A DNA stretch of 55,723 nucleotides, counting the filler, from Platydemus manokwari (lineage: Eukaryota), in NCBI GenBank assembly GCA_037951405.1. It is 4 parts of 4 records of this genome, joined end to end, with 100 filler letters (N's around TTAATTAATTAA, not from the genome) between each part and the next. Parts side by side here need not be neighbours in the genome. Positions count along the whole stretch, not along the records: positions 15,491 to 29,894 come from JBBMOY011468085.1; 3 more parts are not named here. One strand, written 5' to 3'. The notes below the pieces were generated by a model. That model had not been told where the DNA came from and made no database searches. It worked only from the letters and a program-made list of their open reading frames with translations. Shown here piece by piece: positions 1 through 55,723 of the stretch. Positions within the stretch are counted from its first letter, which is position 1. Every line of letters begins with the position of its first letter. The translations under genes and the position numbers were made by a program.

Positions 1-70
<70 letters not shown>
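1..70. repeat. (AAT)n microsatellite
   Basis: Perfect ATA/AAT trinucleotide run from the window start. Confidence 0.97.
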
Positions 71-72
<2 letters not shown>

Positions 73-607
73 TATTTACTATTATCACTATGTAAGCTTT
101 CATGTTCTACTTGAAAGACATAAGTAATGTTTCAAAATAATCATAAACGGGGTTTCATTTCTGAAAATCAAACTTTCTGAGTTCCAACAAGATTTGTAGA
201 GATCTTATTATAATGGTGTGAATTTCTATTCACAAATATATTATATAATTACCCTGCGATAGATCAAATCATATACAATCAAGTGTAAACCATTAATGAT
301 AAAACAGTCTTATTTCATTTTCATGGAGGCACAGATTCAAATATCAAAACACAATATTTTCAGCAAATTTCTTAAACGTCTCCAGTTTTACTATTAGTCG
401 TCCAATAAACTTCGTAAATCGCGATACTGTTATTATTTCCAATTTCTCCAAACCACCATCAAGAACATTTATTCTTTCCGTTTTGAAAAATTTATATCAA
501 TTCGACAATTCTTTTCACATTACCATAGTTATTCATTGATTATTTTGGTTTGATATTAGCTTTGTTTGATGTGCTCTACTATGCAACAAATTCAGTTATT
601 CGTTCAC

Positions 608-632
608 CCACACACGCACACGCACACACACA
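608..632. repeat. imperfect (CA)n microsatellite
   Basis: cacacacgcacacgcacacacacac. Confidence 0.8.
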
Positions 633-963
633 CCATGCTATTTGAAAACAAAAATATTGACAATTTTGAGAAAATGTCATATTAGTATCAATTTATCGCA
701 TTCAATTCACCGCATTAATCAAAACAGTGATAGTTTTAATTGGTTGTTCTTTATAGCGTTATTTATTAATGTTATTCAATGGTATTCATACAATGATGTA
801 GACATTGATCATTTTGCCTGCTTTGATTCACACTTATCATTAATGTGATTTCATTAAAGTCCATCAACATTCGTTGAATTCAAAAATATCTTTATTATGA
901 TTGACAAAAATTTTTTACCATTATAATATATGAAGACGTGCATAAATGGAACAAAATGATTAC

Positions 964-3900
964 CATTTCCAAAACTAGCTGACGGTCTCGGAAAAGGTGG
1001 CATGAACATCAGAGAATTGAAGAGTGAATTGAAAAATTTAGACGATTTTGCGAACTGTGACGAGAAAAATGGTAGACTTGAAAGGAATGGTGGATGAAAT
1101 ATGGGATTTTCCATTGGATACGACGAACCATTCGATTGGGTGATATCCGATGTGTGTTTGATGGCAGGATTTTTGTCACACGACAACAGGCCATTCGAAA
1201 CACCGGGAAACATCATTAATTTATCACTGTCATCGGACGGGCAGAAATTATTGAAGAGATTGTTCTGCTTCTCTTCTTTCACTGATTCGAGTTCGTTTTG
1301 GCGAGCGTTTTGGTGGTCTTCGAGCGTCTGAATGTTTGCGGTCACTGTTACGTGATTCATATTCGGATCAATTTGATCGAGATTGCGAATTTGCGAACTG
1401 TTTCTTGGTTGTCTTTCATTTTGGACTGCTAAAACAATTTAAATAAATATTTCAACAACTATTTTCACTCAAATTCTCAACCAATATCACTGACACATTC
1501 ATCTGGTACGCATTTCATTTCGATATCAATAATCCTTTAATCAGATCACATATATCGTTCTAACATTTCTGATAGCCAATGATAAGTGTGAATATATACA
1601 ACGGGTATAATAACACACAACACAGCACTACTATCAATGGTTAATCGAAATATTTTTGATAAACAAAATCACTGAAAGATATTTCAAAGATGACAGGTTT
1701 TGATCATATTCAAATTGACTTGTCCCCTTGTCATTCAAATAACATCTTTATTTAATAAGGGTTAATGATAAAGATGGAAATTAATCTCTTCAATATGTAT
1801 CCAAGAATACAATGTAATCGTTGGAACTTGTTGCGGTTCCATAATTTGATGAAGTAGAAATATGTTTTGTTATGCCAATCATCAATGAGACCTTTGAGAC
1901 CGTTTGATTAAGCAGTTATTGGAAAAGATAAATCTCTATCTATGTTATTGTCAATCGATAATTTTGAGCCACAAAACCAACACCTGTTTGATTTGATGAA
2001 ACATTATATCAATGACCAGAAGTTATGAAATTACAAATTGGATCTTTTTAATCTAAATACCCTTTCAGCAGTTGCAATAAATTCCAGCTGGTATGAACAG
2101 TGCGGAGTAGATAATTACCGGTAAATCAATCTCGGAATATTTATAAAAATAAAAACATTGACAGAAAAATATGAGAAAACTGAGAGAAATGAAAAATGTG
2201 TGGTCATTGTTGTAAAAATATCAATAAAATATAATTTGGTTTGTTTTGAACGATATGTGGGAATCAATTTTATCGCAAATTGATTCGATCGTTATTGATA
2301 ATGTGGATAATATGGTTTGTGACAGGTATGGGTCAATGATGATAATGATATTGATAATGAAGATAGTAAACACTTAAATCAAGTATATTCACCACTACAG
2401 AACATTTGTTGTAGCATTTTTAAATAAATAATTTGAGGTGTCTTGATTTGGGATGTACTGGTTTGGGGTGTATTGATTTTTAGGGGAAGTCAAATATAGA
2501 ATTTTAACTTAACGATGTATGATGCAATCAATTGATAACAAGCAGCAATAAATCAATGAATTAGTAAATATTCTCAAATATTTGAAGATATTCAGTAGTT
2601 ATAATGGATGTAGATGTAAAGAATGTATATCTCGCACATGAACTTTTTCCTTTTATCATTAGACAGCTTCATTGAGGGCTTTTTAACAAAAGTTTTCTGG
2701 CTCCAAATATCGATTTCTCTCAAAAGTAAAATGTGAAGTGATAATCGAATGATGACCGTTGCTATAGCAATCCGAAACAATATTCAAAATAATCAAACAA
2801 TCGAAACGACTAGCTTGCTATGGTCTAAAATATGTTTCAGACATTTCGACTATTCCCAATGCCCAGAATGACTAAAGAGCTTCAAATGAGTTTCGTTGCT
2901 TTCTATTGTATTTCTATTGGTCTGTGAAGATCTTTACTGAATGATGTATATAGATATGCAGATCTGTGTATGCATTCTGACTGACCAATAAAATAGATGA
3001 TTTTTTCGGTACTTGATTAGCTCATAAAATGTTTTGTTATCGTGTGCGCATGCATGTGAATGATATCACGAATATCGTTGTTGAAAATCGTTGTTATTGT
3101 TTGGCTTCATTTTGCTCGATGTTTTCAAAATAATCCAGCACATTTGGTGGTCTGACTAAAACGCTTCAATCAAACTTCTATTTAACTAATAAGTATAAAC
3201 TCCGAAATCTTTTAAAAAGAGATTCTTGATCTGTAATGTTGCTTGACTTTATTCCCAAGAATATTTCCTCACAAAGACTGGTGATTTTGAATAAGCGTGA
3301 ATTGCCTTGTTCTTATTAAAATCCTTTAAGAAAATGTTGCTAGCTGGGCTTAGCACAGTAAATATTTCAATCCTAGATAGATGGCATATTTTAATATCAA
3401 GGGCTTTTAACCAGATATTTGAATTTATTGACAGGGATTAACCGGGATCAATAAGTGCCATCAAGCAGAGAAACGAAATCCTGACGACAAACAAAGTGCC
3501 AATGAACAAACTATACAGTCGATGGATTCTAAACTCGATCTATCTGTTTGGTTATTGTTCTTTTGTTGTTCTTCTTTCCGATGTATTATGTTATTCGATT
3601 ATCTCTGAGAGATTTTAATGGTTTGATTTACATGTTATTGTCGGAATATAAAAGTTTATTTTCATTCATATACAACACAGTAAAAGGTAACCATAGGAAT
3701 TATTAACAATCCAACCTGTGCTGTAATGGGAATATTGTCTCGATTATTTTGACGATCTGTTAAAGTAGGAATGATGGATTCGAAAAAGACCCAATAAATG
3801 TATGCGGACAGCTGATGTCGGGTGCAAAATCTGCCACCCGCATGTCGGTCGTTGACATCGATTAAATTATTAATGGCCAAACCAACAAACATCGACCAAA

Positions 3901-6659
3901 AAAAATATATCACCAATAATCATAATATAAATATAAATTTATTTTAACTCAACAAAAATGATTAATCTCCCATTGAAAGTTTGGAAAAATTGTTTGGAAA
4001 TCTTATTTAAAATTGGGTTTTAATTAAATCTAAATAGCGAAAGAAAAAAAAAACGAAACCCAAACAGCAAAATCGTTAACATTCTTCATCAAGTCCCAGC
4101 AGACCTGAAAAAAAAGCAGCTCAAAAAATTATGAAAAAAAAGTCCTATTCTCTCTCTCGCATTTGTTTTCATTTACCAGCGTTTCCACACAAAACAAAAA
4201 TATTTTACACATTATGAACGAGATATTTGAGGCTCGAAAAAATATCTCCATATTTTTCTCAACCATAAGCCGATTATTTGCAAGAAGGCCATCTAGCACG
4301 AATCTGTCAAAAGGCCAAGTAGCAGCAACAGAACCTGATTTGTAAAGAGCTCTTTTGTTTCACGAATAACTAACTCTAGCTGACTTAATTAAAATCGAAA
4401 AATGAAGTAAAACAATTCTTTGAAGAGAGCGGGTTAATCAATAATGAGATTACACGTAATATTTTAGTTACACATTTTCTGGTCATTGAAAATAATACCA
4501 TAATCATTTTTATTTATTTTCAATAAACAATAATAAATTCCATTTATCAGTAGTATAAAATTCGATGAAATAATTCATATAAATCTCCAATGATTTCAGT
4601 GGAATTTTTGGTTGAAAATGTGCAATGAGATTCGATTTCCAATCGTTTACAAACTGGTTTCACAGCAAAAAATAATTATACCAAAATTTACGTTTTTGTT
4701 TTAATTCGTTGCTCGATTTTCATTGGTGTACATCATAAATGTTTCTTCATCTTTTAATGAATATATCAAATCATAAGAAAATTAAAGATAATTTTGTCGT
4801 GAAATAAAGGAAAATAATTTTATTTGTTTATAATTTTATTTGACCCCCCTCATCCATTTATCAATACGACCTATCAACAAAACGCATTTCCTATCAGGAA
4901 GGAAAAAAAACAAACAAACCACAACAATTCCCAACTCCGAACGAAATCACACATTTGAGTTTCTTAAGCTACTGTTTTTTAAAACAGTATCGGCAATATA
5001 TTAAATAGCAATGAGCAAAGCAGAAATCCCTAAAGTAATTGAGTAACGAATTAGATGATAATTGTAGAGACGATGTAACAAATCATGACATCTTTACACT
5101 GGCTGATAAACCACATTGAATCTGAGACGAATCAGGAGCATGGGGAATAAGAGTTAGTTAATTTAATTTCAAGATTAGTAACAACCTAATAATTGAAATG
5201 CTACTACTTCTACTTCACATAGCGGAGCAACGTAATTATTTAACCATTTCACCGTTGCTAATCCGTATTCATCGAAACACGTCAAAGTTGAAAAGCAACA
5301 AGTACTAAGTCGCTATGAATAAAATGTTATTATTTACATCAGCAAGGTATTCCTAGAATAGATCTACTCTCAAATATTTTCTCTCCAACAATATTCTTCT
5401 TTTTCCATCCCAGCATCGCTTTCTTTCGCATGCATTGTCAGTGCTCAATGAGCTGCAGTCTAACCCAGTCGGGCTAAAAGTGAGCTGCTGAAGCAACCAT
5501 CTTATCGTGTTATTTGCCATGCTAATTAATATGGTAATATTAAAATACCATGCAAATCACTCCCTAAGCACCATATAACCATTTCAAGCGTGATATGAGC
5601 AGAAAATATATATAATTAAACATTTACATTGATTTAGATTGGATTACTACTTAAACACTTGTCAGTAACTCACCATCTTTATTCATCCCCATTAAAAGAC
5701 ATTTCTTCAATCGACATGCTTGACATTGGTTTCGGTGAGCCTTGTCAATTGTACATCTTCCCGTACCTGCTTGACATCTGGAAATAAAGCCTTTGGTGAA
5801 TAGATCATTTCAAATATGAATATCAACACATTTGTGTAGTGATTGACTTCAATAAAAGCTAGTAAAGCGTTATTGGATTGGGGTATTTAAATCTATCATT
5901 GGTTCTATGGTATTTGTTGAATGAGAAGCTAATTGATGGAATCATCAAAAACTTTTGATATCAACCGGAAAAATGAACCCCCGGAAGAAGTTTGGACATT
6001 ATACATTGCGAATTTTACGGTTAGATAAATCTGTTGTTAATATTTTTTTTATTTTACTAATCGATGATAAAAAATTTCCCCTCACTCAAAAATCGATAGG
6101 ATGATAAGATTAAATATAATGCCTATGATCACACAATTATATAGCTGGCTTATATTGTGATGGATGATATTTTCGTCCCTCAACAATCTCCTTTCCAATG
6201 AATTTGCCTTTTATATTTCGTGTTTATATTTCAAAGAACAATAACCAACCGATAAATAAGTTTCCTGCGAACACTCCTTTTAAAAAATCCACTGCACCCA
6301 TTACAAGCCAAAATGCCATAATGTTTGCCACTGCTCACATCGCCACACACCACACAGCATAAACCGTGCAACATCGACGATTTCATGGATTGATGTTGCA
6401 TATTAACGGAATTGGAACTGCTTAACTGGAGATGCATATGCGATCCGGTTTTGACTGGATCATCGTTGAGTAATGATGGCCATCGAGGCGACCGATTGAT
6501 TGAATCGAACAGGAACGATGTTCCCAGTCGGCTCATTGAGAAAGCTGTCAAAAAGTCATTTCTCTTCGATTCACAGGTCACAGCAGAATCATTGCTACTG
6601 GTAACGAGATCAATCGGGCTAATTGAATCAGTGTATTGAGCGTCGCTGTTGCTGAGCAT
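964..6659 (-). CDS. NR2E3: Photoreceptor-specific nuclear receptor NR2E3/PNR (unfulfilled/Hr51/fax-1 orthologue), partial, multi-exon
   Basis: Exon 6661-6250 encodes [36 protein letters not shown] (NGCSG P-box typical of NR2E3). Exon 5777-5674 encodes [34 protein letters not shown]. Exon 1428-~964 begins [10 protein letters not shown] (T-box) and continues in frame into ORF 854..1360. GT/AG boundaries are phase-compatible. The donor at 963 is tentative and no LBD exons were recognised. Confidence 0.92.
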
Positions 6660-8459
6660 TTCTAAAGATAATCAAGTAACATCAATTGCATTAAAAAATC
6701 TCGGGTTGCCATAACATTATCTGCGGGTCGATGATGTTAGTTGTTTTCAATTTGTTCTTGCAGCATTCGATTAGAAATGTGTTATTTACGAGTTTGTTTA
6801 CGGTAACACTCAATAGAAAATAAAACAAATAACTATTGTCAATTAAAATAACAATAATTTCAATGTCAACATCGAAACAGCAAATTCAAACAAATCTCTG
6901 GCAACAGTAACTCAATCTGTTGGTAAATGGTGAGGTGTGAGAATGATGAGTGATATTTGCAGCTTGGTCGAGCTTGTTGCTCAGTGATTGAAGAATGTAA
7001 GTATTTGTTGGCAAAACAATTATAAAGCAAATGACATAGTTGATGTACCAGATGTGCTACTACTCGACCAATGCTCATTGATCGTTTGGCGAGCAACTAC
7101 TAAAAACACCGTTAAATACACACATACATACGCGCACTAGTGTGCATTGTCAATACGAGTTGAACGATTAGCAAAATGTTTTCCTCTCATTGGCGTTTAT
7201 GTCAACACGATATGTGATGATGATGGCTTGTTAAGATGTTTCAAGTTATGCTTGTGTTATCTCTGTCATCAATCAAGATTGTTTGAGAATCCTGCTATGG
7301 TCATCAGCATGATGATACCGGACTTCTTTAAGGTATTCCTCAAACGATCAATGAGTCTCTTCACACCTTGTCAGATTGGTAAATTTTCGATAGAGAAGAA
7401 ATAGATAATAATATAATTTTATTATCTTGGTATGAAAATGGATCAATATGCTAATATCGATCGATGCTAAAGGATAACTCTAAACACCTAATAAGAATTT
7501 CTTAAACAATAATCTTTTAAAAGGAAATCATTATGGGAATCAAAATTGTTTTCCTTCTTTATCGATCAAATAAATGAAAGACATTTCTCATCTCTAGAAC
7601 AAGTGGGTATGGAGAAATTATTATCAACTATGGACGAGATGTTTCACCATAACATTTATACTTTCAATCCTTTTTCAAACCCCATATTGATATCCACTGA
7701 AATATTTCTTTGCCAGTCTCTATAATGTGACACAACGCTCGTTATTTTTGGTTGCCATTACTTTTATTAGCATATCGATAATTGAATTATTTTTCCTTGA
7801 TTTCGGAACATTTTGAAAATCAAGATGTTTTCATTCTCTTCCCAGCACAATTCTCATCAATCATAAATGATATATATATAAATGTAAAACCTTTTTTCTT
7901 GTTTTAATCAATAGAAATCGAATCTCAACGATTCTTTTCGGAGAGGGGCAAAGAAAAATTGAGATAAAAGGGAAAACATGTTGGAAAAAAAATTATCTAA
8001 ATAAATAAATGACAATATGAAAATATTCAGACTAATCATTTGAGTAGAAATCCTGAAAAATGCATTTATTCGAACAAATCAATATATTATCTAAAGGTGG
8101 GGTGATTAATAACTTTTGTTTATATTGTTCATTTATTCAATTATATCGCTAGCTAATTCGGATGGGATTTTAGCTGGAAATCTCCACGGAGAAGAAGTCT
8201 TATCAGGTGAAGGTGATTTCCCAACATTTGATGAGTGTGACGATGAAAGAATTATCATTCAATGCAGAAATGAGCTCTAGTAATTAAGAAATAAAGTTGC
8301 GGCCCGTGATAATCTCCAGGAATTAATTGACTCTAGCCAGATCATCTCCACTTTGGTGTGAGCAGAGCCGATTTTCGGGTGAGGTTAAATAATTAGGGTC
8401 GAGATCATCAAGTGTGAGTATGTTCGTGTGCATCTATAAAGCTGCATCACTAATGTCAT

Positions 8460-8461
8460 AT

Positions 8462-8494
<33 letters not shown>

Positions 8495-8500
8495 GGTTGT
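8460..8500. repeat. (TTG)n microsatellite, imperfect
   Basis: ttgttgttgttgtcgttgttgttgttgttgttgtggttgt. Confidence 0.85.
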
Positions 8501-11500
8501 CAATTTAACGAACATTTCTAAGGTTTATGATATTATTTATCGATGGATTAGCGATATTTCTCCATCATTCGACGATTTCTTTCGTTTTATTTCAAAATCA
8601 TGAGAATAATCAATAGAAATTTACCCATCTAAATACTTTTTTATCATTTAATATTCTTATTCTTCTTATTATTATGATTCCGGAAATAATTTAATCAATA
8701 ATTGTTATCGATTGTTAATTTTGTTCTCATAGCGATGATAACCATTCAGAATCTTCGAATATTATTCCACATATTTCTCTACAAGCAATTAACGATAATT
8801 GATTATTGATCGCGTTGCTATTGGAAACCAACCAATTGAATAAAACCAATATTAAAATAGATAATAAATCATAATGGTATAATTTTCAATTATTTTTATA
8901 CATTAATAAGTGGTTTGACAATAAATAAATAAATAAAATAAAATAAAATAAAACAATTCTTACCATTACTGACGACGACGTCTTTGGTTTCGATTTCAAT
9001 ATTGGTACTTTGAGATTCCATCTTTTCAAATTCGATAGAGCAATTACTTTGAGAATAATCAATTTTATTTCGATTTCAATGCATGCTAATACATCTCATT
9101 TTCACCAACCAATCATATCAATCCATTGATATAGTTCGATATTTGATTGGATGAATTGTTGAGACATGATGTAGATAATGTATTTTCCGCTACGAATTAC
9201 ATGTAATTTCTCTTCCTTTATTGCTTGGATATTCTCAGAGATTTCATTTAATTATTTGATATGATATCTTCAAGTTATTTATTGATAAATTATTTATGTT
9301 GATATTTTCCATTGAAATGGTTCTGGGGTTTGATTTGGAAATAATATTTGTTTAAAGATATAAGATTAGATATTGATTTTTAGCGCGATTGTCAATTCTG
9401 AAATTAATAGTACACACATATCAATTACGTTAAAACAAGTTTTAAAGCTTGGAGAATGGTTTGGAATTTGAGATTTGAATTTATTACAGCACAAAGTTGT
9501 GTTGTGGGGTATTTTTATATTTAAGTAGATTGATATGTGATAATGTTATTGGTGTTGAGTTAGACAAGGATCGAATTAAAATCGATAATAATGTTATTGG
9601 GTGGACATGATATGATCGGTGTCATCTATTTGAACACACACACACACACAAATGAAGAATGTTTAGAAATGGAAACGAAATGTTATCGAGGATAAAATGA
9701 GTGATAATTTTAAAATCAATTACGTTTTGTCAGCTAATGTGGCAGATATCGATTAATTTTTTTATTCTATTATTATCATGGAATATCATTTGATTCATAT
9801 CAAAACCGACAATAGTGACAAATTGAGATACCTATTGTCTGATAAGCAATACAGCATTCTCTCAACCAAGATTGAAGGTCGAGCCAAAGGCGAGGGTGTC
9901 ATCGTCTATCAGAAACAGTTATCGAGTCAGTTGACAGACATGGCTAAATGTCCTCCAGGAAAACCAAACAAAGTCATTTGATTCAACATTTTAATAACGA
10001 GAAATACCAAATCAAAATGTTGGATCTTATTGATTGTGACTGGGTTTTGCAATTGATTTCTGTTCACGATTTTGTCGTTGATCTAACAATGGCAGCAATA
10101 ATTCATTGGTTTTGAAGTTTTAACGGTATCGGGTGTTTATTTGAGTATGAAAAAGAGTTTTGTTCTTGTTTCTAGCTGCCTAAATTTCCTTTTTCTCTAC
10201 CTTGAAACATGTCGATATTCACTCCCGTACATTTCTAATTTTCAAAGATAAATAAAATGATAATTTTTTATCAGAATCATTTTAATGATTGCAAGAAAAA
10301 TCGTTGAAAATAATAAAACACCACTTAAAATTATCAAGTTTTGTTTAGGAAACCCATTTGAAAGAAAAAATTTAACTTGTTATATTGATTGATTTTTATT
10401 CACAATGAATTACTAAGGAAGACATGAAATTATATTGAAATAAACAAGATTAACATATTTCGCAGCACTTTAAATCATATTTACGAGTATCTTTGAAATA
10501 TGTTGTATTAGGTCTCTACAAAATGCACAATTTGATAATTGTTTTATTGGTGAATTCAAATCCATGGTGATTTCACTCACATTATTTATCACTTGCTATT
10601 CGGCTTTGAGAGCCTAAAGTGATTTAATTTTATTTCCATATCAAAATATCTCTAACAACAGATAATACAGTTAAAGAGAAGTGTTTCTCGACTTCTTAAT
10701 TGGTATTTGATTAAAATTCATTTTTACGCTACAATAGCGTTGCTAATAAATATACATTAATACCAATACAATTTCCACCAATACAATGTTTTGCTTTTCA
10801 CTTAATTGGCTTTGACTGAATTTGTTAATCTTCTAAAGTAAAAGATAGAAAATAAATAATAATTTTATCAACAAAAGGAAAATCATTACTAATGAATGAG
10901 TTATGGATAATTATTTAAAATAATAGTATACATTTTGACCATAAATGCCTAACAGATATTCTGTTCCATTGTATAGAAGTGAGGATGTGCATTTTTGGAC
11001 AAACAGAAGTTAAAAGTCAGTATATCAATATAAAGAATAAGCAAAGTAATAAAATAAGAGGATATCTGCAGACCCATTTGCACATTTCATAATTCTGTAT
11101 CAGATATAACAAGAAATTACTGAAATATCACATGAAAGGATTACCTATGACTAAGATTATCTATAAACAGCTACTCGAGTATTAAAGAGTTTGAAGTAAA
11201 CTACATACATAAAACATAATGAAGGAACATAGATCTGGAATCAAGGATAAATCAATGTAAATTTATCGTAAAAAAATGGTAAAAAAATTCAACAACAAAA
11301 CAAGGTAGATAGTAACTACCAGCACAGATTTGTAGATGTCAATATTACAAAATCTCTTTAAAGGATCTATGATAAAAGACCGAATATCATCAGAAAGGAA
11401 AAAGTACAAAAGGCTGATAATTAACAAGTGAATGATGAATGATCCCAAAATAATTATGATTACAAGGTTAAATTAATGGATAAAGACAATCCTATGGTCA

Positions 11501-13306
11501 TCCAATGCAAGAAAAATTAGCTTTAGCAATTGGATCCATGCAGCACGGCTTAATGGCTTAACTATTTTACAAGTCTCATTGTTTTTGTCACAATCGTTAT
11601 TTTCAATGAATTATTTCACAGCTCACAAAAATAATTCGATTATTTTCAATCATTTCCCTCACTTCTATCTTATTCGATCAAAGCTTTTTTAAGTCACTCA
11701 TTTCTACACCGTTTAAATTTATCTCTAAGAAAAATTATGAAAACTCTCTCGACAATAATTCAAGCCAAAATATAGGTGTTAGTAGCGGCTACTTGACTTG
11801 CAATTGATGTTTTAACTAAAGAAGTTATTATTACGATTTTCTTAAATTTTATTTAATTACAACACAATACAATTTTTTAAACAAATTGGAATTCCACTCC
11901 TAGAGTTTCAATATCAATCTTAATCAGGTATAAATCTATATTTAAATAATTTTCTAATTATCTTATTTTATACAATAAATTTTAAAATATTATTCGTTAT
12001 TTTTAAACTTTATTATCGTATTTATTATTTAAAATAATTTTCTTTAAAGCCATTAATTAAAATTATTTAAATTATTTTAAAATTTTAAAATTATTATCAG
12101 TTAATTTAAATTAATGCTCACAACAGGCATGATAACATATTCGTTAGTACATTTATTACAGCTCTATGAATTTCTAATTTACATGAAGCCGTTGACTTCC
12201 ATCATTGAAAAACCATTCAATGGTTACAACAAGCTAAGCTCCAGTGTCAAGACCTTTCAAAACGTAGATTTCTGATCATCAGCACGATATTATCTATCCT
12301 ATTTATAAGATCTCTGTCGTTCTCGTTGAGAGTCTTACAAACAGAAACATTATTTTTGAAATTATTTATTTATCCTAGATTTCTTCAAGATTGACACTAC
12401 AATATCATTGTCAATGAAATCATTAGCAGGCAAAACACGGAATATTGGATCAAGATCGTGATATAGTTATGTTGTAGCTTGATAATTTGGTATTAAATAG
12501 GTCTAACATTTCCATAAAATTTCGGTCACATTGATAAAGCTTTGATATTAATCCCTTTCATTAAATTTGAGCAACCAGCAATAAGCGATTTGTGCTTGTA
12601 ATTCCAAAGGATTTTTATCGTTTTTGAATTATAAAATCTCAAGCATTTATTTCATCAAATATTTGAGATGGTGTTTCATGCTATCACAAACCAGTTTTAA
12701 CATCAAGTTTGAATGGGCTCTAACAATTATTTCTTCAATCGAGAACCATTTTTCCAAGTAATACAACCAACACTTTGATTGGAATAAATTTGTAAGGAAC
12801 ACATTCGATTTGTTCTAAAGCAATACAGCATGTCCACCGTTTCGAGCTGTAGCCATGTGGATTTTTTCTTTATCAGAAAAAGAATGAAATTAATTAAAAA
12901 CAAATTTTTTAATTCAATTCATAAATTGGTATTATTAAAAATCATCGTTTCTACCATGTTAATTTCATTCGATAATTTCTATTGATCTCGATAGATATCA
13001 ACAGCTGGTTGATCTCATCGATATATGAATGAAATGAAGCGTATCGTGTATAATTGAAAGATAATTTTTTGCTAACGCAAATTTTGTTCAGAACTTTTAG
13101 AAATTATAACATAATCTATTGAATAGAGTCAGAACGAATCGTTAGTCTTTTCTAGTTTAAATTCTTGAATAGAAGCAGTTTTATCATTTTCTTATTTAAC
13201 GCAAATAATTCATTGATGGGAATGGATGTATAATATTGTGACCCTATTCGATCAATGAATGCCTCACATTTATGTCCTGGATAATATTGTAATCGACATT
13301 ATAGAT

Positions 13307-13960
13307 CGGTGGTTTCAACCTTTTTGCTGAAGAGAAACTCCAATGAAACATTCCTCTGGTTAAATGAACCCCTGAGCATAATTTATATTTTTTACGCAGA
13401 AAAAAGCATTTATGTTCAGAGTATTGTACACGTTTGTTGATGAAATGAAAACAAAATTGTCCTTGTTTGAATAGACTAAATTTATTCTTATCTAAAACTG
13501 AGTGGGATAGTTGAGTCTGGTGTTTCTTGCACAACTATGTCAGATTCGGTCATGTTTTTGACAAACACACAAAGTACATCTTCCACAGATAGCAATTGTG
13601 CTCGTTTCTAGTGTTTGATGGTTGTAGGGAGTTTAAAATCCAAATCCACACAAATATGAGGTTTAAACTTGCACAAGAAGTCGTAGCGTTATCTAGACAA
13701 TTGCAGGATATTCCTCTTCAATCAGCAACCAAAATATATAATAGCAAACCTAATAGTGGTAGGACAAAGTGATTTTTCAAATGCAGCGAGTTTATTTATG
13801 TTAAGTTTAGTACATTTAAACAATAAAGAATAATAAAATGATAAATTAAATAATAAAAATAATAATAATAAAATAGATTTTCGAAATTGAATTTAACATG
13901 CTGTTCGTTGTTCTAATTTAGAAATTTAGAAATTGGGGAACCCCTGGTTGAAAACCACTT
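13307..13960. mobile_element. Degenerate non-autonomous hAT (Charlie-like) DNA transposon
   Basis: Left end CGGTGGTTTCAACCTTTTT and right end CCCCTGGTTGAAAACCACT form terminal inverted repeats resembling hAT-Charlie ends (CAGTGGTT..CAACC). No clean 8-bp TSD. Confidence 0.55.
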
Positions 13961-15390
13961 GGATGACAATGCAATCCACATATGTCTTAATCTGTTGTGT
14001 ATAAAGCATTTTTGGTGACTAAGTTATCTTCCTTATCATTTCAATACTCAAGCTTCTGATTTAAGCAATTAATTTTGAAAAAATCCTCCATATTTGCATT
14101 CAAGATCAATATGAGTTGGTTAGAGAATGATACAACATCAGAAAGGTCATGGATTTCTTCATTTGTGATGTTAATTTTAGAGATTAGGACTAAAATAGGC
14201 CATAATGTTGTTATTCGAGGAAATTGATAAATACGACTCGATTACAATTACAATTTGTACCTTTCGAGATGTTGCACAGAACTTTAGGTCAAATAAAAAT
14301 TGCTACAACAAGATCAAATCAAAGATAAAAAAAAATTTAAGAAATCAAAATACATTACCGAGTAGGATAATTAAGAAGTAAATTTAATCTGAAAAATTTA
14401 TTAATAAAAAAAACAAATTAAATATCTTCTACAAAAGTAGATTTTAAATTTGGTTAAAAATCTTAAAAAAATTTAATATAAATTAAAATAGTTGATAGTT
14501 CAATGTGGTGTCCCACGCAGAACTAAAAATATTTTCGACATAAGTGAAATAAATCGAACAGATTGATTTGTGTTGTGACAAAAATATACAGTAGAAAATA
14601 AATTATATAATTCTTATAATAATTAATTTATTTAATTGTGTGGTATTAATTAATTTAATAAACATCATTAGCAAATGATTAATTTGAAAAAAATGATCAC
14701 AATTGATTGCAAAGATAGAAATCGCTGGGCTTAAGTATCAAAATGATCTAATTGTTGTTTTTAATTAGGCTTATTCTTTTCGTTATTAAATTTTAGATTG
14801 TCGCATTATTGACGACAAAATCTTCAATGAAGGAAATTAAAACCGAATAAAGTGATGTTTAAAACATTCTACCAATTTATTGTCAAATTAAGCAAAAGAC
14901 AATAAATAAAAATGAGGAAAAGTAAATTATCGTCCATGAAAATTAAAAGAACGCAAAATAATAAAAGATAATTACAGGTTTTAAAACAAGTTTTTAAGCT
15001 GATAGATTAGACATATATCTCAAACCATAGCTTAAGATACTCGAACTTTTTGAAAATATATGATCACGGTAATGGATATCCTGACTAGGAAGTCAAAATT
15101 CAATCACAAGTATTTATTCTACCCTGTAAATTGAAAATAAAGGTGAGTAAAGAAACCATAGATTCTGATCTAAAAATGAAAGATGAAATGGTAAATTTTT
15201 AATACTCTCTGATTCTGATAACTGGAAGTAGCACAAGATCGATCTCTCATAAAGGTTAATTGTTGTTGTCAGATATGATTTCATAAAATCTACTCTTAAA
15301 ACTCTTATCATTACACTTTGTTTATGAAATTTCTTTTTCCATTTACTGCATATGACTCTGGAATTTTATATTGGATTTCATATTCAAATA

Positions 15391-15490
15391 NNNNNNNNNN
15401 NNNNNNNNNNNNNNNNNNNNNNNNNNNNNNNNNNTTAATTAATTAANNNNNNNNNNNNNNNNNNNNNNNNNNNNNNNNNNNNNNNNNNNN
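15391..15490. other. Artificial assembly spacer (44N-TTAATTAATTAA-44N)
   Basis: The same 100-nt structure occurs three times, and the 12-mer gives stops in all six frames. Confidence 0.97.
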
Positions 15491-15868
15491 TTTGTTGGGT
15501 TTACCAAGACACCCCCCCAGGGAAAAATAAATAATAAAATGATAAATAAGGCATAAATAATAATAATAATAATAGTATTATTATTAATAATATTAATAAT
15601 TAAAAATTAATTAATACTTGAAAGTCATTGAAAAATTCCCAGGGATTTTATTTTTAAACTACTTAAAAGAATAAGATAATCCTCGAAAATAATTTTTATT
15701 TTTAAAGCAGCCTAAAAGAGGCATTTAAATAAAAAATAAGGATCATCATAAAAATGTTTTCAGGGATTTGTTAAGGAATTTTAGAAATATGATCACACTT
15801 TTAGCATTTCAAGTATAATTTTGAAAATATCTGAAGAATTTTTCCAGATGAAGATCAGTCCCAAATAG

Positions 15869-15876
15869 TATATAAG
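15869..15876 (+). promoter_or_regulatory. Putative LTR TATA box
   Basis: TATATAAG here and TATAAAAG at the homologous position in the 3' LTR (29666-29673). A TCAGAG Inr-like motif lies ~35 nt downstream in both. Confidence 0.6.
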
Positions 15877-15919
15877 CAAAGGGATTTCAGTAGATTTTCA
15901 CCCCTCAGAGAACACAGTC

Positions 15920-16255
15920 GGATCAGATATAAAGGATCAGACATAAAGGATCAGATATAAAGCATCAGTGATAAAGGATCAGATATAAAGGATCAGACAT
16001 AAAGGATCAGATATAAAGGACCAGATATAAAGGATCAGATATAAAGCATCAGAGATAAAGGATCAGATATAAAGCATCAGAGATAAAGGATCAGATATAA
16101 AGGATCAGATATAAAGGATCAGAGATAAAGGATCAGATATAAAGGATCAGAGATAAAGGATCAGAGATAAAGGATCAAAGTCAGAGCTACCAAAGGTTCA
16201 GAGCTACTAAAGGATCAGAGCTACCAAAGGATCAGAGCCACCAAGGATCAGACAA
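15920..16255 (+). repeat. Tandem array in 5' LTR: 18 x 14-mer GGATCAGATATAAA, then ~4 x 16-17-mer TCAGAGCTACCAAAGGA
   Basis: Counted directly: 15920-16171 (14-mers with GACAT, GAGAT and GCATC variants) and 16181-~16255. Confidence 0.93.
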
Positions 16256-16787
16256 GTACTACTACTTCTTTTATTCTGGGCTGTGCTTAAAATTCCCCAC
16301 CAAAGGGTTATCGGTGAGCAACCGTTAGGGCTCAGTTGATAACTCGGGAGTTTTTAGCGTCAACGGAACCGTAAGATCTTTCCTTTTTGTTTCGTTTTCT
16401 TATTTTAAGTAAAGTATAATTTTATAAATAGTATTGTATGATATTCTTGATAATATTTCTTTATTAATATTGATTTAATTTTGCATTTGAACTAACATTT
16501 GATTAAACAGTATTTGGACTATAATTGACCATTATCGTATTTGTTTTACTTTTTACCATTGTATTTGTGTGTCGTGTTCAGAATTGATAGTGTGAGGGTT
16601 TGTGGAACATTTCAGACATTTTATTGTGATCCCAGACTTGTGCATTATCCTTTTGAATTTCAGTGTATTGTATTTTATTTCGGTGTGGTATAAATACAAG
16701 TGTTGCTTTACTGATTGTTTTGATTTGCACCACCTAAGATTTTGGAGTCAGGTTAAATTTGATACCCTAAATATTGAACATATTTAT

Positions 16788-16805
16788 TGGTGAGCCCGAC
16801 GTGAT
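16788..16805 (+). other. Primer-binding site complementary to tRNA-Trp 3' end
   Basis: TGGTGAGCCCGACGTGAT, one mismatch from the tRNA-Trp PBS TGGTGACCCCGACGTGAT. It continues TCGAA, complementary to the T-loop. Confidence 0.88.
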
Positions 16806-17187
16806 TCGAAAATCAGTTGGCAATTGTGAAACTGTGGTGCGTGATTGTGTTTATCGATTTTTGTGAAAGTTTGTGTGATTTGTTTTTTTTGGATTCTGTA
16901 AGCCCTGAGTGGCGTTTTGGTAAATTTTTGGAACTTTTAGTAAAGCCCGCAGAGGTATAAAAGTTGTTGGTATATTAATAGTGTTTGAGGAAGAAATCAG
17001 TTAGCGTTTAGAAACTAGTCTGGCTAGTGGAAAGAAATCAGTTACAGATATTCGAGGAGTTATAACCAGAAGTTCGACAAAGGTAATTAAAGGGAGAGGT
17101 ATAGAGGAAAATAATTTAGAAATCGAGGAGAATAATCGAGAAGCAACAGTAGAGGATATTAATACAGGTGTTAAAGAGATAGAAAGA

Positions 17188-18174
17188 ATGGATTACGAAT
17201 TAGTAAAGTTACCGGTTAGGACATTTAATGGGGAACCAACAGAATTTGCAGATTTTATGGCCGAGTATAGGCAAGTAGCAGAAGCTTTAGGATATGATGA
17301 GGCACGGATGGTAAGGAGATTACCGATTCATTTAAGTGGAATGGCAAGGAGTGCATATTATGACATAAATGTAGCGAACAAAACTTGGGCAGAAGTTGTT
17401 AAAGAGTTGACGAAGAAGCTAATTCCAGGAGACATAGGCAGAGTAAATAGGCAAATGTTCCATAAGAGGAAGCAAGGAACAGATGAGCCAGTAGGCGAAT
17501 ACGCATATCAAGTGGAATTATTAGCACAAAGGGCATTTGGACCAAAGAATCAGTGGACAGAAACAATTAAGAAGATTGTAGAGGATCAGTTCTTCATTGG
17601 AATGCTACAACCATTAAGAACAGTGTTAGGATTGGCGGATTACAAAGATTTTGAAGAATTATTACAGAAAGCTCGTAAAGCGGAAATGAATATTAAAGGA
17701 AACCCAACGATGATTTGTGAAATCGGAGCAGTCAGAAGAGATAACAGTAGGACTAGAAATACGGAAATAAAGCGGAATGAGACCAATGATCAGACAGTAA
17801 AGAAATGTTTTAATTGCCAGAAACCAGGACATATAGCAAAGCAATGTCGAGCTAGGAAATTAGAATTAGGTCCAGGTCCAGGAAGGGATCAAAGGAGAAA
17901 TATAGATATAGTTTGCAGAAATTGTAATGAAACAGGGCATTTTGCTAAAGAGTGCAGGATAAAGATTTGTAGATATTGTAACAAAAGAGGACATTTGGAA
18001 GAAACGTGTTGGGCAAAGAATTCACCCCAAAGAGATAACGTAAATATTGATGGAAAGGTACAGTGTTTCAAATGTAAGCAGTATGGGCATATGGCGAAAT
18101 CTTGTCTTAGCGAAAAGACGTCACCAAAAGTAGTTAAAAGATTGGCATTCAGCAATGCAAAAGTAAACATGGTA
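17188..18174 (+). other. gag: Gag domain (capsid + nucleocapsid with four CX2CX4HX4C knuckles)
   Basis: Retrotransposon-gag-like motifs (FNGEP..F, LSGMARSAY, RKQGTDEPVGEYAY). Knuckles: CFNCQKPGHIAKQC, CRNCNETGHFAKEC, CRYCNKRGHLEETC, CFKCKQYGHMAKSC. Confidence 0.9.
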
Positions 18175-21100
18175 AGAGATAGAGAAGAAGATGATGAAAC
18201 AGAAAAATTAAGAGCCGAAAACGAGGAATTAAAGCGACAGTTATTCAGAGTGATTGGCCGAGAAACAATTTCGATGATTCAGCCCCAGGACAATGGAATC
18301 AAGATATTAACCAGAAATGATTCGCTAGAGGAAAAAGTGGATGTTAATGGAAATGTAATCATGGCTTTGGTGGATTTAGATCAAGAAGAATACAATACGC
18401 TTCCTGAAGTGTTAGAAAGAGAATTCGCAAGAATACCGAGAAACAAAGACAGGATTATGGATTTATTAAGTCAAGTAACGGAGTTGGCGGTTACTCCAAT
18501 GATGCTCGGTAGGATAGTTAAGGTGATAAAACCACATATAATGGAATTCGGTGTTCAACAAGCAGAGATTCGATCTGTAATCCGAAGATACGGGAGATAT
18601 ATGAGATTAAGAGGAATGGATCAGCGACCAATAAAAATCAAATTGAAAATGGTTGGATGGGAAGAAATGAACGTGGAATTACACTATTGTGCAAGGGTTC
18701 GTACAATAAGAGAAAAAGCGACTCAAGTAATGGGAAGAGAATGGATCATCGTAATTTTCTGGAATACATACCAGCTAGATGACGACGAGTATTTAATGGA
18801 CTGCGGATGCAATGCAGATGAAGAAACGGTAATAATTGCAGTTCAAGTGGATAGCAACGGACAGCCCGTGTTAACCGGAAATAGATATGAAGAATTAATT
18901 AACCAGACTGGCCAAGGAAGTTTGAGACCACCAGAAGGGACAACGGAAGCACTACGATCTGAAGTTACAGATCCAGACTCAGTGGTTTTAGAAGAAGTAT
19001 CCGAGGAAGAAGAACTCCAAAGACCAATAGGAATATCGCCAGTAGAACAAGCCCAAGAAGAACCACAAAGGGAAGATATTTCAGGACCAGAGGAGCAATC
19101 AAGACCACGACAAGTAAGACCCGGAAGCAATCCAGTTGGGAGACCAAGGAAGGACCCAAATGCTCCACGTCCTCAAGGAATAAGTCGAGAAACTAAAAGA
19201 ATTGTACGAAGGGAGTATCTACACAGATTAGCCGACCGTTACAGGAGACAGCATGAGGAAGAAGCATATGACGAGGCTACAAAAGGAGATCAGGAGCGAT
19301 TACGAAGATTGATCGAATTAATGGATCCATCCATGGAGGCAACCGGAGAACCAGATAATTTAACTATAGAAATATTCTTGGAAATGTCGAAAATTTTATC
19401 AGATATAGAAGATTTTGTTGAAGAACCAGACAGTATGAGCGATGAGGTATGGCTAGCACAATTATGTGAAGGAAGAATGGACAAAGAAAAGGCAATGGTA
19501 GGAATAGCGTTAATTTTGAAGAGAGCCGATAAAATGAATCGGGAGTCAGGGAGACAAAATACAGATATATTAATTCGAGGGGCAAATAAAATGATTGAAG
19601 ACTATTTTGGACCATGGATGCAATTAAACCAAGGATGGCAAAGTTTATTGGGAGTAAAACAGACCTCGGAACCAGATATGGGATCAACTCCAGAAAGATC
19701 ACCCGAACCTCCAAGAAGACAATCAGAGTTTAGACAAAGAACCAGGAGGGAGGAACAACAAGACGAGCCGAGAAGAGATAATAGTCAACCTAGAGGGGAT
19801 AGACGATCGTCAAATGATTCACTATTACCGATGATGTTGATAATGATCATGATGTTCTTAAATATGATGAATCGAACAAATGCATTAGTGGCATACGATT
19901 GCACAAAACCAAAGATGGGAAAAATTTATTCGCTAGTAGATCTCGAAGAATGTCCAGAGGCATATCCAACGAACTTAACAAGTAGAGAGGTGGAATATAA
20001 CATCTACCAAGAGACAGAATTCAGAAGAGCGAATGTTAAAGAATGCATTGTGAAAAAGGCGACTTTTGAGTATTACTGTGGCGTTCACAGCAGAACAGCA
20101 TTTTTGGAAGCAACTCTCATACCAGTTCCAGTTATTGTGAACTCGGAAAACTGTGAATCGGCATTCGTAACAGGAAAGTTACAAATTGCAGCAGGATTAG
20201 CAATTGACGCAAAAATAGGAGTAAGGACAAGACAAGCCATTACCGAAGGAGGAAGTATAGGAGCCGATGGTACATGCAGTGGCAGAGAAAAGTACAGGAA
20301 AGGCGAAAAAGTATCATGGGTGGTCACATATTCAGATTATATGGTACAATTGAGAGAATTTGAGGGAGTATTCGACGCTGTCACAGGAAAAATGCTGTCA
20401 CACCCGTTTTGCAATTTTAAACACACAACATGTGACACAGGAGAATCATTATTGGTATATAGGGTACCATCCACAGATTGTGATATGGTATTTCTGAAGA
20501 AGGTAGTGTTCACGCAATTGGAAGGCGAAAAAGAAAAAGAAAGCATGAGTCGTTCCAGGAGAGTGAGTAAAATAACAAGAGTAACAGAAAGAGTGGAAAA
20601 GGAAAAGACACCAATTGTCTTAATAAGCAGAGATAAAAACGAGGGGATCAGATTTGTCAGGAGAGAGCGAAATCTTAAATGCAATACGGAAGTTTACACT
20701 ACAAATCACAAGGGAATATTCGTCAGTTATCATGACATGGTTGGAGCAAAAAGAGTGAGTAAAACAGATGTGAAGCTAGCAGATTACACTAATACAAAAC
20801 TTGATTTTGTATATCATGTGTTACAACAATCCATGAGAGAGATGTATCATGAGGTTGTAGGGAATGATTGTAAGCTAAATCGGGAGTTGTTGAGAACTCG
20901 GTTTGCAATGATAATTAGCAACCCAGAATTAGTAGCGCCAATGCTCTTACCAGATCAAGGGGTTTTTGCTAGAATGATGGGAGAAGTGATTTACAGTTAT
21001 AAATGTGCAGTGGTGAACGTGCAACTTAGACGAACAGAGGAATGCACCAACGAATTACCAGTCGTATGGGAAAACGAGGAACGATATGTATCACCAGTTA

Positions 21101-24100
21101 CACGAATCTTATTGGAAAAGGAAGCAAAGCCAAAGGTGTTGGAATGTGGGGCAGCAATGTCCCCGATATATAAAATAACTCAGGATATCTGGATTACACT
21201 TCCCGATCGAAAGGAAACAAGCAAGGTGGAAAACTTGGAGTTGTTAAAAATTGAAAGCGGATTAAAGTTTGAGGATTTAGATGAATTGGCGTCAGGAGGA
21301 ATTTATACTACGCAAGATATTGAAGAAGCTAGAAGAAATATGATGTTCCCAGAGAGAAGAGAAAGAGTATTAACCCATCTAGTAGATGCGGTGATGCAAG
21401 GGAACGGAGGATCAGCAGATAAAAGAAATTACGAGGTTCTACTTAGTCCAGACCATTACAAGAAAGCAGCCATGAAACTGTTGGAAAAGACATGGGGAAA
21501 ATTTACAGGATTTGGAAATTTTATGGCAGGAATAATTGGAATTTACACAATATTCATGTTGGTTAAATGGGGATTATCTCAAATAATGTCGGTATACACG
21601 TTATACAGGACTATCGGGTTCACATGGAGATTGATTACAGCATGTTTACCATTTTTAGCAAAGTTTGTTATTATCCATCATCATGGAAAAGAGCTAACAA
21701 AGCTTAAGAGAATTTTTCATGAAAGAAAACCAGAGGAACCAGAAGGCGAATTGGAAGTGGTGGTAAAAACATGTGAAAGTTCAACTAGTAGTAATGAAGG
21801 CGAATCCGGATTTTTCTCACATCAAGCACAAAGACCAAAAATAAAGAGGAAAAAGAGAATACCGACAGCGCCAGTCGGTGGCGAATATCTCAAGATTGAT
21901 AGGAGATTACCCAAGGTGCCGGTTCGTTATACATCATTAATTGGGTTACGTCCAACAATATATCCGACATTAGATCCGTTTATTTACGACGAAATACCAG
22001 GAAAGGAGCAGGACGCAGATGGAAAAATGGAAGAGAAACAGCAAGATCGAGAACTCGATGAGGAAGAAGTAGCTAGATTAGGAGTTCCAGTATACAAGCC
22101 CAGAGTAAACATGATTAAATCAGGAAAACGAAGAGTCGATGATAAGAGTGTAATAAAGGTCAAAATTAATGGAAGGTTGGTATCAGCGTTACTGGATTCA
22201 GGAGCTACTGTATCAATTATTAGCGATAAAATTCTAACAAATGGCGAAAGGAACAATATGAAACCAGCATCAGGAGCCCAAACATTGACTGGACAGAATT
22301 TTGAGTTTCAAGGGAAGGTAATATGTGTAGTCGAACTAGGAGGTCACAAGATAGAGCATGGCATGCGAGTAATGACCAATTGTCCGTACGATGGGTTAAT
22401 CGGAATGGATATCCTATCGCAGCTACAAGGCGTAGCGTTTGATTTAGTCACAGGAAATCTTATCCCAGTTCACGACAGCAGAGGACGCAGGCGTGCAGTG
22501 AACGATATAGTATTGCATGAAAATCTACTACTACCGCCGAGAGCAGAAACAGTATGCTTTATTACAGCAGGAGTACAAGGAAAGGGAGCAATGCATTTTA
22601 AGCCCAGTATCGAATTGCGATGGTTACATGGGGCAGTTGACGAGGTAGTAGAAATAAGAGACGGAAAGATTCCAATACGAGTAGTAAATTTTGATGTAAA
22701 AGAAAAACAGCTTTACACAAAAATGAAGATTGGACAATTACAACCTTTAACAAATGAACCTTACGCAGATTCTATAAACGTATTACGGCCAAGTACAATT
22801 AAGAAATATAAACCAACAATTATCACAAGCCAGAATTTGACGGAAAGGCAGCGAGAGTATTTGCAGAAAGTAATTTGGAAATTTGATCATGTATTTGCTA
22901 AGGATGACTACGACTTAGGGTGTACACATATACTCAAGCACAAAATTGTTTTGACAGATTCCGCACCCATTAAGCAAAGGGCCTATAGACAACCATACGC
23001 ATTAGAAGAAGAAATAAACCAGCAAATTAATGACATGTTGAAAGTAGGAACTATTGAGCCAAGTTCCTCACCATGGGCATCACCCGTAGTAATGGTAAAG
23101 AAGAAGGACGGATCAATCAGAATGTGTATTGATTATAGGAAGGTTAATGAAGTAACCAGGAAAGACACATATCCTATACCAGTGATAGAAATGATGTTTG
23201 ATAAAATCAAGAGGTCGAAAATATTTACCGTAATGGATTTACAAAAAGGATATAACCAGGTGGCAATGGATGAAGATAGTAAAGAAATTACTGCTTTTGT
23301 GACAAGTAAAGGTCTATATCAATACAATAAGATGCCTTTTGGGTTAACAGGCGCTCCAGCAACGTTTCAAAGATTGATGAACTTGATATTAATGGATGTT
23401 GAGCATGCAATGGTTTACCTAGATGATATAATAATCTTTTCTTTGAATGGAGATGAACACATAAAGGACATAGCAGCGGTCTTACAAAGATTAAAGGTAG
23501 CAGGATTAAAAGTGAAACCAACCAAATGTGAATGGGCAAAAAGCGAAGTAAAATACGTAGGTCATATAGTATCAGGATCAGGAATTCGACCAGACCCAGA
23601 GAATGTGAAGAAAGTGGCGAATTTTGCAACACCAAAGAACACAAAGGAAGTCAGAGAATTCCTTGGATTAGCAGGATATTACAGGAGATTTATAAAGAAT
23701 TACGCAAAAATAGCAGCACCGTTGAACGATTTGTTAAAAGGGGAAGCAAAGGCTCTCAAACGAAAAGTAAAACGAGAAAAGTTAGTCAATATAATAGAAA
23801 AACAAGTAAACAAATTTGTGTGGGGAGACGAACAACAAAAAGCATTCGAACAATTAAAAGAACAATTAATAAGTGAACCGATATTGAGATACCCAGATAT
23901 GGCAAAACCATTTCTGTTAATGACAGATGCAAGTGGATACGCAGTAGGAGCAATTTTAGCGCAACAAGCAGAAGGCGAAAAGGATCACGTCATAGCATAC
24001 GCAAGTAGGGGATTGAAGAAACACGAACTTAACTATGCAACAATAGAAAAAGAAGCGCTAGCAATAGTATTCGCAGTCAAGAAATTCAGACATTATTTGT

Positions 24101-26919
24101 GGGGACGGAAAATTACCCTGTTTACAGATCATAGTCCATTACAGTGGTTATTGAAAAATAGAGATACGGCAAGTCGACTTATCAGATGGGCTTTGATATT
24201 ACAGGAATATGACATCGAAATTCGTTACCGGAAGGGAAGAGCAAACGCAAATGCGGATACATTATCAAGGATGAAGCAGGACGAATTATCAAGCGAGGAA
24301 GCACAGCTGGGAGAAGAAGATGAAACGGTATTAGCAGTAATCCGACGAGTAAACACAGTGGATTCTAGAGAAGAAGATCAAAAAGAAGACGAAGATATAG
24401 TATTGATAAAGGAATGTATGGCGGGACAAGTTCCGGAAGATTGGCAAAAGAGTTGGGAAAAACTAAAGGACAAATTCAAAATTAAAGAGGGCATTTTATA
24501 TTTTATCAGAGACAAAGAGTTATGCTATGTAGTACCTAGTAAGGATAGGGATCCAATAATGATGCAATATCATGACGGGGCACTAGGAGGACATCTATCA
24601 GCAAGGAAAACGCTATCAAGAATTTCAAGAAAATATTTTTGGCCTAAGATGGAACAAAACATAAGGAATTGGTGTCAATCATGTAAAATCTGTCAGACAC
24701 GGAAAGGAACAGGAGCCAGAACAAAAGTGCCGCTCAAACCAATCAGAGCACCATTGGCACCCATGGAAATGGTAGCAATGGATGTCGTAGGACCATTACC
24801 AGAAACGACAGATGGAAATCGATATATACTGGTAATGTGTGATTACTTCACGAAATGGCCAGAGGCCTATGCAATGAAAAATCAGAAGGCGGCAACAATA
24901 GCAAAACTTTTCGTAGAAGAAATTATTTTTAGATATGGAGCTCCCAGGAAATTGTTAACGGACAAAGGAACAAATTTTATGAGCGAATTGATAAAAGAGA
25001 TATGTGTTTTATTCGCGATACTTAAGCTCAATACATCACCATATAGACCACAAACGGATGGATTAGTAGAAAGATTTAATGGAACATTGCTCAAGATGCT
25101 TTCGTCGTATACGAACAAGGGTCAAACAGATTGGGATGTACACATATCGTCATGCTTATTTGCATACAGAAACGCAGTTCATACTGCCACAGGAGAAACC
25201 CCATTCTATCTAATGTATCTCAGAAACAATAATATGCCGATTGATTTAGACTATGTAAAACCAACTTCGCAATATCTGGAGGAAGAAGATTATAAAATAA
25301 CAATGCAAGAAAGACTACAGGAGGCATGGGAGAAAGCAGGGCTCAATATAAAATATGGACAAGAAAAATACAAAGAACGATACGATAGAACGGCAAAAGA
25401 ACATAATTTTAAAATTGGAGATAAGGTCATGGTAGAGACACCGGAACCAATACGAGGTAAGACACCTAAGCTTCAAAGAACGTTCAAAGGTCCGTACACC
25501 GTAGAAAAAGTAACACCAACAAATCTTTCTTTAGTAAGCACTCGAAAATCTGGATCATCATTTATAGTTCACGCCAATCGATGCAAGAAATGGGTGGAAC
25601 AGACCAAGGAACGGTATCCGTTACGATCCAGAGAGCAGAAGAACCTGGTAGCAAGTGTTAAACCATCAAGATGGTTTTGGCTACCCTTAATAATGATGAC
25701 AATTTGTGGAACAACAGGGGAGACAAAAATGAAAGAAATCAACATCAGCGTAAGAAGCACAGGAATAAAAGTTTCAGGAAAGCCTATGCGACTAGTGGTC
25801 CAGTGTATTGGTATTCAATCGGAACACAATCAGGAAAAAGAGGGCAAATGTCGAATACCATACAGTGTCAGAGATAATATTTACATCAGAGTAAAGGAGC
25901 ATGTAAACAAGACCGACATTGCACAGTTCAAAGTTATCTTTTTGGGCCCTAGAAATCGAAATTGGCAGGGGTCTAGAGTAGTTGAAATATTAATAATTTG
26001 GTTCAATAGCAATTATACTCTTGGGATTGTACATATAGATGAAGAAGAGCCATCATATACTCCGAATTGCGGATGGAAAGCATTAACAGCGCATAAGAGT
26101 TTTAGTACCGTCTTATGGGGAACTGTTAAAGACTGCCAATACGAGGACTTTGACAATTTGGAAGAAGAGATAGAAGAATCGAATTCAATAACGAAAATCA
26201 AATGCTCTAAGGAAAATGAAACGAACATTAAAGAACAATTGGACGTACTATACAAAGACAAGGGACCGAGCAGACGTGGACTCAAACCCGCTATAAGGTG
26301 GACAACAAGTACGAGTGGAGAAATGAAACGGAGACGCAAGACCACAACTACACCGAGAACGACGATGAGGACGAGCAAAACGATGAAAAGCACGAGTAGA
26401 AAAACGACATCAGAACGGAAAACAGAAACTACAACATCAAAAGGAACAAGCCCAGGAGATGTGCAAACCAAGAAAATGGAAGTATCAACGAAACCCAGCA
26501 CTAGACGTTTTGTTAAAATCAATCCAATAAAAGATGGAATTAATTGGGAAGTGAGGAAACCGGTACCAATAATTTCCCCGAAGAGAAGTAAGAAAGGAAA
26601 ACTAGGATCAAGAAAACGAAAGTTAGAAAAGGAAGCAGTGGAGAGAATGACAAATTGGGTTATGGCCGCAGGGGCTTGTGGAGCAGCACTGATAATTATG
26701 TCTACAGCAGCATTGTGTTGCCATGTTAGGAAACGTTGGAGAAGAAAACGAAGAAGGGTAATGAAGAGGAAAATGAAAAAGTTGTCAAGTTTGGAACTTC
26801 CAACCGAAATCCAGCCGCTAGCAAGAAATGAAGAAAATTGGATTTTAGAGCCGTGTCCGAAACAGGAAATGTACAATCAGATAACAAGTTTCAGGCGAAT
26901 AGAGGAGCATATAGTTTGA
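17188..26919 (+). CDS. 3243-aa Gag-Env(gB/chuvirus-like)-Pol-membrane protein polyprotein
   Basis: Uninterrupted ORF. It has a Gag capsid-like region, 4 CCHC knuckles (17806-18105), a Cys-rich glycoprotein (19822-21675), protease LLDSGA (DSG 22195), RT YLDD (23416), RNase H TDASG (23923), IN HHCC (24571-24693), D-D-E (24781, 24961, ~25069), GPY, and a C-terminal signal-ectodomain-TM module. Confidence 0.97.
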   Translation: MDYELVKLPVRTFNGEPTEFADFMAEYRQVAEALGYDEARMVRRLPIHLSGMARSAYYDINVANKTWAEVVKELTKKLIPGDIGRVNRQMFHKRKQGTDEPVGEYAYQVELLAQRAFGPKNQWTETIKKIVEDQFFIGMLQPLRTVLGLADYKDFEELLQKARKAEMNIKGNPTMICEIGAVRRDNSRTRNTEIKRNETNDQTVKKCFNCQKPGHIAKQCRARKLELGPGPGRDQRRNIDIVCRNCNETGHFAKECRIKICRYCNKRGHLEETCWAKNSPQRDNVNIDGKVQCFKCKQYGHMAKSCLSEKTSPKVVKRLAFSNAKVNMVRDREEDDETEKLRAENEELKRQLFRVIGRETISMIQPQDNGIKILTRNDSLEEKVDVNGNVIMALVDLDQEEYNTLPEVLEREFARIPRNKDRIMDLLSQVTELAVTPMMLGRIVKVIKPHIMEFGVQQAEIRSVIRRYGRYMRLRGMDQRPIKIKLKMVGWEEMNVELHYCARVRTIREKATQVMGREWIIVIFWNTYQLDDDEYLMDCGCNADEETVIIAVQVDSNGQPVLTGNRYEELINQTGQGSLRPPEGTTEALRSEVTDPDSVVLEEVSEEEELQRPIGISPVEQAQEEPQREDISGPEEQSRPRQVRPGSNPVGRPRKDPNAPRPQGISRETKRIVRREYLHRLADRYRRQHEEEAYDEATKGDQERLRRLIELMDPSMEATGEPDNLTIEIFLEMSKILSDIEDFVEEPDSMSDEVWLAQLCEGRMDKEKAMVGIALILKRADKMNRESGRQNTDILIRGANKMIEDYFGPWMQLNQGWQSLLGVKQTSEPDMGSTPERSPEPPRRQSEFRQRTRREEQQDEPRRDNSQPRGDRRSSNDSLLPMMLIMIMMFLNMMNRTNALVAYDCTKPKMGKIYSLVDLEECPEAYPTNLTSREVEYNIYQETEFRRANVKECIVKKATFEYYCGVHSRTAFLEATLIPVPVIVNSENCESAFVTGKLQIAAGLAIDAKIGVRTRQAITEGGSIGADGTCSGREKYRKGEKVSWVVTYSDYMVQLREFEGVFDAVTGKMLSHPFCNFKHTTCDTGESLLVYRVPSTDCDMVFLKKVVFTQLEGEKEKESMSRSRRVSKITRVTERVEKEKTPIVLISRDKNEGIRFVRRERNLKCNTEVYTTNHKGIFVSYHDMVGAKRVSKTDVKLADYTNTKLDFVYHVLQQSMREMYHEVVGNDCKLNRELLRTRFAMIISNPELVAPMLLPDQGVFARMMGEVIYSYKCAVVNVQLRRTEECTNELPVVWENEERYVSPVTRILLEKEAKPKVLECGAAMSPIYKITQDIWITLPDRKETSKVENLELLKIESGLKFEDLDELASGGIYTTQDIEEARRNMMFPERRERVLTHLVDAVMQGNGGSADKRNYEVLLSPDHYKKAAMKLLEKTWGKFTGFGNFMAGIIGIYTIFMLVKWGLSQIMSVYTLYRTIGFTWRLITACLPFLAKFVIIHHHGKELTKLKRIFHERKPEEPEGELEVVVKTCESSTSSNEGESGFFSHQAQRPKIKRKKRIPTAPVGGEYLKIDRRLPKVPVRYTSLIGLRPTIYPTLDPFIYDEIPGKEQDADGKMEEKQQDRELDEEEVARLGVPVYKPRVNMIKSGKRRVDDKSVIKVKINGRLVSALLDSGATVSIISDKILTNGERNNMKPASGAQTLTGQNFEFQGKVICVVELGGHKIEHGMRVMTNCPYDGLIGMDILSQLQGVAFDLVTGNLIPVHDSRGRRRAVNDIVLHENLLLPPRAETVCFITAGVQGKGAMHFKPSIELRWLHGAVDEVVEIRDGKIPIRVVNFDVKEKQLYTKMKIGQLQPLTNEPYADSINVLRPSTIKKYKPTIITSQNLTERQREYLQKVIWKFDHVFAKDDYDLGCTHILKHKIVLTDSAPIKQRAYRQPYALEEEINQQINDMLKVGTIEPSSSPWASPVVMVKKKDGSIRMCIDYRKVNEVTRKDTYPIPVIEMMFDKIKRSKIFTVMDLQKGYNQVAMDEDSKEITAFVTSKGLYQYNKMPFGLTGAPATFQRLMNLILMDVEHAMVYLDDIIIFSLNGDEHIKDIAAVLQRLKVAGLKVKPTKCEWAKSEVKYVGHIVSGSGIRPDPENVKKVANFATPKNTKEVREFLGLAGYYRRFIKNYAKIAAPLNDLLKGEAKALKRKVKREKLVNIIEKQVNKFVWGDEQQKAFEQLKEQLISEPILRYPDMAKPFLLMTDASGYAVGAILAQQAEGEKDHVIAYASRGLKKHELNYATIEKEALAIVFAVKKFRHYLWGRKITLFTDHSPLQWLLKNRDTASRLIRWALILQEYDIEIRYRKGRANANADTLSRMKQDELSSEEAQLGEEDETVLAVIRRVNTVDSREEDQKEDEDIVLIKECMAGQVPEDWQKSWEKLKDKFKIKEGILYFIRDKELCYVVPSKDRDPIMMQYHDGALGGHLSARKTLSRISRKYFWPKMEQNIRNWCQSCKICQTRKGTGARTKVPLKPIRAPLAPMEMVAMDVVGPLPETTDGNRYILVMCDYFTKWPEAYAMKNQKAATIAKLFVEEIIFRYGAPRKLLTDKGTNFMSELIKEICVLFAILKLNTSPYRPQTDGLVERFNGTLLKMLSSYTNKGQTDWDVHISSCLFAYRNAVHTATGETPFYLMYLRNNNMPIDLDYVKPTSQYLEEEDYKITMQERLQEAWEKAGLNIKYGQEKYKERYDRTAKEHNFKIGDKVMVETPEPIRGKTPKLQRTFKGPYTVEKVTPTNLSLVSTRKSGSSFIVHANRCKKWVEQTKERYPLRSREQKNLVASVKPSRWFWLPLIMMTICGTTGETKMKEINISVRSTGIKVSGKPMRLVVQCIGIQSEHNQEKEGKCRIPYSVRDNIYIRVKEHVNKTDIAQFKVIFLGPRNRNWQGSRVVEILIIWFNSNYTLGIVHIDEEEPSYTPNCGWKALTAHKSFSTVLWGTVKDCQYEDFDNLEEEIEESNSITKIKCSKENETNIKEQLDVLYKDKGPSRRGLKPAIRWTTSTSGEMKRRRKTTTTPRTTMRTSKTMKSTSRKTTSERKTETTTSKGTSPGDVQTKKMEVSTKPSTRRFVKINPIKDGINWEVRKPVPIISPKRSKKGKLGSRKRKLEKEAVERMTNWVMAAGACGAALIIMSTAALCCHVRKRWRRKRRRVMKRKMKKLSSLELPTEIQPLARNEENWILEPCPKQEMYNQITSFRRIEEHIV
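19822..21675 (+). other. env: Envelope glycoprotein domain, chuvirus/herpesvirus-gB-like (putative class III fusogen)
   Basis: Hydrophobic signal LLPMMLIMIMMFLNMMNRTNA, then LVAYDC...YSLVDLEECP. 14 ectodomain Cys, GEVIYSYKC..V.V..R.TEECTNELPV motif, RSRR furin-type site, SGGIYT motif and C-terminal hydrophobic segments. The pattern was recognised by eye as chuvirus-like G. Confidence 0.78.
22102..25620 (+). other. pol: Pol: aspartic protease, reverse transcriptase, RNase H, integrase
   Basis: LLDSGAT, SPWASPVVMVKKKDG.IRMCIDYR, MPFGL, YLDD, TDAS, EKEALA, TDH, H-x6-H...C-x2-C, MDVVGP, TDKG, GLVERFN, FKGPY. Confidence 0.97.
25672..26919 (+). other. Second type I membrane protein fused after integrase
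   Basis: Signal-like WFWLPLIMMTICGTTG, ectodomain with 4 N-glycosylation sequons (NIS, NKT, NYT, NET), T/S/K-rich stalk, TM WVMAAGACGAALIIMSTAALCC (26656-26721) and polybasic tail RKRWRRKRRR. Confidence 0.7.
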
Positions 26920-27157
26920 ATGGGTATGAGTGATGATACGGTATGAACAGATGTTTGTGTTAAATAATTAATTATTACTTATTATATATGTATTTTATTT
27001 TCATTTTTCATTTAATTTTTTTTTCTTTCTTCCTTCCTCTCTTTCTTTTACCTCTAGTGTGTCGTATCGCTAGGAATATTAAGCACAGTCCCAGATAAAA
27101 TTGTTATATTGTCGTATATATAACAATTAATGATATTTTATTTCCAGAAAACAAACA

Positions 27158-29167
27158 ATGGAATATTACAAGCCCGGCATGAAGCCCGTCACAATCACTT
27201 TTCCGTCATTTATAGTCCAAGAACAACCGAGAATGAACCATTTGTTAGGGAAAGTTGATTTAAATAAACCCCTTACACTGGAGAAGAAAATATCAGTAAT
27301 AGGCGATAAGGGAGTAGAAATAATGAGGAACTGGTTTAGGCAAAACTCCGGAGCTATGAAATGGTTCCCGGAAGTAGAAGCCATCCCAAACAGATTAAAG
27401 GGCCGAAGGACAGACAATCGGCAAATGTTCTGTATTGGGAAAAGAATCCCAGCGATCGATTTGGTTTACCTCAGCCGATGGGGGCAAACCATAGATTTCC
27501 TGAGCACTGGTAAAGTGTTAGTAATAGAAAAACGGCCACAAGAAATAAGAGCCGAAGAATTTCTACCAGAAGCTCAGGCATCCCTCATTATGAAAGGAGA
27601 AGCGGATGTGGAGATCTATTTAATTCCAATCCGGCCTACCATTATAGAAGTGACCAACCGAAGAAGAGAAGAATGGAACCCAGCCAGAAAAGAAAAGCCA
27701 GAATGGGACATCATCCCACCCGAAGAATGGAACAAGAGGCAACCATTTGCTGACAGCAAATGGTTAGCAAACCCCGATGAAGACCAAATAGTCATATTGG
27801 ACGTCAAATTGGGCGTACCAATGTTTATGAATAAAATGGTCCCCTTAGGAGCAGCTTTATCAGATAGAAGAGGAAATTTCTATTTCCGCTCCATAATAAC
27901 ACCTCGCGCTTATATAGCCGATTACAGGGCAGCTGACCACGGAATAACCCAAGACATAGCTCAGGGACAAATGGATGAGTTGGCAGCAAAGTTGGAACTA
28001 AGCAAATTATTGGAAGGGAAAATAGTAATAGGATACGAAGTTAAGAAGGCTTTGGAAGCAGTAAGAGTCGATAAAAGCTGGATAAGAGGGTATTGGGATT
28101 TGGCAACCTTACCCATCTTAAAGAAAGATAAATTGATCGCGTTAAGAAGAGATGGAACAGCTTCTTTACATTTATTGGTTCAATATTACGCGAACAAGAG
28201 AATGACAGACAGAAGAGGATGTCTGGCTCTAACCAGAAATGCATCTTTTATGCAAGGAGTATGGGCAAGCGTAGCTGAAAGATGCATCGAAGAAATGCAA
28301 GAAGAAAGAAGAAGAAACATTAACCAAAAGGTGGAAGAAAAGAAGACAGGTTTAGAACAGATCAGAATGAGTAGAAATGAAGTAGTTAAGGAAATTGGTA
28401 AGCATTTGATACAACAGATAGAGACAAAGCCAACAACTAGTAGAATGTTGGAGGAATCTGTAATGGAAATCTCAGAGTCCTCAGATGAAAAATCGCAGGA
28501 ACCAAGGAAAGTAGACGAAGCAAGAAGTATAACGCCAAACAACGAGGATATGTTCTCAGACAATAGCGAAGATAAGCAAGAAAGAGACAGTTTGGCAAAG
28601 AAATATCAGAAGTTTAGAAGAAGGTTTAAATCACCCCCAGTGGATATGGATGACAGTAGTGAAGAATTTGAGGTAATGTTAACTAGAGAAGAACATGCCA
28701 GGAGACAACGGGAAAAAGAGAAAAAGAAAGAAACTGAAGTAAAGATAGTGGTAACGGATTTTGAGCGAAAAGTTGTCATAAACAAGTCACCAAAAGACAC
28801 AAGGGGAGGAAAAGAAGATAAGATAGAAGAGGACGAGGTCGTGGTGTTAACTGAGACCATAGACCTATCAGGGGAGACTACAGAAGAAGAAGAGGAAGAG
28901 AAAGAAGACAGTCAGGAATCAGAAAACCCTAGTAACAAGAAGGAACAAAGAACAGGATTGCGGTTAACATCATCATTAGCCGACATCCATGAAATGAGTA
29001 AAACTAATGGATGGTTTTGGAAGGAAATAGTGTTGGAGTCGAAGAAGACAGGACAGGAATTAGTTTTAATAAATGATAGGAAAAGGAAGTCAGCAAGGGA
29101 TCAACAAATGATGGGAAAGATGGAATGTGACCGGGCCAGAGCCACGAAGAAGACAAAGAGGAGCTGA
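27158..29167 (+). CDS. Element ORF2, 669 aa: degenerate DEDDh (REXO4/ISG20-like) exonuclease domain plus acidic/basic low-complexity tail
   Basis: 27788-28265 aligns by eye to REXO4/ISG20: VILDVK, I.P...IADYR...GI, L.KLLEGKIVIGY, WDL, SL..L. The ORF is intact, lies inside the LTRs and has the same A-rich codon bias as the polyprotein. Confidence 0.75.
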   Translation: MEYYKPGMKPVTITFPSFIVQEQPRMNHLLGKVDLNKPLTLEKKISVIGDKGVEIMRNWFRQNSGAMKWFPEVEAIPNRLKGRRTDNRQMFCIGKRIPAIDLVYLSRWGQTIDFLSTGKVLVIEKRPQEIRAEEFLPEAQASLIMKGEADVEIYLIPIRPTIIEVTNRRREEWNPARKEKPEWDIIPPEEWNKRQPFADSKWLANPDEDQIVILDVKLGVPMFMNKMVPLGAALSDRRGNFYFRSIITPRAYIADYRAADHGITQDIAQGQMDELAAKLELSKLLEGKIVIGYEVKKALEAVRVDKSWIRGYWDLATLPILKKDKLIALRRDGTASLHLLVQYYANKRMTDRRGCLALTRNASFMQGVWASVAERCIEEMQEERRRNINQKVEEKKTGLEQIRMSRNEVVKEIGKHLIQQIETKPTTSRMLEESVMEISESSDEKSQEPRKVDEARSITPNNEDMFSDNSEDKQERDSLAKKYQKFRRRFKSPPVDMDDSSEEFEVMLTREEHARRQREKEKKKETEVKIVVTDFERKVVINKSPKDTRGGKEDKIEEDEVVVLTETIDLSGETTEEEEEEKEDSQESENPSNKKEQRTGLRLTSSLADIHEMSKTNGWFWKEIVLESKKTGQELVLINDRKRKSARDQQMMGKMECDRARATKKTKRS

Positions 29168-29260
29168 AAGGAGAGCCGAAGACAAATGATAAACAATGAT
29201 AACTATTTAGTGATTTAGTGAAATTAAATAAATTTTTTTGTGATTACGACTCAGTTAATC

Positions 29261-29294
29261 AAATTCGAGGGGTCGAATTTTTATAAATCGGGAG
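29261..29294 (+). other. Hairpin AAATTCGA-GGGG-TCGAATTT followed by short polypurine tract before the 3' LTR
   Basis: Perfect 8-bp inverted repeat at 29261-29280, then AAATCGGGAG immediately before TGTTTG. Confidence 0.65.
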
Positions 29295-29894
29295 TGTTTG
29301 TTGGGTTTACCAAGACACCCCCCCGGGGAAAAATAAATAATAAAAATGATAAATAATGCATAAATAATAATAATAATAATAATAATATTAATTAATTAAA
29401 AATTAATTAGTACTTGAAAGTCATTGAAAAATTCCCAGAAATTTTATTTTTAAAATACTTAAAAAAATAAGATAATCCTCGAAGATAATTTATAATTTTA
29501 AAGCAGTCTAAAAGAGGCATTTTAATAAATAATAAGGATAATTATAAAAATATTTTCAGGGAATTGTTAGGAAATTTTAGGGATACGATGATACTTTTAG
29601 AATTTTGAGAATAATTTTGAGAATTTCTGAAGACTTTTTCCCAGACGAAGATCAGTCCCAAATAGTATAAAAGCGAAGGGATTTTAGTAAATTTTCACCC
29701 CTCAGAGAACGTACAGAATAATTAGAAGAGGAAGATAGTATTCGATTTTAAAACAGAAGATATTATTCGATTTTGAAACAGAAGATATTATTCGATTTTG
29801 AAACAGAAGATATTATTCGATTTTGCAATAGGAAGATAGTATTCGATTTTGAAACAGGAAATATTATTCGATTTTGAAACAGAAGATATTATTC
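29295..29894 (+). repeat. 3' LTR (truncated by gap)
   Basis: Starts TGTTTGTTGGGTTTACCAAGACACCCCCCC and aligns with the 5' LTR up to CCCCTCAGAGAAC (29710). Confidence 0.88.
29731..29894 (+). repeat. Tandem array in 3' LTR: ~6.5 x 25-mer GAAGATATTATTCGATTTTGAAACA
   Basis: Counted directly; the array runs into the gap. Confidence 0.92.
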
Positions 29895-29994
29895 NNNNNN
29901 NNNNNNNNNNNNNNNNNNNNNNNNNNNNNNNNNNNNNNTTAATTAATTAANNNNNNNNNNNNNNNNNNNNNNNNNNNNNNNNNNNNNNNNNNNN
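29895..29994. other. Artificial assembly spacer
   Basis: 44N-TTAATTAATTAA-44N. Confidence 0.97.
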
Positions 29995-30131
29995 ATTAAA
30001 TAAATTCAAAAGCATGAAATTTTAAGTCTTTTAAAATAAAAATATATAATGTAAAACTTAATTCTGTTTAAATAATGTGAATAATATACATTTAAATTAT
30101 TCTTATTCCATATTTATTATTAGTCATTTTC

Positions 30132-30554
30132 ATGTTACGTACTAAAGCACTTTCTACAACACTTAATCATTATGTTGGGTCTGGAGTTGATTCGATATTA
30201 TTATTTACTTCTGAAGGAATTATACTAGCCCAATCAAACGTAAATTCGAACGATGAAAAAACTAAGGCTGCAATTGTCGCAAATATATGGAATATTTATC
30301 AAAGACAACAAGATAATGTACCGGTTGTATGTGAATAATATTTTTAAAAATTTTATATCCTAATATCCCAGGACGATCAAATTCAGGAACTATTAATAGA
30401 ACTAGAATTTGGAAAATTGGCTATTAGTAAAGTTGGAACAGTGTTATTATGTTTATGTGGATCTCGAAATGCTGAATTTGGAATGATAAGAGCAAAAATG
30501 GTCACATTAATTGACCGATTAACTGATCCAATTTGTAAATTGACAGGGGTATAG
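30132..30554 (+). CDS. LAMTOR2: Ragulator complex protein LAMTOR2 (roadblock domain), 2 exons
   Basis: MLRTKAL...GVDSILLFTSEG...AAIVANIW / ...LLCLCG...FGMIRAK matches LAMTOR2 (MLRPKAL, AAIASNIW, FGMLKAK). Exons 30132-30326 and 30372-30554 with a phase-0 GT..AG intron. Confidence 0.92.
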
Positions 30555-32008
30555 TTATCAAGATTTTATCAAGAATTAATTTCATCTTTTTATTGTATTT
30601 ATTCAACTTACTTTTGAATGACTATTTGATTTACTTAGATTCAGTTTTCATTTCTTGTTGCGAATTTTCATTGATGAGATAATTGAATAATTTATAATAT
30701 GTTTAAAATTTTGAATTGCCTTTATTTCAAGATTATTGATTTTAAATATTGATCGATTATTTATTTATATCTATTTATTAAAGTAACCAAAATCTTTCCC
30801 AGTCAATTTACCAAGCTTTTATAGGTTTTATTCAATTACATATTTCACTAATGAAAATGTCGAGCATACGTGTGGTTGAGAAATAGTCTAGACATCTAGA
30901 GTTGATAAAGCAATAAAATTTGAAGATTTTCTAAACCTAATTGAATAAGCGTTGTGGAATTTTTTATTTAACGTATTAATATAGAAAATGTTCAATGAAA
31001 TACTTATTTTACATGTTATTTGAATCAGTTTTCAATAGCAAATTTTTAAATTAATTACAGTTTTTGGATTTATATATTATGTTATTGTGGTTCTTTAAAC
31101 CCAATAAGTAAGTTTGTATTTCCCGAATCCTTTTACTTATTTGATCCCAAATCGGTAAACAAAACCAAATTTTAATTATTATGTTAATTTCACTAAAAGT
31201 TAAATAGTTATTTGTTCAAAAGGGCCGACTGAAGAGCAGTTGACATGTCAAACCATAAGTTTAGTTAATATATAGTTTAAAAATGCGATGACGCTTTCTA
31301 ACCTTGTTCATAAACGGTTTATGTATAAAACAACTAACTACCCTGTAAATTACCCAAAATGATAAAATTTCCTTTAGATACATCGATTGCTTGCTTAACT
31401 CAGTTTTTTATGGGTGGATTAGCTTCTTCGCATATTGTTTCTTAGCAACTAATTCGACTTCACTAGATAATTATTTTCATTTACAACTCTCTGTTCTTTG
31501 AGGATTTCAGCAAACCGTGAAAATGTATTTAAATACTAATCTAGTATTATTTTTAATTAAAATGTTTTAAACTTTAAATTAATCGAATATTTACTTGAAT
31601 AGTGCAATGACAATATTTAAAAATGAAAGTTGCTCACATTAAATGATGATTTCGCAGAAGTAGTAAAAATCTTCATTCGCTCATTCATATTTAAGTACTG
31701 ACTTTGAGTACTATTATTAAAAAAATCAATCCTTCAAAAAACTATAAAAAAGATCGGGAAAATACGAAATTGTCAATTTAACTTTCCAAACCATTCCAGA
31801 TTTTAAAGCACATAAAAAAATCTAAAAAACGCCTTGGTAAAATAAATAAAAGCAAAAAGCATATAATGCAAATTAATATTGATAATAATAATAATGAATA
31901 AAAATTCTCCATTTAATTATCTACAATTTAATATGTAAGTTATCAAAATCAGTTCAGTGTATCAAAAGTTATAAAATACAATCAATTCAGTCTTTAAAGC
32001 TTTAGAAT

Positions 32009-32844
32009 TGTTAGGATCCAATATCCACCCACAATGAGTCATATAAGCACATATCACGCCCACCAATATAATAATATAATTAAACTCCAAAAATAAATCA
32101 AAACCTATAAAAAATAGAATTTAATAATTACAAAAATAGATTAGAATCTAAGAATAGAATTTATTAATTCCAAAATAGATCAAGATAAAAATAGGATTGT
32201 AGAATTCCAAAAATAGAAAATTTATGATTGGGCACAGATATAACGAAAAATAGTATAAAAGCAGCCGGAGAAACAGAACAATTCGCCAAAAAAATTACTA
32301 GACAAACAGCTAACTGACATTTATCAGTTTTAAGCAGCGATCTAATAGAAAATTACACGCAGCGAGAAACTTTTCGTTAGAGATCAGCACATAAAATCTC
32401 CGTCAAAAGCCAACCGATTAAGCAGCAAGGTATAAAGCGACTTATTGAGTAAATTTCATACCGTGTCGATAGATTCGGTATCAACTAAATATCTCTTCGT
32501 TTTTCTCCCGTCTTTTTAATAAGTTTTATTTCTTTGAACGGTTCACCCGTACCGTGAATCTTGCCCTCTGGTTAAGCAAGCCACGCTTCGCCAGTTCTTT
32601 GTTAACACAATTATATTTATACATTTGTGTTTCTAATTCTGTTATTCATAATTTAATTGATAATTACATTCTAGTTCAGATCGTTATTGTTATTTATTCT
32701 ATTGTTATATTATTTATATTCTAACTACTTCAAATCCAACGTAACCAATCGCTTGGAGTCCGACTGGCATTATACGAGCACAGTAACATCTAATAAAACG
32801 CAGCCAACTCTTTACCACCTAAAAACCAATAATCTACTAAAACA
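32009..32844 (+). mobile_element. Possible solo LTR
   Basis: Starts TGTTAG, has degenerate AAAAATAGA(A/T)T repeats (32110-32220) and AATAGTATAAAAGC identical to the 3' LTR TATA context, with a candidate AACA end. No TSD found. Confidence 0.35.
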
Positions 32845-33049
32845 TTTATATAAAGAAAACCAATAGAATACTCTTTCCAAATATTTGCTAGAATGAATTT
32901 ATTTTAACCAATAACAACACACGTCATTATAATAACAATATTTAAATTATACAACTACATTATGGATAAAATTGAAAATTATATAGAATTGAGTAGGTAA
33001 GTCAAAATTCACACTCGCCATGTTTGTATGTAGAATTTTTTATATACAT

Positions 33050-33365
33050 TCTTTTTAAAAGTGATTTACGTTTTAGAATGATTATTTTTGGAATTTCTGG
33101 TCGTGGATAAAAAATGTTATTATGTTCAAATTTTTTAGATTATAATAATTTAATAATTTTTTTCCAATACTGTTTATTAAGAAGAATATCAAGATTTCAA
33201 AAATAGATAATCAAAAGAAAGTATAAACAAATTATTTCAAGAACTCAATGGATTGATAAAAAGTTAACTAACCTATGACTACGGAATATAAAGTGATGGG
33301 ATTATGAATCCTTCTGATTTAAACAAATCCAAAAAGATTTTTATAATTTTTGATGATTGTATTTG
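33050..33365 (+). pseudogene. Degenerate Polinton/Maverick(adintovirus)-type packaging ATPase fragment
   Basis: Translates FRMIIFGISGRG*KMLL (Walker A), FLDYNNLIIF/SNTVY*EEYQ, SKESINKLF, NPSDLNKSKKIFIIFDDCI (Walker B), with stops and frameshifts. Confidence 0.62.
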
Positions 33366-33642
33366 TTTTTTATGCTTTATTTCTAATTAGTTCTGTACTC
33401 CGGTTGAAGCGCGATGTCAATCCGATAGGTGCCTGAATTATAATCAATCTAATTCAAATTTATTACAACGTTAAAAAATGTTTTACATAGTACAATAATC
33501 TATTTTAATTTCCTTTAGGAAAATAAACCAAAATTAGTTACTCAATCACTGAAAGTTTCAATTTATTCAGCACTCATGTTATGAAAATAATGTTCAACCA
33601 GGAATCATTCTGATATCTAACTTCTCTCTTTCTAACATGAAC

Positions 33643-33694
33643 ACAGAACATCAAACATAATTCCATATATATGGGATTATGTTTGATGTTCTGT
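33643..33694. repeat. 52-bp near-perfect palindrome
   Basis: ACAGAACATCAAACATAATTCCATAT/ATATGGGATTATGTTTGATGTTCTGT; 26-bp arms with one mismatch (G-U in RNA). Confidence 0.9.
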
Positions 33695-34183
33695 ATTGAT
33701 ATTATAATCTTTCGACTCAATAGCGTAAGTTTTTATTCTTATTATTTATTTTATTAGCTGATTTATCAAATCAAACAGACTAATAGTTATCAAAACTTTT
33801 AATTATGATATAAACAAATTTTTTTACACAAATGTCTTTTAAATAACACAGAAATTTATACAACAAATTGGTTCAGTTATCTCACTTCGAGAACTTATTC
33901 GTGTTCCGAACATTGTAGTATAAATTTTATAATATATCTTCAAAAGCTCAGAACCGTTTGAACAGGTGTTTATTTTATTTATTATTATAGGTTGTATTGT
34001 TAATATTTCCAAAAATTATTTATAATTTCGAATTTCAACGTTTCCTTATTTTTCCTGGTTCCACCGAATCTTACCGAAAATATTTCTTAGTAAGTAGAAT
34101 TGTTATCGAAGTTATTTTTCGTAAGAGTGAATTGTGATAGAAATCCACCAACTTATATAAATACCGAGATTCGGTACTTTGTA

Positions 34184-34270
34184 CAGTATTCCTCCTCCTA
34201 ACCGCCACTTTTGAGGAATTGGAAAAATGTGGCGGTTTCGAGGAATTGAAGGTTAGGAAGAGGAATACTG
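34184..34270. mobile_element. Tiny Tc1/mariner-type MITE with TA target duplication
   Basis: TA|CAGTATTCCTCCTCCTAACC ... GGTTAGGAAGAGGAATACTG|TA, 20-bp TIRs with one mismatch. Confidence 0.78.
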
Positions 34271-36345
34271 TACTTATGATTTTCCATCACTTTTACAAAT
34301 TTCTATCATTTTTGTTACTTTTTTCTTTAACTATTTATCATTTTAAAAATTCATTAAATTTGGTTGGTATTACAACTTGTATAATTCGTCGACCATTAAA
34401 ATTATTAATTTAATTTTTTTTCGGTTTCTTGAATTCTACTGGTGGTCGTTTGGAGGACCGTATTTATAGGTTGTGGTATAATTTAAATGTGTTTTGATCC
34501 AGGTCACATCAAGCTTACGAACTTAACAAACCCAACAGAACTTCATGGAGTGATATTCATTTTAATAGATAAAATCTCATTCGTAATATTTGGAATATTC
34601 ATTTCACCATCTTGATTTTCATCAGGTTGTACATTAGTTACATTTGCTTTTGAATGTACATTCATATTAGATTGCTGCCTTATTATATTAATTTGATAAG
34701 GTTGTGCTTTTATTTCCTGATTATCACTTTGTGCTCACCAGTTGTTGTATCTCAGTGGGATTTATTATTTTGCGACAGATTTAAGAATCCAAAAGATAAA
34801 TGAGTGGTCCCGATCCAAAATTAGTTGCTAATTAAAATGGCTATTAATATTTAATCCGATTAGAAATTCGCCTGTCAATAAATAATTCATTCGAGTTAGA
34901 CAATATTTTACGCTAGCAATAAAATACTAGCAATAGGTAAAAAACAAAAATGGGCACAAATTAAATCGGAAATGAATCGTAATAAACAGAAAAGTAGCAC
35001 GAATAAATTTAGAAAATCCAGTGTGTTGATGACCCACCTCAAATCAGCACAAACAAGAAGTACTGCTCATTTTTACAATTTGAAGAAACTAGTTTTGAAG
35101 AGAGTATTAGAAGCCAATTTGTTACGAAAAATTTGATTCAGTAAAAAGTGAGAAAAGTAATTTTTTAAGCATTTAAATTCTTGTATAATTACAACTTAAC
35201 ATCTATCTACTAAGTTCTAGCTTGAACCTCGTTCATCTAGAATTCAAATTAAACACTAAATATTTAAAATTCAATCAAAATTATAATAGTGGTTTCGGTG
35301 TCATTAGACTTAATCACCGATAAAATCTTCTGAGGACTCCTCTTACAGCACTGCTATCAGAGATTTATAAAATTTTCAAGTTCTATCGAAACAGAACCAA
35401 ACATTAGAATTCTAATTAGAAAGCGAAACAACTTTCTCGTTATTTGCCTCAACTATAATATAATAATTATCTCCTTTATAATAATTTATCTTATTACAAA
35501 ATATTTCATTGTGAATTTGAGTATATTTTAATATTTGTATTTCAATCACTACCTCAAGTAAGAACACTTTCATGGAAATTTGTGGAACTAAAAACATTTT
35601 ATCTGTAGGAAAGAGCCTTTAAACTTCATCTATAATTTACTAGTTAGATTTTTTGAATTCTATAACAAATGTTTGGAATCCAATAAAATTTATATAATAC
35701 AATAATATTAAACGATTACAGAGGCGAAAATATATTTGAAATTTGATTTCTACAAATCTAACTCATTAAATTAACCGGTTTAATTTAGTATTCCAATTAT
35801 AAATTTCCCTATTAAATCCAGATTGATTTTTGATATTATCACAATTATCTGAAACGTAAACACCCATAATCAATATTATCATCGCTTCACCATTATTTTT
35901 TCACATACATTAGCCAAGTTGGGGTGTGAGGAATTTAGTCTACTAATTCGCCCAGAAATGTAATAGAATGCCAGCAGAGCTATAAATGTGAAGTTGATCT
36001 ATCAAAGAGAATATCAGCTGTATTATAATCTGGCTCATGTGAAAAACAACTAAAATATATGGAGTGATTAAATTTGAATATTGTTTCGTTATGATGTGTT
36101 GTTAATGTTCCAATCAGAAAACAGATACAAGTCACAACTTTATCCAATAATATATTTATATATATTCTGACGTTCAATAACATTTTCATAACAGAAATTA
36201 ATAATAAATCGAGATTTATTTTAATAAAATAGAATACATTTACTGTTTAAAATTAAAACAAATACAATTCGTTACAACTGGGTTTAGTCAAAATGAATAT
36301 ATTAATTTATATTGTCACGTATCTGCTAATAAATTGCACAAAGAA

Positions 36346-39300
36346 CTAATGATCAGGAGGATCGACATTTTCATATATGTTTGTACATAAATGAGAAAAT
36401 ACAGCTAATAAGTGAGAAAACGTTGGTCTATCTTCAGGTCTGTATGCCCAACATTGCTGCATCAGCATATATACTTTGTCTGATGTGAATTTTGGTCTTG
36501 GAAGTCGAACACCTTCTTCTATTTGCCGTAAAACCTCAAAACTATCTTGCTGCGCGTACGGATGTTCTCCTAAACTCCACATTTCCCATAGGCATACCCC
36601 ATAACTCCAAACATCACTGGCATGACTGAATGTTTTATAATAAATTGATTCTGGAGCGTACCATTTCACCGGCCATTTACCACGTCTTGTGGCTTTATAA
36701 TAATCGCTTTCAACGCCAACTGCTCTCGACAATCCAAAATCACTAATTTTGCAACAATTCTCATTAGACAATAGAACATTCCTACAAGCCAAATCTCGAT
36801 GTACAAATCCTTTACTCTCTAGATAAGTCATACCGCTAGCAATCTTCCATGAAAAAATTAATATTTTTTATCATTTATAATCGATTCGATATCAATTTAT
36901 ACCTGCATCGCCCAGTTGTGAAGATCACTAAGTTGAATCTTTTCAGGATAATCTAGTAAATAATCTAAAAGTGATCCCAAATTGGCAACTTCTAATATCA
37001 TCATTAGTCTCTTATTTTCACACACCCCATACATGGTAATGATATTTGGATGAGATAATTGCATCATAATACTTGCTTCTTTCATAAAATCTAATCTTTG
37101 AGATGGCTGTACCAAAACCTAAACCGAAAAATCGATATACATTTTACGGAACTATTCATAAATATTCAGTTAATCATGAAAAACAGTTCAGTCTCGAAAT
37201 AAACAGATAAAGAAATCAAAATAAAACATTCAATTATTTAATGAAAAATTAGATGATATATTGAGTTATAATTTCAAATCGGTAGAGTTAACTACAGAAA
37301 CCATCCAATAACTAGGAATTCTCAATATTTCAAGTTTTTTTAAAAATATATTAAGTAAGTCGCTCTGATATACAGTCGACCGGAACGAAGAAAATGTCAT
37401 TATTTCTCGGATATCAGCAATATTTATTTTGTATTTCTTTAAATTTATATACGATCTGATTTTACATTTAACTTTAGTTATAATACTGTCAGTACCATCC
37501 CATTTAATATGTCCATAGGCGTTTATATCTTAAGTAATTCTTAATAAAGATAAAAATTATCAAAAGATTAAATAAAAATTTCCCTTAATTAAATTTTAAT
37601 GCGGCTTATATTTGATAATTTAACCCACCGATACTAAACCATTTTAGTTTTCATACCATTAAGAAATCTGTTATACATAAAAAGGAAATTTATTGAGAAT
37701 ATTGGAGAAACAAAATATAATCTTTTCTTTATCTTAGTTATAAATCACTATTCAAAACTAACTTCTGTAGCATTTACACCATTTTTATTTAATTAGACAT
37801 TTCTTTATATTTGCAAATGCCAATTGTTTACATTAAATAAAATAACAAAATTATAATTAATGCTGTAAAACTAATAAAAATTAATAATTATTTATTTATT
37901 TATTGAGTACCCCTAGAATTCTTGTGCTGTGCCTTTTGAGAACAGGTATCAATTAGGAGCGATTTATTTATAAAAATATATTATAAATAGTGAATTACAA
38001 AGCATTTATTAGAGAGCTTTTCGATTTCTCAGTTAATTATAAAACTCGAATCGTATGAAATAAAACATCTTATTTATAAAATACAAATATAAAATATAAA
38101 TATCACCTTAACAGCAACTTCTTCAACTTGGCCATTATCTAAATGCAGTCTACCTCTATATACTTCGCCAAATTCGCCTTCGCCAAGCCTGTATAACAGA
38201 ATGACTGCATCGCTTGGTATCATTCTGATTTCTGAGTTATTATTGGCCATTTGACTCCAAACACCTGAGCTGCTACTAGAACTCAACCTCGGCGGATTAT
38301 TGCTATTTAGATTCTAAATACAGATAAAATGTTATTAGTTTATCACTCCAGATCAAATTATAATTAAAATTATTATCGCCAGGGAAACACCTATTATTTG
38401 AAGGTTCTGTGTAAAACATTTTCATAACATCACCAATATTCAAAGCTGTCTAACTAAACAATTAACCTTGAGTTATGGCCCAAGTTTCAGTTTCAATTAT
38501 TGTATTTGAATAGTGCGGATTTTTGCTTTTGTACTAATAATAAAATAGATTTTCATTTAGTATCAAGATTGACAATCTAGAATATCTGATAAAATTAAAT
38601 AAACGACAAATTAATTATTTTTAATTATAATTAAATTTAAAATTATTTTGGAGTTTTTCTAATGAAAATAGTAATTTTATTAAAAGAAATTAAATAATCG
38701 ATATTAATAAAGATTTTTCCCAAAATCTAGAAATACTCAATAATTAGTATTAATAGCAGTAAAATTATGAAATGAGAGTAAAAGCAGATTTCAGAACTAT
38801 GGAGATAGGAAAATGCACTCCACTATCAAAGGAATGAGGAATCTAAAATTTACCGATTTTATAGAAGCGAAAAAATACAGTGATCTTCAAAAATGAAAGT
38901 TATGGATGTAATGTGATTCAATGAACTATTTTAGAGTACCAATTTAGACTATTATGGAACAAAGATCACTGAGATTTGTTCGATTTCAAATCGTATTAAT
39001 TTAAAATATAAATATAAAGTACAATATAAAACAAATACATAAAGTAAAAACATTTTATAAAGCATAGATATATTAATGTTTTATTCGGAAGAAGAATCTT
39101 TCCAAAATTATCAAAAGTAAAAATGCTCAATGGTAAAGCCATTGAATTGACAACGATAAGCTGTTGATGAATAAATTTATAATTAAAAATCTCGACGTGC
39201 TATATCAAATATGATATATAGATAATTATATGCGTTATTTATATTTGACACATATCTTAATCTACGAATAATAACACAATGTTTAGATCAAAAATATGAT

Positions 39301-42300
39301 ATCGTAAATCATATTTCACAGTTGTACAACATAATAGTTATTGTATTTCAATTAAAATGTTGAAAAAGATTTCCAATAAATAAAATTGACCTTTCAAAAC
39401 TCGGAATATCAAGTCCATTTTTATACTCCCCCGTAACTTAAGTTTATTTAAAAATGACGAATCAAAAACATTGTTCAGACCTCTGTCCATCCATTAGAAA
39501 TTCTTACTTAGCTAATTCAGAGTACCCGATATTTATCACATAAAGGGAATAATATTGGATCTTCAATTTTGTCAATGAAAACTAATAATTTGGAAAATTA
39601 TAAATTCTATCGACTTCTAAAATATTTTTCTCGATTCTAAATGAATTTATTATTAATAAATAATCAAATTTACTCTTAAATAATTCTAACCATATGATTT
39701 TAAATTTAAATTGTATGTTAAAATTGAAAGTAAAGAACAATTGTATAAACCTCTTATCGATTTTATTTTTATTCGTGATAAATATTTCATTTTTCAACAA
39801 ATTATATTCGTGATAATGAAAAGATCATTAACAAAAATATACATTTCCAATTCTGCTAATAACATTTTTCAAATAACTCTTAATTGACTTTCTCGAATCA
39901 CAAAAATTTTCCACAAAAAAATTCCAAAATTGTCTATTAGCCATATTTATTGTGACAAACATAAATGTCACAGAAACCTAATTTTTCTCCGATTTCAGTT
40001 TAAAAAACCGACCCAAAAACCACAGAAAATATATCCAAATCAAATCTATCAAATCAGTAAACCAAAGATTACACAGATTCGTCGTATCCAATGTAAACAG
40101 TCAACACTTCACAATTGAATGTTTAAATGTATGATTATGGAGAAATTATTGTGAAAACATTCATAAATTTCAGACTGCCAAATTTCAAAAATATAAGTCT
40201 GTATGTGCGTGTATGCACGATTAATAATGCCTGATTAATGCATTCAAAACTACCAGCCCACACTACAAATTAATCCGTTCCAAATATGTTTCGGTCAATG
40301 TCGTGTCAACGTTCCGCGTACGAACTATTTTTAAACACTTAACCAAAACCTTACGTGTAGTAAATTAGATTTATGCTAATCTGCACAGCAAAAAATCAAT
40401 GGAACACCGTCACTAGATTATTGATAACTTTCAAAACAAATCAGTTCAGCTCAATACAGAAATAATAATGAATTAGTTAATTAAGAAAAGCAAAGCGATG
40501 ATTGAAAGTCAGTTTAAATTTAAATGGTCTTTGTCGTTAGAAAGATTCATTAAATCTGTGTTAGACGATGTTCAAGAATGATTTATCTCAACTACAAACA
40601 TCGAAAATGCTATTCGGTAGAAATTTAAATAAAGATCAAAGATAAAACTTATGGTCTCGTATAATAGCTATATATAAATTGGTTTCATCAAGTATTGTGT
40701 TCTTAGTTTTCAGACGAATATAAAATTTGTAAACTACCGAAAGCATCAGTGCCCTAAATTTCCAAATCTATAATTAAAGATTGTGTTTTCACTCACCTCA
40801 AATCACATGAAATTTTTAATCCCATAGAAACTAAATGCTTTGGAAAAAATGATTTATATAATAAACAAGAAATTATTTTATTGTGTAAATGTTTAAGCCA
40901 AGATATCAACAATCGATTTGGCCAAAATAAATCTAGTTTACATGCGATTGAGAATTATTACGGTATTATAGAGAGACACGTATTTGATGTTAATTAACTT
41001 TTGTATTGATTAAAATCATTATTATAATACATGTATCACTAGCAATCATTAAGACAACAGAATATCTGTTCTCCTAACAAAAGAGAATGGCATTTCTCAA
41101 ATGACAGAAATTTCCCCATCACAGAAATTTTTCAGCAACTCCATCTCATCATTGAAGAAATCTTGAATTTATATTTACGATTTAGTACAATATGCTAACG
41201 TTTAATAAAGACTTATGCTTTTTGATCTCAAAACGAGATACCATATCTCATTGATTGATGTTGTATAAATTATTCAATAATTTGTATGAAGAATGTTTTT
41301 CCTTAAGACGCAATATAAAATATAATTTATGGATAAGGAATAATTTTTCAAATTAACCATATCACGATGAACGATAGATTTCTCTACAGCATCAGCATTA
41401 TTGAATTTTTAATCCAAAAATTTTGTCAAGTTTTAAGGCAATCATATTTCATTGCTGATTCCGTAAATAATTGTCAAAATTATGAGAAAAATCATTCGTC
41501 AGACGCTATTAATCAATTACAAAAAAAGGAAATGTATATAAAATAACTATCAACATTACACAAAATCGATAAATTCCAATGTAGAATTTCAGTTTGTATA
41601 TCAGTTGGACTAGAATATAGATAACATTGTATAAGTGTAAATTAATTTAAAAATTGCTTCGAAGACTTTTAAAGATATTGGAATGCTTAAAAATGCACAT
41701 AAACAGTAATAAAAATTAATGAATTTATGTTTGTGAAATTTTTGAATTGATTTCTTCTATCAAATACAAACATTCGTGACAAGTATATTAATTATTCCTC
41801 AAATAAATTATCACTCCAATGTATTATCTCATCATTGTTGTTTGAATAATCAAATCGATTATTTTTATAAAAGATATTAAATAAATAAATAATTCAAGAT
41901 TAACACAACAAAATAAATAATCGAAATAAACAAAGCTATGATTAAACTTCACTTTTTAATATTCATCTAAAATCGAAAAATATTATCCAAAAATTATTCA
42001 AACAAAATCAAACTCGAATTAAAATGAAATTCTAATTTTATTTCCATTGTAAAGAAAGGAAAGTTCCAGATTGTTTAAATAGCGAATCGATGAGATTATA
42101 ACATTTGCATTTACTGAGTATCTTCTCAGTCGATAAAATCAATATTTGAAGATTCTTTTTAAATTGCCAAATTTATATATATTATTAATTTTCTTAATTT
42201 GCTGCTTTAATAAAACATTTATTTTCGTTTTCATGTAGACAGCCATTGGTAAAATTTAATTGACAAAAAAGATTTTCTCTAATTTAAACATTTTTCAAAT

Positions 42301-43141
42301 TTCTGTTTAATAGTAATAACATTGATATTCACTTCTGCACATATCGAGAAATTGATATTGTTTGAAAAATCCAAATTTTAAGAATTTTGTTTAAATAAAG
42401 TGGGCTTTTTTGATATAAAAATTGAAAAATACCACAACATATATTAAATGTTGAATTCTAAAAATTATCTATCTCTTCTATCGTGGACAATGAAAAATAA
42501 TTTCGAATAGTGTAATATTTACTTTTAATAAATGTAAGGCTGATAACATGCCGATGGAGCGGAACCCGTGTTTTAATATTCAAATTTTTATATAAATGAA
42601 AAATCAATCGATATATTTTAAGAAAATAGATTACGTGATTACGATTGGCCCTAACTAGAGCTTTAACTACGTCCTCAGCACCGAGCTTCCAACCGGACGT
42701 TGTTGTTGAAATCTTTATCAATTCTTTGTTCATCTGCTCACTTCCAGGAGGTAGTAATCGTTCCGTATCTAGAATTCTGCCTTTTGGCGATACAGCAAAT
42801 CTTAATCTGGTAGGAATTCCGTCTGCAAATCGACTATAATGTTCCACTAAATGATCTAGTGACAAATGCAATGGACCCTTAACGATTAATTTAATTGGAT
42901 TTACTGTTGAAAACAATACTTTGTCTATGAAATAGGCTTCTTTGCTATCACTGTGGAAAGAAAAGTCGACAATTTCGATTTGATATTTAAGGCTCTGTCT
43001 GTGGTATATTAATACTAAAACCAATTTCCTATCACTTTGAGAACTGCGTCGAATTAGAAAAGCCCCATCTTGGTTTGGACAGTGAGTTGTAAGAAAGCGC
43101 TCTGTATCGTTTTTGTTTAAGCTAGGATGATACCAATCATC
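36346..43141 (-). CDS. shark: SHARK/HTK16 (Syk/ZAP70-related) non-receptor tyrosine kinase, partial
   Basis: SH2 exons 43141-42920 (WYH...GAFLIR) and 42877-42635 (GPLHLSLDHLVEHYSRFADG, SHARK-like). Kinase exons 38313-38107 (GEGEFG, VAVK), 37118-36903 and 36843-36346 (HRDLACRN, DFGLSRAVG, KWPVKWYAPES). The N-terminal SH2/ankyrin part was not seen before the gap. Confidence 0.82.
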
Positions 43142-43742
43142 CTGAAATAAATATAATTACACTCATATAGATTAAAAACACTAAAACATATTTTACAAAT
43201 CTCAATTAATTATCGGGCACTATACAGATATGTTCCAACATAATTTTTACACCCTTATTAATGAGAATTATAACAAAGAAAATATTAATTCAAGTTTAAA
43301 ACTAAAGGTTGGGACCAAATATCAATTTAAAAAAATCCAAAAAAACTTATAATTCTTAAGCCTCAAAATACCAAATATTCGACAAATAAATTTCAACAAA
43401 TATGTAAATATTCAAAATTTCTCACGATCGTTAATATATAGAAAATATTCAGTTATGCCAACATTAATTAGATTTTTATTTGTCAACAAAAGATGATTAG
43501 TTAGTAAGCATATCAATGACTATCTCGAGGAAAACTTTAAGTTTTGTGCGAACATGTTCGAACCTACATTTTTCGTAACTAAATCCATACCATTTTACTT
43601 GCTATAACTGCATCAAATCAACCTGAGAAAATAATTATGATGATTAAAGTATAAGCTCAGGGCTATTATGAAAAATATAATAAAATCAAATATCATATGA
43701 TAATGATTTATATTTCCTTGTATTGATTGTTCATGAAAAGAT

Positions 43743-43842
43743 NNNNNNNNNNNNNNNNNNNNNNNNNNNNNNNNNNNNNNNNNNNNTTAATTAATTAANN
43801 NNNNNNNNNNNNNNNNNNNNNNNNNNNNNNNNNNNNNNNNNN
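43743..43842. other. Artificial assembly spacer
   Basis: 44N-TTAATTAATTAA-44N. Confidence 0.97.
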
Positions 43843-44055
43843 CCTTGATGTTTTTCATTATTGTTATTCTATTTTAATAATTAACTCTTTATTTTATTCT
43901 ATTAACATATACTGTTATTCATTTCTCATATATTTTATTATGTATGTATCATGTTATACCATGATATTCTATTATCATTATCATGTTTATATATTTTATT
44001 ATTCATCTTCATATATGTATATTTTATTATTCATTTTCATATGTGTTATCCCAAC

Positions 44056-44760
44056 AATATGAAATAGAATCGCAAACACAAGTCTTCACCAACTGCAAAC
44101 CACCCCACTATTTTGTACTCTATAGACGCGATAGAATCATGGACATACTGGCCAAGGAAATTGTTAACAATACGGATTACAGAGTCTTTGTAGAGAAAGA
44201 ATGTCAATTTACTGAATCCAAATTAAGGGTAAATATTCAACTAATAAATGATCAAAAATCTACGATCGTCCTAGTCGATGTAAAATGCCCCATGTTTTAA
44301 TGGACGAAACATCTCAAAAGAATATAGAGAAATACACAGACCTCCGAAATGCGATAAAAAAGCGTCCCGACTGGACTGTGGGACAGTTCACTTTTGTTGT
44401 AGGAGTTCTCGGGACTTGGTAAACACAGACAAACGATGCAGTCCTAAAGAAATTAGGAATGAACAAGAAAATGATAAACAAGATAGATATTGCCTGCATA
44501 AAGTCGAATATAAATGCGAGCTATCTGCAATGGAAGTTCCATACGGTAAAAAAAAATGGCAACAAAGACAGCCTTAAAAATAAGGGAAGATTTCCAAGAC
44601 AATATCGATTAGATGACGGAAACAGAATTGAATGAAATGCTAAATTAATTGTATGATTGAACTAGTGAACTGTGATTCATGGATTGATCGAAAGAAAGAA
44701 CCATGTATATCCTATATTTTAATGTATGGGTATCTCGAATATCAATGTTTATGAATAAAT
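44056..44760 (+). mobile_element. 3' fragment of an RLE-bearing non-LTR retrotransposon (NeSL/R2 group), degenerate
   Basis: ESQTQVFTNC...YRRDRIMDILAKEI...VEKE...LRVNI...VDVKCP, then after a frameshift KNIEKYTDL...FVVGVLGTW*..NDAVLKKLG...SYLQWKFH. These are decayed zinc-knuckle and restriction-like endonuclease motifs. AATAAA near 44754. Confidence 0.8.
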
Positions 44761-45286
44761 ATTAGTATGTATATAATTACGATGTTATATAGATCATTTT
44801 ATTATTTATGAGCTAATAACGTATTGGGATGTTTATTGGATTGTAGCTACAGATGATTGCCTAATCACTAATCAACATGCAATCAAACAACATACGCACA
44901 TCATACAAACCATATTCACATTTCCATTAACGAATCTCCCTTACAATAGTCATATATGATTTTGGCTTGGTTCACCATCTTGGTCGAATCCACGAGTCTC
45001 TTTGAGGATATCGTTAGTTTGTCTATAACTCAAAGAATTTTAGGAATTTTTTGCTTGATAAATTGGTATTTATAAAATGGAACTTCAATTATATTGAAAT
45101 AGTTTATTATATCTAGTGAAGAAAAGACCTTATCTTATGAAATTACGAATTCAATATCTTTGTTTATATAAACTATTAGTGGCAGTTTATTTTGTACGTT
45201 CAGCTTGTTTAGGACATTGTTTTATATAAAAATAATTTTGAAAAAAGTGAAATTCAAAAGTGAATATTCCTTAAACCTTATTACAA

Positions 45287-47322
45287 ATGCCAAATTTTAG
45301 CAAATATTTAAAAAATGCCAATTGCTTTGAGTTTATCCATCCTTGGTGTAATAATTGTGTAGAAACTTTTTTTATCATATGGAAAAATGGATTTAAAGAA
45401 TCGGTGAAAATTTATACAACATTCTATATGGTTATTTAATTATTATTAAACGATTGCTATAAAATAATTTTAGATATCATCTTTAATTACTTTTCGGAAA
45501 TTTAAATATTATTATTCGAAATTTCCAATTGATGTTTTAAGATCTTCATTATTTCTTTCGTTAAATGGAGCTCTATTTACATACTTTATATGTTGTATAA
45601 GGTTACTGATGAAAATATTATTATTTAATAACCTGTTTTAAAGGTACTTCATGAAATTTAATTTATTAACCATTGCTTATATTCCATCGTTTTTGGCTTC
45701 AATGATCTCATTGTCTTTTGAAAGAAAATCGAGGTTTTTCAAGATCTTTATTTAATAACTAAAAAATTTTTCAGGCATCAACAACTTGCTGTATACATGA
45801 TTAATATTGTAAGATAAAAATGGTTTTTTTATAAAGTGTAAATTATTTTTAAAGGCTTTACAAACATGCTATATGATTTTGAAAAGTCGAGGCTATGTAT
45901 CAAGTGTAAAGGATGGAGAAGTTTAATAGTTTTGGATAAGAGCTTGTTATAATTTCTATATTTAGGTGTTGTTATTTAGTATTGCAGCAGCAGGAATTCT
46001 ATATTTATATGTGTAATCATTATAATATTTTCAAAATTGCACTAATATTTATATATAGGCAAAACAAAACTCCACACTATATTTCTAAGCTCATTGGGTT
46101 GTATTTTTATTATTTTATCTGAAATGTTAATTGTTAAAAGTGTTTAGATATTTATTTGGACATTCCGAGATTCCAAAATACAGAAATTCCAATTCCGATA
46201 TGGCATCCATTTCGAATGGGAAATTGCAATTTTTATTTTTGAAAATTCAAAATACGTTTGATAAAATGATTTGTATTTTACAAAAACATCTTAAATTTCA
46301 ATATAAAACGAGACTGTGCATGCATAATTATTCGTGTTTGCAATATGTTATTTTGGTAAGTCATATAAATTGTTATGAATTATATAGTTTTGAAAAAATA
46401 TCAAGACAATATATATGATTTAATTGCCAATAAAAATAAAAGAATAATATAATAATCTTAAATGATAAATAAGAGGTAAACCCATGCGATTATGTAGCCT
46501 ATCTATTTAGGACAATGATTAATTGGTTAGCCGTGATAACTCACGACTTATAACATAGATTCTCTCTTGCGATTGAACCTATTATCACATTTCTATTGGC
46601 TACGTCCAGTAGTTGATTACTTTTTAATTACTTTACCATATATTATTTAACTGAAAACTATTAATTTTAACAATTAATAATTTTATCTATTTATTTGAAG
46701 GGATTCCAGAAACCATTTTTGATCGGAATATTAATAGAGAACGCAATTAATGTTCTGAAATATGCAAAATTTCGTTCGATTACGATATCAAAGTTTACAA
46801 AACTTAAAAATTTTCAATTAGGAATATTTTTAGGTTTATTTTCAATGATTTTCAGAGTAAGCTTAACATTACATTCAATTTACGCCATTTTAACAGTTCA
46901 TGCAATGTACTCAGCGAAAATTATCCAATAAATCATTCGATTCATTTGCATTGATTTCTGGGTTTCTGGCAGGTCTTGCAAATAAGTTTTACCCAAGTGT
47001 TTCAATTTCTATGTACTCAGTTACTAAACTAATTGAAATGTACTGCAGCACATTCTGTTATAAAATTCATGAAAAACTAGTAACGAAATTGATAATCCTT
47101 ATGTATTCAATTGCAACAGCAGTGGTTTTCAACGCGGTAATTTTGTTTAATCAGACATAAAGTGATAATGTCATTTAGGCAATTCTGGAACCAAATAACG
47201 TTCCTAAATCTTATATAAGTTTCCTCAATAAAATCACACAAAACAGGTATTATATTTTATTTATAAATCTAATATAAACAATGATTTGCAGGTTGAGTTA
47301 CATCAAAAGAGAATATTTATAA
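45287..47322 (+). CDS. TMEM135: Transmembrane protein 135 (peroxisomal), multi-exon with short introns
   Basis: MPNFSK...NCFEFIHPWCNNC...ESVKIY, RSSLFLSLNGALF, FALISGFLAGLANKFYPSVSISMY match TMEM135 motifs. Last exon ends TAA 47320-47322. Internal exon boundaries are approximate. Confidence 0.82.
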
Positions 47323-47330
47323 AAATAAGT

Positions 47331-49861
47331 TTAACATTTAATATTTATTTTCAAATATACATGATTTGGACTATTATTATCTCTGATAGCCATAAAATCC
47401 ATGTGGAGCTACAAACTACAAATTAAAAATTATTAAGAAACACTAAGCAATAATGTAAAACTAACATTTTTTCTGAAGTCCTCCTTTGTTGGAAATTCTT
47501 CAAGTTTTTTCTCAATTTCTGGCAAAGCACTTAATTTTAAATTTCCATATTGGCGTAAAGCCCAAAATTTTTCTAAACCATAAAGGCTATTATAGCTGAG
47601 ATCTTTAATAACATTCTGTTGAAAATCCATGTATTCATCCATATTGAATCTCTCTTCATTTTCCAATTTGTAACTAAACATTCTAAACACACATTCCACG
47701 CCATAACGGTAACCTTGTTCTGCATCTTCCCATGCATATTGCTGAAATTCTTTATACATTTTCTTTTGAGTGTTTTCTCGTAAGAAAAAAGACCAAAATC
47801 TAAATAAAGAATTCATTTCTACTGATCTTCCGCGACCAACATTGTTCCTTTCTTCCAGGGCATTTTTCTTGAATTGTTTATAATCACTAAACTTAAATTC
47901 TTCATTCAAAAGTTTTTCGCTAGCATGATTATGGTGAGATATTTTCAAACCTTGTGCTAGCCTTTTACCAGAATCAGGATATTGACTATAACTACTTGAT
48001 GATGAGTTCCTTTTTCGTCTATTTTCTTTATAAATATAACACATCATGCTATCGTCGTTAGACCGGATATCATCATTCTCAGATTCATAAAAATTTAATC
48101 GATGAGTCTGTTTTTTTTGTCTAATACGTGGTTTTACGCTCTTAATAGTCTGTGGGTGTACTTCATTTTTATTATATACGAAAATAACATTATTCAATAA
48201 ATTGTCTAGATCTTCTTTTATCTTTTTATCATAACCAGAAGTAGTACATTCAACATTAGAAATATCATCTTGGCCATCACATGCAGTTACACAACATTCG
48301 TTTAAAAAATCGTAATCGTCATTTGTATCCATGGACTTAAATTTATGAATAAGTACAGATGGGTTGTTGGTACTATTGATCATGCAAATCTTTTCGTCCA
48401 AACTTAGTTCTTGATCAGGGAGATATGACTCGCTTTCATCTTGACTCTAAATAATAATTAGACATTTTATTTTTAATAAGTTAATTACATCATATGTTGA
48501 ACAACTCGAAAATGAATGATAACGATTTCTTGTACTAAACACGTCTTCCAAATTCCTTCTCAAATCCTCTCTAATCAACAGTCATCAACCACTACTTTAT
48601 AATTTAATCATACCTTCGATCTCTGTTAGGGTACGTGTTTTCTATGAATGAATCACTATCACTTACTTCATCCCAACCAGTTACTTTTGGTTTTAAAGAT
48701 ACCAAATAAACATTGCTTTCTTCTAACTCACTTTCCGAATCCATCGTAACACGTTTTTTTCTATAAATCTATAAAGAATTCATTAAATATATTTACAAAC
48801 TATCAATACGCTTACTTTTTTAGTATTTAAAGGAACCTCTTGGCTCTCGTTAAATTCAAAAACGATATTATTATTATTATCGTTTCCATCTAATTAATGA
48901 TATTTAAATTATAAATTCATTTTTCATATTTACCTTTAGTAATAGTTGGCTCTTCATCTTTGATAAATTTATCTATAATTGGTTCCAATTCTTTTTCAAA
49001 ATAATAGAATGTGTAATTTGGAAATGGTAAATCTGATTTCATGTTGAAATCAATGTCCTTTGATATTTCGAAATATTTAAAAACTCCTTCAAAGTTTTCC
49101 ATATCATTTCTTCTTATTTTATTTCCTTCTTTATTAAATTCTAAAAACGAATCATTTATTTTTCCTATTTGAATAGAAAACGGTGGTAATCTTAAATTAA
49201 CCGATATCTAAAAGGTTCGTCATAGATTTAAATATTTATAAATACAATTACATTATACAAATCGGTAATTGTCGTTTTTGTTCTCTTTAATCGTTGAAAT
49301 CCTAGTACTATGTCAATAGGGATCCAACCATTTTCATCCATGTTTTGAAGCATATATGTATCTCTTCGTATATTAGCTTCGCTGAAGTAGAATGATAAAA
49401 GATTCATTCTTACCATCATTATGCTATTCATATATAACATTGTGTTAAATGTTTCTTCTACTGTCTTTCCGTTTGTCATACTTTCCCCTTTAATGTTTGA
49501 GCAAGTTGGTTTTAATTTAGAATTTTTGACTAAATTGAAATCATAATCGTATACAGATTCTTTGATAAAATCTTGGATTGCGTATTCCAAATTAATAATC
49601 TTATTACAATTAACTGCAATTTCTTCTGTCTTTTCGTTTTTCTGATAGAAGTTTAAATTTTATAAATTCAAGTATTCATATTTTTACCTTCTTCAATTTT
49701 TGTTTTTTTGTATAAACGTCAGCATTATGCAAATTTTTCTTCTCAATTTTTAATTGCTGCAAATCCAATTTAACTTAAAAATAAAACATAATTAAATTTA
49801 CATCTTTTTTAGAAACTTTAATCAGTCTCGATTCGTCCAAATTAGGCCACTCTTGATCCAT
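47331..49861 (-). CDS. LARP1: La-related protein 1 (La motif + DM15 repeats), multi-exon
   Basis: La motif [26 protein letters not shown] (ORF 49228..49590). DM15 region [17 protein letters not shown]...[12 protein letters not shown]...LYGLEKFWA (ORF 47433..48401). Candidate start MDQEWPNL at 49861. The terminal exon (47408-47331) is inferred. Confidence 0.88.
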
Positions 49862-50471
49862 CACAACGTGTTAAAATTAATAACCATAAAAAATTTAAAC
49901 AAATTTTTATGTTTAATGTTATTTTTTATTTAGAAGTTTAAAAATTTGGAATTTCTTTAAATTTTGAAATTTTAGTAATTAATTATTTTTTAGGATAGTG
50001 TTTTAAATTATACTATAATAATTTAAAAGTTAAATTCATTTTAATATCAAATTATCTTGGTAAGTTTTATTAACCTATTCACGAATATTAAAAATTATTC
50101 AAACTTTCGATTTATTAATTTGGACGTTTTAAAACAAAAGAACAATATCATACATTATTGAGCCAATTGATTCATCGAGTTCATATAGACTTGGATATTT
50201 TCTCCTAAGCACGATGAAATAATTTATAAGCCATTTATCTCTTTACATACAAGTATGAGCACTAACATCACTTCTATCATATTTTGAGTTCATACATGGT
50301 GGTTGTAAATTTACTGTAATAATTTTTAAACAGTTATTCCAGTTATGCTTAAAGTTTCCAAAAAATTAATTTATTCCGAATTCAATTTTTACTATAGTTT
50401 GTAATATTTGTTTGGTTACACTAATTTATTTTATTACAATATTTTCTAATTTGAACTTTATTTGTGTTTTA

Positions 50472-53295
50472 ATGTATGATAATGGATTTGATTTCGAAGA
50501 CAATGACTTTTCAGATTTATGTAATTAATTAATTTATTTAAGAGATTAATTTTTTTTCAGGTAATCTAGGAGATATTTTCCCCGATATTGAGCCTGTATA
50601 ATATGTTTTCAGTTTTCATTATTAATGCTATTTTTAGTACCTTGAGGATGTAACAAATTCTTACGAAATAGCAAAAGCCGACATCGACAAAAAAAAGTCT
50701 GAAGTTCATATAGACGGTTCAGATAGTGATAGCGGGATTAGTGCAGATAGTAGTGCAAATGGAATTATAAAAAATATTGATTCATCAATACAAAAGTGTA
50801 TCAGTACTGAAGATAAGTTTCCTAGGCCACTAAAAATTACTACAGCAATAATTCCAGAAAACAAAAATATTTTTAAAACATTTTCCGAAAACAATAAAAT
50901 ATTGATTCGAAAACCTGTGTCCTTAAGCAATAAAACATGTATCGAAGCTAAGCAATCAATATTTAACATTATTCCAAAAGTTCCTAATTCTAATTATCAG
51001 AAATCTAAACCGATTTTCCTGAAATCAAACTCACTCTGTTCTGTTGTTACTGAAGATAATAAAAAAGTAAATATTATTTCTATAAAATAAAATATTCAAT
51101 TTTGATTTCATCATAGTCTATTTCTAAGATAACGCCAATAAAATTACTAAAGAGTAATGAAGGGTTACCTATCACCGTTAATGATGTTGAATTTAAAAAT
51201 GTGGATAGAATCTCAAACTTCGATATTTCGAATTCAAGTGAGAATTATTTTAATATTTTCATTACTCAATTTATCCACCATTTTTATTTGATAATTTTCA
51301 TTTTGTTGTCAGAAACTATTAAATCGCTTTTAAATTATATTTTATATGTTAATTATAATTTATTAGATATTTTGAGATCCATATTGATATATGATTCTTA
51401 AAGGATTATAAAAGTAATCCGATGGTACTTTGATGAAATATAATTAATCTTAATTTTTACCTTATAATATATGTTTAGTTAAATTAGAGTAATTTTTAAA
51501 AAATATTAAAATTTTATTTGATATTCATTTGGTTTTTTTTTCTATTTTTCATTTTAAAATACAATCAACGATTTTATTCAGATTTATTATTTTTGATATA
51601 ATTTATAATTATCATTTATTTAGTTTTAAAGAATTGCAAAGTAAATTATATTCCTAAACAAATCACCAATGTTAAAATTGAGATGGATTCATGTTGCAAT
51701 ATATTTTCAACGGGAAATAGAAAAAAGGAAAATATATTTTTAAAAGATGATTTGATAGATATTCCCGATGACATATCATTAGTTGCTAATTATGATGCAG
51801 ATAATTGCGAAAATAAGGAAGGCTCATGTGTGGAATTTTCATCATCTGATAATGTAAAATCTCAGGAATGTCAATCTTATTTTGACATGCTTAACTCTAA
51901 CCAGAACTTGGGAAATAAAGTTTTACAAACATCGTCAATGTATAATAATGTTAATAATATTGATGGCATGATGGATTCTCATCACTATGATCGAATGGTT
52001 AAGAAACAAGAAAGAATGATTAAAAATAGACAGGCAGCAAGTTTAAGCCGACAGAGAAAAAAAGAAGTTTGTTTTGATTACGAATTATTTGATTACTACC
52101 ATCATAGTATGTAGAAAGATTGGAGCATAAAGTAGAGCTGCAGAAACAAGAAAATTTCTATATACAAAGCCAGATGAATGATATACGTGAGCGATTTTGT
52201 GCTCTAGAACAAGAGAATAATTTATTGAAAAGAGATATTCAAACTTGGAGAGAGCGTTATTATGATTTAGAAAGGCAAAAAATTAAGCAAGGCATTACAA
52301 CATCTAAAAATTATGTTAAAAGTAAAGCAGATTTTAATCGGTGTTGGTAATAATTATTATTTATTTATTTTAATTTCAGATGGTGATATTAATAATAAAG
52401 GTAAAGCGTTAAAAGCAACTGCAGCATCGACAACAATTTTGGGAATTTTTATTATTTTAACCATTAATTTTAGTTCATTGAATTTGAATCCTTTTTCTAT
52501 TTATAAATCACAAAATGTAAAAGATATTTCAATTTATAAGAATGATTATCCAATTCAAAACACGTTTCTTGATAATAAATTATTGGGTTAATAAATATCA
52601 TTGATAAGGTTAATTGATTCATTAATTAATTAGGAAGTGAAAGTCGATTAGGACGAACTCTTTTTTCAATAATTGAAAACTCTTCAGTAACAAATGGTGA
52701 AAATTTAAGCAATATTTGCAATAATACAAGTGGAATCAATATTAGTGAAACTCTTAGATTAACTAGAGAATTGAATAGATGGGGATCAAGATTTAAGGCT
52801 GAATCAGTGAAGGTGTACGATCGTTTACAAAATGAAAAAATGAAATCTCAAATTCTCAGTAAAGAGATTGAGTCGATATTTAAGAAATCAAGGCTCCGTG
52901 ATATTCCAGTATCTGCAAATAAAATTAAAAGAAAAAAGGATTCTGAAACTGGACAATTGGAAATTTACTTAAGAAATAGCGACTATGGGTTTTTCGATAG
53001 TTTCATTAATGATATTGACAGAAAACCCGACACACTTTATTTTGTTACTTTTCATTCGGACAATCTTATTTTACCGGCTAGTAACATGAATAAAAATCTT
53101 TCCACTCCTAAAATAACTCTTTTTTTACCAGCTGATATCAATCAAGAGGGTAATCTTTTTAACAATTGTATTATAAACAGTTATATTATCATTATTATTA
53201 TTATTTTAGATAAAAATTATTATAAAATGATGAAAATCGATTGCCAAGTGCAAAATTTTACAATTGTTAATTTAAGAAAAATGAAATTGCCATAA
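50472..53295 (+). CDS. ATF6: ATF6 membrane-bound bZIP transcription factor, multi-exon
   Basis: bZIP KKQERMIKNRQAASLSRQRKKE/YVERLE (41-nt intron 52067-52107), TM TTILGIFIILTINF, S1P-like RTLF, and luminal motifs DTLYFVTFHSDNLILPA..PKITLFLPA..MMKIDCQV characteristic of ATF6. The start exon is tentative. Confidence 0.88.
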
Positions 53296-55723
53296 TGCTA
53301 TAAAGTGTGTAAATATTTGTGATATTATTAAATGTGGATAATTTTCATTGTATTCAGGCGAAATTGTCATAATAATTTCGTTTTTATCTTTTATCATTGC
53401 ACCGTAATCATTTATAAAAATATTTTTGGTTTATATTGTTATCTTCTAAATTTTTCAATGTTTTAATTACAAATATATTGAACTGATTCAGCATTTTCTT
53501 TTATCTCAACTTAATTACCAATCTATTCACTTTAGATTGATTGTAAAAATTATATAAATAAAAAAGAATATAATTAGATATCAAATTTATAGATTTTGTA
53601 GAATTGTGGGTGGGAAAATAATCGAAATAAATAGTCAACATTTACCCAGTACAACAGAACAATTCAGTTTGAATGCTTTTTTTCCATTTATCAACAGCTG
53701 CTCATATTCTAGGACGAAAAACAGACGTAGATGTCAGAAGATTCAAAAACACGGAACGCAGACTTTATCCCGTTGCCAACAAACATTGTTGAACGCGTAA
53801 CACAACTCTATTATCCTGACTACTGGACAATATACTTTGGTTTGTCGTAGACCATAGGCAGACGTTGTGAGATTTGGTGCATTTGTCGGGAGTACCTGGG
53901 TAATGTCCAAAATTATGGATAGTGGTTTGGAGTACCCTATTATACTGCCTACAAATTAGCGATTTGTTGGCTTTAATGTAATTCGGGAATAAAGGATTAT
54001 TACGAGGCCAGGAGGTGAAAATCTCAATTTAAGGAACAGTTTTCATTCTAAAAAATATCAAGGAATAAAGTTTTAATACTTTTGTCAAATAACTGTTGCT
54101 ATTAGAGATGAGTGCTCGAGAGTCTAATTGCGTTGTTCCGATTTGTTGGATGTGTATGTACGACAATGTACTAGAGTGGAAAAATATGTTGTAAAGTTGT
54201 AATTTTTGTGATGTAAAGGCGACATTCGATAACGATTTCGAATTTGTAAGAATGGTTTTTTGAATATCAGAGGCAATGAAGTCCGGTAATCTGAAATTAA
54301 AAATGGTGGCGAATAATTAAACGAAGTCTTTACCAGGATTTAGGACAAGGTTAGCTTTGCATGAAATCCATTGTTTTTAGATGATCTAGAATGTGGTGAT
54401 TTTGTTTAACAAACGGTCAATGTAGTTATTGATAGAATTCCAAATGATGAATGATAATACAGAAAGTCATTCTAAGTGAACAAAAATAAAGAAACTAACG
54501 GAATAATCTAATTAGATAAACTCAAATAAACATAGTAAATACACCAAATTGTGCCTGGACTATATGACATTATAATGCTCGTACAAGGGCATAAATTAAT
54601 ATAAAGCATTAAAAAATAAATGACAGTTGTAGTAAATGGACAAAAACTTATAATAAATGATCAATAGATAGTGATGTAATAGCATTAGAGTCCTCAGAAT
54701 TAGATTTAGACATATATACGATACTATAATCAAGATAATTTTGTAACAATTTATAAAGGATTTATATTGTCTTCAGTAGTTCAGATATAAATAATTAATG
54801 AAAAAGTCCACTAGTATAATATAACATATACAATTACAAATAATATTTTCCACAAACAAAATGTGATTAAATTAACATTTTAAAATAAAGTAAGAAATAG
54901 ACATACCAAGTTAGTAAAACTAACAAGCAAAATATTCACATCAATTTATATAACCTTAAAAATATTTATTATCCATGTCATTTTATTGTAAAACAGTGCT
55001 AGACGCACAGTATAAATACAGAAATAGTTAAATGTAGATTGCCATTGGTAAAATTTTACGAGGTGATCTGTAGCTTGAACCTGAAGAGTTATTGATTTCG
55101 AATTAAAATATCAAAAATATTTCAGTTGATAGTTGTTTAATTGAACTAAAGCTTTCTCTTAAGAAGTCTAGATTCATCATTTTGATCAAGCAGTGAAAGA
55201 ATTGTTTAGAGGTTTAAATGAAAGATTCTAACAAATAGGATCAATACTTTCATACTTTTTAGGAATATTTTATACAACACTTATTACCGACGGATAGCGA
55301 TATCAAATAAAAATGCGACGAATTAATCAGCGAGTGAAATTCAGGAATAGGAAAACAATTAAACTGTTTGGAAGAAAAGAATATAAAAAATAGACAAGGA
55401 AGCCAAAGGAATAAGAGAAGTTTATGAGGGAGCAATAATTACGAAAGAACCGATAATAAAACCATGATAGAAGATATTAAAATCATAAGGCAAGACCGGA
55501 AAGAGTAGAATTAATAATTCACAAGACAGTTTCAATGACATCAAGATGATAAAATTGAAGAAGAAACTGTGGGCATATTATTAGGTTGTAAATAAAGTTC
55601 GCGGACAAAATTGTAAATAAAAATTTGCCATCACGTTTTGCCATCAATTTATTCAATGGATTAATTATTTTATTATTATTATATAATCTCTTTTGGATTA
55701 CTAATATTTTTGTTCACTAGATG

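Follow-up and report, generated by a model that had tools for sequence, protein, structure and literature searches.

A gB/chuvirus-type envelope gene, as judged by profile and predicted fold, within the polyprotein of a Ty3/gypsy element of Platydemus manokwari

How does a glycoprotein of viral type come to lie upstream of pol in a retrotransposon, and what would it do there? The question is raised by a stretch of Platydemus manokwari DNA (the window: 55,723 nucleotides, filler included, joined from four parts of assembly GCA_037951405.1), in which positions 15,491 to 29,894 come from JBBMOY011468085.1. The first-pass annotation had claimed that 19822-21675 encodes a chuvirus/gB-like class III fusogen, captured in frame between gag and protease of a gypsy element. 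I consider it quite probable that this segment is the env gene of an intact Ty3/gypsy element belonging to the published, planarian-type gag-env-pol lineage, and that Env likely fuses membranes, thereby moving particles between cells.

A single ORF of 3243 aa (17188-26919; this and all features below are on the plus strand), free of stops and of N, holds Gag, Env, Pol and a further protein after integrase. Gag (17188..18204) consists of a capsid-like region and four CCHC zinc knuckles (Pfam zf-CCHC in 4 stretches, E 1.5e-18) and is matched by BLAST to the N-termini of relatives. Then comes a region of about 540 aa (18205..19821), partly common to relatives (BLAST E 3e-11 to P0008 and 8e-9 to L002), in which a Pfam search found no match. 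Pol (22141..25587) contains aspartic protease (LDSG at 22192), RT (YLDD at 23416), RNase H and integrase (GPY at 25489), and the Pfam order is PR-RT-RH-IN. Its top PDB match is the Ty3 Gag-Pol, at E 3e-117, and BEL/Pao families are absent from the element's 16 Pfam matches. By Pol domain order and gypsy-type RT, then, the element classifies as Ty3/gypsy (Metaviridae), as the annotation had supposed.

Between the starts of its two repeats the element measures 13.8 kb. The 5' LTR-like repeat (15493..16785) opens with TGTTG directly after an assembly gap and includes tandem arrays of a 14-mer and a 17-mer; its 3' end was placed by the PBS-like sequence that follows (16786..16803), which starts with TGG and which I take to be a match to tRNA-Trp. 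The 3' LTR-like repeat (29299..29894) is cut by a gap and has a 25-mer tandem unit unlike the 5' repeat. The two repeats differ at 39 of 409 columns (9.5% divergence), and because of this a clean recent insertion is only putative for this copy; since each of them abuts a gap, no target-site duplication is visible.

Env itself spans aa 879-1496 of the ORF, and every feature that had been read from its sequence was found again. The internal signal peptide (19822..19884) rests on hydropathy: the Met-rich stretch, aa 878-892, reaches a Kyte-Doolittle 13-mer score of 2.68 and is missed by a 19-residue window at threshold 1.5. It ends in TNA|LVAYDC, with cleavage predicted after TNA, so that mature Env would start at nt 19885, and the 10 relatives shown have a like motif upstream of an (A/G)(Y/F)DC mature start. 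The ectodomain (19885..21519) has exactly 14 cysteines in 545 aa, where about 540 had been estimated, and 12 of them are at least 90% conserved in 122 aligned sequences. All six motifs are in place: SL.D.EECP begins at nt 19930, YYCG.HS at 20071, G.C.G at 20269, GEVIYSYKC at 20980, C.NELPV at 21043 and GIYT at 21298, with a second GIYT at 21538. There is a single N-glycosylation sequon, and a furin-like RSRR (20551) lies in a flexible loop. The C-terminal hydrophobic part (21508..21675) comprises the putative membrane anchor (aa 1441-1467, 21508-21588), followed by a further hydrophobic helix of more amphipathic character (aa 1476-1496, 21619-21675), their mean hydrophobicity being 0.62 and 0.58; with two such segments, more than one topology is possible. 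A linker or cytoplasmic tail follows (21676..22140), poorly constrained, with one of four listed variants synonymous.

What kind of protein is it? Pfam PF24664 (Monjiviricetes_fusion) matches over profile positions 5-600 of 653, with E 1.2e-94 and a score of 318 bits where the cut-off is 27, well outside what chance would give. The match to PF00606 (gB) is weak (E 0.0015) and falls below that family's cut-off. A profile search with Env gathered 1477 representatives at E<=0.001, and when a 122-sequence Env profile was run against PDB, 33 of the 34 matches at E<=1 were herpesvirus gB, the best at E 0.007. The AlphaFold model (mean pLDDT 92) shows long beta-hairpins and, at its centre, a helix of 48 residues. 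Foldseek aligns it to a chuvirus glycoprotein model at E 1.7e-38 and TM 0.81, and among the PDB matches listed it aligns to herpes gB throughout, the best at E 3e-15 with a TM of about 0.47. The signal peptide, conserved disulfide cysteines and C-terminal anchor expected of class III are all present. A fusion loop was sought at two candidate hairpin tips and none was identified: neither tip is clearly hydrophobic. Judged by profile and modelled fold, 19822-21675 is a class III fusion glycoprotein of gB/chuvirus type, as proposed. It has this fold in common with Jingchuvirales glycoproteins and herpesvirus gB at 11-22% identity, but those proteins are free-standing while this one is embedded in a polyprotein.

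The gene order might be an accident, either an assembly chimera or the chance insertion of an endogenous chuvirus element into a gypsy element. The element does stand alone on its contig between two gaps, and in insects pieces of gypsy elements often border those of chuvirus glycoproteins (PMC10084718). But the 9.7-kb frame is unbroken by any stop, contigs of other public runs bridge both the gag-env and the env-protease junctions, and the order recurs in relatives whose env is about 40% identical. The bridging contigs and the relatives refute this reading in substance, and I give it almost no weight.

Nor does env show a pattern of neutral decay. Each of its 10 listed variants is synonymous (P about 2e-5 where one-third would be expected), as are 9 of the 11 listed in pol; of 267 listed sites, the 40 with the best support were used, a choice that may favor old synonymous variants. 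The variants support purifying selection on env. Could the host be the one that keeps it, in a domesticated, syncytin-like copy or a non-mobile relic? Near-identical sequence is found in 10 of the 11 runs listed (no RNA run is among those listed as carrying the element), and the LTR-like repeats are mismatched, both of which would suit such a copy. Domestication, however, usually retains env alone, and here Gag, Pol and tail are intact, pol is constrained along with env, and distant relatives have the full layout. I regard host maintenance as very unlikely.

The relatives also bear on the word "captured". In 10 of 16 scanned, env is followed by protease or RT within one ORF. The RT tree and the env tree, the latter built by a quick method, have three pairs in common (9 rows), and a DUF5641-linked homologue (P0066) falls in another, free-standing part of the env tree. 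On these trees env is inherited within the clade. "Captured" would hold at most for an old ancestor of the clade and fails for a fresh capture. Word-index searches for homologues gave 2 matches, none among longer proteins and none for the downstream ORF2. Searching for DNA around the relatives with an alignment as query gave 3 loci; a single protein as query gave none in metagenomes, and genome contigs of viruses and prokaryotes yielded none either. No LTR pair was found in the relatives L001 and L002.

The nematode gag-env-pro-pol ERVs of Sacco et al. in 2022 are reportedly gypsy elements that also have env ahead of pol, an order which the present element has in common with them. Membership in this nematode group was considered and rejected. 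The host carries a Syk/ZAP70-like kinase exon, which was counted against it; nematodes are not known to have that kinase family. Four Y/F/W/H-CG motif searches of the env rows in the supplement of PMC13524379 matched the Smed rows only, and the 19 Nematoda_C1 rows there, with no visible motifs in common, represent an env lineage separate from this one.

The annotation had implied that env upstream of pol is novel, and this does not stand. According to Arkhipova and Yushenova 2019 (PMC6431247), planarian Burro elements place an in-frame env after gag and before pol. Burro and GYPSM1, like the present element, make one polyprotein, with Gag, CCHC knuckles, accessory ORFs and, between gag and pol, an env that in their case matches mononegavirus glycoproteins; they exceed 30 kb and encode 4873 aa, against 13.8 kb and 3243 aa here (PMC6431247). 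Of the Burro cargo, neither MATH, BIR, BCL2, ankyrin nor dUTPase has a Pfam match in this element. Compared by description, it is Burro-like in layout but lies outside Burro/GYPSM1, the giant size and the cargo being absent. The layout is also that of the GAG-ENV-POL errantiviruses with gB-type env of flatworms, nematodes and bryozoans (Chary and Hayashi 2026, eLife, PMC13524379), among which the ancient errantiviruses of Platyhelminthes (C1a group), with HSV/gB-type ENV, have the same gene order, gypsy Pol and gB-type Env. Likeness to these flatworm elements was judged by eye against the six Smed rows of supplement 2, none of which is identical to the present Env: Smed_errantivirus_4 shares 38 of the first 69 positions of Env domain I-II, and this Schmidtea element appears to have the closest published env among those compared. 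Anakin elements are reported to carry a chuvirus glycoprotein of the same family on a BEL/Pao backbone rather than a gypsy one (Dezordi et al. 2020, PMC7642597). The gag-env-pol layout is therefore already published, and the element, a good but ordinary example, probably adds an intact, compact and constrained member to the group.

How would such a polyprotein work? Fold, frame, junctions and purifying selection are described above; the route through the cell is my proposal. Gag would be synthesized in the cytosol. The internal signal peptide would direct the polyprotein to the ER and be removed by cleavage behind TNA, the ectodomain then folding in the lumen and trimerizing. The first hydrophobic segment would serve as anchor and the second, an amphipathic helix, would rest on the cytosolic side of the membrane, leaving protease, RT and integrase cytosolic, to be released by the element's own protease. 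Another signal after integrase would route a further surface protein to the ER. Since Env is made in cis, capsid and Pol would be tethered to the budding membrane. A single ORF implies Gag:Env:Pol of 1:1:1 unless splicing or turnover adjusts the ratio.

Tethering might even be the whole purpose, with Env kept for an intracellular or cell-contact role (holding capsids to ER membranes, direct passage from cell to cell) and not for free infectious particles. Env is, after all, part of one chain with Gag before it and Pol behind it, which would suit such a role, and PMC13524379 calls the mechanism of env transmission elusive for most elements. But a signal and an anchor would suffice for that, and yet the whole class III architecture and its 12 cysteines are conserved across the 122 homologues. 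This makes the tethering role improbable, and membrane fusion for the transfer of particles the better reading. Whether gB-type retroelement envelopes do fuse membranes is a question left by the 2026 survey (PMC13524379). Since its Env model is confident and its domains are cleanly delimited, this element could be used to test it, as well as to study the processing of a membrane-spanning gag-env-pol polyprotein.

The second surface protein is a predicted type I membrane protein at the end of the same ORF (25669..26919): a signal-like segment, a beta-rich, Cys-containing ectodomain (pLDDT 37 in single-sequence AlphaFold), a Ser/Thr-rich stalk, a TM segment (26656-26730) and a basic cytoplasmic tail. 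The signal-ectodomain-stalk-TM layout recurs after integrase in five to six of six relatives, where it is weakly FN3-like, and one relative has such a unit duplicated between env and protease. Against PDB, all 6 matches of a profile made from the relatives' units were fibronectin or sevenless (E 0.5-1.6); Pfam fn3 found no match in the relatives, and the profile did not recover the units of P0009 and P0013. An FN3 domain in the relatives is no more than suggestive. An FN3-like reading of the present tail found no support (hhalign probability 0.1%; 351 of 984 scored shuffles equalled the real sequence), and an Atlas search with the tail gave no match. No precedent for a fused post-integrase membrane protein was found in the literature searched.

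A bolder view, by analogy with herpesviruses and paramyxoviruses, is of a retrovirus-like lineage with two glycoproteins: next to the gB-type fusogen, the end of the polyprotein would supply a distinct attachment protein that evolves fast and can be swapped. The lineage would also carry an ISG20-like protein, nuclease or pseudo-nuclease, directed against the small-RNA defence of the host. I put this view forward tentatively, as possible but doubtful. If the post-integrase protein is the fusogen's attachment partner, retroelements would have evolved split attachment and fusion machinery. The conserved place of this protein is a more interesting lead than Env itself. On this view, the protein in that place would have FN3-like repeats in relatives and an unrelated beta-rich domain here.

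The nuclease of that view would be ORF2 (27158..29167, 669 aa), an ISG20/REXO4-like domain of DEDDh fold with an acidic, low-complexity C-terminus. A term search of the main text of PMC13524379 found neither a post-integrase membrane protein nor a DEDDh-like ORF, and the literature searched held no precedent for a downstream ISG20-like ORF. ORF2 matches ISG20 in PDB (E 1.2e-7) and, by BLAST at about E 1e-13, the downstream ORFs of L001 and L002, which match Pfam RNase_T. In alignment with these, the first acidic catalytic position alone is clearly kept and the C-terminal motif aligns poorly; ORF2 lacks the full DEDDh set of four acidic catalytic residues and a His, and is probably catalytically inactive. 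An ISG20-like downstream ORF is present in both of the two relatives with DNA there, and a possible splice acceptor lies upstream of ORF2.

The segment at 19822-21675 (henceforth Env) encodes amino acids 879-1496 of one ORF of 3243 amino acids (17188-26919, +), which contains neither a stop nor an N. The first-pass annotation took it to be a chuvirus/gB-like glycoprotein set in frame between gag and protease in a gypsy element, and on identity it was right. The motifs it listed all lie where expected, and in place of the estimated 14 cysteines in about 540 amino acids there are 14 over 545, the ectodomain being closed C-terminally by two hydrophobic segments. In Pfam, Env covers positions 5-600 of the 653 in the Monjiviricetes_fusion profile (PF24664; E 1.2e-94), and two further, weak hits stay below their cut-offs, one to herpes gB (E 0.0015) and one to Borna virus G (E 0.019). 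Homologues number 1477 at E<=0.001 among the 1.84 billion representatives searched, and across 122 aligned sequences conservation reaches at least 90% for 12 of the 14 cysteines. The single sequence reaches only E 0.15 against the PDB, while the 122-sequence profile gives 34 matches at E<=1, of which herpesvirus gB accounts for 33 (best E 0.007).

The predicted fold points the same way. An AlphaFold2 model built from the same alignment (mean pLDDT 92.0, pTM 0.73) shows long beta-hairpins together with a helix spanning residues 298-345. In Foldseek the top-ranked models are chuvirus-related glycoproteins (E 1.7e-38, TM 0.81, identity 18%), and every PDB row among the matches listed is a herpesvirus gB, the best from pseudorabies virus (E 3.1e-15, TM 0.47). 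Because profile and predicted fold both give this result, Env can be called a class III glycoprotein at those two levels.

The rest of the ORF reads as a gypsy element. Lying 5' of Env are a capsid-like region, which bears four CCHC knuckles, and about 540 amino acids with no Pfam match; protease, RT, RNase H and integrase follow 3' in the gypsy order by Pfam. Pol finds Ty3 Gag-Pol as its best PDB match (E 3e-117).

Could this gag-env-pol layout have been produced by assembly? It is no artefact. The stretch is found in 11 public sequencing runs, at least half its words in 10 of them, and contigs of four runs were aligned to 16300-26930. A contig of run X4 (16883-21841) reads from gag to past the Env anchor with 16 differences and no gaps, the Env-protease boundary is bridged by contigs of runs X1 and X2, and the boundary between integrase and the polyprotein's tail by contigs of all three. 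One of the runs used for the junctions may be the window's own source.

The same contigs bear on selection over 16300-26930, a span that ends before ORF2, the separate 669-amino-acid ORF downstream. Of 267 variant sites the 40 best supported are considered, 39 of them inside the ORF. All 10 in Env are synonymous (P ~2e-5), where 21% would be expected from all changes or 33% from transitions; the share is 9/11 in pol, 3/4 in gag, 4/6 in the middle region, 3/4 in the tail and 1/4 in the linker. Choosing the best-supported sites may enrich for old synonymous variants; non-synonymous ones do reach the list, as the linker shows. The ORF is under selection.

It was thought unusual that Env should stand upstream of pol, and here the first-pass annotation was wrong: this is a published kind of element. 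Planarian Burro elements already place an in-frame env between gag and pol (Arkhipova and Yushenova 2019, PMC6431247). In Chary and Hayashi 2026 (PMC13524379), the Smed_errantivirus_4 row agrees with the window at 38 of the first 69 positions of Env domain I when compared by eye, and the 19 Nematoda_C1 Env rows there look unrelated. Of 16 relatives scanned, 10 have protease or RT behind this Env within one ORF. The whole gene order is kept on the metagenome contigs L001 and L002 (Gag is reached in L002 only), at 40% identity to the window in Env and 50% in pol. A quick, unrooted Env tree was made from 68 of the 119 rows passing the coverage filter, namely all 13 polyprotein rows and the first 55 shorter ones. 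The 13 fall within one 16-row set (SH-aLRT 95), whose three other rows, of 447-748 amino acids, may be fragments, and 50 free-standing glycoproteins lie apart from it. RT and Env trees of nine rows have three pairs in common and disagree on where the window, P0013 and P0016 fall. Judged by these comparisons, Env is inherited within a clade and is no one-off capture. P0013 (HBK71150.1) is filed under a Flavobacteriaceae MAG, a bin that probably has eukaryotic contamination. Multiple tandem aspartic-protease-like domains, some after integrase, occur in P0157, P0009, P0008, P0007, P0011, P0019, L001 and L002; the Burro-like P0157 has seven such stretches, and its 4844-amino-acid ORF also holds ankyrin and C2H2 domains.

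A second, predicted membrane protein (25669-26919, +) is fused after integrase. Its signal-like segment leads into a beta-rich ectodomain; a Ser/Thr-rich stalk and a TM segment follow, and the end is basic, 11 of the 15 residues after the TM segment being K/R. Six relatives extend beyond integrase (P0009, P0013, P0017, P0157, L001 and L002, the first and fourth being close kin). The layout is clear in five, which share the motif C-x2-L-x2-[DNSE]-[TQ]-x-[YI], and loose in P0017. Against the PDB, a profile built from five of these units finds fibronectin and sevenless and nothing else, weakly (E 0.5-1.6). The window's ectodomain lacks the motif, gives no match to that profile and is not detectably homologous to the relatives' ectodomains, so far as sequence can tell a case of position conserved and content not. 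The protein might serve as an attachment partner of Env, a doubtful suggestion. L001 has an extra signal-ectodomain-TM cassette between env and the main protease (4748-5326) with the same FN3-like motif, and thereby three membrane proteins in one ORF. Antisense to the window's Ser/Thr-rich tail runs an open frame of 287 amino acids (26013-26876, -) with no Pfam match, probably a by-product of codon bias.

For the Env polyprotein, the frame, anchors, junctions and constraint are demonstrated, and the fold as a prediction. I propose that the internal signal would direct co-translational insertion of the polyprotein, with signal peptidase freeing the Env N-terminus. Amino acids 1441-1467 would act as stop-transfer, and the second helix would lie on the cytosolic face, keeping Pol cytosolic. 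That helix has a hydrophobic moment of 0.30 against 0.18 and, of 10 relatives looked at, 8 conserve it (the pattern did not locate the other two). The element's protease would release Pol, and the second signal, after integrase, would allow re-entry into the ER. Env probably works as the fusogen of a mobile element that is likely to spread from cell to cell.

ORF2 (27158-29167, +) has an ISG20/REXO4-like domain and matches human ISG20 at E 1.2e-7. At about E 1e-13 it also matches the ORFs lying downstream in L001 and L002, which in turn match Pfam RNase_T (E 1.4e-5 and 1.1e-3). The catalytic acidic residues are kept in those homologues and mostly not in the window. Since only the first position is clearly retained, ORF2 is probably a pseudo-nuclease. 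A possible splice acceptor lies immediately 5' of its ATG. Small coiled-coil-like ORFs, mutually similar by eye, adjoin the exonuclease ORF in L001 (12229-12666) and L002 (11375-12043). Sacco et al. 2022 may describe accessory ORFs overlapping the post-integrase protein and ORF2. A search that took in little of the subscription literature found nothing specific on either protein in print. Rotifer LTR elements carry DEDDy exonuclease and TM ORFs (PMC5408684), the former a precedent for ORF2.

LTR-like repeats start at 15493 and 29299, with a PBS-like site at 16786 that presumably fits tRNA-Trp. The internal part has 38.8% GC, the flanks 27-30%. The repeats (15493-15913 and 29299-29710) differ at 39 of 409 aligned columns (9.5%), and their tandem units differ. 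Neutral ageing over that divergence predicts about 27 stops in the ORF; because there are none, the two repeats probably do not belong together as the ends of a single old insertion, which points to an assembly mosaic or to copies having recombined. Both adjoin assembly gaps, so a target-site duplication is not readable. Three gaps (15391-15490, 29895-29994 and 43743-43842) hold the artificial TTAATTAATTAA spacer, and the element takes up the whole contig from the first to the second.

The host is an AT-rich, gene-dense animal, plausibly a flatworm by Env kinship, with compact, short-intron genes at 6231-6671(-), 30096-30554(+), 36346-38313(-), 42458-43156(-), 47433-49659(-) and 51602-53295(+). 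The host genes include a nuclear receptor zinc finger, a Syk/ZAP70-like kinase with SH2 and LARP1, and others that I take to be LAMTOR2-like and an ATF6-like bZIP.

Follow-up and report, generated by a model that had tools for sequence, protein, structure and literature searches.

The Ty3/gypsy gag–gB-env–pol element of the flatworm Platydemus manokwari described here carries a membrane-protein-like extension fused in frame behind its integrase, as the first-pass annotation had observed and as is now confirmed. We read this extension as a second type I glycoprotein, of a layout kept across the element's clade, which would partner the gB-like fusion protein at the cell surface, in adhesion or positioning, a role that we hold about as probable as all others together. 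The window, i.e., the whole stretch of DNA analyzed, is 55,723 nucleotides long with filler included (assembly GCA_037951405.1), and all features reported below lie on its + strand.

Structure of the element

The 5' LTR (15492..16787) begins at an assembly gap and carries 14-bp tandem repeats, and is followed by a primer-binding site (16788..16805) which we take to be tRNA-Trp-like. The 3' LTR (29298..29894) enters an assembly gap and has a tandem repeat unlike that of the 5' LTR; the two LTRs, both cut by gaps, are identical at 372 of 411 aligned bases (~90%). A single polyprotein ORF of 3,304 codons (17005..26919) encodes gag, gB-like env, PR, RT, RNase H, IN, and the second membrane protein, in that order; residue numbers given here count from its first codon, those of the first-pass annotation from Met62. 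Gag contains CCHC zinc knuckles (17806..18105; Pfam zf-CCHC E 1.4e-16), and protease, reverse transcriptase, RNase H, and integrase occupy 22147..25632. The LTRs, primer-binding site, CCHC Gag, and PR-RT-RH-IN order are those of a Ty3/gypsy LTR retrotransposon, and the placement between gag and pol of a gB-type env bearing signal and span is that of the GAG-ENV-POL gB-type errantiviruses. The internal sequence of the element is near-identical across four public runs; no RNA data set was listed as carrying it.

The gB-like class III fusion glycoprotein, ectodomain and membrane span included, maps to 19885..21579 (Pfam Monjiviricetes_fusion E 3e-96, Glycoprotein_B E 0.002) and is preceded by a predicted internal signal peptide (signal 1; 19819..19884), similar segments being present in 14/14 of the relatives listed. 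It has a second hydrophobic segment (hydropathy 1.4-1.65) which, if membrane-crossing, would invert the topology proposed below. Behind the polyprotein lies ORF2 (27134..29167) with an ISG20-like DEDD exonuclease domain (PDB phmmer E 7.8e-7) and similarity to ORF2 of the independent element L001 (tblastn E 2.9e-11); its acidic catalytic motifs look degenerate.

The extension behind the integrase

The integrase ends in RYPLRSR (aa 2870-2876) and the ORF stays open behind it, the ~415 aa first described being W2890-V3304, which is 415 aa. All the parts that had been proposed for it could be located. Its predicted internal signal peptide (signal 2; 25660..25719, aa 2886-2905) has a basic n-region, a 12-residue core, and small residues at -3/-1, with a best 13-residue hydropathy of 1.65 vs 2.45-3.65 in relatives. 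The ectodomain (25720..26259; 180 aa) contains five Cys and four sequons (N2913, N2968, N3003, and N3071) and leads into a Ser/Thr-rich, strongly basic stalk (26260..26658; 133 aa) with 37 S/T, 39 K/R, and 10 D/E. Seven of the 20 residues preceding the predicted membrane span are basic; the span itself (26659..26724, aa 3219-3240) has a 19-residue hydropathy of 1.97 and bears Cys-Cys at its end (C3238-C3239), and 12 K/R among the following 20 residues make up the basic stop-transfer region. The cytoplasmic tail (26725..26919), with this polybasic patch, terminates in EHIV, which keeps the clade's final Val without S/T at -2 and hence departs from the class I PDZ-binding motif (S/T-x-V). On hydropathy and motifs these are the marks of a type I membrane glycoprotein (signal, luminal sequons, one span, and basic cytosolic flank), unrelated to gB as had been claimed, even if signal and span rank among the weakest of the clade. 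The description of the ectodomain as beta-rich holds as a sequence pattern; the single-sequence AlphaFold model is unreliable (pLDDT 41), and a complex prediction for gB with this ectodomain was uninformative (score 0.00), the fold of the partner being uncertain. Ectodomain and stalk lack an R-x-x-R furin site; ahead of signal 2 there are two weak AG sites but neither a convincing splice acceptor nor a start codon of its own.

The probability of 424 open codons at the local base composition is about 3e-14, and in none of 2,000 shuffled versions of the extension did both hydrophobic segments recur at their positions. Searches for direct homologues of the extension gave 0/2,070 candidates and none among 1.84 billion at E 0.001; the extension had no match in PDB, Pfam, or Atlas (whole protein), and locus scans for relatives found none. 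A by-eye FN3 match of the ectodomain fell short of significance, even when a subtype profile was built post hoc: the score on the clade's FN3-like profile was 6.6 bits, reached by 9/300 shuffles (the FN3-looking P0007 is also scoreless), on a cellular FN3 profile 83/300 shuffles scored as high, and hhalign against the clade profile gave no match. A second candidate, Methyltransf_FA (PF12248), looked promising by eye and came from the Atlas with a score of 0.77, which is chance level; it was rejected at -0.7 bits, with 775/1,000 shuffles as high, on a profile of 13 domains with four source ORFs confirmed by Pfam.

Conservation among related elements

What the relatives share is the layout. With a hydropathy cut-off of 1.6, placed slightly below the window's own values, a signal and membrane span follow the integrase in 15/18 close relatives vs 3/54 distant ones (which look like ordinary env). 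The arrangement, previously called atypical for LTR elements, is unusual among them generally but the rule in its own clade. P0005 is without a second protein, and the spans of P0015 and P0016 are weak. The window's element nests within the clade (quick tree, 30 rows, SH-aLRT 97), and L001 and L002 have the same layout with ORF2 downstream. On this comparison, these elements likely carry the second-protein layout as a regular component.

Ectodomains in the slot range across the clade from FN3 (one to three copies) through Ig and Cys-rich to unassigned types: an FN3-like ectodomain occurs in 12 relatives and an Ig domain in two others, and P0015 has an Ig domain. The relatives' ~100-aa repeat scores as a real family, with leave-one-element-out scores of 16-59 bits and 41.5 bits for L001 (0/300 shuffles as high). 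Assignment to FN3 comes from profile matches together with one modelled repeat of P0017 (pLDDT 91), whose best Foldseek matches are fibronectin and Dscam FN3 (E 3.6e-4); the ectodomains also gave profile matches to neogenin, PTPRF, EphA2, and DCC. Juxtamembrane Cys are found in 10/15, and stalks are mostly non-basic. Among rows that are related by descent, a terminal Val ends 12/16 tails in the clade vs 4/56 outside it, and a PDZ-binding-like S/T-x-V/L/I end 9/16 vs 2/56, at a median tail identity of 18%, the shared descent making p-values look stronger than they are; Tyr/Pro motifs in the tails were noted by eye. A cleavage-like motif, defined post hoc, follows the integrase in 13/18 (background 11%), two of them inside the signal itself, and the window half-matches it. 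Other cargo in the clade includes ubiquitin-like, ankyrin, and C2H2 domains.

Proposed role and alternatives

We favor adhesion or positioning because of the layout counts, the nesting within the clade, the FN3/Ig ectodomains, the terminal Val, and an excess of synonymous differences (see below). Herpesvirus gB requires partner proteins. The polyprotein would pass the ER membrane twice, in the order signal 1, gB, membrane span 1, cytosolic PR-RT-RH-IN, signal 2, ectodomain, and membrane span 2, so that a retroelement polyprotein would cross this membrane on both flanks of its enzymes. Signal peptidase would release one copy of each glycoprotein for every Gag-Pol made, and separation of the integrase from the signal stub would likely fall to the protease of the element. 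The stalk-borne ectodomain may attach to a glycan or another molecule of the host cell surface, and a palmitoylated, PDZ-binding-like tail could anchor the protein at a polarized membrane or cell junction, where particles would bud or move to the next cell and gB would fuse. A more specific version is possible but falls clearly short of an even chance: in this clade, one Gag-Env-Pol frame would supply two glycoproteins for entry, namely a conserved gB fusogen and, in the former env slot, an exchangeable module (FN3, Ig, or another type) for receptor binding, with a PDZ-binding tail that directs the element to cell junctions for spread from cell to cell. If true, such a second, variable surface protein, equal in copy number to gB, would be a candidate for the means by which gB-type retroelements locate target cells.

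As far as the relatives' sequences go, their conserved cytoplasmic end and FN3/Ig ectodomains would fit a host-receptor mimic equally well as an attachment protein. Such a mimic would be a genuine surface glycoprotein acting on the host cell (as decoy, by signalling interference, or by blocking re-entry) and not in particle attachment; the host-receptor-type modules, the Tyr/Pro motifs and PDZ-binding-like tail ends, and the clade's further regulatory cargo agree with it, but the free swapping of ectodomains speaks against a single host target and the slot is the one used for env in distant elements, and on balance we find the mimic somewhat improbable. That the protein is functional in the clade and a drifting remnant in this lineage is suggested by the weak signal and span, the missing profile match, the lost S/T at -2, the degenerate-looking ORF2 motifs, and LTRs only about 90% alike. 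Such decay is nonetheless unlikely, given that 424 codons are open, that sequons, Cys-Cys, basic patch, and final Val are retained, and that, among the differences between copies that were listed (40 of 233), 5/8 in the extension are synonymous vs 21-32% expected (p 0.012-0.07). Counting against the favored reading, 4/5 of the differences listed in the stalk of a second copy fragment are non-synonymous, and there are low-depth copies with indels.

The basic stalk and weak signal 2 would also suit a cytosolic or nuclear, nucleic-acid-binding extension of the integrase, which the strong signals, spans, sequons, extracellular-type folds, and mostly non-basic stalks of the relatives make very improbable. 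We judge just as poorly an independent FAST-like cell-cell fusogen: single span, juxtamembrane Cys, and polybasic patch recall the sORF2/FAST proteins (63-107 aa, ~30-residue ectodomains, in the parts of PMC11952523 consulted), but ectodomain plus stalk here measure 310 aa, well outside that size, and the element already has gB. An assembly chimera or chance read-through, brought to mind by the gaps that bound the element and its differing LTRs, is barely credible and largely refuted by the integrase-extension junction, crossed gap-free by contigs of 4/4 public runs (one may be the same DNA's source; the comparison left out about 60 bases between ORF end and ORF2), and by L001 and L002.

Relation to other retroelements and entry systems

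The adhesion or positioning partner proposed here can be set against published elements. The planarian gypsy-like elements Burro and GYPSM1 have a single giant ORF in which env sits in frame, after gag and before pol, and, in the passages available, resemble ours in env position, accessory ORFs, and ubiquitin-like and ankyrin cargo, the latter seen in the window's relatives (PMC6431247). Those passages name no post-integrase membrane protein, and by their description Burro is giant and carries BIR, BCL2, MATH, and dUTPase, whereas our element, at about 14 kb, is much smaller and matched none of these. The GAG-ENV-POL HSV/gB-type errantiviruses of Nematoda, Bryozoa, and Platyhelminthes (Chary and Hayashi, PMC13524379) share, in the excerpts used, the Ty3/gypsy pol preceded by a gB-type env that carries a signal peptide and a span; the terms fibronectin, immunoglobulin, ankyrin, and exonuclease do not occur in the main text, and its passages yielded no second glycoprotein. 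Rotifer LTR elements have acquired extra genes behind pol (ORF3s), among them a DEDD exonuclease and small membrane ORFs; in the sections consulted these replace env, and no element combines gB with another type I protein (PMC5408684). Ordinary gag-pol-env elements (P0029, P0039, P0041; Dingle, 10.1101/2020.05.07.078311, as far as consulted) likewise place signal peptide, ectodomain, and span right behind the integrase, but in them this slot is occupied by the fusogen, with no gB ahead of it, whereas in our element the fusogen lies farther upstream and a non-fusogen fills the slot.

The gag-env-pol gene order was already published for Burro and the GAG-ENV-POL errantiviruses, and a second membrane protein behind the integrase was not found in the literature searched, as far as those sources were available. 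Two-protein entry is familiar from enveloped viruses, as in paramyxovirus G/H with F and herpes gD or gC with gB. The likeness is that of a fusogen with a separate stalked glycoprotein; there is no link in sequence or fold, and in our element both putative partners come from the Gag-Pol frame.

Results

The LTR element lies at 15492 to about 29894, with both ends cut by assembly gaps and joined to flanking DNA through gaps only. Along its single ORF of 3,304 codons (17005-26919), Pfam recognised zinc knuckles in Gag, a fusion glycoprotein of Monjiviricetes/gB-like type (gB; E 3e-96), RT, RNase H and integrase; the last 430 residues gave no credible match. There the first-pass annotation had proposed a type I membrane protein fused to the integrase C-terminus, and sequence motifs and hydropathy recovered every feature that it had named for this extension, each where it had been placed. 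An open frame through the extension is expected by chance at about 3e-14 from base composition, and none of 2,000 shuffles reproduced the paired hydrophobic segments; both exceed chance. The stretch is present in ten public runs, and contigs of all four runs examined, one of which may be the source of the window itself, cross the integrase-extension junction without gaps. These ten runs (X1-X10, searched with 24500-29300) date from 2024, carry ten differing coded organism labels and each contain 79-92% of the words sampled; strains, a single campaign, a parasite in common or transfer could be the reason.

The LTRs (15492-16787 and 29298-29894) are only about 90% alike and have differing tandem repeats (14 bp vs 25 bp) around an intact ORF, the mark of a recombinant or of an assembly merging two subfamilies. 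Between Gag and the signal preceding gB, about 530 aa (~18200-19800) have no Pfam match; the counterpart in relatives holds ubiquitin-like domains. ORF2 (27134-29167) encodes an ISG20-like DEDD exonuclease domain with a long acidic/basic tail; such an ORF2 also follows the polyprotein in loci L001 and L002, where the acidic motifs look intact, those of the window looking degenerate. Host-like flanking genes (6231-6671, 30150-30500, 36346-43156, 47433-48446 and 50638-53295) are, judged by motifs, presumably NR2E-like nuclear receptor, LAMTOR2-like, Syk-like kinase, LARP1-like and ATF6-like bZIP genes, from which we take the host to be an animal.

Sequence searches, PDB included, detected no direct homologue of the extension. 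A gB-to-integrase query gathered 73 related polyproteins, and a locus scan added L001 and L002 (L002 matches P0006; L003 was dropped as too short). Behind the integrase, 15 of 18 close relatives (integrase identity 47-65%) combine a signal-like stretch with a membrane span; in P0015 and P0016 the signal is present and the span weak, and P0005 has neither. In the more distant set (n = 56, two without an integrase match) the pair occurs in 3/54, and these three, judged by eye, resemble ordinary in-frame env genes with no gB upstream, one with a weak rhabdovirus-G match. In a quick RT-IN tree of 30 rows (31 of 74 proteins, P0040 dropped; P0022 and L001 left out), the window falls within a clade of 17 rows (SH-aLRT 97) as sister to P0009. 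P0014 belongs to this clade of animal-type retroelements; its database entry assigns it to a Flavobacteriaceae MAG, probably as a binning contaminant. The layout is real and clade-wide, and we are highly confident that the element encodes a genuine second membrane protein.

A ~100-aa repeat with two Cys recurs in eleven relatives, each carrying one to three copies; the family survives leave-one-element-out tests (16-59 bits), and L001, absent from profile building, scores 41.5 bits. The 13-row repeat alignment, one row of which is the first domain of the window, matches FN3-bearing receptors in PDB and a protein database with weak E-values, and the P0017 repeat modelled on it by AlphaFold (pLDDT 91) has fibronectin and Dscam FN3 domains as top Foldseek matches. 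P0007 is FN3-like by eye only, P0013 has a short Cys-rich domain and P0015 an Ig domain, with P0016 as its homologue; in these last two a multibasic furin-like site between the Ig ectodomain and the weak span possibly marks a shed form. Neither P0009 nor the window received a domain assignment for this region. The window ectodomain scored 6.6 bits against the clade FN3-like profile, equalled or beaten by 9 of 300 shuffles, and hhalign gave no match; from tree position, a diverged FN3 would be the parsimonious guess. A Methyltransf_FA identity, an Atlas lead, was rejected after failing a follow-up test. Among loci L004-L019 this domain occurs in bacterial MAGs, four times in tandem in L014:208-2538 and with DM9 repeats in L012, and on giant-virus contig L019.

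Apart from their last residues, the clade's cytoplasmic tails cannot be aligned (median identity 18%). Nevertheless 12 of 16 end in Val (11/14 with twins merged) vs 4/56 outside the clade, and 9/16 vs 2/56 end in S/T-x-V/L/I, which we take to be a PDZ-binding motif; the window's EHIV keeps the Val and has lost the S/T. A Cys lies close to the inner end of the span in 10/15. The pattern supports a C-terminus that is cytosolic and under selection.

Discussion

The polyprotein would be inserted into the ER twice, with signal peptidase releasing the membrane proteins and the element's protease trimming the integrase. A cleavage-like motif, defined post hoc, lies behind the integrase tail in 13/18 relatives, and the window fits it only loosely. 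Extra aspartic-protease copies (P0003, P0004, P0005, P0007, P0008, P0011, P0012, P0013, P0019, P0022) number up to three per polyprotein, and one of them often sits between the integrase and the second signal peptide.

Beside gB, we give the second protein an even chance of acting in adhesion or positioning. Mimicry of a host receptor is a distinctly less probable reading, a remnant is improbable, and further alternatives rank lower still. Of the main-contig differences in the 40 of 233 rows listed, 3/3 on the pol side and 5/8 in the extension are synonymous, the expected share being 21-32% (p 0.012-0.07); counting against selection, 4/5 stalk differences of a second copy fragment are non-synonymous and low-depth copies carry indels.

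Planarian Burro elements (PMC6431247) and GAG-ENV-POL gB-type errantiviruses (PMC13524379) have been described as carrying env in frame, after gag and before pol; the portions of these texts consulted make no mention of a second membrane protein after the integrase. A literature search of incomplete coverage, whose comparison set also included parts of PMC5408684, PMC11952523, PMC8532177 and 10.1101/2020.05.07.078311, found no paper on the subject. As far as these sources extend, the gag-env-pol order is known and the second membrane protein apparently new. The ubiquitin-like domains, ankyrin repeats and C2H2 fingers carried by P0006, P0010, P0011, P0019 and P0022 are a further likeness to Burro elements.
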